From NCBI GenBank assembly GCA_045863395.1, contig BTVJ01000017.1:32001-96000 (forward strand): a DNA stretch of 64,000 nucleotides. The letters run 5' to 3'. The position numbers were made by a program, and so were the translations under genes. Source of the stretch: Myxococcales bacterium. GTDB taxonomy: Bacteria > Myxococcota_A > UBA9042 > JABWCM01 > BTVJ01. The notes beneath the pieces were generated by a model that saw only the letters and a program-made list of their open reading frames with translations, ran no database searches and had not been told where the DNA came from. Each line of letters begins with the position of its first letter. Within the stretch, counting starts at the first letter, position 1. Below, one piece after another: positions 1-64,000 of this stretch.

Positions 1-1
1 C

Positions 2-3000
2 GGAGCGGCCGACGACTGCCGTCCGGCCGCGCCGGACCTGGACGGCGATGGCGTGAATGACGAGCGGGACACCTGCCCGACCGTGTTCGATCCGGGACAG
101 GCGGACACCGACGGGGACGGGGTCGGCGACGCGTGTGACGGCGACTCCGACGGCGACGGGACGCCCGACGCGGAGGACCCCTGCCCGTTCACCCCAGGCG
201 GGAGCGGTGCGGACCTGGACGGCGACGGCACACCGGACGCCTGTGACCTGGATATCGACGGTGATGGGGCCTTCAACGCCCAGGACGGTTGCCCCTACCA
301 GGCGGGCGGCCCTGCCGGCTGCGGCGGAGACTGGGATGGAGACGGCGTCCCCGACGCGGTCGACGTCTGCCCCAAGGTCCCGAATCCAGACCAGGCGGAC
401 CTGGACGGCGATGGGGAGGGAGACGCCTGCGACGCGGACCGCGACGGAGACGGCGTGCCCGATACGCTGGACACCTGCCCGGCCCTCGCGGGCGTCCCGC
501 AGACGGACACGGACGGCGACGGGCTCGGCGACGCCTGCGACCCCGACGACGACGGGGACGGCGTGGGGGACGCGGTGGATCCGTGCCCGCTCGTGCCAGA
601 CGCGGGGGGCGCCGACACGGATCTCGACGGCATCGGCGACGCCTGTGACCCGGATGACGACCAGGATGGGGTGCCGGACGACGTGGACAACTGCCCCCTC
701 GTGTACAACCCGTCGCAGTCGGACATCGACGGGGACGGCCTCGGGAACCCCTGTGACGACGACGACGACAACGACGGGATCCCGGACCTGCTCGACGACT
801 GCCCGGGGGTGGCGGACCCGCTCCAGGCCGACGAGGACCGGGACGGGGTCGGCGACGCCTGCGAGTGCGCCTCGATTGCAGACTGCACCGACGAGAGCGC
901 CTGCACCGCCGACGCCTGCACAGAGGTCGATGGCTGCACGCACGCCGAGGACGCGTGCTTCGACGGGGACCCCTGCACGGTGGACTCCTGTGATCCGGCG
1001 AGCGGCTGCGTCCACGTCCCGGTCCCCAACTGCAGCGGCTGCGCCACGTCCGCGGACTGCGACGACAAGGACGCCTGCAATGGCCAGGAGCTGTGCGTGG
1101 CGGGCGCCTGCCTGCCCGGGACGCCCGTGGTCTGCGACGACGACGACCCCTGCAACGGTACGGAGTCCTGCACCGAGGGGCTCTGCGCCCCCGGCGCGTC
1201 GGTCGCGTGCGACGACGGCGACCCCTGCAATGGCGAGGAGGTCTGCACGGGCGGCGACTGCACCTCCGGGGCGCCGCTGCCCTGCGAAGACGGCGACGTG
1301 TGCACCACCGACGCCTGCGCCGCCGGAGTCGGGTGCACCCACGCGGCGACCCCCTGCGACGACGGCGACCCGTGCACCGGCGACACCTGCTCCCAGGACG
1401 GCGGGTGCGTCCACGAGCCCTACCCCGACTGCGGCACGTGCACGGAGGACGCGGACTGCGACGACGGCGACCCGTGCAGCGGCGCCGAGAGCTGCGTGGA
1501 CGGCCTGTGCCTGTACGGCGCCTTCGTCCAGTGCGACGACGGCGACCCCTGCAACGGCGTCGAGTCCTGCACGGCGGGCGACTGCGTCTCGGGCGCGGCG
1601 CCATCCTGCGGAGACGGCGACCCGTGCACCCTCGACCTCTGCATCGCACCCTTCGGCTGCGTGAACGAGGCCGTCCTCGGCTGCGCCGGCTGCGTCGACG
1701 ACGCAGGCTGCGACGACGGCGACCTGTGCAACGGCGCAGAGGCGTGCGTCGCCGGCGGGTGCGTGCCTGGGGCGCCGGTGGACTGCGACGACGGCGACGC
1801 CTGCAACGGCGCCGAGTCATGCTCGGACGGCGTCTGCGTGGCGGGCGATCCCCTGCCCTGCAACGACGGCGATGCGTGCAACGGCGTGGAGACCTGCGAC
1901 GGAGGCACCTGCGTGCCCGGGGAGCCCCTCGACTGCGACGACGGCGACGCCTGCAACGGCACCGAGACGTGTGGCCCCGGCGGCTGCGTGGCGGGAGTCC
2001 CGGTGGCCTGCGGCGACGGCAACCCGTGCAACGGCGCTGAGACCTGTGTCGGTGGCGCCTGTGCTCCGGGGACCCCGCTCGTCTGCAACGACGGCGACCC
2101 GTGCAACGGTGTCGAGAGCTGCGGCCCGGGCGGGTGCGTGCCGGGAACGCATCTCGAGTGCGACGACGGCAACCCCTGCACCGACGACGCCTGTCGCATC
2201 CCCGTGGGCTGCGATTACACGCTGGTCGCCAACTGCACCCCTCCCTGCGCCAGCAATGCGAGCTGCGAAGACGGCAACGCCTGCAACGGCACGGAGACGT
2301 GCGCTGGAGGAGTCTGCCTGCCCGGGACGCCGGTCCTCTGCGACGACGGCGACTCATGCAACGGCACGGAGACGTGCGCTGGAGGAGTCTGCCTGCCCGG
2401 GACGCCGGTCCTCTGCGACGACGGCGACGCATGCAACGGCATGGAGACCTGCGCCGCCGGAGTCTGTCTGCCCGGAACGTCGATCCCATGTTTCGACGGC
2501 GACGCCTGCAACGGCGTGGAGACATGCGTCAGCGGGGTCTGCCTCCCCGGAACACCGGTCTCCTGCGACGACGGCGACGCCTGCAACGGCGCCGAGACAT
2601 GCATGGGTGGAGACTGCCTCCCCGGAACGTCGGTCTCCTGCGACGACGGCGACGCATGCACGGCGGACGCGTGTCTGGCCGAGAGCGGCTGCGTCCACGC
2701 ACCCATCCCCGATTGCGGCGCCTGCGTCGTGGACGGCGCGTGCGAAGGGGTCGAGGACTGTGCGAGCTGCCCGGACGACTGCGGCCCGTGCGCGTCTTGC
2801 CCCGGGGGCGGCGGCGACTGCTTCAACGAGAACGCCACGCCGGGCTGCGACGACGTGCCGTGCTGCGAGGCCGTTTGCGCCGCCGACCCCTTCTGCTGCG
2901 AAGCAGCGTGGGACCCTCCCTGCGCGGACGCGGCCGGCTCCCTCTGCGGCGGCCCACTCTGCGGCGACCAGGCGTGCGACCCGGGCGAGACCTGCGCGAG

Positions 3001-3739
3001 CTGCCCCGGCGACTGCGGCGGCTGCCCCGCGTGTCCCGGCGACGGCGACTGCTTCGCGCCGAACGGTACCCAGGGCTGCGACGACCCCCTCTGCTGCGAG
3101 GCCGTCTGCGCCACCGACCCCTTCTGCTGCGACGCGGCCTGGGACGGGCTGTGCGCCGACGAGGCGACGTCCCTGTGCGCCGGTCCCCCCGGCTGCGACG
3201 CGGGCTCCTGCGACGACGCCAATCCCTGCACCATCGACGTGTGCGACCCCGAGCTCATGGAGTGCCTGCACTCGCCCGCAGATGGCGCGGCGTGCGCCGA
3301 GATGGCCGAGTGCTGGGCGGGGCAGTGCTACTCACTCCTGGGAGACACCACTGCAAATCCGATCATCCTGCCACCGCCGCTGCCCGTCGGGGTCCTCATC
3401 CACATGGAGGCGCTGCACGACGACTACGCTGTCGACTGCTCTGGCTTCCCCGCGCTGGGCGACAGCACCCCGGACGCCATCGTCGAGCTGATTGCGCCGG
3501 CGGACGGGGACGTGGCCGTGACCATGACGTCTCCCCAGAACGCTGCACTGGCGATTCTGGAGGCGGACGGACCAGACCCCGGGACCTGCGTCGAAGCCGC
3601 CGTCCTGGCGGGCCCCGATACTGACACTGTACTGGTGGTCTCCGTCCAGGCGGGCGAGACGCTCCGCGTCCTCGTCGAGAACCTGGACGGCCCCGGAGGC
3701 ACCGCGACGGTCATCCTGGAGTCACTCGGTCCGTTCTGA
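2..3739 (+). CDS. Large Cys-rich extracellular protein (5'-truncated): thrombospondin type-3 Ca-binding repeats, many CDDGDxCNGxExC / CDDGDPCTxDxC repeats, two CC-x-VC-x-DPFCC-x-WD modules, C-terminal beta-domain
   Basis: Frame is open from position 2 (GAADDCRPAAPDLDGDGV...). DxDGDGVGDACD and DNCPxxxNPxQxD TSP3 motifs run to ~870, then 25-aa Cys repeats; stop TGA at 3737-3739. Confidence 0.85.
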   Translation, partial: GAADDCRPAAPDLDGDGVNDERDTCPTVFDPGQADTDGDGVGDACDGDSDGDGTPDAEDPCPFTPGGSGADLDGDGTPDACDLDIDGDGAFNAQDGCPYQAGGPAGCGGDWDGDGVPDAVDVCPKVPNPDQADLDGDGEGDACDADRDGDGVPDTLDTCPALAGVPQTDTDGDGLGDACDPDDDGDGVGDAVDPCPLVPDAGGADTDLDGIGDACDPDDDQDGVPDDVDNCPLVYNPSQSDIDGDGLGNPCDDDDDNDGIPDLLDDCPGVADPLQADEDRDGVGDACECASIADCTDESACTADACTEVDGCTHAEDACFDGDPCTVDSCDPASGCVHVPVPNCSGCATSADCDDKDACNGQELCVAGACLPGTPVVCDDDDPCNGTESCTEGLCAPGASVACDDGDPCNGEEVCTGGDCTSGAPLPCEDGDVCTTDACAAGVGCTHAATPCDDGDPCTGDTCSQDGGCVHEPYPDCGTCTEDADCDDGDPCSGAESCVDGLCLYGAFVQCDDGDPCNGVESCTAGDCVSGAAPSCGDGDPCTLDLCIAPFGCVNEAVLGCAGCVDDAGCDDGDLCNGAEACVAGGCVPGAPVDCDDGDACNGAESCSDGVCVAGDPLPCNDGDACNGVETCDGGTCVPGEPLDCDDGDACNGTETCGPGGCVAGVPVACGDGNPCNGAETCVGGACAPGTPLVCNDGDPCNGVESCGPGGCVPGTHLECDDGNPCTDDACRIPVGCDYTLVANCTPPCASNASCEDGNACNGTETCAGGVCLPGTPVLCDDGDSCNGTETCAGGVCLPGTPVLCDDGDACNGMETCAAGVCLPGTSIPCFDGDACNGVETCVSGVCLPGTPVSCDDGDACNGAETCMGGDCLPGTSVSCDDGDACTADACLAESGCVHAPIPDCGACVVDGACEGVEDCASCPDDCGPCASCPGGGGDCFNENATPGCDDVPCCEAVCAADPFCCEAAWDPPCADAAGSLCGGPLCGDQACDPGETCASCPGDCGGCPACPGDGDCFAPNGTQGCDDPLCCEAVCATDPFCCDAAWDGLCADEATSLCAGPPGCDAGSCDDANPCTIDVCDPELMECLHSPADGAACAEMAECWAGQCYSLLGDTTANPIILPPPLPVGVLIHMEALHDDYAVDCSGFPALGDSTPDAIVELIAPADGDVAVTMTSPQNAALAILEADGPDPGTCVEAAVLAGPDTDTVLVVSVQAGETLRVLVENLDGPGGTATVILESLGPF
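2264..2638 (+). repeat. Five near-identical 75-bp intragenic tandem repeats (25-aa CDDGDACNGxETCxGGVCLPGTxVx unit)
   Basis: Units begin at 2264, 2339, 2414, 2489 and 2564. Confidence 0.85.
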
Positions 3740-3822
3740 GCTACCACGGTTCGGTCTGAGTCCGCGACTCCCTCATGGAGACCGACGCCCCGCTGGTGCT
3801 GACGCGGCCGAGCCAGAGACTC

Positions 3823-6033
3823 TCAGTTGGCGGGGATCGACACGACCATCAGGCTGCGGACCGCGTTGCTGTTCAACAGGCATGAGCCGGCGCCGCAGGT
3901 GTGCTCCAGGCGAATCTCGTACGATCCCGGGTCCAGCGTCTCCTCGAAGAAGTTGGTGGAGGCCTGGTGCCATTGCCCGGGGCCGCCCATGTAGATGGTG
4001 CTCTCCGAAGGAGCGCCGCCGTTGATGCGGTAACGGTAGTAGCCGTGGCAGCCGTCCGCGGTGCAGTAGCCGCCTCCGGTGAGGCCGATGGCCACCTTGC
4101 TGCGGGTCGCAAGCGTGAAGGACATCGGGTTGTTGATGTCGGTCCAGCTCCCGGGCTGCGCCCCTTGGGACTCCAGGAATCGCGCAGAGAACACCCGGTA
4201 CGAGTCCGAGCCCTTGGGCACGGCGACCACCATGAATCCCCGCTCTCCGTTGGAGTTGAGGTTGCACGTGCCCCCACCGCACGCGTGCTGAAGCGTCAGA
4301 GTGTGGGAGCCCGGCTGCAGGGTCTCCTTCATGAACGCGGTGCTCGACTGGTGCCACTGGCCCGGGCCGCCCATGTAGATCACCGAGTCCGACGTCTTGG
4401 AGCCGTCCAGCAGGTAGCGGTGGTAGCCGTGACAACCGTCCGACGAGCAGTTGCCTCCCGACGACATCGCGATGAGCACGTCGCTCTCCACCGCCAGGTC
4501 GAAGGTGAGCGAGTTGGACAGGGTGGTCCAGGAGCTCGAGAGCGAAGAGTAGCTGTCGTCGAACGCGGCCCCGAACACACGGACCTGCGGGTCTGACGGG
4601 GGCACGGCCATCACGAAGAAGGACCGCTCGCCGTTGCTGTTCATGTTGCACGTCCCGTTGCCGCAGTAGTGCTGCATCTTCAGGGTGTGCGAGCCCGCCC
4701 CGACGCTCGGGTGAAGGACGAAGTTGGTGGACGCCTGATGCCACTGGCCCGGACCGCCCATGTAGAGCACCGCAGGACCCGGTGAGGAGTCGAGCATCCC
4801 CTGGCTGTAGCCGTGGCAGCCGTCCTGGCTGCAGTAGCCGCCCATGGTCATGGCGACGAGCACGCGGGAGGTGGAGTCCAGCGAGAAGGTCGTGGAGTTG
4901 CCCGGCAGGTCGATCCACGACTGGGGGAGCCCGTTGTGGTCCGAGTTGTAGCGGACCGCCCAGACGCGGGCCTTGACGTCCACGACCTGCGGCCCCGCGG
5001 CGTTGACGCCCGCAGAGAACAAGGTGCCGTTGGTCGCCCACGCCCGGTAGTAGTAGGTGCCGTTGGGCAGCCCTCCGTCCGTCAGGGTCGCCGCCGTGGT
5101 GGTCCCCACCACCGTCCCGTCGCTCGGAGAGAGAGGATACCCAGTGGACTTGCGCACAATCCGCGTGTAGGTGGCGGCGCTCGACGCCGACTTGGTCCAG
5201 GCGAGCAGGACATCGGCGCCGCTGAGGGTCGCCGTGAAGTTGGTGACCGGATGGAACTGCACCGTCTCGTCCAGCGGTGCCGCGTCCTCGCCGTCCAGCA
5301 CACCGTCGTCGTCGGCGTCCGGGTCCAGCGCGTTGCTCGCACCATCACCGTCGTAGTCGCCCAGAGGCTCGTCGCTGTTGGCGAGGCCGTCACTGTCCAG
5401 GTCCACGAGGGGCGACGAGAGCATCTCCACGAGGAGCCCCGCCTGCCCCTCGCTCATGCCGCTGATGGGGCTCCCGCCGGGACCGACGAAGGCATCGGCG
5501 CGAACGGTCCCCGCCACGTCCAGCGCCACCTGCGGGGTCTTGCCGATGCCGACCTTGCCGCCCACCTGGACGTCGCCGAGGGTGGTCGTGCCCCCCAAGC
5601 TCAGGTTCGCCGCCAGGTCGCCGCTGCCCACGCAGCCCGAGCACGCCAGGTCCAGCGCCGTCACCGCCGCGTCCGCCCGCAGCGCCTGGACGGCGTAGGG
5701 CACGACCCCGAGCTTGGCGCGCGGGAGCGGGCTCTCGGTTCCCACCTTCCCCTCGATCCACACGTCGGCGGCACCGACGAAGAGGGACGCCGGCGGCTGG
5801 AGCTGCGCCTCGAAGACGCCGCCCGTGGCCGTCACGGTGATCGGAGACGCGGTCGCCCACAGCAGGTTGCCCCCCGAGGCCGCATCATAGGCCGCGAAGG
5901 TCATGGAGAAGGTCCCGTCCACGGGCACCCCCGACGAGGCGAGGAGCGTCCCCTGGAAGGGCACGGAACCCGGCACGCCCGCGGCGTGGGCGGTGCCCGC
6001 GGCAAGCAACAAGACCAGCAGCAGTCTCTTCAT
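3823..6033 (-). CDS. Secreted fibre/adhesin-like protein: conserved QGTL N-domain, CSGCV and GKVGIG fibre motifs, DxDxDG Ca loops, Fn3-like domain, three tandem ~128-aa Cys/His-containing C-terminal domains (736 aa)
   Basis: GGAG RBS and ATG at 6033; signal peptide MKRLLLVLLLAAGTAHA; motif YMGGPGQWHQxST occurs three times. Confidence 0.8.
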   Translation of the reverse strand: MKRLLLVLLLAAGTAHAAGVPGSVPFQGTLLASSGVPVDGTFSMTFAAYDAASGGNLLWATASPITVTATGGVFEAQLQPPASLFVGAADVWIEGKVGTESPLPRAKLGVVPYAVQALRADAAVTALDLACSGCVGSGDLAANLSLGGTTTLGDVQVGGKVGIGKTPQVALDVAGTVRADAFVGPGGSPISGMSEGQAGLLVEMLSSPLVDLDSDGLANSDEPLGDYDGDGASNALDPDADDDGVLDGEDAAPLDETVQFHPVTNFTATLSGADVLLAWTKSASSAATYTRIVRKSTGYPLSPSDGTVVGTTTAATLTDGGLPNGTYYYRAWATNGTLFSAGVNAAGPQVVDVKARVWAVRYNSDHNGLPQSWIDLPGNSTTFSLDSTSRVLVAMTMGGYCSQDGCHGYSQGMLDSSPGPAVLYMGGPGQWHQASTNFVLHPSVGAGSHTLKMQHYCGNGTCNMNSNGERSFFVMAVPPSDPQVRVFGAAFDDSYSSLSSSWTTLSNSLTFDLAVESDVLIAMSSGGNCSSDGCHGYHRYLLDGSKTSDSVIYMGGPGQWHQSSTAFMKETLQPGSHTLTLQHACGGGTCNLNSNGERGFMVVAVPKGSDSYRVFSARFLESQGAQPGSWTDINNPMSFTLATRSKVAIGLTGGGYCTADGCHGYYRYRINGGAPSESTIYMGGPGQWHQASTNFFEETLDPGSYEIRLEHTCGAGSCLLNSNAVRSLMVVSIPAN

Positions 6034-6070
6034 GGCTCCACTCCCGAGGGGCCCCTCCGAGGGGCGCGCA

Positions 6071-8614
6071 TCACGGCTCGCAGGCCGGCGCCAGCCCATG
6101 CTGGCACGCGGCGGTCCCGGGATCGCACCAGTCGAGCGTGCACGCGACCCCGTCGTCACATTGGATGGGCAGATGATGGCACGACTGCGCCCCATCGCAC
6201 CAGTCCACCGTGCAGCCATCCCCGTCGTCGCACAGGCTCCCGCCCGCGCACTGGCCTATGATCACGTCGCAGGTCCAGGAGTGGCAGGGCTCGTCCGTCG
6301 CGCAGTCCACGTCCGATTCGCACTCGTCCACCATCAGGTCGCAGTCGTCGTCCCGGCCGTTGGGCACCTCCGGCGGGCCGCTCCCCGGGGGGGCCGCATC
6401 GAAGACGCAGGCGCCCCCGACGCAGGAGTCGAGGGTGCAGGGGTTGCCGTCGTCGCAGGCAAGCGGGATCGACGCGCAGGCGCCGGTGCCCGGGTCGCAG
6501 ACATCTGGAGCGCACGGCTCTTCCCCGGGCGGGCAGCCCAGCGGCGCGTTGAGGCACCCGCCCAACTCCAGGAAGCACGCATCGACGGTGCAAGGGTCGC
6601 CGTCGTCGCAGCTCCGGGGAACATACGCGCAACCGCCCTCGCACACCGGGACCGTGCAGGGCCCCGCGTCGTTGCAGTCGCTCGTGTGGGCGCAGATGCC
6701 CCCATTGCAGAGGTCGTCGGTGCAGGAGTCTCCGTCGTCACAGGTCGGCAGATGCGTACACGCCCCCGCCGCGCAGCCGTCGGTCGTACACAGATCGCCG
6801 TCGTCGCAGGCGAGCGGCCCCGACTCGCAGACTCCGGCGGGCCCGCAGCCATCCGTGGTGCACGGGTCACCGTCGTCGCAGGGGTCGCCCGGCGCGCAGG
6901 CGACGCACGCGCCCGGATCGTGGAGGCAGCCTCCGGTCCCGGGATCACACCCGTCGGCCGTGCAGCCGATGCCGTCGGTGCAGTCCGTGTGAGGCGTGAA
7001 CACGCACCCGAGCAGCGCGTGGCAGGAGTCGGTCGTGCAGGCGTCGCCATCGGAGCAGAACACGGGGATGAAGACGCACTCCGGCGCGCACAGGTCCTCG
7101 GTGCAGGCGTCCCCGTCGTCGCAGTCGCTCAGGTGGATACAGCCGGCGGTCCAGGAGCAGAGGTCCTCGGTGCAGGCGAGGCCGTCCTCGCAGTCGACCT
7201 GCTCCTGGAGGCAGCCGAGCACGGCGTGGCAGGCAGCGACCGTGCACGGGTCGCCGTCCTCGCAGTCCGTGGGCCCAAACGCGCACCCTGCTCCCGCGAC
7301 ACACCAGCCATCGGTGCAGGCGTCCAGGTCGTCGCACGCGGCCGGCGGGTGCTCGCAGGCTCCCGTCGCCGGGTCGCACCAGTCATCGGTGCACACGTCG
7401 CCGTCCGCGCAGCCCGCCGCCACGTGCGTACACCCCTTGGCGGGGTTGCAGCCATCGACCGTGCAGGCGTCCCCATCGTCGCACCCCGTCGGGGCAGACG
7501 CGCAGCCCAGCGCGCCACACCAGTCGTCTGTGCAGGCGTCGCCGTCCGAGCAGTCCTTGTCGCCCGAGAAGCAGACGCCCCCCGAGCACCCGGACGTCGA
7601 GCAGGGATCCCCATCGTCGCAGTCGAGAGGAACGTGGAGGCACCCACCGCCGGGGTCGCACGAGTCCACCGTGCACGCATCGCCGTCCTCACACCACGCG
7701 GGCAGGTGCAGACACTTGAGGGACAGGCCATCGCAGGCGTCGTCCGTGCAGGCGTCCCCGTCCTCGCAGTCCGCGGGCACGAGGCAGGGGCCGCAGTCCG
7801 GCAGCGGTGTGAAGGCGCACCCGACACCGGCGAGGCAGGCGTCCAGGGTGCAGGCGTCACCATCGGCGCAGGAGCTCGGCGCGGTGATGCAGGCTCCACC
7901 AGCGCAACCATCCGTGGTGCACGGGTCCCCGTCGTCGCACGGGAGCGCCGCGTGCACGCAGCCGCCGTCGCACGCGTCGGCGGTGCACGCGTCACCATCG
8001 TCGCAGCTCTTGGCGACATGCACGCAGCCGCCATCGCACGCGTCGTCCGTGCATGGGTCGCCATCGTTACAGCCCAGGAGGGTAGCGTGGCAGAGCCCCC
8101 CTCCGCAGGAGTCGGCAGTGCAGGGATCGCCGTCGTCGCACGGAACGGGGGCGTGGACGCAGCTCCCGCCCTGGCAGAGGTCCGAGGTGCAGGGGTCGCC
8201 GTCGTCGCAGTCTCCGTCGCAGGGGCCTGCATCGGGTCCACCGACGTCGTCGCCACTGGAGTCGCCACCGGAGTCGCCACCGGAGTCGCCGCCGGAGTCG
8301 CTGCCGGAGTCGCCACCGGAGTCGCCGCCGGAGTCGCCGCCGGAGTCGCTGCCGGAGTCGCTGCCGGAGTCGCCCGCGTCCCACCTCGAAGGTCCGCCCG
8401 AGTCGCCCGCGTCCGCCTCCTCCCCCGCGTCCGAGCCATCGACCGCCCCGGCGTCGAGCACGTCCCCAGCGGCCGCGTCGCCTCCGTCCGTCGCCGGCGC
8501 CGCATCCTCGGCCACGGCATCCACGACCGGCGGCGGGGCCACCTCAGTCCCGACACATCCCAGGCTCGCGAGGGCGAAGAGACTCCAGATCGTGCCCAAT
8601 CCACGTGCGATCAA
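6071..8614 (-). CDS. Cys-rich lipoprotein with Asp/Gly/Ser linker and >20 CDDGDPCTxDxC (Dictyostelium CTDC-like) repeats
   Basis: TTG start at 8614, just after the upstream stop, gives MIARGLGTIWSLFALASLG-C lipobox. The longer N-terminus in the ORF track overlaps the upstream gene. Confidence 0.75.
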   Translation of the reverse strand: MIARGLGTIWSLFALASLGCVGTEVAPPPVVDAVAEDAAPATDGGDAAAGDVLDAGAVDGSDAGEEADAGDSGGPSRWDAGDSGSDSGSDSGGDSGGDSGGDSGSDSGGDSGGDSGGDSSGDDVGGPDAGPCDGDCDDGDPCTSDLCQGGSCVHAPVPCDDGDPCTADSCGGGLCHATLLGCNDGDPCTDDACDGGCVHVAKSCDDGDACTADACDGGCVHAALPCDDGDPCTTDGCAGGACITAPSSCADGDACTLDACLAGVGCAFTPLPDCGPCLVPADCEDGDACTDDACDGLSLKCLHLPAWCEDGDACTVDSCDPGGGCLHVPLDCDDGDPCSTSGCSGGVCFSGDKDCSDGDACTDDWCGALGCASAPTGCDDGDACTVDGCNPAKGCTHVAAGCADGDVCTDDWCDPATGACEHPPAACDDLDACTDGWCVAGAGCAFGPTDCEDGDPCTVAACHAVLGCLQEQVDCEDGLACTEDLCSWTAGCIHLSDCDDGDACTEDLCAPECVFIPVFCSDGDACTTDSCHALLGCVFTPHTDCTDGIGCTADGCDPGTGGCLHDPGACVACAPGDPCDDGDPCTTDGCGPAGVCESGPLACDDGDLCTTDGCAAGACTHLPTCDDGDSCTDDLCNGGICAHTSDCNDAGPCTVPVCEGGCAYVPRSCDDGDPCTVDACFLELGGCLNAPLGCPPGEEPCAPDVCDPGTGACASIPLACDDGNPCTLDSCVGGACVFDAAPPGSGPPEVPNGRDDDCDLMVDECESDVDCATDEPCHSWTCDVIIGQCAGGSLCDDGDGCTVDWCDGAQSCHHLPIQCDDGVACTLDWCDPGTAACQHGLAPACEP
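8249..8368 (-). repeat. Ten 12-bp tandem repeats (GTCGCYRCYGGA on +) encoding a (G/S)DSG linker
   Basis: Directly visible tandem array. Confidence 0.85.
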
Positions 8615-8625
8615 AGCGCCCCCAC

Positions 8626-11145
8626 CTAGCGGATGTAGACCTCGTTGGAGGACACGCTCGTGCCCACGTTGTTGAACCAGGCATACAAGCTGCCGTTCGC
8701 GTGGAGCATGCTGATCTGGTAGCAGTCGGTGTACCAGAACCCGCCGTTGAAGCCCACGTTGTCCTTGGCGCAGTTGGAGCTCCACGTGTCGTTGTCCTGG
8801 TCCCACGTCGTGAACTTGGCGCCCTTGATGGCATTCTCGATGCTGGAGAAGCCGCTCACCGCGCCGGTCCACGTCCACGCAAACTTGGCGGCCGCGTTTG
8901 CGACCTGGAACCCTGTCACCCGAACCGTCGAGGCGCTCGTCTTGGACCACAGCTCGTGGGTCCCGGACGCCGTCATCAGGTTCCACTGGGTGAGCGGCAT
9001 CCAGTAGATGCGGTCCGCCGGGTAGGGGGAGCCGTAGCCGGTCGTCGAGTAGGCGCTCCAGGTCCCCTTGCGGACCGCGTCCTGCTGCGCGCTGGTGAGC
9101 CCGGAGTTCACGGTCTTCGCGACCAGCGTCCAGCCGCCCCCGTAGGTGGTCATGTCGCAGTAGGCGCGGAAGGCGTCGGACGTGGTGCCCCCGTTCGGGT
9201 CAATCCAGTACATGCCGCTCGGGCTCGACGGCACGGAGTCCAGAATCGCCTTGCACGACGCGAGCGCCGTCGCCTTGGTCTTGCCAGGCCCGGACGACTC
9301 CGGGCGGTAGTAGATCTCGTTGTAGGTGACGCTGGTCCCCACGTTGTTGAAGAGCGCATAGAGGCTGCCGTTGGCGTGCAGCATGCTGAGCTGGTAGCAG
9401 TCGGTGTACCAGAAGCCCCCGTTGTAGCCCACGTTGTCCTTGGCGCAGTTGGAGGACCAGATGTCGTTGTCGTTGTCCCACGTCGTGAACTTCGCGCCGT
9501 TCAGGGCGGGCTCTATGCTCGACCAGCCACTTGGGACGCCCGTCCAGGCCCACGCGTAGGCCTGGTCGGCGCCGTCCACCGTGAAGCCCGTCACACGGAC
9601 GCCGGCCGCGCTCGTCTTGGACCAGAGCGTGCCCGAGCCGGCCTGCTCCAAGAGCAGATTCCACAAGGACAGAGGCATCCAATAGATGCGCGACGCCGAC
9701 TCGGGGCTGCCGTAGCCGTCCTGGGTGTAGGTCTGCCAGGTCCCGTTGCGGATGGTCGCCCGCTCGTCCGCCGTCAGGCCCGAGAGGACGGTCTTGGCCA
9801 GCAGGGTCCAGCCGCCGCCGTCGGTCGTCATGTCGCAGTAGACGCGCACCGCGTTGCCGGTGGAGCCGCCGTCCGGGTCGATCCAGTAGAGCCCGCTGGT
9901 CGCCGACTGCAGCGTCTCCTTGATGTCGAGGCAGCTCTGCCCCGGGTTGCCCGACGTGCTGCCGTAGGGGAGCGAGGCGGCCCCGATCTTTTCAAAGGTG
10001 GTGCCGTTGCAGACCCAGATAGCCTTGTCCGCGGTGTTCCAGTAGACGTAGCCCTCCTGGTCCGCGCCGCAGGTGACCGGGTGGCTGCCGGCGTTCTGGA
10101 GGCGCATGCCGAGGATCGGCGCCGAGCCGAGGTTCACGGAGCCGCCGGTCACGGAGATGCCCGCCGCAAACGTCTGGAGCGCCGTGAACGTGTTGGCGGT
10201 GCTGGTGCTGACGCCGGGGCCGGGCGCCCCGACCAGGTCCGAGTACTGGCCGGACAGGGCGACGGGCGCGAGGGACGAGGTCTTGACGAAGCCCAGCGAC
10301 TCGATGGCGCCTGGAGCGATGGCGCCCGCGCCGATGCAGCCGGTGCAGGCGAGGGGGCCGCCCAGGGTGGCGCTCGCGGCGGTCAGGGAGCCGAGCACCG
10401 TCAGGTCGCCGCGGACGGTCGCGGCGCCGACGTCCAGCGGGCGATACGACGTGCCCGTCGCGTCGAGCACCCGCAGCCCGGCCCCCTGCACGCTGAGCCA
10501 GCCGTTGTTGTGGCTCACGATGGCCGCGTCACCGACGGCCACGGCACACCCCGGGCCGCTCGGGAAGGCCGACGAGCACGCGGTCACCCCACCCGCGACG
10601 GTCACGGTGCCGGCCAGGGCGACGTTGGCGACGATCTCTCCCCCATCGACGCAGCCCGAGCACTGGAGGCCCGTGGCAGCGCCCCCGGGGGAGGCGCCCG
10701 CCGCCCAGGCGAAGGCGACGTCATCGGTTCCCACGCACCCCGTGCACTGTACGTCTGCGGCGAGGGCCGCGTGGTTCGCCTTCTGCGCGAGCAGCGCATA
10801 GGGGGACGCTCGCAGGGGGCGGCGCGGCAGGGTCTCCGTGTCGGCGACCACCTCAAGCCACAGGGTGCCGCCCGCCTCGATGAGCCCGTCGGGCACCGGA
10901 CCGATGGACACGTCGAACACGCCACCCGCGACCGTGACCGGCGCCGGGCCCGTGGTCCAGAGGGGGGAGCCCCCGCTCTGGGCGGCGAAGAGGCGGAACG
11001 TGAGGTCGAAGTTCCCGGCCACGGGGACGCCGGCCCCCGTCAGGAGGGTGCCCTGGAGCTCCAACACACGGGTGACGTCGGCGCCGAGCGCTGCGCCAGG
11101 GAGCGCGAGCGCAAGCGCCAGGGCGAGCCGCAGCGAGCGTGCCAT
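8626..11145 (-). CDS. Secreted fibre-like protein with two tandem fibrinogen C-terminal (FReD) domains (839 aa)
   Basis: GGAGG RBS; signal peptide MARSLRLALALALALPGAALG; twice SCxxI...SGxYWIDP...YCDMTTxGGGWTL...KFTTWDxDNDxWSSNCA...GGFWYTDC. Confidence 0.88.
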   Translation of the reverse strand: MARSLRLALALALALPGAALGADVTRVLELQGTLLTGAGVPVAGNFDLTFRLFAAQSGGSPLWTTGPAPVTVAGGVFDVSIGPVPDGLIEAGGTLWLEVVADTETLPRRPLRASPYALLAQKANHAALAADVQCTGCVGTDDVAFAWAAGASPGGAATGLQCSGCVDGGEIVANVALAGTVTVAGGVTACSSAFPSGPGCAVAVGDAAIVSHNNGWLSVQGAGLRVLDATGTSYRPLDVGAATVRGDLTVLGSLTAASATLGGPLACTGCIGAGAIAPGAIESLGFVKTSSLAPVALSGQYSDLVGAPGPGVSTSTANTFTALQTFAAGISVTGGSVNLGSAPILGMRLQNAGSHPVTCGADQEGYVYWNTADKAIWVCNGTTFEKIGAASLPYGSTSGNPGQSCLDIKETLQSATSGLYWIDPDGGSTGNAVRVYCDMTTDGGGWTLLAKTVLSGLTADERATIRNGTWQTYTQDGYGSPESASRIYWMPLSLWNLLLEQAGSGTLWSKTSAAGVRVTGFTVDGADQAYAWAWTGVPSGWSSIEPALNGAKFTTWDNDNDIWSSNCAKDNVGYNGGFWYTDCYQLSMLHANGSLYALFNNVGTSVTYNEIYYRPESSGPGKTKATALASCKAILDSVPSSPSGMYWIDPNGGTTSDAFRAYCDMTTYGGGWTLVAKTVNSGLTSAQQDAVRKGTWSAYSTTGYGSPYPADRIYWMPLTQWNLMTASGTHELWSKTSASTVRVTGFQVANAAAKFAWTWTGAVSGFSSIENAIKGAKFTTWDQDNDTWSSNCAKDNVGFNGGFWYTDCYQISMLHANGSLYAWFNNVGTSVSSNEVYIR

Positions 11146-11175
11146 GGTCGTGACCTCCAAGCTCTGTGCTCGGCC

Positions 11176-11204
11176 ATCGTACTCCTGCGTCAAGGGCCCT
11201 TCAA
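11176..11204 (-). promoter_or_regulatory. Putative sigma70 promoter TTGAAG-N17-TACGAT for the 11145-3823 operon
   Basis: Near-consensus hexamers with a 17-bp spacer, about 30 nt upstream of the ATG. Confidence 0.5.
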
Positions 11205-11286
11205 CGGCAGAGATGCGCTGGTTGACGGCGGCGCGGTGAAGCTCGCACACTGCACACCGTAGGCGATCCACCTGCGGAGAGCAGCC

Positions 11287-13869
11287 ATGGGAGTCAGGAC
11301 CCGGGTGTGGGCGGCGGCCATTGCCGTGTTTGTGGGGTGTGGCGCCGACACGACACCGTTGCCCCCGTCGGCGGAGGACGCGGCAGACGCCACGCTTGGA
11401 GACGCTACTGGCGACGGTGGTGCCACCGGGGATGCTGCGGACACGGCCTCCATGCTCGACCTCGAGGACGGGAGTGAGGCCCCCGATGCCGCGGGCCCCG
11501 ACGCAGCCGACGCTGCCGACGCCGCGGACCCCGACGCCGCCGACGCCGCCGACGCCGCCGACGCCGCCGACGCCGCCGACGTCGCCACCCTGGATGGCAC
11601 GGAGGACAGCGGCGCGACCGAGGACACCCCAAGCATCGACGTGGGGAGCGACCTGGGGCAAGGCGACACGGGGTGCCAGTGCGACGACGGCGACCCCTGC
11701 ACCGGCGACAGTTGCGCCACGGGGCTGTGTCAGCACACGGCGGTCCCCTGCGACGACGGCGACCCATGCACGACGGACGCCTGCGTCGCGGGTGAGTGCG
11801 CCCACGCAGCGCTGCCCTGCGACGACGGCGACCCATGCACCACGGACGCCTGCGCCGCGGGTGAGTGCGCCCATGCAGCGCTGCCCTGCGACGACGGCGA
11901 CCCATGCACGACGGACGCCTGCGTCGCGGGTGAGTGCGCCCACGCAGCGCTGCCCTGCGACGACGGCGACCCATGCACCACGGACGCCTGCGCCGCGGGT
12001 GAGTGCGCCCATGCAGCGCTGCCCTGCGACGACGGCGACCCATGCACGACGGACGCCTGCGTCGCGGGTGAGTGCGCCCACGCGGCGCTGCCCTGCAACG
12101 ACGGCGACCCGTGCACGGATGACGCCTGCGCGAGCGGCGCGTGCACCCACGTCGCGCACGGCTGCGACGACGGCAACCCCTGCACGACCGACGGCTGCGA
12201 CGCCCTGCTCGGAGGACCCGCCTGCACGCACGAGGGCATCGTCTGTCTGGACGACGACCCCTGCACCAGCGGCGCCTGCGACCCCGCCACGGGCGGTTGT
12301 GCGTTCACCGTCGACCCGACCTGTGCCCCCTGCGCGAGCGCGGCGGACTGCGACGACGGGGACTCGTGCACCACCGCGCTCTGCGATGCCGCGAAGAGCT
12401 GCGTCCAGGTGAGCCTGGTGTGCGACGACGGCAACGCCTGCACGGTGGACCTCTGCGACCCCGTGGCCGGCTGCGTGACGCTCTCGGGCTGCGACGACGG
12501 CGACCCCTGCTCGGAGGACGTCTGCCTCCCGTGGGAGGGCTGTGTCCACGCCCCCCTGCCCTGCGACGACCTGGACCCGTGCACCGTCGACGCGTGCGAG
12601 GGGGGCGCCTGCGCATATACGCCCGCAAGCTGCGACGACGGCGACCCCTGCACCGCAGACCCGTGCATCGCCGGCCTCGGCTGCGCCCACCCGCCGAACC
12701 CGTGCGACGACGGCGACCCCTGCACCGTGGACGGGTGCGGCCCCGGCGGGTGCATCCACTCCCCGCTGCCCTGCGACGACGGTGACCCGTGCACGGTGGA
12801 CTCCTGCGCGGGGGGCGCCTGCACCCACGCGCCGGACCCCTGCGACGACGGCACGGCGTGCACCGTGGACTCCTGCGCCTCACCTCAAGGGTGTGCCAAC
12901 GCGCCGGTCCTCGGCTGCACCGTGTGTGCGAGCATCGTGGACTGCAACGACGGGGACCCGTGCACCACGGATGCGTGCGTCGACGGCGCCTGCGAGGCCG
13001 CTCCCGTCCCTTGCCCCGGCGGCGTCTGCGCGGTGGGTGTCTGCGACAGCGCGACGGGCGCCTGCGGCACCGTCCCCCTCGACTGCGACGACGGCGACCC
13101 CTGCACCCTCGACGGCTGCCACGCCCCCGAGGGCTGCGTCACGCTCCCGCGGCCCTGCGGCGACGGCGACCCATGCACGCTGACCACCTGCGGCGCCGAG
13201 ACGGGCCTCTGCGGCGCCATCCCGCTCCCCGGCTGCGTCGACTGCACCGACCCGGACGCGGCCTGCGACGACTCCGACCCCTGCACCATCGACGCCTGCG
13301 ACCCGACCACCGGGGCCTGCGGCCACGCGCCGGCGCCCTGCGGCGACGGCGACCCCTGCACGGCGGACGCGTGCGGTCCGCTGGGGCTCTGCGACCACGC
13401 GCCGGTCCCCGGGTGCGTTGGGTGCACCGGAGACAGCGGCTGCGACGACGGCAACCCGTGCACGGCAGACTCGTGCGCGGCAGGGAGCTGTGAGCACGAG
13501 CCGATCGACGGCTGCGAGCCATGCGCCGGGTCCTGCGCCGCCCTGGACCCGTGCCTCGTCTCATGGTGCGACCTGACGACGCTCTCCTGCATGGGCGCCG
13601 TGACTGACTGCGAGGACGGAGACCCATGCACCGACGACGCCTGCGACCCTGAGATTGGCTGCTATCACCTGCCGAGCCTCTGCAACGACGGCGACAAGTG
13701 CACCATCGACTCGTGCAGCGGCGCCGGGTGCGTCCACACCCCGGACCTCTCCGCCGTGTGCGCCTGCGACGAGGACGCGGACTGCGTCGACGCGGATCCG
13801 TGCACCGCAGACTCCTGCGATCTCGGCATCGGAGTCTGCCGCTTCACGACCGGGGCCTGTGGGAATTGA
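11287..13869 (+). CDS. Cys-rich lipoprotein with Asp/Ala linker and CDDGDPCTxDxC repeats (860 aa)
   Basis: GGAGAG RBS; lipobox AVFVG-C; repeats throughout. Confidence 0.85.
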   Translation: MGVRTRVWAAAIAVFVGCGADTTPLPPSAEDAADATLGDATGDGGATGDAADTASMLDLEDGSEAPDAAGPDAADAADAADPDAADAADAADAADAADVATLDGTEDSGATEDTPSIDVGSDLGQGDTGCQCDDGDPCTGDSCATGLCQHTAVPCDDGDPCTTDACVAGECAHAALPCDDGDPCTTDACAAGECAHAALPCDDGDPCTTDACVAGECAHAALPCDDGDPCTTDACAAGECAHAALPCDDGDPCTTDACVAGECAHAALPCNDGDPCTDDACASGACTHVAHGCDDGNPCTTDGCDALLGGPACTHEGIVCLDDDPCTSGACDPATGGCAFTVDPTCAPCASAADCDDGDSCTTALCDAAKSCVQVSLVCDDGNACTVDLCDPVAGCVTLSGCDDGDPCSEDVCLPWEGCVHAPLPCDDLDPCTVDACEGGACAYTPASCDDGDPCTADPCIAGLGCAHPPNPCDDGDPCTVDGCGPGGCIHSPLPCDDGDPCTVDSCAGGACTHAPDPCDDGTACTVDSCASPQGCANAPVLGCTVCASIVDCNDGDPCTTDACVDGACEAAPVPCPGGVCAVGVCDSATGACGTVPLDCDDGDPCTLDGCHAPEGCVTLPRPCGDGDPCTLTTCGAETGLCGAIPLPGCVDCTDPDAACDDSDPCTIDACDPTTGACGHAPAPCGDGDPCTADACGPLGLCDHAPVPGCVGCTGDSGCDDGNPCTADSCAAGSCEHEPIDGCEPCAGSCAALDPCLVSWCDLTTLSCMGAVTDCEDGDPCTDDACDPEIGCYHLPSLCNDGDKCTIDSCSGAGCVHTPDLSAVCACDEDADCVDADPCTADSCDLGIGVCRFTTGACGN
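11533..11580 (+). repeat. (GACGCCGCC)5 9-bp tandem repeat encoding a DAA linker
   Basis: Directly visible. Confidence 0.8.
11749..12093 (+). repeat. Five 69-bp tandem repeats (CDDGDPCTTDAC[V/A]AGECAHAALP) alternating A/B
   Basis: Units at 11749, 11818, 11887, 11956 and 12025; gtc/gcc and acg/acc variants alternate. Confidence 0.9.
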
Positions 13870-13902
13870 CCACGCAGACGGTTGGACCCTCTGCGACGGT
13901 CT

Positions 13903-14924
13903 CTACGTCCAGTCGAGCAGGACCTTCCCGCTGCGCCCGCTGCACATCACGTCGAAGGCCGCCTGAAAGTCGTCCACGTGGAAGTGGTGGGTCAGGACCG
14001 GGGCGATGTTGAGCCCGCTGTCGAGCATGGCGGCCATCTTGTACCAGGTCTCGAACATCTCGCGCCCATAGATGCCCTTGATGATCAGGCCCTTGAAGAT
14101 GACCTGGTTCCAGTCGATGGCCGTGTCCGAGGGGGGAATCCCCAGCAGCGCGACGCGCCCGCCGTGGTGCATGGTCTCGATCATGGAGCGGAAGGCGTCG
14201 GGGTTGCCCGACATCTCCAGGCCCACGTCGAAGCCCTCGGTCATGCCCAGGTCGCGGATGACGTCGCGCAGCGAGGTGGTCCGGGGATCCACCGCACAGC
14301 TCGCGCCCATCTTGCGCGCCAGGTTGAGGCGATACTCGTTGACGTCCGTGATCACGACGTGCCGCGCCCCGACATGCTTGCAGATGGCCACCGCCATGAT
14401 GCCGATGGGGCCGGCGCCCGTGATCAGCACGTCCTCGCCGACCAGATCGAAGGAGAGCGCCGTGTGGGTGGCGTTCCCGTAGGGGTCGAAGAAGGCGGCG
14501 ATGTCGTCGGGGACGGACGCGGGCAGCTTGAAGGCGTTGCCCGCCGGCAGCGAGAGATACTCGGCAAAGCACCCTTGGCGGTTCACGCCGACTCCAATCG
14601 TATTTCTGCACAGGTGGCGCTTGCCCGCGCGGCAGTTTCGGCAGTGCCCGCACGTGATGTGGCCTTCTCCAGAGACCCGGTCGCCTGCCGTGAATCCCTG
14701 CACGTGGCTCCCCACCTGGGCGACCTCGCCCATGAACTCGTGGCCGACGGCCATGGGCACGGGGATGGTCTTCTGGGCCCAGGCGTCCCAGTTGTAGATG
14801 TGGACGTCCGTACCGCAGATCGCCGTCTTGCGGATCTTGATCAGGAGGTCGTTGGGGCCGATCTCGGGCACCGGGACGTCGTCCATCCAGATGCCCCGCT
14901 CGGCGCGGAGCTTGACGAGGGCCT

Positions 14925-14928
<4 letters not shown>
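13903..14928 (-). CDS. tdh: L-threonine 3-dehydrogenase (341 aa)
   Basis: MKALVK...[25 protein letters not shown]n motif, GAGPIG, C-terminal GKVLLDW; ATGA overlap with the kbl stop. Confidence 0.96.
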
Positions 14929-16118
<1,190 letters not shown>

Positions 16119-16152
16119 CCCGAGTGCCTCCGTTCCCCCCAGCCCGGGCGGC

Positions 16153-16181
16153 ATTATCCGCCGGGCCCCGGGCGGGCGCAA
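16153..16181 (-). promoter_or_regulatory. Putative sigma70 promoter TTGCGC-N17-GATAAT for kbl-tdh
   Basis: Hexamers with a 17-bp spacer, 35 nt upstream of the kbl ATG. Confidence 0.45.
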
Positions 16182-16361
16182 CGGCCCATGGCGTCGAATC
16201 GCGAGGGGGTGCGCGGCGTGTCACCGGCGGGTGCGGGAGGCTGGCAGCGGAGGTGCGAGGGGCACTGGGTGAGCGCCCGGCAGGGGAGGCACGGTGGGGC
16301 TGGGAGGAGAGCGCCCCGGCGGCCGGGTTGCAGGGGGGCCGCCGGGGCGCGAGGAGGTCTT

Positions 16362-17702
16362 CTACCGGGCCTCGCCACGGCGGCGCGCCACCACCGCCAG
16401 GCCGAAGCCGAACATCAGGAGCGCCAGGGTGCCCGCGCCGGCGTTGCCCGCCGCGGCGCTGCACCCGGAGGAGCTGCCGTCGCCCGCGGAGCCGGTCACC
16501 GACCCGCCGCCATTGGCGCCGCTGCCGCCGCTGCCGCCGCTGCCGCCGCTGCCGCCGCTGCCGCCACTGCCGTTGCCGCCCCCCTCGGAGTCGTCCACGC
16601 TCGCCGAGCCGCCGCCGGAGCCGCCGCCCGAGTCGCCGTCGCCGCCCTTCGGGCCGCCCGTGGCCTCACCGGACTGCGGATCCTCTGAGCTCGACGGATA
16701 GCCGCCACCACCGCCGGCCTCGCCCCAGCCGCCGCCGAAGTCGGAGACGCACATGCCCGAGGTAGCAGGCCGCTCGTCGCAGGCGCCGGCCTCCTCGCAC
16801 GAGATACCGCCCGTATCCGTGTCGCCGCTCTCCTCGGGGGCCGCCCCCGCGCTTCCGCCGGAGCCGCTGCTCCCGCCACCGGCGCTGCCCGTGCTCGTGC
16901 CGCTGCTGCCACCACTGCTGACGGGCTCGTCACACTCACAGGGCGGGCACTCACAGCTCGTCCCCTCCTCGCAGGCGCAAGTGGCGCAGGCGCAGTCCGT
17001 GCCGCCCCAGCCGAAGGAGCAGTGGTAGCCGCTCGGGCAGTCCGCGTCCGCCACGCACTCGGTGGGCTTCAGGGAGCAGTAGGACCCGATGACCTCGCAG
17101 CCCGAGGTCTCCTCCGCACTGCCACAGTCGTCGCAGACGCACTCGCCACAGTCCTCGCCGGGCTCGCAGGCCGGGCACGTGCAGCCACACCCGCCCGACG
17201 CCCAGCAGCTCTCGACGGTCACGCACTCGAAGCCGTCGCCGCACTCCACGTCCGTCGAGCATGGGGCGGGCTCGCACACCTTGATCGTCTCCTCGTCGCA
17301 GGGCTCGGGCTCGGGAGCCACCTTGCAGTCACAAGGCTCGCAGGTCTCGCCCGGAGCGCAGTCGGGGCACGCGCAGGCCGGGCCGGCGTTCGCGCAGCCG
17401 ATGGTCTGCTCGGTGCACACCATGGCGGCGCCGCAATCCGCGTCCGTCTCGCACTGATTGGTCCAGCTCCAGCCGCCGCCCGAGACGCACGCCATCTCGC
17501 CGTTGCCCGGGTCGCACTCACCGCACTCGGTGCCCGGCTCGCAGGGTGGACAGCCACCCGAGACCAGCATGCAGACCTCGCCCTTGGCGCAATCGGCGTC
17601 CGTCGTACACTCGCTGTCGGGTTCGGGCATCGGGGCCGCCTGGGCCGCATAGGCCATGGCTGGCGCGAGCAGGAAGGTTGTCATCATCAAGAGTCGCCGC
17701 AT
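16362..17702 (-). CDS. Cys-rich surface protein with Gly/Ser linker and MYXO-CTERM-type sorting signal (446 aa)
   Basis: GGAGG RBS; signal peptide; CxxCxPGxxCxxCxC repeats; C-terminus [24 protein letters not shown]. Confidence 0.82.
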
Positions 17703-17806
17703 CTCGCACCTCCAGGCCGCCCGAAGGTGGCAGCCACGATTACACACATGCACGGGGAGCCCTGCGCTCCCACGGCCGCGTGGCGGCGCCGTGCACAGGA
17801 AGACAC

Positions 17807-17822
17807 AGCAACCGCCGTGCCA
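17807..17822 (-). promoter_or_regulatory. Sigma54 (-24/-12) promoter TGGCACGGCGGTTGCT
   Basis: Matches the TGGCACG-N4-TTGCW consensus, 105 nt upstream of the 17702 ATG. Confidence 0.8.
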
Positions 17823-17841
17823 TCGCAAGATCATGCTTCAT

Positions 17842-17854
17842 TTTCAAGCAATTG
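17842..17854. promoter_or_regulatory. IHF-like site TTTCAAGCAATTG
   Basis: One mismatch to WATCAANNNNTTR, in an AT-rich patch just upstream of the sigma54 promoter. Confidence 0.5.
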
Positions 17855-17937
17855 CAAGGACGCCAGGGGGGCCGGGCCATGGCCGGCTGGGGGAAGGAGC
17901 GACGCAGGCAGCACGCAGTGTCGCGTTTCTCTACACG

Positions 17938-20229
17938 CTACTCGGTGATGTCGTAGATCACGGAGCCCAGCACCACCTGCACGTTGCGCCCGAGCGCCAG
18001 CCACGGCGCTGCCTCGGGGTGCTTGTCCAGCAGCGCGAAGTAGGCGTCGGAGCCGAACTTGACCTGGACGTTCTTCGCGCCGGCGTTGGACTGGACGTTG
18101 GCATCCACCCACTGGGCCCCGTTCTGGTAGAAGGCCCGCCCGCCCACGTAGCGCGGCTTCTGCTGCTCCAGGGAGTGAGCCATGCGGCCGGCCGCCTCGC
18201 CCCCACCCGCGCCGACGCCCGTCGCAGCGCCGCCGGCGCCGAGCGCGCCATACGACTGTGCCGCGAAGTCGCTCGCTTTCTCTTGGGCCGCCGCGGCAGC
18301 CGGCGCTGACCGGAGCGCCTGGTTGGCCTGGGCGGCGCGCACTCCCGCTCCCCCGTCCTTGGATTTCTTCATGGCGTCGTAGGCCCCCTTGTACTCCTCG
18401 CGCATGGCCCGGTCGCCGCCCAGCGGCGCCATGGCCCGGGCGCGGAGCGGGACGTTGCGCCGATCCTCGTCTTCCACGATCAGGTAGGCCGTGTACGGGG
18501 TCACGATGCCGTACCGCCGCGCCAGATCGGTCACCTCGTCGCGGAGCTCCTTGCTCTCGCCGCGCAGCCGGATCTCGTCGAGGAGCCACCCCACGCGACG
18601 CGTCGCCCAGAGCCGCGGGATGAACGGGTGCGTGATGTCCTTCTCTGGGAGCTTGCCTTCGTACACGAGGCGCACGCCCTTGCCATTGACCACGCCCTCC
18701 AGCGTGATCGCGGTGTCGCCGCTGCCGCTGTACCGCCCGAGCACCACGAGCTGGTCGCCTTTGAACAGGTCCGGCAGCACCTTGGGCTCCAGGCGCGTGA
18801 CCCTGACGTTCGAGAAGGCCACCTCCAGGTTCGCCATGACCGGGTCATTGATCTTGGAGTAGAAGCTCGACACCTTCAGCTCGATGTCCTCGTCCGGCAG
18901 CACGTACTGGCTCACGGCGCGGGTCCGCTCGGTCAGCTTGTCGAGCAGGTGGGTGTTGATGTCCGTCCCGATGCCGAAGCTGAAGATGCGGACGGGCGCG
19001 TTGCCGAACGGGGTGATCACGCTCTTGAGGATGGCCTCCTCGTCCGTCTCCCCAATCGTGGGCCGCCCGTCGGTCAGGAACACCACCACGTAAGGGCGCC
19101 CCACCTGCGCCTGGGACTTCACGGGCCCGAGCGCGGTGGTCAGGGCCTCCTCGATGGCCGTCCCGCCCATGGGGGTCAGCGCCTCCACGAACTCGCGGGC
19201 CTTCGCGCGGTTGTCCGCGGTCGCCTCCACGAGCTTGCCGAACACGCTCTCCGCCTCGGTGCTGAAGCGCACCACCTCGAAGCGGTCGCCCGCGTTGAGG
19301 TTGGCCACACAGAACGTCAGCGCCTTCTTCGCCTGGGTGAGCTTGTCCCCCTCCGCCATGGAGCCCGAGTTGTCGAGTACGAAGACCACGTCCTTGTCCA
19401 CCACCTGGCTCGCCCCCGCCTGGGCGCTCGGGCTGAGCAGCAAGAGGAACGTGCCCTCCTTGTCGCCGGGCTCGCGGTGCGCCATCAGGCTGATTCCGAT
19501 GTCCGACTTGTCGTCGGTCCCGTACAGGAGCTGAAAGTCGGTGTCGGGTCTGGCGCGGCTCGTCTCCCACCCGACGACCGCCTCGTTGGCGCCGCGGCGG
19601 TTCACGTCCACCGTGTGGCTGGGCGAGTAGACCGTCTGGAGGCGCTGCTTCGTCGCGAGCTCCACCTTCACGGACACGCTGCCGATGGGGGCAGCGCTGA
19701 AGCGCTCGGTGTTGAGCGGGTAGCGATACTCGGTGAGGGCCCCGTCCTTCTTGAGGATCTCGGTGTACTTCAGCTTGACGCGCTTGTCGCCGCGCGCCTC
19801 GATGGGGTAGATGCGCACCTTGAACATGGCCTGCCCGGCGTACTCCAGCAGAGCCGGGTCCTTCATGCGCCGCACGATGTCCTCGTAGATCTTGCGGGCC
19901 TTGTCGGCGTCGAGCAGCTCCGCCTGGGTCATGCGGCCGTTGACGTCCATGAGGAATGAGTCGATCTGCGCCCCCTTGGGGATGGGGAAGATGTAGGTGC
20001 CCTCCAGCACCGTCGGGTTGGGATTGTAGAAGACCTGGTCCACCTCGGTGGTCGCCACCTGGTCCTCGATGCGCACCGTCACGTGGTGGTGCTTCACCTC
20101 CAGCGGCGCGAAGGCGTACGGGATGGGGCGGTGGGGCATCGGGTGGTCCCGCACGACGATGAAGCCGTCGGCGAGGGCCAGGGAGGGAGTCAGGACGAGG
20201 GCGACCAGGGCGAGCAGGGCGGCTTTCAT
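17938..20229 (-). CDS. Secreted VIT (vault/inter-alpha-trypsin) + vWA domain protein (763 aa)
   Basis: Signal peptide; ATTEVDQVFYNP...EGTYIFPIP (VIT); MIDAS DNSGSM, GGTAI, LTDG; YGIVTPYTAYLIVE tail. Confidence 0.9.
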   Translation of the reverse strand: MKAALLALVALVLTPSLALADGFIVVRDHPMPHRPIPYAFAPLEVKHHHVTVRIEDQVATTEVDQVFYNPNPTVLEGTYIFPIPKGAQIDSFLMDVNGRMTQAELLDADKARKIYEDIVRRMKDPALLEYAGQAMFKVRIYPIEARGDKRVKLKYTEILKKDGALTEYRYPLNTERFSAAPIGSVSVKVELATKQRLQTVYSPSHTVDVNRRGANEAVVGWETSRARPDTDFQLLYGTDDKSDIGISLMAHREPGDKEGTFLLLLSPSAQAGASQVVDKDVVFVLDNSGSMAEGDKLTQAKKALTFCVANLNAGDRFEVVRFSTEAESVFGKLVEATADNRAKAREFVEALTPMGGTAIEEALTTALGPVKSQAQVGRPYVVVFLTDGRPTIGETDEEAILKSVITPFGNAPVRIFSFGIGTDINTHLLDKLTERTRAVSQYVLPDEDIELKVSSFYSKINDPVMANLEVAFSNVRVTRLEPKVLPDLFKGDQLVVLGRYSGSGDTAITLEGVVNGKGVRLVYEGKLPEKDITHPFIPRLWATRRVGWLLDEIRLRGESKELRDEVTDLARRYGIVTPYTAYLIVEDEDRRNVPLRARAMAPLGGDRAMREEYKGAYDAMKKSKDGGAGVRAAQANQALRSAPAAAAAQEKASDFAAQSYGALGAGGAATGVGAGGGEAAGRMAHSLEQQKPRYVGGRAFYQNGAQWVDANVQSNAGAKNVQVKFGSDAYFALLDKHPEAAPWLALGRNVQVVLGSVIYDITE

Positions 20230-20368
20230 GGGGTCAGGCTCCTTTTCAGCGACGACCGCCCGTTGAACGTAGCACAGCCGCAAAGGATCCGGCGAGCAAC
20301 CACGGCGACGCCACGGCACTTCCGCGCCTCGATGACTCCAGCAGCGCCTGCGTGATGCCCCAGAGGCC

Positions 20369-21448
20369 CTATGTCACCCGCTCGACGAACCAGTACACCC
20401 CGACCGCGGCTACGCCGAGGCTGAGCGCAGGAGCCAAGCGGGGAGTGAACCAGGTTGCCCGCCGGGCCAGAGAGAGCAAGGGAACGACGAGCAGGACCAC
20501 GGCGAGCTGTCCTGCCTCGACCCCCAGGTTGAAGCCGAGCAACGCCAAGGGAACTGCGTCAGCAGGGAGCGCCATCTCGTGGAGCGCCCCCGCAAAGCCA
20601 AACCCGTGGATCAGGCCGAACACGAAGGTGACCAGGTGACGCCGGCTCACCGCCGTCGCGAGGCGGTTCTCCACGCCGACGTAGATGATGGACAGCGCGA
20701 TGAGCGGCTCCACGAGGGATGGTGACGGCGCGACGAGGCCGAGGGTCGCCGCGGCGAGGGTCAGCGAGTGGGCGACGGTGAACGAGGTGACGACTGCCAC
20801 CAGGCTCCGGACCGTCCCCCCGACCAGCAGCAGCGCCAGCAGGAACAGCAGGTGGTCTGCCCCGACCAGGATGTGCTCGACGCCCAAGCGAACCATGGCG
20901 CCAAAGCCAGGAGGCGGTGCGGGCGCCGTGGCGCCCAGCGGAACGTCGAGGACGGGATGCGAGGCCCAGGTGACCGCCTCGGCTCCCCCAACCCGGGCCA
21001 GGTGCCGGTGCCCGAAGGGGAGCGTATCGAGGAATCCGAGCGTCAGGCGCACGGACTCCGGCGCGCCGTCACAGGTCCAGCCGCCCCGAATCGTCACGCC
21101 GTCCATCTCTGCGGGGTCCGCAGAGGCAGAGCTTGGGGCGCAGCGCGCCCCGGCAGACTCCGCACGGACGGCGCCCAGGATAGCGGTGGCGAGCGCTGTG
21201 CTGGCCGCCCGCACCTCGGCCTCCGAGACAGCGCCATCCCCGTCCGCGTCGAGGCTCGGGAGCACGACCAGGGCGTCGGCGCGGGCGAGGGAGAGCGTCG
21301 CATCGACCGACGCGCTCTCCTGGCGCCCAGAGTACTCGCCTCGCGACAGCCCCACGCGATGGGCAAGCGCCGGAGACACCAAGGCGCAGACCATGACAAC
21401 CGCGAACGGCCAGCGCAGGGTGGTCGGCCGCGGCTCAAGGCTGCGCAC
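20369..21448 (-). CDS. HupE/UreJ family membrane protein with N-terminal periplasmic domain
   Basis: LGVEHILVGADHLLF, FTVAHSLTL, FGLIHGFGFA, FNLGVEAGQ motifs. Confidence 0.88.
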   Translation of the reverse strand: MRSLEPRPTTLRWPFAVVMVCALVSPALAHRVGLSRGEYSGRQESASVDATLSLARADALVVLPSLDADGDGAVSEAEVRAASTALATAILGAVRAESAGARCAPSSASADPAEMDGVTIRGGWTCDGAPESVRLTLGFLDTLPFGHRHLARVGGAEAVTWASHPVLDVPLGATAPAPPPGFGAMVRLGVEHILVGADHLLFLLALLLVGGTVRSLVAVVTSFTVAHSLTLAAATLGLVAPSPSLVEPLIALSIIYVGVENRLATAVSRRHLVTFVFGLIHGFGFAGALHEMALPADAVPLALLGFNLGVEAGQLAVVLLVVPLLSLARRATWFTPRLAPALSLGVAAVGVYWFVERVT

Positions 21449-22751
21449 GGAGCAGCTCCCTGGCCTCCCGGGCCTCCACTGTATCGAAGGCGGGATTGAG
21501 CGCCAGGGCGTCTGCGATCAGGGCCCTGCCGGCCTCGGTGCGGCCGGCCGCCAGCGCGATGGCACCCCCGTGATAGAGAATCCGGGCGTCTCGGGTGCCT
21601 GTCCGAAGCGCCCGCTCCGCGGCCACCTCCGCCTCCGGGATGCGACCCACCCGGAAGAGCGCCCAGGCGAGGGCGTCGTCCAGGGCGCCTCCGGACCGCG
21701 TCTTGCGCTCCACCTCCAGACGGCGCAGCGCCTCGTCGAGGTGCAGCCTGCGTGACGCCAGCAGCGCCGCGAGCTGGAGCCCATCGGTCGCCCGCCCGAT
21801 GCGCAGAGCCTCCGCGTCGGCCGCCGCAGCACCCACCTCGTCTCCCGCCTCCCTCCGCGCATTTGCGAGCAGCCAGGCGGTCTCGACCAGCGGCGCTGCC
21901 CTCAGCGAGCGGGCAAGGAGTGTGGCCGCCTCCGCTGAGCGCCCCGCGGAGAGAGCCGCGCGCCCCTTGCACGCGAGACCGGCCGGGTAGCTCTCGAGCC
22001 ACCTCAGCGCGAGGTCGCAGCCCGCCTCGGCCCCTTCGTAGTCGCCCCCGTGCCAGAAGACCATGGCGGCCTGCACCAGCGCCCACGCCGTGGGCTCCCG
22101 GTCCCGGGCATCCCACCCCGAGTCGATGGCGTGGCGGTAGAGGACCTTGGCGCCCGCCGAGTCTCCGCGCAGCCACCGGAGGTGGGCCGCTCGTGCGTAG
22201 GCGGGCAGAGACGGCTTCAGGTCGAGCATGCGCTGCGTCGCCCCCTCGGCGCCATCGATGTCGCCGAGCTCGATCAGCGCGTCGGCGAGGGCCCCCAGGG
22301 AGACGAGATCGTCGGGGTCGGACTGGAGCGCCGCACGAGCGCGGTCACGAGCCTCGGCGAAGCGGTGCTGCGATGTCAGCGCGAGGGCGAGGAGCCCGAG
22401 CGCCTGGGCGCTCTCGGGCTCGCGAGCCAGCACCTCCTGCGCGCAGGCCTCGACGGCCAAGGTGAAGCCTGGGTCTCCGGTCTCCCTTGCGACACGCCCC
22501 CACGCCCGCCCGAGGGCCAGCCAGGCATCGGGTCGCTGCGGGCTCTGCCGGACTCTCTGCTGTGCGGCGCGCACGGCCTCGGCCCCCGGCACACTGGGGG
22601 CCGCAGCCATGGCGAGGGCCTGCTCAGCAACCTGCGGTGATGGGGATGGCGTCGGAGGGCTCTCCGATGAAGAGCAGGCCGCCAGAACGACGGCGATCAC
22701 AGCGGAGCATCCTGTGAGCCTGCTCCGTGACTTCCGGTGGCCTTGACTCAT
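21435..22751 (-). CDS. TPR-repeat lipoprotein
   Basis: VLAA-C lipobox; helical TPR-like repeats; DALAWAL...ILYHGG C-terminal motif typical of DUF4331-linked TPR proteins. Start uncertain (alternative GTG at 22868). Confidence 0.78.
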   Translation of the reverse strand: MSQGHRKSRSRLTGCSAVIAVVLAACSSSESPPTPSPSPQVAEQALAMAAAPSVPGAEAVRAAQQRVRQSPQRPDAWLALGRAWGRVARETGDPGFTLAVEACAQEVLAREPESAQALGLLALALTSQHRFAEARDRARAALQSDPDDLVSLGALADALIELGDIDGAEGATQRMLDLKPSLPAYARAAHLRWLRGDSAGAKVLYRHAIDSGWDARDREPTAWALVQAAMVFWHGGDYEGAEAGCDLALRWLESYPAGLACKGRAALSAGRSAEAATLLARSLRAAPLVETAWLLANARREAGDEVGAAAADAEALRIGRATDGLQLAALLASRRLHLDEALRRLEVERKTRSGGALDDALAWALFRVGRIPEAEVAAERALRTGTRDARILYHGGAIALAAGRTEAGRALIADALALNPAFDTVEAREARELLRAQP

Positions 22752-22889
22752 GGCAGGTCCTCGAGACTGTGGGGCTCCGGGGGCGAGGCCGCCGGCCGCC
22801 CGTGGGGGGCTTCCGGCGGGCCTGCTCTGCGTCGCGGCGATACGGTTGCGTTCGCCCTGCTCCGACACGCCAATCTGGCCGCGCCTCGT

Positions 22890-24272
22890 CTACGGAGTGG
22901 GGACGCCGTGCCCCTGGTCCGAGCCACGCCACGGGAGGGCCAGGTACGGGAAGGTCTTGAGGAATTGCTTGTCGTTGTAGTCCACGCCGTCCGAGATGCC
23001 CGAGAGCTGCTTCGTCAGGATCAACGACAGGAGCACGTCCGTCACGTCCGCCTGCTCCTGGTGCGGCATGGCGCCCCCGATCAGCGGGCGACCGTTGGGG
23101 AAGCCCGAGTCCATCGCCATGTCCACGCGGAGCACGTCGCCCGTGGCCTCGAGCGGGATGGAGTGAGCACCCGGCGTCGGGATGTTCGTGAGGTTGATGG
23201 CGTCGATGATGTCGAAGCGGTCGGTCTTGAAGGGCGTCGGGTCCACGCCGAGAGCACTGTAGATTCCCACGGCCTCGGCGTCACGAACCACGATGGGGTT
23301 CAAGAAGTAGGACGCGTAGTTCCCGACGTCGGTTGCGGGCGTCGTGCGGTTGTAGCGGTCCTTGTCCTGATAGCCGATCAGCGCCTCGTTGACGAGTGGG
23401 AGCCCGAGCCTCGAGACCTGCACCCACGGCCCCATGCCGACAGACTTGCCGTTGTTCAACAGGATGGTGGTCTTTCTGCGGCTCGTCGAGGACCAGATGC
23501 CGAGAGTCGTGTCGTTTCCGGGTATCTCGCCTGGGCTCTGCCCCGTGCCGGTCAGCAGCTTCGTGGGGATCTCGATGGCGATGGCGTGGCAGTTGAAGCC
23601 CGCCACACCGTCCTGGGCGACCCCCTTCGGGCGCAGGCTCGCCAGGTCGAAGATCCCGCCCAGATCCACGTAGAAACCGTCATCACGCGGTCCCGCCCAG
23701 ACACGGCCCTCGGCGCCCATGTCCTTGATGAACGTCGCGGCGAAGGCATCATCGTAGGGTACGCCTCCCCCAGCGACCGCGTCCGTCGTCGGGCCGATGT
23801 TGGGCGGTGCGACCGACACTCCTTGAGCGATGCTCGTGGTGGTGCCGCCCTCGATCTTGAGGACGCGGTAGGTCTGGGCATAGCCGGTGAGCTGAATGAA
23901 GAACTCCTTGCCGCCGCCGACCGGCGCGTCGAGATCTCCGGGGTCGACCCCAGCCACCGCCTTCTCCGAGAAGTGGAACTGGTACGTGACGGCGTCGGCC
24001 AGGGACGCGCCACGAGCGATGTGCAGCTCGTAGAGCACGTCCTTCGAGAAGCCGTGGAAGTTCGGGCCGCCCGACGGCTCCTCCATGGGGTTGAAGGCCA
24101 TGATGACCGTCAGCTTGTCGTGGGTCCCGGGGGTCACCCAGGCATAGAGATCCGTGTTGTCTGCGACGGGGTCGAGGGCGATGGCTGGTGCCTCGCGGTG
24201 GCTCGACGCCAAGGCGGCGGGCATACCCAGGGAGAGGCCCGCGAGCGCTGCCAGTCCTGCTGCTCTGTTCAT
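22890..24272 (-). CDS. DUF4331 domain-containing secreted protein
   Basis: Signal peptide then SSHREAP, DNTDLYAW, GPRDDGFYVDL, QVSRLGLPLVNE, GFPNGR, FPYLA motifs. Confidence 0.9.
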   Translation of the reverse strand: MNRAAGLAALAGLSLGMPAALASSHREAPAIALDPVADNTDLYAWVTPGTHDKLTVIMAFNPMEEPSGGPNFHGFSKDVLYELHIARGASLADAVTYQFHFSEKAVAGVDPGDLDAPVGGGKEFFIQLTGYAQTYRVLKIEGGTTTSIAQGVSVAPPNIGPTTDAVAGGGVPYDDAFAATFIKDMGAEGRVWAGPRDDGFYVDLGGIFDLASLRPKGVAQDGVAGFNCHAIAIEIPTKLLTGTGQSPGEIPGNDTTLGIWSSTSRRKTTILLNNGKSVGMGPWVQVSRLGLPLVNEALIGYQDKDRYNRTTPATDVGNYASYFLNPIVVRDAEAVGIYSALGVDPTPFKTDRFDIIDAINLTNIPTPGAHSIPLEATGDVLRVDMAMDSGFPNGRPLIGGAMPHQEQADVTDVLLSLILTKQLSGISDGVDYNDKQFLKTFPYLALPWRGSDQGHGVPTP

Positions 24273-24311
24273 TGGATCCTCCTTGAATTCGGCTCCGAAG
24301 ATTGGTGATGG

Positions 24312-25502
24312 CTAATCGCTGCCAAGGGTCTTCACCAGGTAGACCGCTCCTCCCGACCCGGCGGACAGGTCCGCCCAGGAGTACGTGTCCTTGTTTCGTG
24401 CGCGGTGGACGCCGCCGGCATCCACATTGGCGGAAATCCCCTCCGTGAGGTGCTGCACGGCGCCCGTGGCAAGCTCGACGCGGTAGACTACGTCGGAACC
24501 GGTGGTGGAGTCGATGCCCGAGACCAGCAGGACGCTCTCGTCGAGGGAGAGCGCGATGCCAGCCGGATACCCTACGCCGATGTCCTTGACGATGGTGGAC
24601 TCGACCCCAGCCTCGGTCACTGCAAAGACGGCGCCCCGGCCGTTGGAGGCGGAGGTGTCGGTGACGTACACGGTCTCCCCGCTGGACGTGGCTGCGACTC
24701 CGCTCGGGTCGGAGAGCGCGCCTCCCTTGGCGAGGACCGTCACCGCGCCACCAGCCGCCGGCATCCGCATCACGGCGGGCTCCGAGGTGCCTGGGGCCGT
24801 GCCCGTGAAGAAGAGCAGATCGCCGCCGGGAGCCGGGACGACGTCTACACCGCGAGCCAGCGTCCCCTCCGTGCCCGCGAGTGTCGCGGGAGCGCCGCCT
24901 TCGGTGGACAGGGTGAAGATCCGGCCCACAACGTCGCCCTCCTCCGCCGCAGGGTCCGCGACGAAGAGCAAGGTCCCCGACGGAGCGACGGCGATTCCCA
25001 GAGGGGCAGACAGCGGTGCCCCCACCGCAAGTGGAGTCACCGCGCCACCTGCCACGGCTACGCGGAAGACCCCCGGCGTCCCATCGGACTGGGCCGTGAA
25101 GTAGATGGTCTTCGCGTCGGGGTCGGGCGTCGAATCGAGGGGGGTCGAGAACGCCGCGCCTCCTGTTGCTATGGGGTCGATGGAGGTCACCGATGCGTTG
25201 CCGGTGGGCCCTGCGTCGCTGCCGGCATCGCCGCCGGCGTCGCTGCCGGCGTCGCTGCCAGCGTCTCCCCCAATGCCCGTGTCGAGTGCCGCGTCCTCCC
25301 CGACGACGGCGTCGGAGTGGCCGCCCGCATCGGCCCCGACTGCGTCGCCCCCCGCATCGGCCGTCGCCGTGTCCGCGAGTCCAGCGTCCTGTTGAGCGCC
25401 CGGCCCTTCGTCGTCGGAACACGCTGTGCCAAGCCCGATCACCAACGCCCCGGAAGCCAGGACAGCAGCTCGGGCGGTGAGCCTCCATCGATCACTTGTC
25501 AT
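24312..25502 (-). CDS. Lipoprotein with Asp/Ala/Gly linker and beta-propeller (NHL/SMP-30-like) domain
   Basis: GGAGG RBS; LGTA-C lipobox; repeated PxGIAVxPxGxxLxVxD blades. Confidence 0.78.
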   Translation of the reverse strand: MTSDRWRLTARAAVLASGALVIGLGTACSDDEGPGAQQDAGLADTATADAGGDAVGADAGGHSDAVVGEDAALDTGIGGDAGSDAGSDAGGDAGSDAGPTGNASVTSIDPIATGGAAFSTPLDSTPDPDAKTIYFTAQSDGTPGVFRVAVAGGAVTPLAVGAPLSAPLGIAVAPSGTLLFVADPAAEEGDVVGRIFTLSTEGGAPATLAGTEGTLARGVDVVPAPGGDLLFFTGTAPGTSEPAVMRMPAAGGAVTVLAKGGALSDPSGVAATSSGETVYVTDTSASNGRGAVFAVTEAGVESTIVKDIGVGYPAGIALSLDESVLLVSGIDSTTGSDVVYRVELATGAVQHLTEGISANVDAGGVHRARNKDTYSWADLSAGSGGAVYLVKTLGSD

Positions 25503-25608
25503 TCCATCCTCCAGTGCCTGAAGCGAACATCGCCGCTGCCCAAGGGGGCCCCGGGGTAGCGGCCTGCCGGTCTCCCGACAGGGGCTCTTCGGCGACGTTG
25601 CGTTGGAG

Positions 25609-25634
25609 TACGAGGCACGATTCGAATCGGATCG
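25609..25634 (-). promoter_or_regulatory. Putative ECF sigma promoter CGATCC-N16-CGTA for the propeller-DUF4331-TPR-HupE operon
   Basis: GATCC and CGTA elements 16 bp apart in the short intergenic region. Confidence 0.45.
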
Positions 25635-25667
25635 ACGGGCCGCGATCATTGACGGGGCTCCGAGCGC

Positions 25668-26630
25668 TCAGCGCAAGTCACACCGAGGTCCGCAGCGTCC
25701 GGCCACGCAGCCAGCCGCACACTCCATATCGGTGGCACAGTCCGCCCCGAGGGGCTTGGGGAGGGCGCAGGTGCCCGCGATGCAGCGCGTCCCTGGCGCA
25801 CAGCCCGCTCCCGAGCAGGCGCCGCCCGCTGGGATGGCCGCGCCGGCGACGCATCGCCCCCGCTCGCACCTCGCGGCACGCCCGCACTGGGATGGGAGCT
25901 CACAGGTGGCTCCCAGGACCCGGACCGGCTCGCAGCGTCGGCGGCCGCAGGCCTCGCGGCACTCGGGGTGAGCAGCGTCCACACCGAGCTGGCGCGTCAT
26001 CGTCGCGAGCGTATCTACGCGGCCTCCACACGGCTCGCCGGTCGCGCCCGGCGTTGCGCACGTACCTGCCTCCGTCGGACCCACGCCACGACACCGGAGA
26101 CCATCGACGCACTCGAGCGACGAGCGGCACCGCGCCCCAGCCGTGAGCGTCCCCCGAAGGAGCCGTTGGCAGGGGCCAGCGGCCTGAAGAGGCCACGGAC
26201 CGACGTGCGCGCAGTCGGAGTGCTGAGCTGCCTGCGCGGTCTCGCAGGCAGCGACGTCGTCCTCCGCCAGCTCGATGGCGCCCGACTCCACGGCGACGCC
26301 CAGCATCCGAACGCACTCGCTCGTCAGTACCAGGGTCGGCTCGATCTTGCAGCAGTCGGCGCGGCGCTTCTCAGGCACGTCGTGGAGCGCCTGGCACGCA
26401 CGGACGACCAGGGGCGACGGAACCCCGGCGAGGGGCGGGTACACCGGGCGCACGGACTCGTCGCGCTGCACCTCTTCTGGCTGGGCGTTGCCGGGTGTCG
26501 CCGGCGGCGCAAGCGGCTCAGGCGAAGGTCCCTGAGCGGGCTGGTCGGGGGGCGGGTCGCGCCTGCATGAGAGGCCCCCAAGACCCAAGAGGACGACGAC
26601 CAGAAGGACTCCCGGGTGCTGCCTGACCAT
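25668..26630 (-). CDS. Cys-rich lipoprotein (GxxCxxxxxC repeats, Dickkopf-like)
   Basis: GGAG RBS; GGLS-C lipobox; Pro linker; many Cys modules. Confidence 0.75.
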   Translation of the reverse strand: MVRQHPGVLLVVVLLGLGGLSCRRDPPPDQPAQGPSPEPLAPPATPGNAQPEEVQRDESVRPVYPPLAGVPSPLVVRACQALHDVPEKRRADCCKIEPTLVLTSECVRMLGVAVESGAIELAEDDVAACETAQAAQHSDCAHVGPWPLQAAGPCQRLLRGTLTAGARCRSSLECVDGLRCRGVGPTEAGTCATPGATGEPCGGRVDTLATMTRQLGVDAAHPECREACGRRRCEPVRVLGATCELPSQCGRAARCERGRCVAGAAIPAGGACSGAGCAPGTRCIAGTCALPKPLGADCATDMECAAGCVAGRCGPRCDLR

Positions 26631-26870
26631 GCGGGTCTCCTGTGAGCGGCGACCAATGGGCGCTTGGCCGCCAGAGGTCTACGGCCGAGTGGCTCGCCGG
26701 GATCGACCGGCGGTCAGGCGGTCGCTGGGGTCGTCGCCAGCAGTCCACCAGGCAAGAGGAGCCGAGTCGACTTGACCCCAACCTTGTACCCGACCCGCCG
26801 CAGTGCTCCTTGCGCGCTCGCCCCGGCATCTAGTAGGCTTCGCCGCGCCCAAGCCCCCATGGAGATGCCG

Positions 26871-28507
26871 ATGAGCCGCCCCGAGACGATCAGCTTCGAC
26901 ACGCACCCGAGCCGCTACCGGCACTGGCGCTTCACCGTGGACGGCGACGTGGCGCGCCTCCTCATGGACGTACAGGAGGAGGGCGGCCTCGACCCGTCCC
27001 ACGTCCTCAAGCTCAACTCCTACGATCTTTCGGTGGACCTGGAGCTGGCGGACGCGGTGCAGCGCCTGCGCTTCGAGCACCCCGAGGTGCGGGTCGTCGT
27101 GGTCGGCAGCGCCAAGGACCGGGCGTTCTGCGCCGGCGCCAACATCCCGATGCTCGCGAGCTCGACCCACGCCTTCAAGGTCAACTTCTGCAAGTTCACC
27201 AACGAGACGCGGCTCGGCATCGAGGACGCGAGCCGCACGAGCGGGGTCCGCTTCCTCGCAGCGGTGTCCGGCGCCTGCGCCGGCGGCGGCTACGAGCTGG
27301 CGATGGCCTGCGACGAGATCCTGCTGATCGACGACCGGTCGAGCGCCGTGAGCCTGCCCGAGGTGCCCCTGCTCGGCGTGCTGCCCGGCACCGGCGGGCT
27401 GACCCGGCTCGTGGACAAGCGCAAGGTGCGGCGCGACCGGGCGGACGTGTTCTGCACCCTGGGCGAGGGCATCAAGGGCAAGCGCGCCGTGGAGTGGGGG
27501 TTGGTGGACGCCGTCGCCTCCAAGAGCCAGTACGCCGACGCGGTGGGGCGGCGCGCCCGCGCCCTGGCGGACTCGGTCCCGCCCAAGGCGGGGCGGGCCG
27601 GCGTGGCGCTCCCCCCACTGGCGCCCGAGATCGGCGAGGGCGGCCTGCGCTACGAGCACGTCGATGTTGTAATAGATGGTCGCGTCGCCACCGTCACCCT
27701 GACGGGGCCGGCCAGCGTGGTGACGGGCGCCGAGGCCATGCAAGCAGCCGGCGCCTCGTACTGGCCGCTGGCGGTGATGCGCCAGCTCGACGACGCCCTG
27801 CTCCAGCTCCGGTTCAACCACGAGGACGTCGGCCTGCTCGTTCTGAAGACCCGGGGCGACGCCGCGACCCTGCTCGCGACGGAGCAGGCGCTGTGGGACG
27901 CCCGCGACGACTGGTTCGCCAACGAGGTGCTCGGCATGGCCCGGCGCACGCTCAAGCGCCTGGAGACCAGCGCCCGCAGCCTGTTCGCCGTGGCGGACGC
28001 CGGGTCGTGCTTCGCCGGGCTCTTCCTGGAGGTCCTGCTCGCAGCGGACCGCTCTTACATGCTCAACGACCCGTCCGCGGCGGTCCACCTGCAGGTCGGC
28101 CCCCTGAACCGGGGGGCGCTGCCCATGGGCAACGGCCTCTCGCGGCTGGAGTCGCGCTTCCTGGACGCGCCCGAGCGGGTCGCCGAGGTGCTCGCCGTGA
28201 GCGGTCCCATCGACGCCGAGGAGGCGGATACCTTGGGCCTCGTGACCTTCGCCCCCGACGAGCTGGACTGGGAGGACGAGGTGCGGCTCGCCGTCGAGGA
28301 GCGGGCCAGCATGTCCCCCGACGCGCTGACGGGCATGGAGGCCTCCCTGCGCTTCGCCGGGCCCGAGACCCTGGAGACCAAGATCTTCGGGCGCCTGTCC
28401 GCCTGGCAGAACTGGATCTTCCAGCGCCCCAACGCCGTCGGCGAGCGGGGCGCGCTGAAACTCTACGGCAAACCCGAGCGGCCTGAGCTCGACTGGCGGA
28501 GGACCGG

Positions 28508-28511
<4 letters not shown>
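26871..28511 (+). CDS. boxC: 2,3-epoxybenzoyl-CoA dihydrolase BoxC
   Basis: F.T.PSRYRHW, LKLNSYDL.VD.ELADA.QRLRFEHPEV, HAFKVNFCKFTNETR, GPETLETKIFGRLSAWQNWIFQRPNAVG. Confidence 0.95.
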
Positions 28512-29920
<1,409 letters not shown>

Positions 29921-30457
29921 TCACACGCCCATGACTCCCCTCTCCCGCAGCTCCTCCAGACACACGGGACAATACGCCGCGCCCTTCAGATCGATCTCCT
30001 CCACGTAGGTGGAGCTGCGCATGACGCAGCGATACTCCTGGCAGTGGATGAGCCCAAAGGTGTGGCCCAGCTCGTGGACTGCCTCCTTCTCGAGGCGGTC
30101 CAGGTGGAGGCGCTCATCGGGCGGCAGGCCGTAGAAGCGCGGGTCGAGGCGCGCCGACGACACGACCGCCGCGCGCCCGTCGAGCTGGGCCTCCCCGAAC
30201 ACGAAGGTCAGCACCGGAACGAACAGGTCCACGCCCGTCACGCCGATGATGCGGCTGCTGCCCGTCGGCTCGGCCAGCAGGAGGGCGAGGAGCCGCGTCG
30301 AGCTGTACTGCGCGCGCCGGGGCTCAAAGGTGGACTCGGGGTCGAACGTCGGCGCGCGGATGCGCGTGTCCATGCCCAGCGCGACTCCGACCCGCGCGGC
30401 GAGCGCCTCCATGTGTGGCCGCATGGACCCAGGGAGTATGGGCACGAGGTCCAGCAC
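29921..30457 (-). CDS. Archaemetzincin family (M54) Zn metalloprotease (178 aa)
   Basis: HELGHTFGLIHC-x4-CVM-x17-CPVC; LTFVFGEAQL; GAGGGAG RBS and GTG start. Confidence 0.9.
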   Translation of the reverse strand: MLDLVPILPGSMRPHMEALAARVGVALGMDTRIRAPTFDPESTFEPRRAQYSSTRLLALLLAEPTGSSRIIGVTGVDLFVPVLTFVFGEAQLDGRAAVVSSARLDPRFYGLPPDERLHLDRLEKEAVHELGHTFGLIHCQEYRCVMRSSTYVEEIDLKGAAYCPVCLEELRERGVMGV

Positions 30458-30467
30458 GGTGGCTCCC

Positions 30468-31820
30468 TCAGGCGCCCTCGCGCCGCAGGTCGTACCTCTT
30501 GATCTTGGCGTAGAGGGTCGTCCGGTCGATGTCCAGCAGCTCCGCCGCCTTGCTGATGTTCCAGCCCTCCCGGTCGAGCACCGCCTTGATGTGCGCCTGC
30601 TCCATGGACGCCAGGGAGTCTCCCGCCGGCGGGCGCACCGCCGCCGCCTGGACGAAAGGCAGGTCGTCGGCACGAATCAGCGGGGGGCGCCCGACGACCA
30701 TCGCGCGCTCTACGGCATTCGCAAGCTCGCGCACGTTCCCGGGCCAGTCGTGGGCCATCAGCCGCTCGACGGCGGCCGGCTCGAAGTCGGTGATGTGCTT
30801 GTCCATCTGCAACGAGAGCTTCCGCAGGAAGTGCCGCGCCAGCAGGGGAATGTCGCTCCGACGTGATCGCAGCGGGGGCACGGTCAAGGTGAACACGTTG
30901 ATCCGGTAGTAGAGGTCCTGCCGGAACCGCCCCTGGGCGACCAGCTCCTCCAGGTTCTCGTTGGTGGCGCACACCACCCGAAAGTCCACGTGGATCTGCT
31001 GGCTGCCGCCCACCCGTGTCACCTCGTGGGTCTCCAGCACGCGGAGCAGGTCCACCTGGGTCTTGGGGCTGATGGTGCCGATCTCGTCCAGGAACAGGGT
31101 GCCCCCGTCGGCCAGCTCGATCTTCCCCTTTCTCCGATACTGGGCGCCCGTGAAGGCGCCCTTCTCGTGACCGAACAGCTCGCTCTCGAGCAGTGTCTCA
31201 GGCAACGCACCACAGTTGACGGGCACCATTGGCAGATAGCGCCGCCGGCTGTTGGCGTGAATCGCCAGAGCCACGAGCTCCTTCCCCGTGCCGCTCTCTC
31301 CACGAATCAACACCGTGGCGTCCGTCTCCGCCACCTGCTGGATCAGCCCCAGCAGCCGATTCATCTCGGGGCTCTCTCCGACGATGGTGCTCGCGCTGCG
31401 CAGCTCGTCGATGGTCTCCCGGAGCTGCGCGTTCTCGGACTCCAGCCGCTTCTGCTCCAGGGCGCGGCGCACCAGGTGGCTGAGCTCGTCCGGGTCGACG
31501 GGCTTGGTCACATAGTCGAAGGCCCCCTGTTTGAGCGCCCGGACGGCCGTGTCCACCGACGCGAAGGCCGTGATCATGATCACGACGGTGCCAGGAGCCG
31601 ACTTGTGGATGTGCTCCTGCAGCTCGATGCCGTCCATGCCGGGCATCTTGATGTCGAGGAGCGCCACGTCCCAGGCAGACTCCTGAATGGCGTGCAGCGC
31701 GTCGGTGGCGTTGGCGGCCGTGCGGACGCGGTAGCCGTCCTTGCGGAACCAGCTCGACAGCGAGTCCCGCACGGACAGCTCGTCGTCCACGATCAGCACA
31801 CTCCCCAGCTCCTTGCGCAT
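30468..31820 (-). CDS. Sigma54-dependent (NtrC-family) response regulator
   Basis: REC (LIVDDE, DIKMPGMDG, KP), GESGTGKE, GAFTGA, RQDLYYRIN, Fis-type HTH. Confidence 0.95.
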   Translation of the reverse strand: MRKELGSVLIVDDELSVRDSLSSWFRKDGYRVRTAANATDALHAIQESAWDVALLDIKMPGMDGIELQEHIHKSAPGTVVIMITAFASVDTAVRALKQGAFDYVTKPVDPDELSHLVRRALEQKRLESENAQLRETIDELRSASTIVGESPEMNRLLGLIQQVAETDATVLIRGESGTGKELVALAIHANSRRRYLPMVPVNCGALPETLLESELFGHEKGAFTGAQYRRKGKIELADGGTLFLDEIGTISPKTQVDLLRVLETHEVTRVGGSQQIHVDFRVVCATNENLEELVAQGRFRQDLYYRINVFTLTVPPLRSRRSDIPLLARHFLRKLSLQMDKHITDFEPAAVERLMAHDWPGNVRELANAVERAMVVGRPPLIRADDLPFVQAAAVRPPAGDSLASMEQAHIKAVLDREGWNISKAAELLDIDRTTLYAKIKRYDLRREGA

Positions 31821-31829
31821 GGTGCCTCC

Positions 31830-33443
31830 TCATGCCCCCGCGGGCGCCGGCGGCTGCCGCGGCAGCCTCACCTTGAACGTGGTGCCCACTCCCACACGGG
31901 TCTCCACGTCGATGGACCCTCCGTGCCGGTGAACGATGCCGTAGACCACGGCGAGCCCCAGGCCGACGCCGCTCTCCTGGTTCTTCGTCGAGAAGAACGG
32001 CTCGAAGATGTGGGGGAGCACCTCCTCGGGGATGCCGCCGCCCGTGTCCTCGACCTCCAGCCGGAGCCCCTCGTCGTCGCCAATCAATCTCACGAAAAGC
32101 CGCCCATCGGAGGACCCGTTCATGGATTCGAGGGAGTTCATGAGCAGCGCGAGCAGCGTCTGCTGCACCTGATCGGCGTCCGCGACGATCACGTCGTCGC
32201 CCTCGGCTTCGAGGGACAGGGAGACACCCGCCATCTCCGCCTTGTGCCGCACCAGCATCACCGCCCGCTCCGCGACCTCCTTCACGGGGACGGGCGCGAG
32301 CTTCGCCCCCGACTGGCGTGCAAAGACCAGCAGGTTGCGCACGATGTCGCCGCAGCGCATCGTCTCCTTCTGGATGGCGCCCACGTACCGCAGGACCTCC
32401 TCCAGCTCCTCGGGGGGCACGCCTTCTCTCAGGCTGCGCTCCACCAGCTTGGCGTAGGTCAGGACCCCGGCGAGAGGGTTGTTGATCTCGTGGGCGACCG
32501 TCGCCGACAGCTTGCCGAGGGAGGCCATCTTCTCCATGTGCACGATCTGCCGCTGGACCCGCCCGAGCTCGTCCGTCTTGGCGGCCACCTCGTCCTCCAG
32601 CTTGCGGGACCAGCCCGTCAGCTCCGCCCGTGCTGCCCGGAGGTCCGTCATCATCTGGTTGAAGGCCCGCGCCAGGGCGCCCAGCTCCCCCGGCGTGGAG
32701 ATCTCGATGGGCGTGACCAGGTCCCCCTGCGCGACGCGGCGCGTGCCGTCCCACAGCGCCAGCACTGGGCGCCGCACCATGCGGATCACGAGGAGCACCG
32801 AGATCCCCCCGACGAAAAGCAGCATGACCGCGACGAGCCACACCCACTGGAGCCGCGTCGCCGCCACGGCCTCGTCGACGGCCGCCATGGACATGCGAAC
32901 GTCCAGCACGCCGAGGACGCTCTGGTCGGCTGGGTGGGCGTGGCAGGCGGCGCTTGCGCACTGGGCGCTGTTGGAGATGGGATCGATGACCCCGAGGAGC
33001 CGCTCGCCGCTCGGCGCCCGGTACACCCGCATGCGGTCGGACAGCGGCGGGCTGCGCAGTGGCTCCCGCTGGTCGTGGCAGATCACGCAGGCCTCGGCCT
33101 TCAGGTCCACCTGGGCCCCGATCTCCGCGTCGTCGGCCGAGAAGACGATCACCCCCTGCTTGTCGTAGATGCGGATGCCCGCCACCCCCGGGGTCTCCGC
33201 CACGAAGCGGATGATCTGGTGCACGTCCTCCTTGCGGTTGAGCATCATCCCGTAGGTGGTCGCTCGCTTGACCAACTCCCCGGTGCGGGTGGCGAGCTGG
33301 TTGATGGTCTCGGTCCAGCGCTCCGACGTGGTGAAGTGGGAGATGGCGCCGAAGGCGACGAACACGACGCCCATGGCGGTGAGCAGGAACGCCAGCAGGC
33401 GCACGCTCAAGCTGGACAGCAGACCTCGGACGCCACGTCGCAT
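31830..33443 (-). CDS. Sensor histidine kinase with periplasmic c-type heme motifs and HAMP domain
   Basis: Two TM helices flank CVICH (33075-33089) and CASAACH (32940-32960); AHEINNPL H-box, DTGGGI, PFFSTK, GVGLGL. Confidence 0.92.
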   Translation of the reverse strand: MRRGVRGLLSSLSVRLLAFLLTAMGVVFVAFGAISHFTTSERWTETINQLATRTGELVKRATTYGMMLNRKEDVHQIIRFVAETPGVAGIRIYDKQGVIVFSADDAEIGAQVDLKAEACVICHDQREPLRSPPLSDRMRVYRAPSGERLLGVIDPISNSAQCASAACHAHPADQSVLGVLDVRMSMAAVDEAVAATRLQWVWLVAVMLLFVGGISVLLVIRMVRRPVLALWDGTRRVAQGDLVTPIEISTPGELGALARAFNQMMTDLRAARAELTGWSRKLEDEVAAKTDELGRVQRQIVHMEKMASLGKLSATVAHEINNPLAGVLTYAKLVERSLREGVPPEELEEVLRYVGAIQKETMRCGDIVRNLLVFARQSGAKLAPVPVKEVAERAVMLVRHKAEMAGVSLSLEAEGDDVIVADADQVQQTLLALLMNSLESMNGSSDGRLFVRLIGDDEGLRLEVEDTGGGIPEEVLPHIFEPFFSTKNQESGVGLGLAVVYGIVHRHGGSIDVETRVGVGTTFKVRLPRQPPAPAGA

Positions 33444-33481
33444 GGGCCTCCTCGCCCCCTCTGGGGAGAGGAGGCGAGGCC

Positions 33482-33511
33482 ATTATAGACCCGCAGGTCT
33501 GGATGTGGCAG
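33482..33511 (-). promoter_or_regulatory. Possible sigma70 promoter (perfect TATAAT -10, weak -35) for the kinase-regulator-protease operon
   Basis: ATTATA on + at 33482-33487 in a very GC-rich context, 40 nt upstream of the ATG. Confidence 0.4.
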
Positions 33512-33616
33512 GGGATCGCCGCGGCATCGGCGGCGTCGGCTACAACGGCCACCAGGGCACGCCGCCGGTGCCGGGGTCTCGCGCGACCGCTGGAGATGAG
33601 GCTCAGGGCGCTACGG

Positions 33617-33841
33617 TCACCGGCACACGGAGGCGCACTGCGCGTTGCAGTCCTTGGCGCCCTCCTTGGCCGCGCACTTGCGCTTGCACTTCGCACAGCC
33701 CTCGCTCGTGGGCCCCGTCAGAGGCTTCACGGCCTTGCCCATGGACTGGGAGTACTTGCCGCCGCCGCCGCCGGCCGACTGGCAAGCCGGGGCCGCGAGG
33801 GCAAGGAGCAGGACCGAAAGGAGCATCGCGCCACGTCTCAT
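33617..33841 (-). CDS. Small basic Cys-rich lipoprotein (74 aa)
   Basis: Hydrophobic signal LLSVLLLALAAPA-C; C-terminal CxxCxxxC-x8-CxxxCxxxC. Confidence 0.7.
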   Translation of the reverse strand: MRRGAMLLSVLLLALAAPACQSAGGGGGKYSQSMGKAVKPLTGPTSEGCAKCKRKCAAKEGAKDCNAQCASVCR

Positions 33842-34134
33842 GGGGATCGACCCTCTGCCAGGTGCGGTCGCGGTCGCCTCGCGTCACAGGAGCGTGACCC
33901 GCCACGGCGCGACGTGAGGCCGTGCATCCTAGCACATCTCCATTGGTGCAGTCGCCCCCACGCGTGGGGTGTGGCGGGCGAGGGCCGCGACGGAGTCTCG
34001 CTGAAGGACACCGTTGCTGCCCTTGGCAGGTGCGACCGAGCCGAGGCTCAGGTATCATCCGCCGCGACGTGACGCAGACGCGCCACGAATCAGACCTCCG
34101 GGGAGGCTCCCCCGGCAGCCCGGGAGGCCCTCCG

Positions 34135-35127
34135 ATGGCAACCGCCGACATGCTGATGAGGGGCCTGGCCCCGCGCCTGGCCGCCGCCAACCTGGCGCCC
34201 CCCTCTGCGGTCCTGCTGCGCGGGGTCCGACAGCGCGCGGCGGACGAGGCGTGGGAGCAGCACCGCCGTGAGGCGGCCGCTGCGGCCACCGCGATCACGC
34301 GGCGAGAGGAGGGCGCGCGGGAGCGCCTCGCGGCCGTGGCCGAGGCAGCGCTCCACGATCTGCGAGCGCGGGCGGCTCTGCTCGCACGAGGCGCCGGCGG
34401 CGCGTTGGCCCTCGCGGTGCGCCTCGACCAGGAGTTCATGGACCCGGACGCCCGCGAGCACATGGACGACCCGGCCTTCGACGAGGGGAAACGAAGAGGG
34501 GCGGTGGCCAGCCTGGACCGGATGAACGAGGGCGCCGGGATCTACGAGCTGTTCGCCGACGTCCTCGACCCGTGGCTCCCGCAGGGTGGCGCGCTGCTCG
34601 ATCTGGCCGCCGGCCATGGCGGATTCGCCGTGTGGCTCGCCCGCCGCGCCCGCGCCCAGGGCCGCCCCCTTCGCATCACCGCGACGGACCTCCACGACAG
34701 CTACCTCGCCCTCGGCCGCGAGCGCGCCCGCGCCGAGGGCCTCGAGGTGGAGCTTCGGCCGCAGGACGCCCTCGACCTGTCCAACCTCACGCCCGGCGCC
34801 TTCGACGTGGTGCTGTGTACCCAGGCGGTGCATCACTTCCCGGCGGGGCTCATCTCGGTGATGGTCGAGGAGGCCACGCGCATCGCAGGCCGGGCCGTCG
34901 TCCTCGTGGACGGCTGCCGGAGCGCCCTCTTTGCAGGCGTCCTGGTGACCCTCGGGCTCGTGGGCTTCCGCGACCCGACCTTCACCCACGACTCCTTCGC
35001 CTCCTTCCGCCGCTTCTTCGTGCCGGAGGAGCTGGGGCTCCTCGCCCGGCTCGGCGCTGGCGCCCGCCCCGTCGAGGCCAAGTTCAGGGCCCCCAACCAC
35101 TGCGTGGTCACGATCCCGACCCGCTGA
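34135..35127 (+). CDS. Class I SAM-dependent methyltransferase with N-terminal extension
   Basis: GGAGG RBS; EHMDDP, LLDLAAGHGG, ITATD, QDALDL, FDVVLCTQAVHHF. Confidence 0.85.
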   Translation: MATADMLMRGLAPRLAAANLAPPSAVLLRGVRQRAADEAWEQHRREAAAAATAITRREEGARERLAAVAEAALHDLRARAALLARGAGGALALAVRLDQEFMDPDAREHMDDPAFDEGKRRGAVASLDRMNEGAGIYELFADVLDPWLPQGGALLDLAAGHGGFAVWLARRARAQGRPLRITATDLHDSYLALGRERARAEGLEVELRPQDALDLSNLTPGAFDVVLCTQAVHHFPAGLISVMVEEATRIAGRAVVLVDGCRSALFAGVLVTLGLVGFRDPTFTHDSFASFRRFFVPEELGLLARLGAGARPVEAKFRAPNHCVVTIPTR

Positions 35128-35239
35128 CGCCGCCCGACCATCGCTGCGAGCCGCCGCGCCGCCTGCTCCCGATGGAGCGGCCAGGGCGCCGGATCCGCGG
35201 GTCCAGACCGCGCATCCGCGCGTCGCCCCCGCAGTGGGG

Positions 35240-35728
35240 CTACTCGCAGCGAGACTCGCCCGGGCGCGGCGGGCTGCTCCAGTCCACGGGACCGACGGTG
35301 AATCGGTGCTCGAGCCAGCACAAGACGAAGTCCCAGGCCCTGTCGAAGTAGGCGAAGACGGGGTCCGGGTCCGCGAGGCGCTCCCAGCCGAGGTGGCGCA
35401 CGCGCACCCGCGTCCCCGCCCCCTCGGCGGCGAGCTGCACGACGACGAAGGTGCGCGGACCCGACCGGGCGTCGGGGAACACCGGCGGCGCGTTCCACTC
35501 GAAGGACACCATCTCTCCCGGCACGAAGGACAGCACCCGCATCCCCTCCGACCCCTGGCTGCCGGGCGGCTCGGACAGATCGAAGAAGATCTCGTAGGGG
35601 CCCCCGAGCTCCAGGGCAATGCGCGCGTCCTCTCCGAAGAAGGTCCGCGCCCCCTCGCTCGTGGTCCACGCGTCCCAGACATCGGCGACGGGAGCGCCGA
35701 CGACCGTCTGCTTGTCGATGCACCGCAT
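35240..35728 (-). CDS. SRPBCC/AHSA1-like domain protein
   Basis: APVADVWDAWTT, GGPYEI, GTRVRVRHLGW, AWDFVL..L motifs. Confidence 0.85.
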   Translation of the reverse strand: MRCIDKQTVVGAPVADVWDAWTTSEGARTFFGEDARIALELGGPYEIFFDLSEPPGSQGSEGMRVLSFVPGEMVSFEWNAPPVFPDARSGPRTFVVVQLAAEGAGTRVRVRHLGWERLADPDPVFAYFDRAWDFVLCWLEHRFTVGPVDWSSPPRPGESRCE

Positions 35729-36077
35729 GAGGCTCCGTCTCCTAGCGAGATTGGCAACCGCACCTGCGACCGCCACGCCAGCTCGGCGCAGTGAGACAGG
35801 CTCGGCGGCATCCTACGACGCTTGCCCCCGATGCGTCCAACGGGGCCGCCAGAGCAGCGAGTGGCGGCCACCGTTGCCGGACCAGGAGAGGATGACGCCG
35901 CCTGCTGCGCTGCGCGCCAACGGGCGGTGCTTGTCGCGCGATGAGCGGTAGGAGCTCGCTCACCCCCCGCCTCCAGGCTGGCCTGCCCGTCGCCGTCGGG
36001 CCGGGCAGGGGCCCGTGGGCGCGACTCGACGCCGAGCGTGCGGTGGATCGGAGAGCGGCCTCAGCGCTCACACGAGC

Positions 36078-36503
36078 TCACACGTCGGGGACCGTCGCTA
36101 CGACCTGATAGGCAAAGCGCGCCGTGTGCGACGCGAGGTACAGCGTCTCGAGCGCGGACTCCACGGCGAGGGTGATCCCGCCGCCGGCGTCGGGGACGAA
36201 GAGCGCACGCGCGCTCACGACGCGCACGCGGATGTCGGACTGGACAATCGGCGAGACGCCCGACGGATGCACCGTCACCGACGCGCGCAGCGTCGACGGG
36301 TCGAGCGTAGACGGGAGCGAGGGAGCGGTCGGCACCAGGAATCGAAGGGTGCCTGCGACGCGCGCCGGGCTGCCGGTCGTGTCGGTGGTCACGTCGAAGT
36401 GACCCGCGAGGATGACCATGCGGGTCGCGGATCCGTCGGCGCCGCGTCCGCGAACTTCGACCAGGGGCTGCGCCTCCGCGCCACGAGAGATGAGCTGAGC
36501 CAT
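36078..36503 (-). CDS. Hypothetical protein (141 aa, beta-rich)
   Basis: ATG-started ORF downstream of and co-oriented with the redox operon, with plausible composition. Confidence 0.55.
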   Translation of the reverse strand: MAQLISRGAEAQPLVEVRGRGADGSATRMVILAGHFDVTTDTTGSPARVAGTLRFLVPTAPSLPSTLDPSTLRASVTVHPSGVSPIVQSDIRVRVVSARALFVPDAGGGITLAVESALETLYLASHTARFAYQVVATVPDV

Positions 36504-36588
36504 TCGCCAAGGCTACCTGCGAGCGCGCACCCGCGTCAACGGGCACGCCGCGCGATCCCGAGGGCCGTGGTCCCTTCTCGTGAGCCCC

Positions 36589-37314
36589 CTACCCCCGCGC
36601 CGGCCGCAGCAGGAGCTCGCGGACCAGGTCGAGGTGGCGGCGGCCGCCGACGAGGCTCGCCAGGTCGCGGAGGTTCGCCAGCGGCTCGCCCCCGTCGGCC
36701 ATGGTGGGGCCCACCTCGGTGGCCATGAGGAGCTCCATGGCCACGCGCCGCTGGAAGTGGTGGGCGTCGATGCGGGCCTGGTGCTCCGCCTCGCGGGCGC
36801 TCATCGTCTTGGCCTTCCCCGCCGGCGCCAGGTCGAGGAGCCAGCCGTCTCCGTAAGGGTCACGCACCAGCAGGCCCGGATCGCCGAGGAGCGCCGCGTT
36901 GCCGTTCGTCACGCGCCCCGCGGTAGGAGATGCCAGCTCGACGACCCCCTCCGGCGTGTCCACGGTCACGCACAGGGCGCCGTCCGCCACGGGGGCGCCC
37001 GGCCTCGGGAGAGAGACCGCCGCCGGCTCCGCGAGCAGGTCGGCCAGCATGGAGTCGATGCCCACCCGCAGGCCACCGTCGGCCCACGGCTTCAGCCAGA
37101 AGTGCCCCGCCGCGTAGTCCCGGTCGGCGGGGAAGCGCATCCCGCTGCGCCCCCTCGACGCCGGCGCCGCCCTCCCCCGCAGCGCTGCGTCCAGCGGGCA
37201 GTTGTCGCAGTCCAGGGCACGATCACAGGGCCGCCACGCGAGCACACCGGCGCCCACCCACACGCACGGTGTGTCCTGAGGAAGCCACCCTCGATCCGTC
37301 GCTTTGGAGCTCAT
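36589..37314 (-). CDS. GcvH-like protein A: N-terminal Cx12Cx5Cx2C motif, lipoyl Lys replaced by Glu, C-terminal GPTMADGG
   Basis: H.W....GGLRVGID, ELASPTAGRV...N, LLVRDPYGDGWL (H-protein fold); GGAGG RBS. Confidence 0.85.
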   Translation of the reverse strand: MSSKATDRGWLPQDTPCVWVGAGVLAWRPCDRALDCDNCPLDAALRGRAAPASRGRSGMRFPADRDYAAGHFWLKPWADGGLRVGIDSMLADLLAEPAAVSLPRPGAPVADGALCVTVDTPEGVVELASPTAGRVTNGNAALLGDPGLLVRDPYGDGWLLDLAPAGKAKTMSAREAEHQARIDAHHFQRRVAMELLMATEVGPTMADGGEPLANLRDLASLVGGRRHLDLVRELLLRPARG

Positions 37315-37333
37315 GGCGCCCTCCGCGGCCGCC

Positions 37334-38908
37334 TCAGTTGTGGCAGCTCGAGCAGTCATCGTCGGTCATCCCGAAGGCCTTGGTCCCCTCGTGGCAGCTC
37401 CCGCACAGCTCGCCCCGGTTCATGCGCTCGTGGGTGATCGTCCCAGACAGCGGCGCGCCGGGCTTCGTCAGACTCCAGTCTGTCTTGTGGCAGGCGCCGC
37501 ACTGGGCCCCCTCCACCGTCCCCATGTGGCTCTCGTGGCTGAAGGTGACCGCCCCGGGGCTGTCGCCAGTCACCGGGAAGGTGTAGTCGGCGGGCACCCG
37601 CAGGTCCCCAGCCTCCGACGGCGTCCCCACGACCCCGTCGCCCAGTCCGCGCGCCTCCGGCGAGCCGGCCATCGTGACCAGCACCACGCCGATGGCGAGC
37701 AGGCCCCACAGCCCGGCGATGCCCCAGCCGTTGGCGGTGGGCATGCCGCGGACGCCCAGGGCCGGCAGCATGGCGGGCGGGCGGGCGTGCTTCATCTCGC
37801 TCTGCGGGAAGACGTGCAGGTACTTGACCGCTGCCGCGAAGGCCGTGAAGCCGACCGCGCACAGGGCCAGCGTGACGCCGATCTCATAGATGCTCGGCAG
37901 ATACGCGACCCCGCTCGATCCGACCATCCCGGTGATCGACACGTTGAGCCGGTTGACGATGAAGCCCATGACCGTCAGCACCGCCGCGAAGAACATGGCG
38001 TGGCGGTTGCGACGCACCCGCGGCATGGCGAAGAGCACCATCGGGAGCACCATGCCGAGCCCGATCTCACCCCAGAAGAGCACCGCCTCCGGCGTGAACT
38101 GGAACACGAGCGGCAGGTTGCCCCGGCCCCACAGGTCCTGGAGCTTCCACATGCCGAGCACCGCGAGCACCACCACGATGACGCGGCTCATGCCGGCGAG
38201 CAGGTCGTCCTCGAGCCGGTGCCCGAAGGCGCGGTGGCTCAGGTAGGACTCGACGATGGTCATGGCCAGGCCGGCGGCCACGGCGGAGATGAAGAAGAAC
38301 ACCGGCAGCCACGGGGTGTACCAGAGGCCGTGGAGCTTGTCCGGCACGATGACGTAGAGCGTGCCCAGCGACGACTGGTGCATCATGGACAGGAGCACGC
38401 CCAGGATGACCAGCGGGATGTAGATGGTCTGCATGGCCTTGAGCGGCCTCTTCCAGCCGAGGCGCTCCAGCACGACGGGGCTGAACTCCAGGGCCAGCAC
38501 CGTGGTGTAGAGCATGACGCACCAGGCGACCTCGAACATGACGCTGTGGGGGTTCCACATGACGAGCGGGTGCCAGATGTCCCACGGCTGGCCGAGGTCG
38601 AAGAGCAGACCCACACACACCAGCACGTAGCCGAGGAAGGCCGTAAGCACCGCCGGGCGAGCGATGGGCTCGTACTTCTCGATGTGGAAGAGGTGGACCG
38701 CCGCGGCCACCGTGAAGCCACCGGCGGCGAGGCCGACGCCGACGAGCACGTCGAAGCCGATCCAGAGCCCCCAGGGGAAGGCGTCGCTGAGATTGGTCGA
38801 GGCGCCGAGGCCGAAGCCGTAGCGCAGCACCGCCGAGACCGCCCCGAAGAGCAGAATCAGGGCGAGCAGGCTTTGCCAGATCGTGAGCTTACCGCGTGGA
38901 GTCGTCAT
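37334..38908 (-). CDS. NrfD/HybB-type membrane subunit fused to a C-terminal triheme c7-type cytochrome (524 aa)
   Basis: GLGASTNLSDAFPWGLWIGFDV, DLGQPW, SVMFEVAWCVMLY, MHQSSLGTL, NRLNV; then VTFSHESH...CGACH...CGSCH...CSSCH. Confidence 0.9.
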   Translation of the reverse strand: MTTPRGKLTIWQSLLALILLFGAVSAVLRYGFGLGASTNLSDAFPWGLWIGFDVLVGVGLAAGGFTVAAAVHLFHIEKYEPIARPAVLTAFLGYVLVCVGLLFDLGQPWDIWHPLVMWNPHSVMFEVAWCVMLYTTVLALEFSPVVLERLGWKRPLKAMQTIYIPLVILGVLLSMMHQSSLGTLYVIVPDKLHGLWYTPWLPVFFFISAVAAGLAMTIVESYLSHRAFGHRLEDDLLAGMSRVIVVVLAVLGMWKLQDLWGRGNLPLVFQFTPEAVLFWGEIGLGMVLPMVLFAMPRVRRNRHAMFFAAVLTVMGFIVNRLNVSITGMVGSSGVAYLPSIYEIGVTLALCAVGFTAFAAAVKYLHVFPQSEMKHARPPAMLPALGVRGMPTANGWGIAGLWGLLAIGVVLVTMAGSPEARGLGDGVVGTPSEAGDLRVPADYTFPVTGDSPGAVTFSHESHMGTVEGAQCGACHKTDWSLTKPGAPLSGTITHERMNRGELCGSCHEGTKAFGMTDDDCSSCHN

Positions 38909-39674
38909 GGCTCTCCTCCTGATGGCCGTTGGTCTCGTGCTCGCGGCGCGTGCGGGCAAGCTCGTCGCGGCGCTTGATGATCCACCAGATTCCGAAGAGG
39001 CCCACGCCGGAGACGCTCACGACGTTGGGCAGCTTGGACAGGATGTTCCAGGTCAGGGCGGGGTACGGGTCGTTCTGGACGCCCGTGCGGAAGCCGATCT
39101 GCTCGAAGGGCACGTCCGAGATGAACAGGACGCCCGTTCCGCCGGCCTCCTTCTCGCCGTAGATGTGGTTGACGTAGACGTCGGGGGACTCGGCGAGGCG
39201 CTTGCGGGCCTCGGCGAGCAGCTCCTCGCGGTCTCCGAAGACGATGGCGCCGGTCGGGCACGCGGACGTGCAGGCGGGCTCCTCGCCGCGGCTCACGCGC
39301 TTCTCGTAGCACATGATGCACTTCTGCACCGCGGGCACCTTCGCGTCCCACTCGTACTTGGGGATGTTGAAGGGGCAGCCGAGCATGCAGTAGCGGCACC
39401 CGATGCACTTGGGCTCGTCGTAGACCACCGCCCCCTCCGGGGTCTTGTGGAGCGCCCCGACCGGGCACACCGACACGCAGGCCGGCTCCACGCAGTGCAT
39501 GCACGAGTGGCGGACGTGTACGCCGCGCCGGTTCTCGACGGTGAGCCAGGTGGTGGCGGAGAGCTTCCGGGCCCCGTCCTCCCGCGGGAGGTCGTTCGAC
39601 TCCTTGCACGCCCACACGCAAGCCTCACAGCCGATGCACTTGGTCAGATCCACCAGGATTGCGGCCGAGCTCAT
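38889..39674 (-). CDS. HybA/FdnH/NrfC-like 4x[4Fe-4S] polyferredoxin with C-terminal TM helix and no Tat signal
   Basis: CIGCEACVWAC, CMHCVEPACVSVCP, CIGCRYCMLGCP, CIMC...PACTSACP; IYGEKEAGGT; hydrophobic tail. Confidence 0.92.
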   Translation of the reverse strand: MSSAAILVDLTKCIGCEACVWACKESNDLPREDGARKLSATTWLTVENRRGVHVRHSCMHCVEPACVSVCPVGALHKTPEGAVVYDEPKCIGCRYCMLGCPFNIPKYEWDAKVPAVQKCIMCYEKRVSRGEEPACTSACPTGAIVFGDREELLAEARKRLAESPDVYVNHIYGEKEAGGTGVLFISDVPFEQIGFRTGVQNDPYPALTWNILSKLPNVVSVSGVGLFGIWWIIKRRDELARTRREHETNGHQEESHDDSTR

Positions 39675-40396
39675 GACAGCCTCCCTTCGCGCGCGCTGGC
39701 GCCATGCACGGTCTCCTTCGTGCCGTGGAACAGGTCTCCGCTCAGGCGCTCCCAGGCCGGCTCGTCCAGGCAGTCAGCCAGAGCGTCCGCCGGCGCGCCG
39801 CCGTCGAGCATGGTCGCGCCCACCGTGGAGGGGGGCAGCATGGCGAGCACCGACTCCCGAAGCCGGTGCAGCTCCCCGGCGACCCATGCGCGGGCGTCCT
39901 CACCGACCGTCATGGCCGGCAGCGCCTTGTTCAGATCCCGCGGGCGGACCTTGTAGAGCCAGGTCAGGGCCTCGGGCAGCTCGCGGTAGGCCGCGACCTC
40001 CGTGTTGACCTCCTCGACGACGGCCCCCATCGGTGCGCGCAGGGTGAGCGCTCGGCCTCCACTCTGGAAGGTGAAGAGCGGCGCGCCGGCCTCGATGACC
40101 GTCCCCGGCGGGTGGAGCTCGACGCCGTCGGGCGTTCCCAGCGCCATCAGGGCCACCGGCGACGCGCCGACGGACACCAGGCCGTCCGCCTCGACGCGCA
40201 GCCAGGTGTGGGTCGGGTCCATGAAGATGTCGCCCGGCAGCGCGGAGGGGTCGACCTCGGCCCGCGGGCGAGTGCGTGCGAGCTCCGCCGCGTTGACCCG
40301 CGCCGCCGCCAGGGTCCGGCGGTACGTGGCCCGCTGGACGAAGAAGTCGATGGTCAGGAAGAGCAGGATGACTGTGACGATGAGCAAGGCAACCAT
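39671..40396 (-). CDS. GcvH-like protein B: N-terminal TM anchor, lipoyl Lys replaced by Gly, C-terminal GATMLDGG
   Basis: GGAGGAG RBS; MVALLIVTVILLFLTIDFFV; HTWLRV, TLRAPMGAVVEEVN, WLYKVRP. Confidence 0.85.
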   Translation of the reverse strand: MVALLIVTVILLFLTIDFFVQRATYRRTLAAARVNAAELARTRPRAEVDPSALPGDIFMDPTHTWLRVEADGLVSVGASPVALMALGTPDGVELHPPGTVIEAGAPLFTFQSGGRALTLRAPMGAVVEEVNTEVAAYRELPEALTWLYKVRPRDLNKALPAMTVGEDARAWVAGELHRLRESVLAMLPPSTVGATMLDGGAPADALADCLDEPAWERLSGDLFHGTKETVHGASAREGRLS

Positions 40397-40444
40397 GGTT
40401 CTCCTCCAGTCAGGCGTGCGACCGCCGCACGTGACCCCCACCTG

Positions 40445-40460
40445 TGCACGGACCGGGCCA
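40445..40460 (-). promoter_or_regulatory. Sigma54-like promoter TGGCCCGGTCCGTGCA for the gcvH-like B/ferredoxin/NrfD-c7/gcvH-like A operon
   Basis: GG-N10-GC spacing with TGGC and TGCA, 49 nt upstream of the ATG. Confidence 0.55.
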
Positions 40461-40528
40461 CCGCCTCGGAGGTGCCAGAGGACCGCTCTCCATGCGGAGT
40501 TCCGCTCGCGGCCCTCCTGATCGCGCGC

Positions 40529-40670
40529 TGTTGGATTCCTCGACACGCCTCAGGAGCGCCAGGCGCCCTGGAGCACACCCCGAGCCGCACGCGCGGACTT
40601 TCTTCAATACATTTCAACCACTTGCGAGCGACCGCCGAGAATCGCCACACCGCTGTCGAGAAATCCAACG
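40529..40670. promoter_or_regulatory. Pair of inverted 17-bp boxes TGTCGAG(G/A)AATCCAAC(A/G) (40529-40545 on -, 40654-40670 on +) flanking an IHF-like site TTTCAACCACTTG (40612-40624); putative enhancer (UAS) region
   Basis: The two boxes match at 15 of 17 positions in inverted orientation, and each is an imperfect palindrome. Confidence 0.65.
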
Positions 40671-40746
40671 CAATTTGGGGGCTCTGCGACACCTCCGCGA
40701 TTGCCCCTCCGCGCCAATGCTGGCCTTCGCCACGCTCGGAGGGCTG

Positions 40747-40762
40747 TGGCACGCCCCTTGCC
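40747..40762 (+). promoter_or_regulatory. Sigma54 promoter TGGCACGCCCCTTGCC for gcvH-like C
   Basis: Near-perfect TGGCACG-N4-TTGC, 62 nt upstream of the ATG at 40824. Confidence 0.75.
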
Positions 40763-40823
40763 ATCACCTGGGCCCGAGGTTGGCGGGGGCGCCCTCAGGA
40801 GACCGAACGGAGAGGAGGCTGAC

Positions 40824-41570
40824 ATGAAGACCGCAGGAACAGAGGTGACGTGGATGAAGACGAGTCTCGCTGCTCTGGCCGCCGTGGCGCTGCTCGTGCT
40901 GGCGCTGCCTGTCCTCGCCGCCGCCTCCATCGCGGCGCGCATCGTGGTGCCGGTGGTGGTGCTCGGCGCGGTGGCGGTGCTGCTGCTGGTGCCGTCGCTC
41001 CGGCGGCGGGTGGTGCTCGGTGAGGACGAGATGCAGTACAGGGGCCTCCGCGTGCCCCTGGAGGGCCTTCTACACTCCGCACACACGTGGGTGAAGGAGC
41101 GCCGCGGGAGCCTGGTGGCGGGAGTCGATGACCTGATGCTGCGGGTGCTCGGTCCGGTGGACCGCGTGGAGCTGCCCGCGGTGGGGACCGTGCTCGCGGC
41201 GGGGGCCCCGATGGCGCGCCTGCACGGCGGCGGGCGGTCCATCACGGTGCGCGCCCCGGTGGCCGGGCGCGTCGAGGCGACCAACGACCGCCTGGACAGG
41301 GACCCCTCGCTGCTCGTGCGGTCTCCCTACCGAGACGGCTGGGCCGTGCGGATCGCGCCGTCGGAGCAGCCCACCGGCCTGCTGAGCGGCACGCGGGCGA
41401 CGCGATGGTTCGCTTCGGAGGTGGACGGGCTCCTGTCGATGCTGTCCGGGCCCACGCTCGGCCACGCGACCATGCACGACGGCGGCGCTGTGACGGACGC
41501 GCTCCACGAGGACCTGGACGACCTGACCTTCCGCCGCGTCAGCGCGCGCTTCTTCGGCGGCGAGTGCTGA
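40824..41570 (+). CDS. GcvH-like protein C: N-terminal two-TM hairpin, lipoyl Lys replaced by Gly, C-terminal HATMHDGG
   Basis: GAGGAGG RBS (alternative start 40854); HTWV, AGVDDL, VELPAVG, TVRAPVAGRVEATN, LLVRSPYRDGWAVRI. Confidence 0.87.
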   Translation: MKTAGTEVTWMKTSLAALAAVALLVLALPVLAAASIAARIVVPVVVLGAVAVLLLVPSLRRRVVLGEDEMQYRGLRVPLEGLLHSAHTWVKERRGSLVAGVDDLMLRVLGPVDRVELPAVGTVLAAGAPMARLHGGGRSITVRAPVAGRVEATNDRLDRDPSLLVRSPYRDGWAVRIAPSEQPTGLLSGTRATRWFASEVDGLLSMLSGPTLGHATMHDGGAVTDALHEDLDDLTFRRVSARFFGGEC

Positions 41571-43818
41571 GCAGGAGCAGGGTCAGCAGCCAGGCCAAGG
41601 TCGAGGGCGCCGGCGAGGGGCCCACGCCGCAGCCTCCCGAGGACCCCCCTCCCGGCGCCGCTCCCCCCCCATCGCTGCTCTTCCCCCCATCGGGCACCGT
41701 GTCCACGGAGCCACCGTCCGCGGCCCCGGCTCCCGCATCCGTCACGGTGACAACGGAGTCCGCCCCGCCCGGTTGAGAGTCGTCCGCCCCCCCTCCCGAA
41801 TCCTTGGGGGCACCGGCGTCGGGCGCCCCGGAGTCCTCTGCGTCGTCAGACGGACCCACCGCCGAGTCCCCGCCGGGAGCTCCGGTGTCGTTGATCGCGA
41901 TATCCAGGCTGTCATTGCCGGTGTCGTCCTCGCCCGTGTCGCCCGCGGTGTCGCCAGCGGCCCCGGCGTCATCCCCGCCCGCGTCGTCCCCACCCCCTGC
42001 ATCCCAGACGCCGGCGTCTTCCCCACCCCCAATGCAGGCGCCGTTCTCGCAGGTGCCCGCGCCGCACGAGCCACACGAGCCACCGCACCCGTCGTCGCCG
42101 CACTCCATGCCCGTGCACGCCGGCACGCAGGGGCAGCCGCCCAGGTCCGGGCAGGCGCCGCACACGTTGTCGCAGCAGTCGCCGTACCCGAAGCACTCCT
42201 CGTCGCAGTAGCACCCGCTCGGCGCCTGGTTGCCGCACTGGTCCTTGCACCCGCCGGTCACGTCCACGCACGCATCGCCCTCGCACTGCTTGCCGGGCCC
42301 ACAGACCCCGCAGGAGCCCCCGCACCCGTCCGGGCCGCACGCCTTGCCGTCGCACTTCGGCGTGCAGGGACCGCACCCCGAGACGCCGGGGCAGTCCTCG
42401 CACACCTTGTCGCAGCAGTCGCCGTAGCCGAAGCAGAGGTCGTCGCAGTAGCAGCCCACGCTGGACTGGCCGCCGCACTTGCCCGCACAGAACCCACCCG
42501 TCACGCAGGCCCCGCCCGAGCACCACTGGTCCGCCCCGCAAGTGCCGCAGGTGCCGCCGCACCCGTCGTCGCCGCACGACTTGCCGCCGCAGCTCGGCGT
42601 ACACGCCTCGCACACGCCCCCCTTGCAGGCCGTACCCGGCGCGCACGCCCCGCAGGAGTCTCCGCACCCGTCGTCGCCGCACGCCTTGCCGGCGCAGCTC
42701 GGCACGCAGCAGCCCTTGGTGCCTGGGCAGGCCTTGCACACGCCCTCGCAGCAGTCCCCATAGCCGTGACACTCGTTGTCGCACCAGCACCCGGACGGCG
42801 CCTGCCCGCCGCAGTGGCCCTGGCACTCGCTGGACCCGCAGGCGCCTCCCTCCAGGCACACCTGGCCCGCCGGGCAGGTCCCGCAGGAGCCCCCGCACCC
42901 GTCGTCGCCACACTGAATCCCCTTGCACTTCGGCTGGCACGCCACGCACTGACCGGTCGCGGGGATACAGTCGTCCGTGCCCGAGCAGCTCCCGCAGGTT
43001 CCCCCGCACCCATCGGGGCCGCACGTCTTGCCCTTGCAGGCGGGGGTGCAGCACTGGAAGCTGGCGCACACCTGGAAGGGGCCGCAGGTGCCGCAGTCGA
43101 CCCCGCAGTAGGAGCCGCACGCGATCCCCTCGCAGCTCGGCTGGGCCGGGCACGCGCCACACGGGAAGCCACAGTCCAGCTCACAGGCGCTCGCACAGAA
43201 CTCATCCCAGGCATCGGTGCAGCAGGTCGGGTACTTGGCGCAGACACACGCCTCGCACGGGCACCCCCCGCAGCCGGCCTTCGTCGAAGGCAGACACGGC
43301 TTGGGCAGCGGGAGGCACTTGAAGAGCCCATCCACGCACTCGGTGCCCGGCCCGCAGGTGCCACAGGAGAACCCCTGCGGGTCCTTGCCGCACTCCTTGC
43401 CGCCGCACTGGGGGGTCGCACAGACCCCCGTGTCCAGGCACACGCCGTCCCCGGGGCACGCGCCGCACCCACCGGGACACTGTGGGCTGCACGCGCCGCC
43501 GGCGCACGCCGCCGGACACCCGCCGCAGGCGATGGCGTGGGTCCCACTCGGATCGGTCGCGCCCTTCGGCTGCCCGCAGTCGTAGTAGCCGAGGGGGTTC
43601 CACCCGCAGGAGGGGAACACCCCCGCGCAGTCCAGACAGAAGAGGTTGCTGCCCTCGCACCAGAGGTTGCGCCCGTAGGGGTCACAACACCCCTCCAGGG
43701 TCACCCCGGCGCAGCCGCCTGGCACGCTCGGAGTCAGCGCCCCCTTGCACTCGATGACGACGGGGGCCGCCGCGGCGGACAGCGGCACCAGAAGGGCGAG
43801 GAACAGCAACGCTCGCAT
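41539..43818 (-). CDS. Cys-rich MYXO-CTERM surface protein with CGxDGCGGxCGxC repeats and three somatomedin-B-like modules (759 aa)
   Basis: Signal peptide MRALLFLALLVPLSAAA; CxxxCGxQxxxGCxCDxxCxGYGDCC three times; tail SSGGCGVG-hydrophobic-RRRR. Confidence 0.85.
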   Translation of the reverse strand: MRALLFLALLVPLSAAAAPVVIECKGALTPSVPGGCAGVTLEGCCDPYGRNLWCEGSNLFCLDCAGVFPSCGWNPLGYYDCGQPKGATDPSGTHAIACGGCPAACAGGACSPQCPGGCGACPGDGVCLDTGVCATPQCGGKECGKDPQGFSCGTCGPGTECVDGLFKCLPLPKPCLPSTKAGCGGCPCEACVCAKYPTCCTDAWDEFCASACELDCGFPCGACPAQPSCEGIACGSYCGVDCGTCGPFQVCASFQCCTPACKGKTCGPDGCGGTCGSCSGTDDCIPATGQCVACQPKCKGIQCGDDGCGGSCGTCPAGQVCLEGGACGSSECQGHCGGQAPSGCWCDNECHGYGDCCEGVCKACPGTKGCCVPSCAGKACGDDGCGDSCGACAPGTACKGGVCEACTPSCGGKSCGDDGCGGTCGTCGADQWCSGGACVTGGFCAGKCGGQSSVGCYCDDLCFGYGDCCDKVCEDCPGVSGCGPCTPKCDGKACGPDGCGGSCGVCGPGKQCEGDACVDVTGGCKDQCGNQAPSGCYCDEECFGYGDCCDNVCGACPDLGGCPCVPACTGMECGDDGCGGSCGSCGAGTCENGACIGGGEDAGVWDAGGGDDAGGDDAGAAGDTAGDTGEDDTGNDSLDIAINDTGAPGGDSAVGPSDDAEDSGAPDAGAPKDSGGGADDSQPGGADSVVTVTDAGAGAADGGSVDTVPDGGKSSDGGGAAPGGGSSGGCGVGPSPAPSTLAWLLTLLLLSTRRRRSAR

Positions 43819-43850
43819 GGAGACCTCTCGGCGGCTCCCCCCGAGATGAA

Positions 43851-45032
43851 TCAGGGGGCGACACACGTGTTGATGGGGATGTTGCACTTGTCGCCGGGCG
43901 GGCAATCGGCGTCCTTGAAGCACGGGACGTGACCGTCGACCTGGAGCTTGCCCGGGGCGAAGCTGAACACGACCGCCTCGACGCAGCCTGGGGCGAGCTG
44001 TACCGAGTCCACCGTCCTGCGATAGATGTCCAGCGTTGCGAATCCAGACACCCCGAACTCCAGCATGGTCTTGACCAGATCGGCGGGGATGGAGAACTCG
44101 CCGGTGTCCGGCACGTCGCACTTCAGCGTCACCGGCGAGTTGCCGTGCTGGTCCACGTTGAGCGAGATGAACACCCGCGCGCCCGTGTCCAGGGTCGGCG
44201 GATCCCAGTGGAATGCCAGGGGCTCGCCCTTGACCATGTTGATCACCTGCTCGGGGAGGACCAGCGTCTCCGCGCCGACGCCGTGCAGGGTGAAGCCGGG
44301 CAGCTCGTCCCCTGCTGCCGAGACGGTGATCGCGGCGCCGGGCTGGTACATGGGGAACGGGACGTCCACCTTGGCGTAGGTCTTGACCCCGCCAGGCTCC
44401 AGCGTCGCCGGCACCAGCAGGCCGTCCACCGTGACCGTGCCGACGGACTTGTTCTCGGGGTACGGGATGCACGTACCGTCGTGGTTGCACAGATCTCCGG
44501 GGCCGCACGGGTCCTCGCAGAACGGGTTGACCTTCTGCAGGAGCTGGCAGCCGTCCTTCTCTTCGACGAGCTGGAGGACGGTCAGCGGGATGACCCCCTC
44601 TGCGACCTCCCCGGTGATGGAGGCATAGAAGTCCCAGTGGGCGACCTCGAACACGCCAACCCGCTTGCCGAGGGGGCAGGGACCTGCGAGGGTGGGGCCA
44701 CCGCCCGCGTCCTGCTCGCCACCCGTGTCGGCCGTGTCATCCGTACCGCCCGTGTCCGCCTGGGTCCCGGTGTCCGTCACGCCTCCCGTATCCGTCCCAC
44801 CGCCCGTGTCCGTCGCGCCGCCCGTGTCGGTCACGCCGCCCGTGTCCTTCTCCGCCCCCGTGTCACCACCGCCGTCGGGTGTCCCCCCCACGTCCGCGGG
44901 TCCCGAGTCGCCCCCGCCCGTCACGTCGGCGCCACCGCCGCCCGCATCGCCACTACCACCCCCGCCGTCGCCGTCGCCGTCCGCGCACCCGCCGACCAGC
45001 AGCCCGGCCGCGATCAGAGCTGTCCATCTCAT
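43851..45032 (-). CDS. Lipoprotein with (GGxTDT)n linker and Cys-containing beta domain
   Basis: LLVGG-C lipobox; GGAGAG RBS; 18-bp repeats at ~44720-44865. Confidence 0.78.
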   Translation of the reverse strand: MRWTALIAAGLLVGGCADGDGDGGGGSGDAGGGGADVTGGGDSGPADVGGTPDGGGDTGAEKDTGGVTDTGGATDTGGGTDTGGVTDTGTQADTGGTDDTADTGGEQDAGGGPTLAGPCPLGKRVGVFEVAHWDFYASITGEVAEGVIPLTVLQLVEEKDGCQLLQKVNPFCEDPCGPGDLCNHDGTCIPYPENKSVGTVTVDGLLVPATLEPGGVKTYAKVDVPFPMYQPGAAITVSAAGDELPGFTLHGVGAETLVLPEQVINMVKGEPLAFHWDPPTLDTGARVFISLNVDQHGNSPVTLKCDVPDTGEFSIPADLVKTMLEFGVSGFATLDIYRRTVDSVQLAPGCVEAVVFSFAPGKLQVDGHVPCFKDADCPPGDKCNIPINTCVAP

Positions 45033-45087
45033 GCTCGACTCTCCTCGTGTTCGGCCCCGCCCGAGGGTGGCCGGTGTGTGTCGACGT

Positions 45088-46368
45088 TCAGGGGTAAGGG
45101 CGCGCCTTGGGCGGGACCCCGAGCTCCACCTCGAAGACCTCCTTCGCCCACCCGTTCGGGAGGTAGAGGTTGGTCTCCTTCCAGCCGCCCAGGCCCGAGC
45201 CCCAGTCCATGTTGGGCAGATAGGCCCCGATGCTGGACCCGTGGATGATCGGGGTCTTGGTCTTCCCGTCGGGGCTGATGCGATAGATGATCGTCGCGTT
45301 GTAGTCGGCAATGTAGACGTTGCCGCAGATGTCGACGCCCATGCCGTCGAGCCAGCCGGTGCCCACCTTGGTCGCCCACTCGATGAGCTTGCCAGGCACG
45401 CCGTCCGGGCTGATCGACATGGCGTAGATGGTGCCCACGCCGCTGAACCCGCCGATGTACAGCGTCTTGTAGTCCGGGCTGAACGTCAGGCCGTTGGGGT
45501 TCACGATCTTGGTGGTCAGGAGCTGCTTGGCCCCCGTGAAGGGGTGCACGCGCCAGACCTTGTTTGCGTCGTGCTCCGTGAAGAGCACCCAGCCCTGCAT
45601 GTCGACGACGATGCCGTTCGGGTAGCTGAGGCCGGTGACCAGGGTGTGGATCTCGCCCTTCTCGTCCACCCGCACGAGCTGGCCCTTCTGGTTGTCGCAG
45701 ACGACCAGGTGGCCGTTGGGCAGGTAGCGCATGCCGGCGCGGAAGTTCAGCTTGGGCACGAAGACCTGGGGCGTGCCCCCGTAGTAGCTCTTGAAGATCG
45801 CCTTGTCGTTGCTGCCGACGACGCGGCCCTCCTTGTCGAAGGCGATGTCCTCGGAGGCGACGGGACCTTGGAGCTTGACGAGCTGGAACGGCCCCTTGGG
45901 GATGCCGGCGCAATCGTAGGGCGGCTCCACGGGGCCGGTGTCCTCAGAGACGTCCCCTGGGCCCGCGTCCTCGACGCCCGCATCCTCGGGACCCGCGTCT
46001 CCAGGAGGCGTGTCCTCCGAGGGCACGTCCTCCGCAGCCGTGTCCTCGAGCAGGGCATCCAAGGAGCCCGTGTCTTCGGGGCCCGCGTCGGGCAGCACGT
46101 CCTGGCCCGCCCCGACGTCCTCCGCCACGTCCGACACCCCCGCGTCCGGAGTCGCTGCATCTGGAGTCGCCGCCGTGTCGCCCGCGTCGTCGGCTGCGCC
46201 TGTGTCGACGGGCCCCTGGTCGGGGACCTCGACCACATCGCCCCCGCCATCGGTGCCGGCGCCAGCGTCCGCGACGTCTCCGCCCAGCGCCCCGCCGCCT
46301 CCGCCCCCGTCGCACGCGGCCAGCGCGAGCGCCACCAGCGCCACAGTCCATCTCGCCCGGTTGATCAT
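45088..46368 (-). CDS. SMP-30/gluconolactonase/LRE family beta-propeller lipoprotein
   Basis: LALAA-C; acidic linker; SEDIAFD, YPNGI, NPNGLTFSPD, LDGMGVDICGNVYIA. Confidence 0.85.
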   Translation of the reverse strand: MINRARWTVALVALALAACDGGGGGGALGGDVADAGAGTDGGGDVVEVPDQGPVDTGAADDAGDTAATPDAATPDAGVSDVAEDVGAGQDVLPDAGPEDTGSLDALLEDTAAEDVPSEDTPPGDAGPEDAGVEDAGPGDVSEDTGPVEPPYDCAGIPKGPFQLVKLQGPVASEDIAFDKEGRVVGSNDKAIFKSYYGGTPQVFVPKLNFRAGMRYLPNGHLVVCDNQKGQLVRVDEKGEIHTLVTGLSYPNGIVVDMQGWVLFTEHDANKVWRVHPFTGAKQLLTTKIVNPNGLTFSPDYKTLYIGGFSGVGTIYAMSISPDGVPGKLIEWATKVGTGWLDGMGVDICGNVYIADYNATIIYRISPDGKTKTPIIHGSSIGAYLPNMDWGSGLGGWKETNLYLPNGWAKEVFEVELGVPPKARPYP

Positions 46369-46454
46369 GCGCCCACTCCTTGGTCGCCGCACATGGTAGC
46401 GGGTCATGTTTGCAGAATCGAGGCTCCGGGCGCCAATGTGACACGCGCGTGACG

Positions 46455-46976
46455 CTACGGAAGGACCCCCCGGTCTCGCAGCATGGTGACGACCTGGCTT
46501 GCGGCGACATCCGGGTCGCCGCCGCGAACGACGGCGTCCGGGCACAGCGGCGGCTCGTAGGGGACGCCGACCCCCGGCAGCGCGGGCGCCCTCCCCTGCT
46601 CCGCCGCCGCGTAGAGGCCCTTGGGGTCACGGGCCGCGCACTCCCCGGGCGGCGTATCCACCCACACCTCGGCGAAGCGCGCGACCTGCGCCCGCACGGC
46701 GTCCCGCCAGGCCCGGCGCGCCCCGGTGGCGTCGATGACGACCGGGACGCCTGAGCGGCAGAGCCAGACGGCCAGCCTCGCGACCGTCGCGTAGAAGCGC
46801 TCCCGCTCCTGGTCACTGAAGTCCGGGAACGGCGTGTAGATGCGGCGGAGCGCATCGGACTCCAGGACGATGGCGTCGCCCCCAGCGGCTGCGAGCGCCC
46901 GCACCAGCGCGCGCGCCACGGTCGACTTGCCAGAGGCCGGCAGCCCCGTGACCCACACCACGAAGCCGTCACTCAT
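46455..46976 (-). CDS. Adenylyl-sulfate kinase-like P-loop kinase
   Basis: VWVTGLPASGKST, LESDALR, RDPKGLY, LPGVGVPYEPP; overlaps the upstream stop. Confidence 0.85.
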   Translation of the reverse strand: MSDGFVVWVTGLPASGKSTVARALVRALAAAGGDAIVLESDALRRIYTPFPDFSDQERERFYATVARLAVWLCRSGVPVVIDATGARRAWRDAVRAQVARFAEVWVDTPPGECAARDPKGLYAAAEQGRAPALPGVGVPYEPPLCPDAVVRGGDPDVAASQVVTMLRDRGVLP

Positions 46977-48057
46977 CGCGCCCCTCGCAGATTGCCGCCG
47001 CGCGCGCCGGATCGAAGCACTCACCGGCAAGGGCCCCAGCCGCCAGGCGCAGGAGGGAGTCACGCACGCCCTCATCGAGGGTCGGATACCACGCGGGGCT
47101 CGCCATGACCAGGCAGCGGAAGGCCAGGAACGGCGGGGCCACCTGCAGGAGCTCCCGGTCGCCGGTGCGCTCCACGTACCGCCACCAGAAGCGGGACCAG
47201 AGGCGCTCCAGGGGCCCCCGCAAGCGCCCATGGGCCTGGAGCGCGAAGAACAGATAGTTGGCGGTGATGCACGTCACGTCGTTGGCCGGCTCGCCCCACT
47301 CGCCGCGGGAGCGGTCCAGCATGGTCAGGCGCCCCTCGTCGAACATCAGGTTCCACGGGTGGAAGTCCCCGTGGACCCGCCGGAGGCGATGCTCGTAGGC
47401 GCGCAGCCGCCAGCGCCACCAGACGAGCGCCCGCTCGATGGCCTCCAGCCGTCCCAGGCCACGCACCACCGGCCAGGCGTCCACCACCCCAAAGATCCCC
47501 TCGCCGTGCCCGATGAGATCGCGCACGTGCCGCCGGTAAAGGCTCGGGTCGTCGCGGCGCTCCGCGTGGACCTCGATCAATGCGTCGCAGAGCGTGTCCG
47601 CCTGCCCGATGGCGTCCTCGTCCAGCGCCTCCCCGTCACGGAGGCGCTCCAGGTCCTGGTTGTACGGGTGCCCCTCCACGAAGCGGGTCACGATGAAGGG
47701 CTCCTCCATGCCGGCGAGAGACAGGAGGCTCCCATCCTGCATGACGGCGCCCACGTCCACGGCCTCGACGTGCCCAGGCAGGCGGTTGAAGGCGTCGTAG
47801 GCCCACAGGACACCCTGCGCCCTGTCCGCCATGTGCTCGTGGCCGTAGGCTCCCGGGCGCACGGTCTCCAGGACCAGGCGCTCCGTGGTGTGACCGCGCC
47901 GCAGCTCCACGAGGAGCGGGACCCCGTAGCCAAGGCCCTTCACGTCGGTCGTGCCGCCCGATGGGCTGAGGGCGCGCACGCCGAGCACCTCCACGTCGTG
48001 GCCGAGGCGCTGCCTCAGGTAGGCCGTCAGGCGGTCGAGCGGGAATGACGCGCTCAT
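46969..48057 (-). CDS. Aminoglycoside-phosphotransferase (APH/choline kinase-like) family protein
   Basis: HGDFHPWNL Brenner motif, LDRSRGEWGEP..D; GGAGG RBS. Confidence 0.85.
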   Translation of the reverse strand: MSASFPLDRLTAYLRQRLGHDVEVLGVRALSPSGGTTDVKGLGYGVPLLVELRRGHTTERLVLETVRPGAYGHEHMADRAQGVLWAYDAFNRLPGHVEAVDVGAVMQDGSLLSLAGMEEPFIVTRFVEGHPYNQDLERLRDGEALDEDAIGQADTLCDALIEVHAERRDDPSLYRRHVRDLIGHGEGIFGVVDAWPVVRGLGRLEAIERALVWWRWRLRAYEHRLRRVHGDFHPWNLMFDEGRLTMLDRSRGEWGEPANDVTCITANYLFFALQAHGRLRGPLERLWSRFWWRYVERTGDRELLQVAPPFLAFRCLVMASPAWYPTLDEGVRDSLLRLAAGALAGECFDPARAAAICEGRDE

Positions 48058-48069
48058 GACGCACCTCCG

Positions 48070-48512
48070 TGATCAAAGTTGGCCGCGCGACGGCCGCGTC
48101 AACCTGCGAGGATGGGAGCTGCGCGAGAGACACACGATGAGGTCAGTGGGAGGAGCGGAGCTGCGTGGAGGGAGGAGAGGACCGCGCCCGGTGGAGCCGG
48201 CGAGTGGGATGGGTGGGAGGGATTGCCGATCCCACCGGGCGCTTGAATGTCACCCGACGCACCGGGGAGGAGGCGCGCCGAGTACCGCCGAAAGTCGCCT
48301 GTGCGTCTGGCGTCACGTCATAGACGCCCGGGTGGGAGAGTCCCGCCCTCGGTTGACCGAGGGGATCGCCTGGCTCCTTCCGTACCTGGTCCTGGCAGGT
48401 GCCGCTTGCGCAGCGCCCCACCTCTCTCCCTGAGGTGGCTCGTCGGCGTGGTCCCGGGAGGCCCGACGAGCCGTGCATGCAGCCGCCGGCAGGAGATGTC
48501 GGCTGCACACGT
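48070..48512 (-). ncRNA. Candidate sigma54-dependent structured RNA or long leader (multiple hairpins, CUCC-rich)
   Basis: No credible ORF; at least six inverted repeats; lies directly downstream of a sigma54-like promoter. Confidence 0.4.
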
Positions 48513-48523
48513 CGTCCCACCAC

Positions 48524-48539
48524 TACAAGGGACGTGCCA
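48524..48539 (-). promoter_or_regulatory. Sigma54-like promoter TGGCACGTCCCTTGTA, with upstream AT-rich patch and GGTAAC repeats (48613-48650)
   Basis: Perfect -24 element with a TTGT variant at -12, directly downstream of a sigma54 activator gene. Confidence 0.6.
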
Positions 48540-48635
48540 GAGCAGACAACGATAACAAGACAAGCAAATCCGGTTGGTTCTAATCACACAGCCCCGCCAG
48601 CTCGCTACCCGAGGGTAACAACCCCCGGTAACGCG

Positions 48636-49976
<1,341 letters not shown>

Positions 49977-50228
49977 GCGCCCTCCCATCGCCGCCCAGGA
50001 CCATAGCAGCGGCGGCGCGAGGGGGTCCACACAAGCCGGAGGCACGTGGAGGGGGTGGTTACACGGAGGGGTGCCATCGTGCAGAGGGATGGACGCCGCC
50101 CCCGCCAGCCTGGCGCGCGAAGAGGGCGACCGCCCCCGTGCGCTGCCAGGCGCTCCGGCCCTTCACACGCACGCGGTACGGTGCTGCGGGTGCCTTGGCT
50201 CTCCCCGCCGCGCACATCCGACCCACGC

Positions 50229-50582
50229 TCAGGGGGCGCGCCGCTCGATCACGTAGGCCGTGACTGCCTGGATCTGGTCGTCGCTCAGGAGGGCGCTCCA
50301 GGCCGGCATCCCCTTCGCCGCGTGCCCCTGCGCGATGGAGCGCCACACGTCCGATGGGCCCCCACCATGGAGCCACACGTCGTCCGTGAGCCGCGGCCCG
50401 ATGTGGCCCTCCCCGTTGGTCCCGTGGCAGACGGCGCAATACCTTGCATAGAGACCTGCGCCGTCCTCGACCGTGGGGGGCGCCTCGGCGGGGGACGCGT
50501 TCTGGGCGTCCGGCACTCCGCGGGGCGCGCACGCGAGCACGAGGAGCAGAGCGACCGCGCCGATGGAGATCCTCAGGGTCAT
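50229..50582 (-). CDS. Monoheme c-type cytochrome lipoprotein (cbb3 CcoP-like domain)
   Basis: LVLA-C; CAVCHG; GPRLTDDVWLHGG; KGMPAW distal Met. Confidence 0.85.
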   Translation of the reverse strand: MTLRISIGAVALLLVLACAPRGVPDAQNASPAEAPPTVEDGAGLYARYCAVCHGTNGEGHIGPRLTDDVWLHGGGPSDVWRSIAQGHAAKGMPAWSALLSDDQIQAVTAYVIERRAP

Positions 50583-50668
50583 GGGCACACCTCGCAAGGG
50601 GTCCAGTCAGTCATCGAGGGCGGGCGCCGCTCGCCACGAGGAGTGCGCTGGATGCGCCTCGCCGGCGG

Positions 50669-51463
50669 CTAGCTCGTGCCCACCTCGCGCCGGATCAGGG
50701 CATGGAAGGCCACCGCCAGGGAGGCGCCAACCGGGCCATCGCCGGGACCGGGGCGGCCGTCCACCTCAATGATGGGCGCCAGCTCCTTGAGCGTGGAGGA
50801 GGCGTAGAGCTCGGTGTAGGGGGCGCGCTGGGGCAAGGGGCCCTCCTGCGCAGGGATGCCCGCCTCTCGCGCCGCGTCCAGTAGGGCCTCGCGGGTGATG
50901 CCGGCGAGGATGCGGCCATCGTCGGGGGGCGTCACGACGACGCCGTCGAGGACCGCGAAGATGCTGCTGCGGACCCCCTCGGTCAGCGATCCGTCGCGCC
51001 CCACCCAGAGGACCTCGTCGACGCCAGCCCGGCGGCGGGCCACCTCTCCCGAGGCCCGGCTGCCGTGCTTGGCGCGGCCATCGAGCCAAGGCGGAGGCTC
51101 CCAAGGCAGGGTCACCACCCGCAGCGGCGCGGCCACCGCCTGGGTGATCAGGCGCGACACCGCCAGCAGGCGCCGCCCACCGTGGGTGAGGGTCAGGCGC
51201 ACGCGGGCCTCGCCGGGGTACCCGTCCACGGCGCGGCTCACCTCGCCGAGCAAGGCGTTGGCGTCGGGGCACGGCACCGCAAGCATCCGCGCGCTGGCGA
51301 CGAGGCGCGCCATGTGGCGGTCGGCGCGAAACAGCCTCCCGTGGTAGGTGCGCAGGGTCTCGAACACGGTCAATCCGAGCAACAGGCCGTCGTCAGCCCC
51401 CGAGACGACGTATCGCTCCCGCGTGACCTCCAGACCATCGACGAACAGGCGCTCCGACTCCAT
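50669..51463 (-). CDS. Class IV PLP aminotransferase (IlvE/PabC-like)
   Basis: VFETLR, HMARL..SA, TEGVRSSIF, ILAGITR. Confidence 0.88.
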   Translation of the reverse strand: MESERLFVDGLEVTRERYVVSGADDGLLLGLTVFETLRTYHGRLFRADRHMARLVASARMLAVPCPDANALLGEVSRAVDGYPGEARVRLTLTHGGRRLLAVSRLITQAVAAPLRVVTLPWEPPPWLDGRAKHGSRASGEVARRRAGVDEVLWVGRDGSLTEGVRSSIFAVLDGVVVTPPDDGRILAGITREALLDAAREAGIPAQEGPLPQRAPYTELYASSTLKELAPIIEVDGRPGPGDGPVGASLAVAFHALIRREVGTS

Positions 51464-51483
51464 GCGGTTCCTCCCAAGGCCCG

Positions 51484-52503
51484 CTACGGCACCAGCACGA
51501 TCTTCCCCACGTTCTGCCGCCCCTCGATGCGCCCGTGGGCCTCTGCCACGCGGTCGAAGGGGATGACGGCGTCCACCTTGGCGCGAATCTCTCCCCTCTG
51601 CCAGTGCTCCAGAACGGCGTTCATCTCGCCGGTGAGCATGTCGATCATGTGCCACATTTGACCCATGTCGACGCCCGCGAGGGTGCGGTTGCTCTTCATG
51701 AGGCCGATGGGCGTGAAGAGCGGGACCCGCAGGCCCTGCCACATGAGCTTGAGCAGGTTCCGGCGCTGGCCGGTTATTGCGTTGGAGAAGCCGAAGGCGA
51801 TGAGGCGCCCGACCGGCTTGAGGAGGCGATAGCCCTTGCGCCAGTCGTTGCCGCCGAGGGGGTCGAGCACCAGGTCGACGCCCTCCCCGCCCGTCAGGCG
51901 TCGAACCTCCGCCGCATAGTCCACCGTGTGGTAGTCGATGGGCTCGTCGCAGCCGATCTCGCGCAGATATCCGTGCTTGCCGGCGGACGCAGTCCCCAGG
52001 ATGCGAACGCCCGGGACCGTCCGGCAGAGCTGGATGGCCGCGATGCCCACCCCGCCCGCGGCCATGTGGATGAGGACGGACTCTCCGGGGGCCAGGTGCC
52101 CCACCCGGAACAGCATGTGGTACGCCGTCAGGTAGGTGACGGGGATGGCCGCCGCCTCCTCGAAGCCCATGGCATCGGGAAGCCGGAAGGTGTTTCTGGC
52201 GGGGGCGCAGACGGTGTCTGCGTGGGCGCCAAAGCGGGTGAGCGCCGCGACCCGGTCCCCGACGGTGCGGTCCGTCACGCCGGGGCCCACGGCGTCGATG
52301 ACGCCTGCCGCCTCGTAGCCGACGACGCAGGGCGGCTTCGGGGCGCCGGGGTAGAGCCCCTGCCGGGCCATGACCTCGGCGAAGTTCAGGCCCGCGGCGC
52401 GCACCCGGACGCGCACCTCGCCGTGCCCGGGCTCCGGGTCCGGCGCCTCGCGCACTTCAAGGACCTCGGGGCCGCCGTGGCGTGTGATCCAGATTGCTCG
52501 CAT
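51484..52503 (-). CDS. Medium-chain reductase, VAT-1/quinone oxidoreductase-like
   Basis: AGLNFAEVMARQGLY, VGYEAAG, HMAAGGVG, NVGKIVL. Confidence 0.9.
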   Translation of the reverse strand: MRAIWITRHGGPEVLEVREAPDPEPGHGEVRVRVRAAGLNFAEVMARQGLYPGAPKPPCVVGYEAAGVIDAVGPGVTDRTVGDRVAALTRFGAHADTVCAPARNTFRLPDAMGFEEAAAIPVTYLTAYHMLFRVGHLAPGESVLIHMAAGGVGIAAIQLCRTVPGVRILGTASAGKHGYLREIGCDEPIDYHTVDYAAEVRRLTGGEGVDLVLDPLGGNDWRKGYRLLKPVGRLIAFGFSNAITGQRRNLLKLMWQGLRVPLFTPIGLMKSNRTLAGVDMGQMWHMIDMLTGEMNAVLEHWQRGEIRAKVDAVIPFDRVAEAHGRIEGRQNVGKIVLVP

Positions 52504-52572
52504 GGGGTCCTCCGCGGGTCGGTGAGATGCCGCCGGAGGATGGCACGAATCGAGGGAGTTTGACAGGGGCGG

Positions 52573-54045
<1,473 letters not shown>

Positions 54046-54171
54046 GGCTCCACCTCGTCCAGGACGTTCGACTGACGCTGCTCATCGGCGTCTGAAGAGC
54101 GACGCATGAGGGAAAACCTTGATCGCCCCCCCCGGGTCCGTGATAGGGGGGCGTGGCGAGGAGGTGCTCCC

Positions 54172-55500
54172 ATGACGGCCCCGACCCTGTCCGCTCACTT
54201 CCGGAGCCGCGAGCCGAGCGACATCCGGCTCGCCCAGATCCAGTTCGCGGAGCGGCGCGACGGGACCGAGGCGCTCAGCGTCGCCATCGGGAACGTGAAG
54301 CTGCCCATGCACCCAGCCATGCGGGCGCGCCTGCATTCGCTTGGCGGCGAGGGGAGCCCCTTTCGCGAGGGAGTCGTACCCTACTCGGCTACCGTCGGCC
54401 TGGAGGAGACCAACCGGGCGTTTCTGCACGTGATCGGGGCGAGCGGCTGCGACACGGCGGGGCTCTGGTCCCAGGTGACCGACGGAGGCAGCCAGGCCAT
54501 GGAGCTGGCGATCGTGGGGGTGTGCGGCCCGGCGGGCACCCGGGAGCGCCCGCTGCTGGTCATCGACGCCGCGTACACCAACTACAAGGCGTTCGCGGAG
54601 CGGGTCGGGCGGGCCACCGTGGCCGTGCAGCGCACCCTCGGGGCCGACGGCAAGTTCAGCTTGCCACCGCTCGAGCACATCGAGCAGGTCATCGAGCGGG
54701 AGCGGCCGGGGGCGATGCTCGTCATCCCCTACGACAACCCGACGGGCCACTTCTACGACCGGGACACCATGGCGGCGCTGGGGCGGCTGTGCGTGAAGCA
54801 CGGGCTCTGGTTCATCAGCGACGAGGCGTACCGGGAGCTCCACTACACGGGGGAGGCGTCCTCCAGCGTGTGGGGGCTCACCGAGTCGGAGGTGCCCGGG
54901 ATCGTGGGGCGGCGCATCAGCATCGAGACCGCGTCCAAGGTCTGGAACGCCTGCGGGCTGCGCATCGGCGCGCTGGTCACGGACAACCGGGAGCTGCACG
55001 TGCGGGCCGTGGCGGAGAACACGGCCTCCTTGTGCCCGAACATGGTCGGCCAGTGGGTCTACGGCGCGTTGGCGCATGTGCCCCACGACGAGCTGCACGC
55101 CTGGTTCGTCCACCAGCGAGCCTACTACGGGGAGATGCTGGCCGCGTTCTCCTCCCGCATGCGCGCCTTGGTGCCCGGCGTCATCGTGTCGAGCCCCGAC
55201 GCGGCCATCTACACGGTCGTCGACGTGCGCGACGTGGTGGCGCCTGGCTTCGACTCCCACGCCTTCGTGCTCTGGTGCGCGCGGGAGGGCAGCGCCGAGG
55301 TGGAGGGCCGGTCGATGACCCTGCTCGTCGCTCCCATGGCGGGCTTCTACTCGGTGAGGGGACCGGCAAACCCTGGCCACACCCAGATGCGCATCGCCTA
55401 CGTGGACACGCCCGAGCGCATGGCCATGGTGCCCGACCTGCTGGCGCGGCTGCTGCGCCGGTACGAAGAGGTCCGCGCCGCTGGCCGCCCTACACGCTGA
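54172..55500 (+). CDS. Class I/II PLP-dependent aminotransferase
   Basis: YDNPTG, ISDEAYREL, TASKVWNACGLRIG; GAGGAGG RBS. Confidence 0.9.
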   Translation: MTAPTLSAHFRSREPSDIRLAQIQFAERRDGTEALSVAIGNVKLPMHPAMRARLHSLGGEGSPFREGVVPYSATVGLEETNRAFLHVIGASGCDTAGLWSQVTDGGSQAMELAIVGVCGPAGTRERPLLVIDAAYTNYKAFAERVGRATVAVQRTLGADGKFSLPPLEHIEQVIERERPGAMLVIPYDNPTGHFYDRDTMAALGRLCVKHGLWFISDEAYRELHYTGEASSSVWGLTESEVPGIVGRRISIETASKVWNACGLRIGALVTDNRELHVRAVAENTASLCPNMVGQWVYGALAHVPHDELHAWFVHQRAYYGEMLAAFSSRMRALVPGVIVSSPDAAIYTVVDVRDVVAPGFDSHAFVLWCAREGSAEVEGRSMTLLVAPMAGFYSVRGPANPGHTQMRIAYVDTPERMAMVPDLLARLLRRYEEVRAAGRPTR

Positions 55501-57163
55501 GCAGCGCCTGCAGCTCGCGCTTGAGGACCTTGCCCGTGGGGTTGCGGGGCAGCTCCTCCACCACCTCCCACTGGCGCGGCACCTTGAAGCCGGCGAGGCG
55601 CTCGCGGGCCCACCGCTCCAGCTCCGGCACGTCCAGGTCGCCGTCGGCCACCACCACCGCCGCCAGCCGCTCACCCCACTCGTCGTCGGGCAGTCCGACC
55701 ACCGCTACGTCGCGGACCGCCGGGTGGTGGGCGAGCACGTCCTCGATCTCCGCCGGGTACAGGTTCACGCCGCCCGAGATCACCATGTCCCGGGAGCGCC
55801 CCGCCAGGTAGACGTAGCCGTCGGCGTCGAGGCGGCCCAGGTCATCGACCGTCGACCAGGCGGTGCGGGACTGCCCCTCGTGGTTCAGGTAGCCCTCCAT
55901 GGTCTGCTCGTTGCGGACCCAGAGGGTGCCGACCTCGCCGGTGGGGAGGTCGCGGCCGTCGTCGCTCCGCACCGCCACCTGCTGCCCGGGGATCGGGCGA
56001 CCGACGGTGCCGGGGCGGGCGAGCATCTCCTCCCCGTTGGCGAGGGTCACCCAGCCGAGCTCCGTCGCGCCGTAGAAGTCGAAGATCTTCTCGGGTGCGA
56101 AGCGCCGCGCCGCCTGCTCCCGCAGCGCCTGAGGGAAGGGCGCGGCCCCACACACGATGGCGCGCAGGTGGGGGGTCGGGGTCGCCGCGTGGAGCTCCTG
56201 GGGGAGCGCCAGGATGCGGTGCAGCATGGTCGGCACGAGGAAGACGCTGTGGATGCCGTGGGTGGACAATGCGCGCAGGGTCGCCTCGGGCTCGAAGTGG
56301 GCGTGCAGGTGCACCGTGCAGCCGAGCCCGAGGTGCATGAGCAGGAACACCTGGGCGGCGCTGTGGTACAGCGGCGACACGATCAGGTGGCTGCCGCCCG
56401 CCAGGAAGGGGATGCGGTCGAGGACGCGGGCCAGCTCCAGCAGGCCGAAGCGGGCAAAGTCCCGCAGCGCCCCCTTCGGGCGCCCGGTGGTGCCCGACGT
56501 ATAGACCACATTGTCGCTCACGGCCTTGCCGCGCTCGCGGCGGGGGAAGCGATCCTCGCCAGAGGCGACCAGCTCGTCGAAGGAGAGTGCGCCAGGCGGC
56601 GCGTCGCCCGGGGCGGCCTGCACCAAGGTCACGGGCTCGCCGAGGCGGTCGGCGGCTGAGCGAGCGGCGGGCATGGACGCCGGCGAGGCGATGACGAGGC
56701 GGGCGCCGCTGTCTCTCATCTGGTGGAGCAGCTCCTCGCCGGTGAGGCGATAGCTGGCGTGGACGGCCCGCGCGCCAAGGCGGAGCAGCGCCATCCAGGC
56801 GACCACGTACTCCAGGCGGTTGTCCATCATGAGGACGATGGGGGAGCGCCGCCCGAAGCCCAGCGTCTGAAGGGCCGTGGCCAGACGGTTGATGCGCGCG
56901 TCCAGGTCATGGAAGGTGATGGAGCGGTCCCCGTCGACCAGGGCGGGGCGGTCCGGGTGTCCGTGGCGGTGGATGGTGACCGACGTGCGCACGCCGAGCC
57001 CGTGGGCGAAGATCGTGCCGACGGTGCGCGGGAGGGCGCGGAGGCTCAGCTCGCCGGTGATGCCCGCCGTGCGGGCGACGCGGACCACCCGGGCGAGGCG
57101 GCGGGGGAGCGGGTCGAGCCGCTCCCGGAGCAGGTGATCGGCGAACCAGACGCGGGCGGACAT
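55490..57163 (-). CDS. AMP-binding acyl-CoA synthetase
   Basis: YTSGTTGRPKG, FYGATE, DDLG, GRSRDMVISGGVN, PRNPTGK; GAGGAGG RBS. Confidence 0.92.
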   Translation of the reverse strand: MSARVWFADHLLRERLDPLPRRLARVVRVARTAGITGELSLRALPRTVGTIFAHGLGVRTSVTIHRHGHPDRPALVDGDRSITFHDLDARINRLATALQTLGFGRRSPIVLMMDNRLEYVVAWMALLRLGARAVHASYRLTGEELLHQMRDSGARLVIASPASMPAARSAADRLGEPVTLVQAAPGDAPPGALSFDELVASGEDRFPRRERGKAVSDNVVYTSGTTGRPKGALRDFARFGLLELARVLDRIPFLAGGSHLIVSPLYHSAAQVFLLMHLGLGCTVHLHAHFEPEATLRALSTHGIHSVFLVPTMLHRILALPQELHAATPTPHLRAIVCGAAPFPQALREQAARRFAPEKIFDFYGATELGWVTLANGEEMLARPGTVGRPIPGQQVAVRSDDGRDLPTGEVGTLWVRNEQTMEGYLNHEGQSRTAWSTVDDLGRLDADGYVYLAGRSRDMVISGGVNLYPAEIEDVLAHHPAVRDVAVVGLPDDEWGERLAAVVVADGDLDVPELERWARERLAGFKVPRQWEVVEELPRNPTGKVLKRELQALLSV

Positions 57164-57328
57164 GGGGTGCCTCCTCGGAGCATGGAAGCGGCGAGGATAC
57201 CACCGCGGGCACGGGTGACAATGGGGAAGCGACGTCGCGCGCGGCGAGCACCTTGGGCGCAGGGGGCGAGCTTGGGGTTGACCGGGCACCCCGTCCTGGC
57301 GCAGAGTCCCCGCCCCGGAGGCGAGCAC

Positions 57329-58440
57329 ATGGAGCTGCCCATCAGAGACGTCGCGACCGCGCGCGGCTTGAAGGAGCTGATCGACGGGATCGCGACGAGC
57401 GAGCGCGTGGGCCTGGACACCGAGTTCCACGGGGAGGAGACCTACATCCCTGCGCTGATGCTCGTACAGGTGGCGACGGAGGACGCGGTCTGGCTCGTGG
57501 ACCCGCTCGCCGGAATGGATCTCGTCTCCCTGGCGCGGGCCCTGGCGCGCCCCGGCCTTGTCGTCATCGGGCACGCGCTGCGGCAGGACCTGGCGATCTT
57601 CGCCTTGCGGTGGGGGGTCGAGCTGTCGACGGTGTTCGATACCCAGGTCGGGGCGGCCTTCGCGGGGTGGGGGCGGCAGATGGGCCTCTCGCCGCTGCTG
57701 GAGCGGGCCTTCGGGGTGCAGCTCGACAAGGGCTATCAGCGGGCGGACTGGGGGCGGCGGCCGCTGCCTGAGGGGCAGCGGCGCTACGCCGCGGACGACG
57801 TGCGGTGGCTGCTGCCGCTGCACGGCCTGCTGTCCGACGCGCTGGGGGAGCGGGTGCGCTGGGTGCTCGACGAGGGGCGATCGCTCGCGCAGGAGGCGTT
57901 CGTGGAGCGGGACCCGGAGCGAGCCTGGCTGCGGGTGCGCGGCTCCCGAAAGCTCACCCCACGGGAGTGCACCATCCTGAAGGAGGTCTCCGCCGAGCGG
58001 GAGCGCCTGGCGTCGGAGCTGGACCGCACGCCCCACTTCCTGCTGCCCAACGACTGCCTGCTGGAGCTGGCGGCGCGCGCCCCGACGTCGCCGCGGGGCC
58101 TGGCGACGCCCCGGCTGCGCCACCGGGTGATAGCAGATGATCCCCACCGGTGGCTGGACGCCGTGCGGCGGGGCCTGGAGGCGCCGGAGGAGACGGGCCC
58201 CCGGAAGGTGGCGGCGCCCGAGCCGGTGGCAGCGCTCCTGGCGGTGGTGCGCGACGTGGCGGACGAGCTGGGCATCGACCCGACCCTGCTCGTGCACCGC
58301 AAGCAGGCGGAGGCGGCGGTGCGGCGGGGCGACGACGCGGAGGGCGTCGTTGCCGCATTGGGCCTGGATGGGTGGCGCCGCCAGGTGCTGACGGAGCGGG
58401 CCCGTGAGGCGCTGCGAGCCCTTCCGCCGTGGGGGAGCCC

Positions 58441-58444
<4 letters not shown>
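57329..58444 (+). CDS. rnd: Ribonuclease D (3'-5' exonuclease + HRDC)
   Basis: GLDTEF, HALRQDL, FDTQV, ADWGRRPL...YAADDV, GWRRQV. Confidence 0.9.
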
Positions 58445-60582
<2,138 letters not shown>

Positions 60583-60650
60583 CCCTGGCGAGACGCCGCG
60601 TGCCGCCCGCACACACCCAACACGTTCGTTTCTGACGCTGCAGGTCCCCA

Positions 60651-60685
60651 GTGGAGACCGCCGACAGACAGTCACGGGTCTCCAC
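60651..60685. terminator. 9-bp inverted repeat GTGGAGACC...GGTCTCCAC between convergent genes (possible terminator; no U-tract)
   Basis: Arms at 60651-60659 and 60677-60685. Confidence 0.35.
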
Positions 60686-60703
60686 CGGCGCTCATCGCCG
60701 GAG

Positions 60704-62347
60704 TCAGGGCACGTGCTTCAGCCGCAGGATCGCCTGGGCGTCGCCCGTCAGGATCGATGCCGCCAGCGTCTGCCACTGCTCGTCGAGGGCAGCGATGATG
60801 CCATCTTTGGAGATGGCGACGCCGATGCGGACCGTCGTGCCGTCGTGCTCGAAGGCGAACACGTCGGGGAGGGGGACCTTGGGCGGACCGCCCGGGTAGC
60901 ATTGGAGCACGTCCGCCAGAATCAGAGCGCCTGAGGTCTGGAAGCACCCGCCCCCCGAGACCGTGTCGTCTACCGTCGCGCCCTCGCCCAGCTCGGGGAT
61001 GCTCACAGCGAAGTCGAAGGTCGCCCCCACCGAGAAGGTGGCCCCGGAGAAGACCGCCGCGCCGGAGGTGCCAGGACCCCCGTCGATGAGCAGGTCCATG
61101 CCCAGCGGCTGACCCGAGGTCAGGGAGTCCGGGTAGAGCACGACCTCCTCGAGGCGGTAGGTACCCGACGGGGGCGGTCCGCCCTTGAGAGTGGGCGGGA
61201 GGCCCGGAGCCTGGGACACGGTGGCTCCCGGCTTGACGGGCGGTAGCGCGGGGCACTCTGCGCCCGGAGCGCAGACGGGGGTGACCGCGGCTGGAGCGGG
61301 CACGGCCTTCACGACGGCGAGGAGATCGCCGGCGAGGAGGCTCGCGACCGACGCGTACTCGGCGGGCAGCAGGGCGGCGAGCTGCTCCTTGGGGAAGGTC
61401 AGCAGCACCGAGAGGGTCCCGCCGGACAGCTCGTAGGGCCACGCGGGCGGGGGCACGACTGCCGGGGCGGTGCCAGACCAGCACTGGAGGACGTCGGACC
61501 AGAGGACGCCGCCGGACGCCGCGAAGCACCCGCCGAGGTCCAGGTCGAGGTCGGTCGTCTGGTCGACGGAGAGCGAGGGCACGACGGCGCGCAGCGCGAG
61601 GTGGAGGCCAATGCCCCAGGCGTCCTGCGTGAACACGGCCGACCCGCGGCTCCCGCCGGTGCTTTGGAGCGAGAGGTCCAGGGGGAACGGGTCGCCCGCG
61701 GTCAGCGCGTCGGGGTAGACCCGCACCTCGGTGACGAACCAGGCGCCCGTCGGGACCGGCCCTCCGACCAACGCGGCCGGCAGCCCGGACGCGACGCTGA
61801 CCGTGACCTCGGTTCCGCTCGGGGGAGGTGCAGGGCACTGGCCTGCGGCGGGGCACTGGTCGTAGCCGGCGGGAGGCTTGGTGGCGCCACCACCACCACC
61901 ACCACCACCACCACCCTCGGCACAGGCGCCCGCGGCGGTGCAGGTCCACCCGGCGGGGCAGGCGCCGCACGAGCCACCGCAGCCGTCGTCGCCACAGGAG
62001 AGGCCGGCGCAGGAGGGGAAGCAGTCGCAAGTGAAAGACGCCCCGCACAGGGTCCCCGCAGGGCACGTCCCGCAGAGGCCGCCGCAGCCGTCGTCCCCGC
62101 AGACGCGACCGGCGCAGGAGGGCGTGCAGCTCCCCCCGCCCGGTTTTCCGCCACCGATGGGGTTCCCCGCAGCATCAGGGTCTCCGCTCCCCCCGGGCCC
62201 CGCGTCGGCGACTACTCCCCCGCCCCCGTAGGGGCTCCCGGCGTCGCCGGCGAGGCTGCCCTCCTCGCCCTCGACCACGTAGTCCACGCACGCGCTCAAC
62301 GCGAGGGCCACCGCGCAACCCGAAGCCACCAGGAGCCGCGTACCCAT
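60704..62347 (-). CDS. Lipoprotein with CGDDGCGGxCGxC repeats, poly-Gly linker and a duplicated ~190-aa beta domain
   Basis: GGAGG RBS; ALSA-C lipobox; two copies of C-x5-CPA...GLP..L.GGP.P.G...EV..YPD.LT.G...GGCF..SG. Confidence 0.8.
   Translation of the reverse strand: MGTRLLVASGCAVALALSACVDYVVEGEEGSLAGDAGSPYGGGGVVADAGPGGSGDPDAAGNPIGGGKPGGGSCTPSCAGRVCGDDGCGGLCGTCPAGTLCGASFTCDCFPSCAGLSCGDDGCGGSCGACPAGWTCTAAGACAEGGGGGGGGGGATKPPAGYDQCPAAGQCPAPPPSGTEVTVSVASGLPAALVGGPVPTGAWFVTEVRVYPDALTAGDPFPLDLSLQSTGGSRGSAVFTQDAWGIGLHLALRAVVPSLSVDQTTDLDLDLGGCFAASGGVLWSDVLQCWSGTAPAVVPPPAWPYELSGGTLSVLLTFPKEQLAALLPAEYASVASLLAGDLLAVVKAVPAPAAVTPVCAPGAECPALPPVKPGATVSQAPGLPPTLKGGPPPSGTYRLEEVVLYPDSLTSGQPLGMDLLIDGGPGTSGAAVFSGATFSVGATFDFAVSIPELGEGATVDDTVSGGGCFQTSGALILADVLQCYPGGPPKVPLPDVFAFEHDGTTVRIGVAISKDGIIAALDEQWQTLAASILTGDAQAILRLKHVP
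61887..61913. repeat. (CCA)9 microsatellite encoding poly-Gly (GGT codons) on the minus strand
   Basis: Directly visible. Confidence 0.85.
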
Positions 62348-62408
62348 GAGCACCTCCGCCATGAACCTGCGCCCCCCTTCGTATCCACCGGCGCATCGCC
62401 TCACGGCA

Positions 62409-62804
62409 TCAGCGGCCGGGGGCTCTGGCGCCCTCCCACTGCAGCGCCCACGCCGACAGCGCGGCGGCGGACAGCTCCAGGGCCACGAAGCCCCACATCT
62501 GTCCGCTGGTCTGGAAGCCCTCCAGCGCGACGCCCGAGAGCCGCCCGAGGCCGGTCCCCCCGATGAGCAGCGCCGCGGCGACGAGTCCGACGCGGGTGCG
62601 CGACGGATCGGCCAGGCACCACCCAAGGAAACCGGCGATGCCCAGCTCCAGCCCGCCGTAGAAGGCCCGGACCTCGGTGCGCCCGAGCGCCGTGTCCGCG
62701 ACCAGCCCCACGCCGGCGAGCGCCTCCGGGGCGAGGTAGAGCCACACCCCGAAGCCCGCCCATGCGAGCACCGACAGGCCGAGGACCATGCGAGGAGCCG
62801 TCAT
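62409..62804 (-). CDS. DUF4345-like small membrane protein
   Basis: Four TM segments; EVRAFYGG, GRLSG...EG, ALE motifs. Confidence 0.75.
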   Translation of the reverse strand: MTAPRMVLGLSVLAWAGFGVWLYLAPEALAGVGLVADTALGRTEVRAFYGGLELGIAGFLGWCLADPSRTRVGLVAAALLIGGTGLGRLSGVALEGFQTSGQMWGFVALELSAAALSAWALQWEGARAPGR

Positions 62805-62969
62805 GCCCCCGAACGTACCGGAGACTCGCCAGTTGACGCAACCACGGCGCGCCGGGCGACGCCGCACCGCGTGTCCACTCCCGCCCCGGACGCGGGCGCT
62901 CGCGACGTTGCCAGCACCCCGCCCCCGGCACTAGACTCTCGGCCGCCCCTCCAGGACCCACGGGTGCCC

Positions 62970-64000
62970 ATGAAGAGAGCCCTCCTGAAGCTCGCCGCCC
63001 TCGCTGCGCTGGCCTCGTGTGCCGGCTCCGCGGCGGACCCGTCCACCACCGATGCCGGGCACGGCGACGCGCTGAGAGCTGATTCCATCACCGTGGATAC
63101 GGCGCCCGGGGCCGACGCAGGAGCCTCTAGCGACGCCCTCGTGGACGCCTCCCCGGGCGCCTCCGATGCCGGTGGCGACGCAGACTCCGCACCCCACGAT
63201 GCCGCCCCGCTCCCGCAGGCCACCCCCATCCCGTGGTCTGGCACGGCCCCACCGGGATCGGGCGGGCCGTGGGCGCCGGTGCCGTTTGCGGGCTCCGCAC
63301 CACCGCAGCACCCCCACATGGCGCCCAACGGACAGAGCAACATCCACAACGACGGCTGGATGACCGACGCCTACGACGGCCCGGGCCCCCTGGCGTCGAG
63401 CCCGACGACCGCGTCGAGCCAGCTCGGCGGTCTCTGCGGGACCATCACCTTCGACAGCCACGGGCGCATCGTCACGGTGTGCCTCGGGCTCGGCACGGCG
63501 ACCCTGTGGCTCCTCGACCCCGCCACCCTCGCCCCGCTCGCCTCCTTCGAGCTCCCGCCGCGCCCGGCCGCGGAGCCCGGGACGAACCCGCTCCAGGACT
63601 ACACGGGCGGAGGATACTTCTTCCTCGACGCCGAGGACCGCGCCGTCGTCTCCACGGGCCAGCAGACGGTGGTGTGGATCGCCCAGGTGGAGGGGCCGGA
63701 GGGGATCCGCCTGGAGCAGGTGAGGTCCGTGGACCTGTCCGCCGCGCTCGGCGACGGGGAGCGGCTGACCGGAGTGCTCCCGGACTGGTCCGGGCGGCTG
63801 TGGTTCGTAGGCAAGAAGCGCGGCGTCATCGGCGTCGTGGACGGCGAGGCCATCACGACGCTCGTGCTCGACGAGCCGGTGCAGAACTCCTTTGCCGTCG
63901 ACGAGGACGGCGTCTACGTCGTGAGCGACGTGGCCCTCTACCGCCTCGACGCGCCACCGGGAGGCGCCCCGGCGGTCACGTGGCGCGAGGTCTATGCGAA
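62970..64000 (+). CDS. Lipoprotein of unknown function, probable beta-propeller (3'-truncated)
   Basis: MKRALLKLAALAALAS-C; HPHMAPNGQSNIHNDGWMTDAY; GGGYFFLD; LPDWSGRLWFV; frame is open to the window end. Confidence 0.8.
   Translation, partial: MKRALLKLAALAALASCAGSAADPSTTDAGHGDALRADSITVDTAPGADAGASSDALVDASPGASDAGGDADSAPHDAAPLPQATPIPWSGTAPPGSGGPWAPVPFAGSAPPQHPHMAPNGQSNIHNDGWMTDAYDGPGPLASSPTTASSQLGGLCGTITFDSHGRIVTVCLGLGTATLWLLDPATLAPLASFELPPRPAAEPGTNPLQDYTGGGYFFLDAEDRAVVSTGQQTVVWIAQVEGPEGIRLEQVRSVDLSAALGDGERLTGVLPDWSGRLWFVGKKRGVIGVVDGEAITTLVLDEPVQNSFAVDEDGVYVVSDVALYRLDAPPGGAPAVTWREVYA

Follow-up and report, generated by a model that had tools for sequence, protein, structure and literature searches.

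We describe a widespread and apparently undescribed gene package in which a membrane electron-transfer module stands under its own haem-sensing kinase and is accompanied by lipoate-free H proteins. It lies on contig BTVJ01000017.1 of a Myxococcales bacterium, within a stretch of 64,000 nucleotides analysed as a whole (the window). The new elements are a conserved palindrome with a sigma-54 promoter, a Cache sensor with two haem-type motifs, and classes of H-fold protein that lack the lipoyl lysine. The genes named in the original prediction are all there and intact, in the order and on the strands given by it: on the minus strand H-B is followed by the FeS subunit, NrfD-c7 and H-A and, 3146 nt further on, by the kinase, a sigma-54 activator and an M54 protease. 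The gene list of the window, in which first residues were read by eye and part of the genes scanned against Pfam, showed no recognisable catalytic, hyp, gcvP/T or ligase gene, and this agrees with the prediction. Between the two halves lie four lineage-specific inserted genes outside the cassette (33617..36503), a small Cys-rich secreted peptide, a SAM methyltransferase, an AHSA1/SRPBCC protein and a 141-aa ORF, which gave no tblastn match in 80 homologous loci. An Rfam scan of positions 28000-43000 returned no match.

The electron-transfer module and its relatives

The FeS subunit (38889..39674, minus strand) is a 4x[4Fe-4S] protein of the HmcB/HybA type with 16 cysteines and a C-terminal transmembrane (TM) tail; its best NCBIfam match is HmcB, at 256 bits against a cut-off of 420. 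NrfD-c7 (37334..38908, minus strand), an NrfD-family subunit of the HmcC/NhcC/HybB type, matches PF03916 and PF14522 and consists of ten TM helices, an eleventh, and a periplasmic c7-type trihaem domain with three CxxCH motifs. Its best NCBIfam match is HmcC, at 319 bits and under the cut-off of 550, and TIGR04257 matches above cut-off; a PDB sequence search with NrfD gave no match. Of the residues listed for NhcC (PMC8076601 Table 2), the window NrfD keeps all five of the quinone site and eight of the nine of the first pathway, 13 of the 14 listed. The equivalents of Y109, S137, Y149, E156 and H197 are invariant in 62 of 62 NrfD homologues; that of E141 is Leu in 22 of the 62, which we count against our preferred reading. 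The residue spacing of QrcD, as given in the accessible part of PMC6303296, also fits. Judged by sequence, the redox part is a quinone:cytochrome c oxidoreductase of the Nhc/Hmc type with its quinone-site and proton-path residues intact.

The original prediction took the lack of an enzyme as a surprise. Enzyme-free modules of FeS, NrfD and c-type cytochrome are known, however, as NhcABCD and Hmc (10.1101/2023.11.02.564894 and PMC8076601 Table 1, in the text available to us), and the genome holds four more. The missing enzyme is not itself unusual, since the redox module brings its own haem cytochrome. With NhcABCD and the HmcABCD part of Desulfovibrio HmcABCDEF the cassette shares a tail-anchored 4x[4Fe-4S] protein, a 10-TM NrfD-family subunit and a periplasmic multihaem cytochrome of the bis-His type without an enzyme, together with the NhcC quinone and proton residues and, in class D homologues (below), an HmcD-like helix. 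It differs in its fused c7 trihaem cytochrome, in the absence of HmcE and HmcF, in an FeS subunit without a Tat signal, and in the attached H-fold proteins, probable di-haem kinase, sigma-54 activator and M54. The window holds the fused trihaem only, in place of the 16-haem HmcA, and both its HmcB and HmcC scores are under the family cut-offs. No HmcE/F-like family was seen among recurring neighbours (families in at least two loci, with singletons scanned in part). There is likewise no separate nine-haem NhcA, and the 11-18-haem cytochromes encoded by about one third of homologous loci, which are c3-type proteins, score far under the NhcA cut-off. QrcABCD (TpIc3:menaquinone oxidoreductase) and HybAB of hydrogenase-2 share the dimeric redox module, the periplasmic-side quinone site and the N-side proton path, according to the accessible part of PMC6303296, which calls the function and direction of HmcC-type modules uncertain. 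In contrast to them, the cassette has no QrcB-like or hydrogenase subunit and no linked HybO/HybC, and the Tat signal that HybA carries is missing; a group-1/2 NiFe small subunit occurs in 9 of 40 carrier genomes.

An own Tat signal was found on 47 of 65 FeS subunits of homologous loci. The window FeS has none and loci of this kind showed no Tat partner, which counts against our preferred reading. Apparent Tat signals on c7-fused FeS subunits (those of the window and of locus L048) were rejected as start-less upstream frames.

H-fold proteins without the lipoyl lysine

The GcvH-like proteins had been predicted to be non-lipoylatable, and this was confirmed. PF01597 matches H-A, H-B and H-C above its cut-off, and the column of the lipoyl lysine, with the genome's own GcvH as reference, holds E in H-A and G in both H-B and H-C; the true gcvT/H/P cluster lies on another contig. 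H-A (36589..37314, minus strand) is soluble, with an N-terminal four-Cys module (C17, C30, C36, C39) and a C-terminal helical tail bearing a DGG motif. The top Foldseek matches of its predicted model are all H proteins (target TM up to 0.93); within the four-Cys module the model (pLDDT 45-61) is too weak for interpretation. As a lead only, below our bar for naming, the four-Cys module was also seen on receiver proteins and on Fer2_4/Fer4 proteins. H-B (39671..40396, minus strand) heads the redox operon and has one N-terminal TM helix, an H-fold that is probably cytoplasmic, and a DGG tail, and H-C (40824..41570, plus strand), divergent from the operon, has an N-terminal TM hairpin, an H-fold and a DGG tail.

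The H proteins form soluble and membrane-tethered classes in which the lysine is nearly absent, being retained in 1 of 77 (class A), 5 of 33 (B), 1 of 30 (C) and 0 of 21 (D). Class D proteins come after NrfD in 20 of 21 cases, and the HmcD model matched five of the six scanned, one N-terminus scoring above cut-off (35 versus 34 bits). The window lacks an HmcD-like class D protein, the N-terminus of H-B giving no HmcD match, which again counts against our preferred reading; an HmcD peptide after the hmcC-type gene was not found there either. Tetrahaem-TM-H fusions occur in two loci, and H genes also stand beside Qrc-like and cytochrome c/b561 modules (L036, L038, L033, L044). Viral contigs contained no relative of H-B. 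The H-protein fold is shared with GcvH, GcvH-L and LbpA of sHdr sulfur oxidation, the last of which is likewise a case of an H-fold put to use in a redox system (PMC6067878, accessible part). GcvH and LbpA keep the lipoyl lysine and come with ligases, whereas the cassette H proteins are nearly Lys-free, and their H-fold is preceded by TM anchors, a four-Cys module or a receiver and followed by a helical tail. No account of GcvH-like proteins in association with NrfD/Hmc modules was met in the literature searched, which lay outside subscription journals and bioRxiv supplements; the available text of PMC5492636 (Melioribacter) and PMC9324843 does not mention the cassette, and that of PMC8076601 does not contain the word 'glycine'.

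A variant in a Bacteroidota group bears on the role of these proteins. In 13 of 18 regions fetched, TM-receiver-H fusions follow an FeS subunit, NrfD, a 12-13-haem cytochrome and a haem-Cache kinase, and a soluble receiver-H is also present in 12 of these 13. The fusions lend support to the relay role that had been proposed for the H-fold. The four-Cys module is absent from 12 of the 13 regions, a sigma-54 activator is present in only two, mostly with no transcription factor at all, and the promoter described below was found at none of 11 FeS heads scored. Receiver-H proteins also seem to lack the DGG tail motif, so that the mechanism may differ between lineages; this too is counted against our preferred reading. 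Overall, the lipoate-free H proteins look like regulatory parts, not carriers.

The kinase, its predicted regulon and their distribution

The sensor histidine kinase (31830..33443, minus strand; TM-sCache-TM-HAMP-HisKA-HATPase) was originally described as a haem-c kinase. The haem-type motif is present, but there are two such motifs and not one: the periplasmic domain contains CxxCH, C-x4-CH and an invariant Met, and is a probable di-haem c sensor. We discarded the finding of CxxCH in 71 of 71 kinases as circular, because that motif had served to choose the kinases; the features free of such selection are the second motif and the Met. The sensor has a single Cache fold, with a Foldseek match to GSU0935 (E 7e-5), a weak match to PF21563 and none to PF11845 at E 0.1. 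By sequence comparison and modelling it appears to share this fold and a haem c motif with sCache_heme sensors (DUF3365/Tll0287; GSU0582, GSU0935), from which it differs in having two haem-type motifs instead of one canonical CXXCH and no PF11845 match. Signalling-fused members of that family behave as NO sensors (PMC12889525, accessible part). The activator (30468..31820, minus strand) is of the NtrC type (REC-AAA-HTH), and its GAFTGA motif is found in 56 of 61 full-length homologues.

Sigma-54-type promoters had been predicted on both sides of the divergent region, and both were found. That of H-C (40747..40762, plus strand) matches the consensus perfectly. That of H-B > FeS > NrfD-c7 > H-A (40445..40460, minus strand) is weaker and was missed by a consensus search allowing one mismatch; it lies 64 nt before H-B, a spacing also seen in homologous loci. 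Between them are a palindromic activator site conserved across phyla (40528..40545), a second inverted with respect to it (40654..40671) and a weak third (40632). Among homologues, the promoter TGG-N9-TGC precedes 45 of 63 TM-H heads, compared with 22 of 367 other heads and 2 of 58 kinase heads, and the activator site, scored with each locus left out in turn, was found for 43 of 50 class A, 21 of 23 class B and 22 of 27 class C heads versus 15 of 288 unrelated ones. With the window sites left out, H-C and H-B rank first and second among 2801 gene heads of the genome; the two best genome-wide matches to a palindrome plus sigma-54 promoter are thus the cassette's two transcription units, and the predicted regulon is approximately the cassette itself. 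Two wider candidates (C38:54411 and window positions 16362-17702), which encode secreted Cys-rich proteins, have one site only and were not accepted. The GAFTGA activator, -24/-12 promoters and upstream palindromes are those of a sigma-54 regulon, and the predicted regulation by the neighbouring two-component system is well supported by the conserved activator site and promoter. A sigma-70-like candidate for the kinase operon (33482..33511, minus strand; 10 of 12 matches) is weak, with one found versus 0.4 +/- 0.6 in shuffles. Metatranscriptome contigs from sludge and aquatic samples span 38551-40637 and H-C; they were not counted as RNA evidence, since they cover neighbouring genes too and contigs cannot show transcription.

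The M54 archaemetzincin zinc protease (29921..30457, minus strand, putative GTG start) has an intact HExxHxxGxxH and Cys motif and no signal peptide, and scores 150.4 against the NF033823 cut-off of 145. To our knowledge, bacterial archaemetzincins have no known physiological substrates. The original prediction gave M54 a possible role as a reset; the gene is absent from 24 of 61 loci with room for it. Across 61 loci, 23 have only a separate multihaem cytochrome, 35 only M54, two both and one neither, a near-exclusion to which we give no weight, as on a quick kinase tree the loci with a cytochrome only fall into two clades.

The gene-neighbourhood check proposed with the original prediction showed that the cassette genes co-occur across phyla. 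In 44 homologous loci with full flanks, kinase and activator are present in 42, FeS/NrfD in 36, M54 in 26 and all five in 19; in all 80 loci the kinase is found in 72, the activator in 69 and M54 in 39. These counts come from tblastn because gene calling gave shadow ORFs in L085 and L115 and several short H-A starts. Carriers include Myxococcota, Planctomycetota, Gemmatimonadota, Acidobacteriota, Eisenbacteria, Bacteroidota and others. Of five genomes with no module at the kinase locus, four have FeS-NrfD elsewhere, each time (4/4) flanked by an H gene. Class B and D genes travel with FeS-NrfD and classes A and C with the kinase in such split genomes, H-A and H-C remaining with the kinase in 7 of 44 loci. 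This fits feedback on the kinase as well as control of the complex, and is counted against our preferred reading. In one locus (L101), hypF/C/D lie downstream on the same strand, and a NiFe large subunit of its genome is probably just past the flank. Contig C110 encodes a Ttr-like Tat molybdoenzyme with no NrfD anchor within the 9 kb viewed.

Proposed control circuit and its alternatives

The reading that we prefer, to which we give about an even chance, is a functioning redox wire that a dedicated haem kinase controls, the H-folds acting at the protein level as effectors on the cytoplasmic side. Electrons would move among the periplasmic trihaem c7, the four clusters of the FeS subunit and quinone at the NrfD site on the periplasmic side, and protons would come from or go to the cytoplasm along the conserved NrfD path. 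The 'transmembrane wire' of the original prediction is to be kept in this restricted sense, since the family's electron partner and quinone site are both periplasmic-side: electrons would stay on that side and only protons cross. By analogy with QrcD, HybB and HmcC, this menaquinone:cytochrome c module is probably electrogenic, more likely running from cytochrome to quinone, and reversible. Two c-type haems may let the kinase sense how oxidised or reduced the periplasm is, or the presence of a haem ligand, for instance NO. The kinase would phosphorylate the activator, which is predicted from site conservation to bind the paired palindromes and fire both divergent promoters. Membrane-tethered H proteins (B, and D in other lineages) would be located at the cytoplasmic side of the complex, where soluble H-A would pair with them, its putative metal-binding four-Cys module taking the place of the receiver of the Bacteroidota group. 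The H pair may switch activity, assembly or stability of the complex and may feed back on the kinase; M54, more speculatively, could be an optional turnover factor. A bolder version, which we put forward tentatively and hold to be doubtful, is that the lipoate-free H-fold serves as a signalling output not recognised before, acting directly from the cytoplasmic side to switch a quinone complex that conserves energy, for example by gating proton entry. Its input would be phosphorylation in the receiver-H lineage or a four-Cys metal sensor in that of the window, and the di-haem Cache kinase would sense the pool of periplasmic cytochromes through electron exchange between haems.

The H-folds might instead be structural or electron-transfer adaptors that replace HmcE/HmcF, with a four-Cys Fe-S or rubredoxin-like centre docking a cytoplasmic redox partner (a diaphorase or ferredoxin-linked enzyme). 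The HmcD-H fusion at the hmcD position, the lack of a recurring HmcE/F-like family, the four-Cys lead on Fer2_4/Fer4 proteins and the H genes beside Qrc-like and cytochrome c/b561 modules are in its favour. So is locus L032, where a HoxU/HndD-like FeS domain is fused to four-Cys and H in an Hnd-like operon, at the place where an H-cluster domain would sit; by its sequence this fusion points to an electron-transfer role, and we count it against our preferred reading. We nevertheless think adaptors unlikely: the receiver-H lineage mostly lacks the four-Cys module, cytoplasmic redox enzymes near clustered loci (PFOR-like in three, NuoF-like in two) do not recur, and the NrfD family has no transmembrane redox chain according to the accessible part of PMC8076601, which leaves a cytoplasmic partner without an obvious path. 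The H pair could also be an accessory feedback loop on the kinase or activator, the redox module being merely regulated without contact to H, much as PspA with PspB/C acts on PspF. Classes A and C do follow the kinase in split genomes, class A adjoins the kinase gene in 60 of 77 cases (a linkage inflated because loci were selected through H-A), and every H gene is under the activator's promoter, as expected of feedback regulators. This seems very unlikely to us, however, as B and D travel with FeS-NrfD, D is fused to an HmcD-like helix or tetrahaem domain, and the receiver-H lineage mostly has no transcription factor to feed back on.

The sensor of the original prediction, in which FeS-NrfD-c7 would only come to equilibrium with the quinone pool and signal to the kinase haems and the H proteins, without physiological flux, is consistent with the regulon being essentially the cassette alone, with the great majority of the 80 loci having no operon enzyme and carrier genomes no universal partner enzyme, and with a second haem-type motif in the kinase that could exchange electrons with c7. 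What makes it less likely is that the residues of the quinone site and the proton path are kept, the latter strongly conserved; moreover, the cytochromes of 11-18 haems in about a third of loci would be excessive for a sensor, and the kinase with H-A/H-C persists without a nearby module or with a different cytochrome c/b module. We consider it distinctly improbable. Finally, the module might serve as membrane arm to a catalytic enzyme whose genes lie elsewhere and which would also supply the Tat signal that the FeS lacks; it has been proposed that signal-less pairs of a tail-anchored FeS and a HybB-like subunit hitchhike with a Tat FeFe hydrogenase (10.1101/2023.11.02.564894, available text), and the L101 and C110 enzyme genes described above would suit this. 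Against it, the genome search for a relocated subunit proposed with the prediction found none: the 97%-complete genome gave no FeFe hydrogenase match, it has no group-1-type NiFe small subunit neighbour and a single NiFe operon of a cytoplasmic, group-3-like kind, and none of its enzyme genes has the activator site pair. A universal partner was rejected as well, no tested family reaching half of the 40 carrier genomes (incomplete MAGs; NiFe-SSU 9, NrfA 15, NosZ 13, counted without a background control). With most homologous FeS subunits carrying their own Tat signal, we regard a relocated enzyme as scarcely credible.

The cassette links a module of the widespread HmcC type to a specific sensor, DNA site and set of accessory proteins across many phyla, which brings the module's role within reach of tests with a reporter and a small number of purified proteins. 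Through it the H fold of glycine cleavage would gain a role free of lipoate, response regulators a new kind of output domain and haem-Cache sensors a second haem, and a bacterial archaemetzincin would be placed in a genomic context for the first time. It also implies that many metagenome genes labelled 'glycine cleavage system H protein' are misannotated. If the H-fold does act as a switch of a quinone complex, the cassette would represent a new class of respiratory control circuit, common to many uncultured phyla.

Layout and conservation of the cassette

All eight genes named in the original prediction were found in the window, each intact. The cassette (29921..41570) comprises a minus-strand redox operon, H-B > FeS > NrfD-c7 > H-A, in which two GcvH-fold proteins lacking the lipoyl lysine enclose a 4x[4Fe-4S] subunit and an NrfD-family membrane subunit fused to a trihaem c7 domain; a third such protein, H-C, divergent from it; and, 3146 nt beyond the redox operon, an operon for a haem-motif Cache sensor kinase, an NtrC-type sigma-54 activator and the archaemetzincin protease M54. 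The four genes between the two operons had no match in 80 homologous loci. Hydropathy gave no TM segment in H-A, one in H-B, two in H-C, one (C-terminal) in FeS and 11 in NrfD, which would place the c7 domain outside. The window kinase is nearest to that of a Myxococcales MAG. Between the two operons, 33617-33841 (-) encodes a peptide of 74 aa that has six Cys, looks like a secreted protein or lipoprotein and has no Pfam match; RNA-library contigs from two studies cover it. Adjoining the M54 stop, 26859-29920 (+) holds what we take to be boxC- and boxB-like genes of the benzoyl-CoA pathway, which were not found in the homologous loci.

Searching species-representative genomes with an alignment of H-A gave 274 candidate stretches, of which 221 were confirmed; the best 80 of the 221 served as loci. 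They come from Myxococcota, Planctomycetota, Gemmatimonadota, Acidobacteriota, Eisenbacteria, Bacteroidota, Kryptoniota and Wallbacteria, among others. By tblastn, the kinase was present at 72 of these best 80 loci, the activator at 69, FeS and NrfD at 64 each and M54 at 39, counts that, like those for full-flank loci below, are not independent because the loci were selected via H-A and many are related. Among the 44 loci with full flanks, kinase and activator were present in 42, FeS and NrfD in 36, M54 in 26 and all five in 19; the two-component pair stood without the redox module (FeS + NrfD) in seven and the module without the pair in two. Of 61 loci with enough flank to include M54, 24 lacked it, and proteolytic reset by this enzyme is speculative. 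In the window's phylum, full-length profile matches occurred in about 9 of 301 genomes, with match ranges judged by eye. At four Gemmatimonadales loci (L045, L047, L049, L052) H-A and H-C are followed not by the redox module but by an RND efflux set; in the L047 genome the module sits elsewhere with activator sites.

The redox module and the search for a catalytic partner

The best family matches of the module were HmcB and HmcC, both under the family cut-offs. Of the NhcC residues listed in Table 2 of PMC8076601, window NrfD keeps 5/5 at the quinone site and 8/9 in the first pathway; several NhcC-type quinone/proton residues are invariant in 62/62 NrfD homologues, and the QrcD proton-path spacing given in PMC6303296, where HybB and HmcC are suggested to be electrogenic quinone reductases, fits window NrfD too. 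The periplasmic partner comes with the module: in the window it is the fused c7 domain, at 28 of the 80 loci a cytochrome of its own with 11-18 haems, and at two a tetrahaem domain joined to an H protein. The module is predicted to work like Nhc and Qrc and would probably turn over quinone and cytochrome, whereas the cassette falls outside Hmc, Hyb and GcvH/LbpA as these are delimited (LbpA from PMC6067878). The original prediction had treated the missing enzyme as surprising, a view that gives way to precedent: section 11 of 10.1101/2023.11.02.564894 already describes enzyme-less modules of FeS, HybB-like subunit and cytochrome, and the window genome holds four more. The redox module is thus of a known kind.

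A Tat signal was present in 47 of 65 FeS subunits, none of these 47 preceding a c7 fusion, and absent from window FeS and from all 10 FeS genes that precede c7-fused NrfD. The lack of this signal is a standing anomaly for window FeS, which would have to reach the periplasm. A second enzyme-less paralogue, likewise lacking a Tat signal and with no H genes, lies on contig C28 of the same genome (68378-79442): behind rnf genes come a c3-type cytochrome with 16 haems, an HmcB-like FeS that has no Tat signal and an HmcC-like subunit carrying a fused 5-haem domain. Clusters of 11-26-haem cytochromes on C4 (111363-116106) and C13 (23801-29257) are possible extracellular electron conduits and module partners.

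Catalytic genes were scarce within 10 kb of the cassette at the 80 loci (NarG-type at L058 and L072, FDH/Nap-like at L108, hyp at L101), and none of the 80 had a real NiFe large-subunit motif within that distance; L101 may be a true exception to the lack of a linked enzyme. The genome-wide check for an orphan or relocated enzyme that had been proposed found none evident. The sole NiFe hydrogenase of the window genome belongs to a cytoplasmic-type operon, the FeFe family had no match in its 8.77 Mb (97% complete), and its Tat molybdoenzymes come with their own FeS partners. At L058 (11805-20684) and L072 the cassette adjoins ScdA/RIC hemerythrin genes and the NarG-type Tat molybdoenzyme, and L058 has an NnrS-like gene as well; these neighbours hint at NO or nitrate as the context at 2 of 80 loci.

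Promoter, activator site and kinase sensor

Regulation of the module by the neighbouring haem-kinase pair, as originally proposed, is supported by a conserved promoter and palindrome. A TGG-N9-TGC promoter lies 45-110 nt upstream of 45/63 membrane-H, 6/7 small-hairpin and 21/33 H-A gene starts, compared with 2/58 for the kinase and 22/367 for other genes; it was found at 2/22 further H-A genes, whose start calls were truncated. Motif discovery gave a 17-nt upstream palindrome, consensus TGTTGAGAATCTCAACA, which with each locus left out in turn was recovered at 43/50 class A, 21/23 class B and 22/27 class C starts vs 15/288 unrelated ones. When window sites were excluded from training, H-C and H-B ranked first and second among 2801 gene starts of the genome. 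Because the palindrome is co-conserved with the neighbouring activator, and absent where the activator is absent, we infer that the activator binds it, and a link between the two-component system and the redox/H genes is supported by these sequence patterns. Elsewhere in the window, a secreted Cys-rich gene (16362-17702) is preceded at 17808-17935 (-) by a perfect sigma-54 site and, upstream of it, a single palindrome resembling the cassette site.

Modelling of the kinase sensor gave one Cache domain, akin to those of GSU0935/GSU0582. A second motif, C-x4-CH, and a Met were invariant in 60 aligned sensors chosen by their CxxCH, and both haem-type motifs occur in 21/21 Bacteroidota-group kinases. 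C-x4-CH is a haem site in c3 cytochromes, and the sensor probably binds haem at both motifs. Signalling-fused sCache_heme domains act as NO sensors according to PMC12889525, which makes NO a live alternative to redox sensing.

H-fold proteins and the function of the cassette

The GcvH of the window genome, encoded on a different contig, defines the lipoyl-Lys column, in which H-A has E and both H-B and H-C have G. The H-A model combines an H-protein fold with a four-Cys N-terminus (low confidence) and a helical tail; a metal sensor in this protein is speculative. On a quick tree the homologues cluster into four classes, A (soluble, four-Cys), B (one TM), C (TM hairpin) and D, with Lys in the column in 1/77, 5/33, 1/30 and 0/21, respectively. 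Class D comes after NrfD in 20/21 cases, and the helix at its N-terminus is HmcD-like (model matched in 5/6 scanned, one above cut-off), which argues for D being physically part of the complex. In split cassettes B or D remain with FeS-NrfD, and A and C with the kinase; 4/5 genomes examined for a split cassette had the module elsewhere. At L033 and L044, H genes and kinase accompany multihaem cytochrome c/b561 modules that replace FeS-NrfD. L036 (9992-15629) and L038 carry a QrcABCD-like cluster followed by another type of TM + Cys + H-fold protein.

A receiver-H fusion cluster is present in the Atlas, and the B profile matched 31/201 genomes of a Bacteroidota-group phylum. Among 18 fetched regions, mostly chosen for long H frames, 13 read FeS > NrfD > 12-13-haem cytochrome > haem-Cache kinase > soluble receiver-H > TM-receiver-H, with the soluble protein called in 12 of the 13 and a sigma-54 activator in only two. 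Both domains were Pfam-confirmed in 4/4 fusions scanned, the TM-receiver-H is nearest to class B in 12/13, and the redox subunits are the only non-signalling neighbours. These fusions behind a haem-Cache kinase back the earlier idea of H-folds as signal relays; in this lineage the H-fold would be the direct kinase output. In most soluble receiver-H proteins of L159-L171 one Cys precedes the H-fold and another, PCSSDR-like, lies at the C-terminus, a pattern reminiscent of LbpA with its two Cys; several of these loci adjoin 12-19-haem cytochrome clusters.

No description of the cassette was found in the literature searched, outside subscription literature and bioRxiv supplements. We give about an even chance to a working redox wire with H-fold effectors. 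Electron-transfer adaptation by the H-folds is favoured by L032 (11023-19938), a Hnd/Hox-like operon with a sigma-54 promoter whose first subunit joins a HoxU/HndD-like FeS relay to four Cys and an H-fold, with no H-cluster domain, and which continues with a second Cys-H protein, NuoE/F-like genes and a sensory-type FeFe/DRTGG/PHP/kinase set; as a general account of the H-folds, redox adaptors are nonetheless unlikely. Somewhat less likely again is that the cassette is purely a sensor, and that the H-folds serve only as kinase feedback is improbable. That the module is the membrane arm of a relocated enzyme seems very improbable, none being evident and genes for NiFe-SSU, NrfA and NosZ occurring in just 9, 15 and 13 of 40 genomes that hold the cassette. 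If the cassette is a working wire with H-fold effectors, the H pair would act on the cytoplasmic face of the redox complex and, more speculatively, the H-folds may gate its proton entry.

Follow-up and report, generated by a model that had tools for sequence, protein, structure and literature searches.

The three GcvH-like proteins encoded in the window (that is, the whole stretch of 64,000 nucleotides analysed here), called p1, p2 and p3 below, belong to a large undescribed family of extended GcvH-like proteins that lack the lipoyl lysine, and the genes for such proteins are linked specifically to those for an Fe-S protein, an NrfD-type membrane protein, a sensor kinase with haem motifs and a sigma-54-dependent regulator. 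Our preferred reading, offered tentatively and with somewhat short of an even chance of being right, is that these lysine-less proteins of GcvH fold are docking or regulatory partners of the Fe-S/NrfD quinone module and of the kinase/sigma-54 regulator pair. The relevant genes and sites are collected in Table 1.

Table 1 Genes, residues, motifs and promoter discussed in the text, with their positions in the window.
Feature	Position	Strand	Description
p1	36589-37314	-	Soluble GcvH-like protein, 241 aa from M16; longest ORF to 37359
p2	39671-40396	-	One-TM-anchored GcvH-like protein, 241 aa from M51; longest ORF to 40546
p3	40824-41570	+	Two-TM-anchored GcvH-like protein, 248 aa; longest ORF from 40701
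p1 lysine column, E137	36949-36951	-	Alignment to genome's GcvH
p2 lysine column, G164	40055-40057	-	Alignment to genome's GcvH; R165 next
p3 lysine column, G178	41232-41234	+	Alignment to genome's GcvH; R179 next
TMADGG, p1	36688-36705	-	One shared alignment column
TMLDGG, p2	39797-39814	-	One shared alignment column
TMHDGG, p3	41469-41486	+	One shared alignment column
Sigma-54 -24/-12 site	40747-40761	+	Perfect consensus TGGCACGCCCCTTGC, 63 nt upstream of p3 ATG
NrfD/HmcC/HybB-like membrane protein	37334-38908	-	524 aa from M18
HmcB/HybA-like 4Fe-4S protein	38889-39674	-	261 aa
Sensor histidine kinase	31830-33443	-	TM, HAMP, HisKA, HATPase
Sigma-54-dependent response regulator	30468-31820	-	REC, AAA+, HTH_8; AtoC/ZraR-like

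The Pfam domain GCV_H (PF01597) is detected in all three proteins (E = 2.7e-14, 6.2e-10 and 9.8e-15 for p1, p2 and p3 respectively), the likely starts being the internal methionines M16 (p1), M51 (p2) and M42 (p3). A model of p3 superimposes on the H protein 1onl with a TM score of 0.91 and an rmsd of 1.5 (Foldseek) and on the pea H protein 1dxm with Z 18.9 and an rmsd of 1.4 over 129 residues (VIA-align), while the barrel of p1 is modelled by AlphaFold2 with pLDDT >90. The motifs HxW, GxD(D), (A/S)PxxGxVxxxN and PYxxGW, which the original prediction had described as largely retained, are indeed kept in p1, p2 and p3 on alignment. Ahead of this common domain p1 carries a Cys4 motif, CxWxxAGx6Cx5CxxC, all four cysteines of which are invariant in the 12 Cys-type members out of 12. 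The one-TM forms begin with a methionine and a TM helix followed by Lys/Arg, from which an N-out, C-in orientation is predicted; on the positive-inside rule, and from fusions of a receiver domain to a GcvH-like domain (seen at locus L027 and in one Atlas cluster), the GcvH-like domains are predicted to be cytoplasmic.

As candidates for true GcvH, p1, p2 and p3 score 53.2, 30.7 and 48.5 bits against the TIGR00527 equivalog cut-off of 115.85, and were rejected. On PF01597 the true GcvH of this genome reaches 157.5 bits, and a genuine gcvT-gcvH-gcvP operon (GCV_T, GCV_H, GDC-P) lies on another contig (C66); p1-p3 show no linkage to gcvT or gcvP, their neighbours in the window being Fe-S and NrfD genes. 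Among 1.84 billion representatives the family has 12,726 matches at E ≤ 1e-3 and 1,186 at E ≤ 1e-30, the latter threshold giving a family size of at least 1,186 clusters at 50% identity. Database entries for family members carry the name “glycine cleavage system H protein”, and no description of an extended, lysine-less GcvH-like family was found in the literature. The N-termini of the best 150 members comprise two TM helices in 66, one in 62, none in 18 and a Cys4 motif in 4. In the tree, p2 falls within a one-TM clade of 36 rows (SH-aLRT 99) and p3 within a two-TM clade of 72 rows (SH-aLRT 97), p1 being placed among the Cys4 forms; the three are ancient paralogues, one from each subfamily (Cys4-soluble, one-TM and two-TM), and not decayed copies.

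The register of the lipoyl lysine was set by alignment with the genome's own GcvH (VESTK; L001:1486-1875:-), and an independent phmmer alignment to the solved H proteins 1onl and 3a8i gave an identical register for p3. Where the canonical tip reads E-S/T-V/T-K, the lysine column is occupied by Glu, Gly and Gly in p1, p2 and p3, and there is no lysine anywhere in the three hairpins, VDTPEGVVELASP, FQSGGRALTLRAP and LHGGGRSITVRAP, so that the original prediction stands both in its reading of the hairpins and in holding that the lipoyl lysine is missing from all three. A lysine at the hairpin tip, absent from each of the window proteins, does occur in 4 of 151 relatives, among them the orthologue of p3 in G036 (VQRGKREV). 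Over the 151 aligned rows the old lysine column contains principally G (58), D (28), E (16), A (14), N (8), S (7), R (5) and K (4), while the residue immediately following is Arg in 118 and Lys in 12; in the family as a whole a tip G-[GDE]-R replaces V-K-A/S, both p2 and p3 having GGR, whereas p1, in common with other Cys4 forms, departs from this pattern (PEG). Judged from these sequences, none of p1-p3 can carry a lipoyl group in the canonical manner, though a few relatives may be lipoylated, given that Lys is found at the old column in 4 of 151 and one residue later in 12 of 151.

At the C-terminus, where the original prediction had placed a conserved TMxDGG motif within an extension absent from true GcvH, the picture is similar in outline but requires some adjustment in both respects. 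Although Asp-Gly-Gly is near-invariant (a pattern search places it at the motif column in 142 of the best 150 representatives, and it stands there in 97-99% of the 151 aligned rows), the Thr and Met are merely preferred (T/V/A = 61/39/27 and L/M/A = 66/39/18 of 142 respectively), and as a sequence pattern the family motif reads [TVA][LM]xDGG. A family-specific tail is present, but it amounts to just ~40 residues: since 1dxm aligns to residues 2-132 of the p3 model, the helix that comes directly after the barrel is one that H proteins ordinarily have at their C-terminus, and only what follows is therefore peculiar to the family. Predicted helices come after the motif, and in all three proteins the tail ends, beyond [TVA][LM]xDGG, in a W/F...FF helix. 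When a profile of the tail alone was run against the 8.8-Mb genome it matched p1, p2, p3 and no other gene. Conservation thus exceeds what chance would give and extends far beyond the three paralogues, which argues for a functional site, as had been supposed. The motif is also the sole low-confidence stretch within the folded part of both AlphaFold2 models (pLDDT <50 for p3 model residues 143-147 and p1 model residues 202-207), a feature of the models that fits a loop which may be flexible or become ordered by a partner.

In the window the genes run in the tight order p2-FeS-NrfD-p1, overlapping or nearly abutting (the Fe-S start overlaps the p2 stop as ATGA), while the kinase and regulator genes lie 3 kb off, beyond three unrelated-looking genes. 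The NrfD protein is predicted to have 11 TM helices (with a 10-TM core) and its N-terminus inside, and it carries at its C-terminus a periplasmic trihaem domain of the c7 type (3 CxxCH). The Fe-S protein, like most of its orthologues, has no Tat signal, and it ends in a TM helix followed by KRR, keeping, as those orthologues do, the tail anchor of periplasmic proteins of HybA/FdnH type; by homology and by virtue of this anchor it should be periplasmic, on the opposite side of the membrane from the GcvH-like domains. The scores of these neighbours in NCBIfam, relative to the cut-offs, are 256/420 bits for HmcB, 319/550 for HmcC, and also 224/263 and 294/450; all four lie below the equivalog cut-offs, and assignment as HmcB/HmcC or HybA/HybB equivalogs was rejected. 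The ORFs scanned around the locus include no hydrogenase (HybOC), HmcA or HmcF. The regulator scores best as AtoC/ZraR and the kinase core as AtoS/ZraS; the periplasmic stretch of the kinase contains CVICH and CASAACH, and the protein is an orthologue of the kinases in equivalent clusters elsewhere, the linked kinases carrying CxxCH plus Cx4CH.

The linkage is not confined to this genome. At 38 metagenome loci having an extended GcvH-like gene, NrfD was found in 17, the Fe-S protein in 16, the kinase in 16 and the regulator in 18, and at the 23 of these loci that are ≥8 kb long the corresponding numbers are 13, 12, 13 and 15, no NrfD being seen within 7 kb at the other 10. By comparison, among 42 loci where the match was to a GcvH of canonical length alone, NrfD was found at one (L072, whose ORF is truncated by the end of the contig), and neither kinase nor regulator at any. 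Two Myxococcota relatives, G036 and G035, share the gene order of the window, although in G036 there is no kinase within the 14 kb read.

Between the perfect sigma-54 consensus of Table 1 and the ATG of p3 there is a ribosome site, GGAGAGGAGG, just ahead of the start, and in G036 and G035 sigma-54 sites likewise precede the orthologue of p3. Of 17 family genes, 11 have a site with ≤1 mismatch at a distance of 65-77 nt ahead of the start, the chance expectation at this stringency being 0.018 per 250 nt, as against only 1 of 17 Fe-S genes having an upstream site. When up to 600 nt upstream of the domain was considered, such sites were found for 26 of 43 extended but 1 of 43 canonical ORFs, a comparison in which many of the loci are close kin. 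Upstream of p2 there are only sites with 2 mismatches, at a frequency no higher than chance. Metatranscriptome contigs from three studies cover p3, and one of 2,087 nt spans p2, the Fe-S gene and the start of the NrfD gene, DNA carry-over being possible in either case.

If the docking or regulatory reading is right, p1-p3 would be cytoplasmic and mostly membrane-tethered proteins that dock onto or regulate the adjacent module, the [TVA][LM]xDGG loop and the two helices behind it forming the partner-binding element of the family. The former lipoyl hairpin, which now reads G-[GDE]-R, would then, together with the DGG tail, serve for protein contacts in place of cofactor chemistry. The cluster's own sigma-54 regulator would presumably drive the GcvH-like genes, whose products might feed back on the sensing module or transmit from it. 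With the Fe-S protein on the opposite side of the membrane, any contact with it would have to be made via the cytoplasmic loops of NrfD, TM helices or the kinase. Also counting against this reading are the low confidence of the DGG loop in both models, the distance of the kinase and regulator genes in the window, the lack of a kinase in the stretch read in G036, the 10 long metagenome loci without a nearby NrfD, the chance-level sigma-54 sites ahead of p2 and the occasional Lys at or beside the old lysine column in relatives.

Other readings must of course be weighed against this one. The GcvH-like proteins could be a structural, electron-handling cytoplasmic head of an Hmc/Nhc-like transmembrane complex, replacing the HmcF/HdrD-type subunit, in which case the Cys4 site of p1 would probably hold an Fe-S cluster or zinc. 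The tight gene order, the best scores of the neighbours (HmcB and HmcC), the invariance of the four p1 cysteines and the existence of lysine-less barrel-sandwich domains in NqrA and RnfC (weak structural matches, Z 3.7-4.0) are all consistent with such an arrangement, but those best scores are far under the equivalog cut-offs, the Cys motif is absent from p2 and p3, and in the majority of systems there is just one GcvH-like protein, the Cys4 form being absent. Moreover, the clusters regularly include the kinase and sigma-54 regulator while a catalytic subunit is absent, and since NrfD proteins are not known to carry haem b there is no evident route for electrons across the membrane; overall we regard this reading as unlikely. 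It is decidedly unlikely, too, that these proteins sense or carry a small molecule (a quinone head group, free lipoate or a nucleotide, for instance), with the DGG loop and the emptied cavity of the H protein serving to bind a small ligand or metal, or bearing a new modification. The lipoyl arm of H proteins does find shelter in a cavity, the near-invariant D-G-G with variable flanks is a pattern typical of a ligand-shaped loop, and there are further conserved residues specific to the family (D143, D144, G168 and W236 in p3 numbering) as well as the frequent Arg beside the old lysine column; conserved Gly-rich loops are just as characteristic, however, of tight turns where proteins meet, and the tail matched no known ligand-binding motif or family in Pfam or NCBIfam.

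A role as system-specific assembly or export helpers, holding the signal-less Fe-S protein at the membrane before its insertion or transfer much as redox-enzyme maturation proteins do, would account for an Fe-S protein that has a HybA/FdnH-type tail anchor yet no Tat signal, and for the overlap of its start with the p2 stop. Against it, GcvH-like genes are still present in G035, L040 and L047, systems in which the Fe-S protein comes with a Tat signal of its own, in one lineage the GcvH-like gene is not part of the Fe-S transcript and has a sigma-54 promoter to itself, and the receiver-domain fusions point to signalling, making this possibility highly improbable. Scarcely credible is the suggestion that these genes are decaying or neutral gcvH duplicates with no function of their own: it would agree with the database name and the lost catalytic lysine, but is already contradicted by conservation over the full length in at least 1,186 clusters, by three subfamilies that stay separate across long evolutionary distances, by newly gained features that are themselves conserved (tail, TM anchors, Cys4), by fixed gene neighbours and own promoters, and by the occurrence of members in RNA libraries.

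Comparison with known systems places the family as follows. With GcvH (PF01597/TIGR00527) it shares the fold, the four motifs noted above and the C-terminal helix, but it lacks the lipoyl lysine and adds N-terminal TM helices or Cys4 and the ~40-residue DGG tail. LbpA of sHdr sulfur oxidation and GcvH-L of Staphylococcus and Streptococcus are likewise H-fold paralogues recruited elsewhere, and GcvH-L (5a35) matches the p3 model with Z 12.9 (Foldseek E 5e-7). According to the abstracts on these proteins (PMC6067878, 10.64898/2026.10.01.755906, PMC12440151), however, they retain the lysine and are lipoylated, whereas the window proteins have no conserved lipoyl lysine, cannot be lipoylated as LbpA and GcvH-L are, and have different neighbours; for the ORFs scanned between 28.5 and 45.3 kb in the window, the Pfam matches included neither sHdr genes nor a sirtuin/macrodomain operon. 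The neighbours themselves most resemble HmcB/HmcC of Desulfovibrio Hmc and HybA/HybB of E. coli hydrogenase-2, their best NCBIfam matches, and the Fe-S protein shares the tail anchor of HmcB/HybA, but unlike those systems the window has an NrfD protein fused to a c7 trihaem domain and an Fe-S protein with no Tat signal. As regards the lost lysine, NqrA and RnfC may offer an analogy, their barrel-sandwich hybrid domains being lipoyl-like barrels that have no cofactor lysine and are peripheral in quinone-linked membrane complexes; the matches of the p3 model to 4u9o (Z 4.0), 8ahx_C (Z 4.0) and 8a1u (Z 3.7) are only in the range of a common fold, and both sequence family and partners differ, so that this is analogy rather than membership. 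In zraP-zraSR, cpxP-cpxRA and pspA-pspF, an accessory protein is induced by, and acts on, its own regulatory system. A possible parallel with these lies in the small accessory gene, having its own (sigma-54-type) promoter, beside or diverging from a kinase-regulator operon, but ZraP and CpxP are periplasmic and of unrelated fold, whereas the accessory protein here is predicted to be cytoplasmic and is H-protein-like, and the sensor operon here also encodes the Fe-S/NrfD module.

As the original prediction had it, the three GcvH-like proteins of the window (p1, p2 and p3) lack the lipoyl lysine: on alignment to the genome's own GcvH (VESTK at this site), the column of the lipoyl lysine is occupied by E137, G164 and G178 respectively, the register for p3 being identical in HMMER alignments to solved H proteins. 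The remaining H-protein motifs are indeed retained in all three, and TMxDGG does fall at a single column of their C-terminal extension. All three match Pfam GCV_H (E-values 2.7e-14 for p1, 6.2e-10 for p2 and 9.8e-15 for p3), and against the NCBIfam GcvH model they score 31-53 bits, where 115.85 bits are required. The genome carries one genuine gcvH, flanked by gcvT and gcvP, on another contig. The three proteins discussed here are unable to shuttle a lipoyl arm.

The AlphaFold2 model of the p3 domain (pLDDT 88, pTM 0.83) closely resembles H proteins, with a Foldseek TM score of 0.91 at an rmsd of 1.5 and a VIA-align Z of 18.9 over 129 residues. Since the superposition runs as far as model residue 132, the first of the helices thought to be extra is in fact the ordinary C-terminal helix of an H protein; what stands of the claimed extension is some 40 new residues, comprising the motif loop followed by two short helices. 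In the models of both p3 and p1 the motif sits in the sole low-confidence stretch of the folded part, and the N-terminus of p1, which carries a four-cysteine (Cys4) motif, is modelled at a pLDDT of 40-56, which is again low.

A profile built from 11 domains with the DGG tail (here called extended) and run over 1.84 billion representative proteins gave 12,726 matches at E ≤ 1e-3 and 1,186 at E ≤ 1e-30. Conservation of the full TMxDGG motif held only in part: DGG occurs in the C-terminal half of 142 of the best 150 members, a figure slightly biased toward the motif by ranking with a profile that contains it, while the T and M vary, the three positions preceding DGG in these 142 being T/V/A (61/39/27), L/M/A (66/39/18) and Q/A/P (54/40/24). 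The other eight have EGG, DGR or LDG, or are missing the tail. A MAFFT alignment of 151 rows gives the commonest residues at the lysine column as G (58), D (28), E (16), A (14), N (8), S (7), R (5) and K (4), most often preceded by Gly (107) and followed by Arg (118) or Lys (12). The p3 orthologue of the related genome G036 (L025:7363-8112) does have Lys exactly at this column (VQRGKREV), in a context unlike the E-S-V-K-A of true H proteins. Residues that the family conserves and GcvH does not are, in p3 ORF numbering, D143, D144, G168, R179, A233, W236, D260-G261-G262 and W277. The N-termini of the best 150 comprise two transmembrane (TM) helices in 66 cases (the p3 subtype), one in 62 (as in p2) and, in the remaining cases, no detected helix (18) or a Cys4 motif (4, as in p1).

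As to distribution, the extended form was found in 11 of 107 genomes of the window's class, and a profile of the tail alone hits 9 of 301 genomes of the phylum, finding in the window's own genome exactly p1, p2 and p3. Clusters of look-alikes with GCV_H in the ESM Atlas come from Thermodesulfobacteriota (1,046 members), Bacteroidota, Gemmatimonadota, Acidobacteriota and others, those of Acidobacteriota being fused to receiver domains. Two tandem genes of the genome G006 (L027:168-935 and L027:907-2163) likewise encode fusions of a receiver domain with a lysine-less GcvH-like domain, the second having an N-terminal TM helix and no DGG. Another locus has two tandem Cys4-type members (L038:5780-6940 and 6944-7885), each with a second Cx5CxxCxFD copy in an insert ahead of the barrel, while a protein of 1,391 aa (P0007) joins three GCV_H domains to an FAD-linked oxidase, a 4Fe-4S dicluster domain and two CCG domains (GlcD/GlcF- or HdrD-like) and matches only the barrel part of the family profile, not the tail. 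Narrower searches returned little: a word-based homologue search with p3, too insensitive and superseded by the exhaustive profile search, gave 3 matches, and a related-locus search from a 3-row alignment gave 4 Myxococcota loci only. Among proteins of 34-125 aa the tail profile had 45 matches. Most of these lie on short contigs (about 1-2 kb), and many contain part of a GCV_H domain; the few matches on long contigs (P0211, P0212, P0215 and P0218) resemble C-terminal pieces of family members, and an independent tail family was not seen in this size range.

In the window, which has a G+C content of about 71%, five of the genes concerned lie within 36.6-41.6 kb, and the closest relatives carrying the same genes are metagenome-assembled genomes labelled Myxococcota. 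Pfam finds NrfD and Cytochrome_C7 in the NrfD protein and Fer4_11 in the Fe-S protein. Between p1 and the kinase and regulator genes lie an ORF of 141 aa, an AHSA1-like gene and a methyltransferase; the ORF (36078-36503, minus strand), which follows p1 directly, is without a match in Pfam or NCBIfam and is covered by RNA-library contigs. On the other side, an ORF of 989 aa (41539-44508, minus strand) has many CGxDGCGGxCGxC-like Cys/Gly repeats and a signal-like N-terminal region, with no Pfam match at E ≤ 0.001.

Genes of the cluster in the window
Feature	Position	Strand	Remarks
p2	39671-40396	-	from M51; first in transcription order
4Fe-4S protein, 261 aa	38889-39674	-	second; start overlaps p2 stop
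NrfD-family membrane protein fused to c7-type trihaem domain	37334-38908	-	third
p1	36589-37314	-	from M16; fourth
p3	40824-41570	+	divergent from the other four
Sensor kinase	31830-33443	-	3 kb from p1
Sigma-54 regulator	30468-31820	-	beside kinase

The association of these genes recurs elsewhere. In G036 the order, on one strand, is p3-p2-FeS-NrfD(c7)-p1, and in a second relative, G035, it is FeS(Tat)-NrfD-oneTM-Cys4, with a kinase and the p3 orthologue 6 kb further on. A metagenome scan seeded with Cys4 forms yielded 80 loci, which were classified using the family profile and the window proteins as queries. Thirty-eight of them have an extended GcvH-like gene, accompanied by NrfD in 17, the Fe-S protein in 16, the kinase in 16 and the sigma-54 regulator in 18 (13, 12, 13 and 15 respectively for the 23 extended loci of at least 8 kb), whereas of the 42 loci whose match is only of canonical length one has NrfD (L072, whose H-like ORF runs off the contig) and none has the kinase or the regulator. 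Typically the order is GcvHL-FeS-NrfD-kinase-regulator (L064, L076, L108 and L045), or else the GcvH-like gene is divergent from regulator-kinase-NrfD-FeS (L048, L055, L061, L066, L080, L082, L101 and L112). The window's kinase and regulator match their cluster counterparts at 370-584 bits. All 15 of the orthologous kinases from metagenome loci have, between the first TM helix and HAMP, a CxxCH motif with a Cx4CH about 42 residues further on; the same pair is found in the G035 kinase and in the periplasmic stretch of the window's kinase (CVICH, CASAACH), and suggests, from the motifs, a dihaem c sensor domain. Neither Pfam nor NCBIfam holds a family matching this periplasmic part, the tail or the Cys4 motif.

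Regarding topology, one-TM members open directly with a hydrophobic helix (e.g. MTVLLVL...ID.) followed by a K/R-rich stretch, p3 has RRR after a helical hairpin, and p1 has no signal; on the positive-inside rule, and given that receiver-domain fusions exist, the H-like domains are probably cytoplasmic. For the NrfD protein 11 helices are predicted; its even loops hold 18 K+R and its odd loops 4, which puts the N-terminus inside and the c7 domain on the outer side.

The p3 ATG has a perfect sigma-54 consensus 63 nt ahead of it, TGGCACGCCCCTTGC (40747-40761), and is preceded by a strong ribosome-binding site. The only other perfect site in the 64-kb window, TGGCACGGCGGTTGC at 17808-17822 (minus strand), is just within the 5' end of an ORF at 16362-17834 on that strand, so that either this ORF begins further down or the match is due to chance. 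Of 17 family genes, 11 have a site with at most one mismatch 65-77 nt ahead of the start (0.018 being expected per 250 nt), and such sites precede the G036 and G035 p3 orthologues too; within 600 nt upstream of the domain they occur for 26 of 43 extended ORFs vs 1 of 43 canonical ones, a comparison in which many loci are close kin, so that independence is overstated, though several lineages are represented. Only 1 of 17 Fe-S genes has such a site within 300 nt upstream, at L045:7495-7509, where a perfect consensus, 72 nt ahead of the Fe-S gene and still within the 3' end of the GcvH-like gene, would separately drive the FeS-NrfD-kinase-regulator genes. Because sites so often precede the H-like genes and so rarely the Fe-S genes, it looks as if in the divergent arrangement the H-like gene is the sigma-54 target and the sensor operon is not; the cluster's own regulator, to judge from its proximity, would be the activator. 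For p2 there are only sites with two mismatches (40446-40460 and 40463-40477 (-)), of which the window has 62 with 63 expected, so they are no evidence of a sigma-54 promoter for this gene.

Metatranscriptome contigs, which show neither strand nor level, cover p3 in three studies (DNA carry-over being possible), and one of 2,087 nt (38551-40637) reaches from p2 through the Fe-S gene into the beginning of the NrfD gene. The pieces covering p3 start at 40784, 40814 and 40852, past the promoter, and none of those listed crosses it; as they do not share one start, this is at most a weak hint. A stretch within p1 (36905-37105) is without such cover, which proves nothing.

Taken together, the loss of lipoyl shuttling, the new tail, the TM anchors, the gene linkage, the sigma-54 promoters and the receiver fusions are the grounds for proposing that the H-like proteins may sit on the cytoplasmic side of a redox-sensing complex in the membrane and serve it as docking adaptors or regulators, the DGG loop contributing to the contact surface, a reading that has a reasonable chance of being right but is put forward tentatively. 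They could instead be electron-handling subunits of an Hmc-like respiratory complex, which seems unlikely: the nearest NCBIfam models are HmcB/HybA for the Fe-S protein and HmcC/HybB for the NrfD protein, but both matches fall far under the curated cut-offs, and the Fe-S/NrfD module of these clusters is without a catalytic subunit. Somewhat less likely still is that they carry a ligand, metal or modification, among the roles first suggested for the motif on the strength of its conservation. A prediction of the three-chain complex (NrfD core 1-410, Fe-S protein and p2, each with a 13-row alignment) scored 0.51, 0.14 and 0.25, the mark being 0.32, and weighs neither way.

A role in assembling or exporting the Fe-S protein would address an oddity, in that this protein, like most of its orthologues, has no Tat signal yet keeps the C-terminal anchor (a TM helix, then KRR/NRR) typical of periplasmic HybA/FdnH-type proteins; a minority of orthologues (G035, L040, L047) do have clear RRxFF signals (L026:1473-2591 is also among the loci noted for this protein), and such a helper role is improbable. 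That the three genes are duplicates without function is scarcely credible. In a tree of 175 rows (quick search, midpoint root) p2 falls in a one-TM clade (36 rows, SH-aLRT 99), p3 in a two-TM clade (72 rows, SH-aLRT 97) and p1 among Cys4 forms, close to the canonical outgroup, while the single-copy forms fall in another one-TM group; these separate placements imply ancient paralogues, all three of which have kept the tail.

The adaptor or regulator proposal can be taken further. The Fe-S/NrfD quinone module would signal quinone-pool state, or that of a periplasmic electron carrier, to the dihaem sensor kinase, and the lysine-less H-fold proteins, induced through sigma-54, would be its transducers in the cytoplasm, or brakes in a feedback loop, the DGG loop serving as a docking switch. 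It is doubtful that the locus exemplifies a redox-sensing device built in just this way, widespread and so far unrecognised, though if true it would mean that an ancient cofactor-carrier fold had been converted into a signalling adaptor, and a cluster with the quinone pool or extracellular electron flow as its input would be a respiratory control system of a new kind.

The family in any case marks a conserved cluster in several phyla, comprising Fe-S protein, NrfD, haem-motif kinase and sigma-54 regulator together with one to three GcvH-like proteins, and its near-invariant DGG loop and G-x-R hairpin offer defined residues for mutation. Its members are named in databases either as 'hypothetical' or as 'glycine cleavage system H (lipoate-binding) protein', and thousands of public proteins bearing the latter name cannot bind lipoate in the known way, so that metabolic reconstructions counting them overcall glycine cleavage or lipoate use. 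Full-text searches outside the subscription journals found nothing on lysine-less GcvH-like proteins tied to NrfD or sigma-54, nor any description of the Fe-S/NrfD/kinase/regulator/GcvH-like cluster. The H-protein paralogues that these searches did turn up, LbpA and GcvH-L, are lipoylated, whereas the proteins of the window have no lysine to modify at this site and are linked to NrfD.
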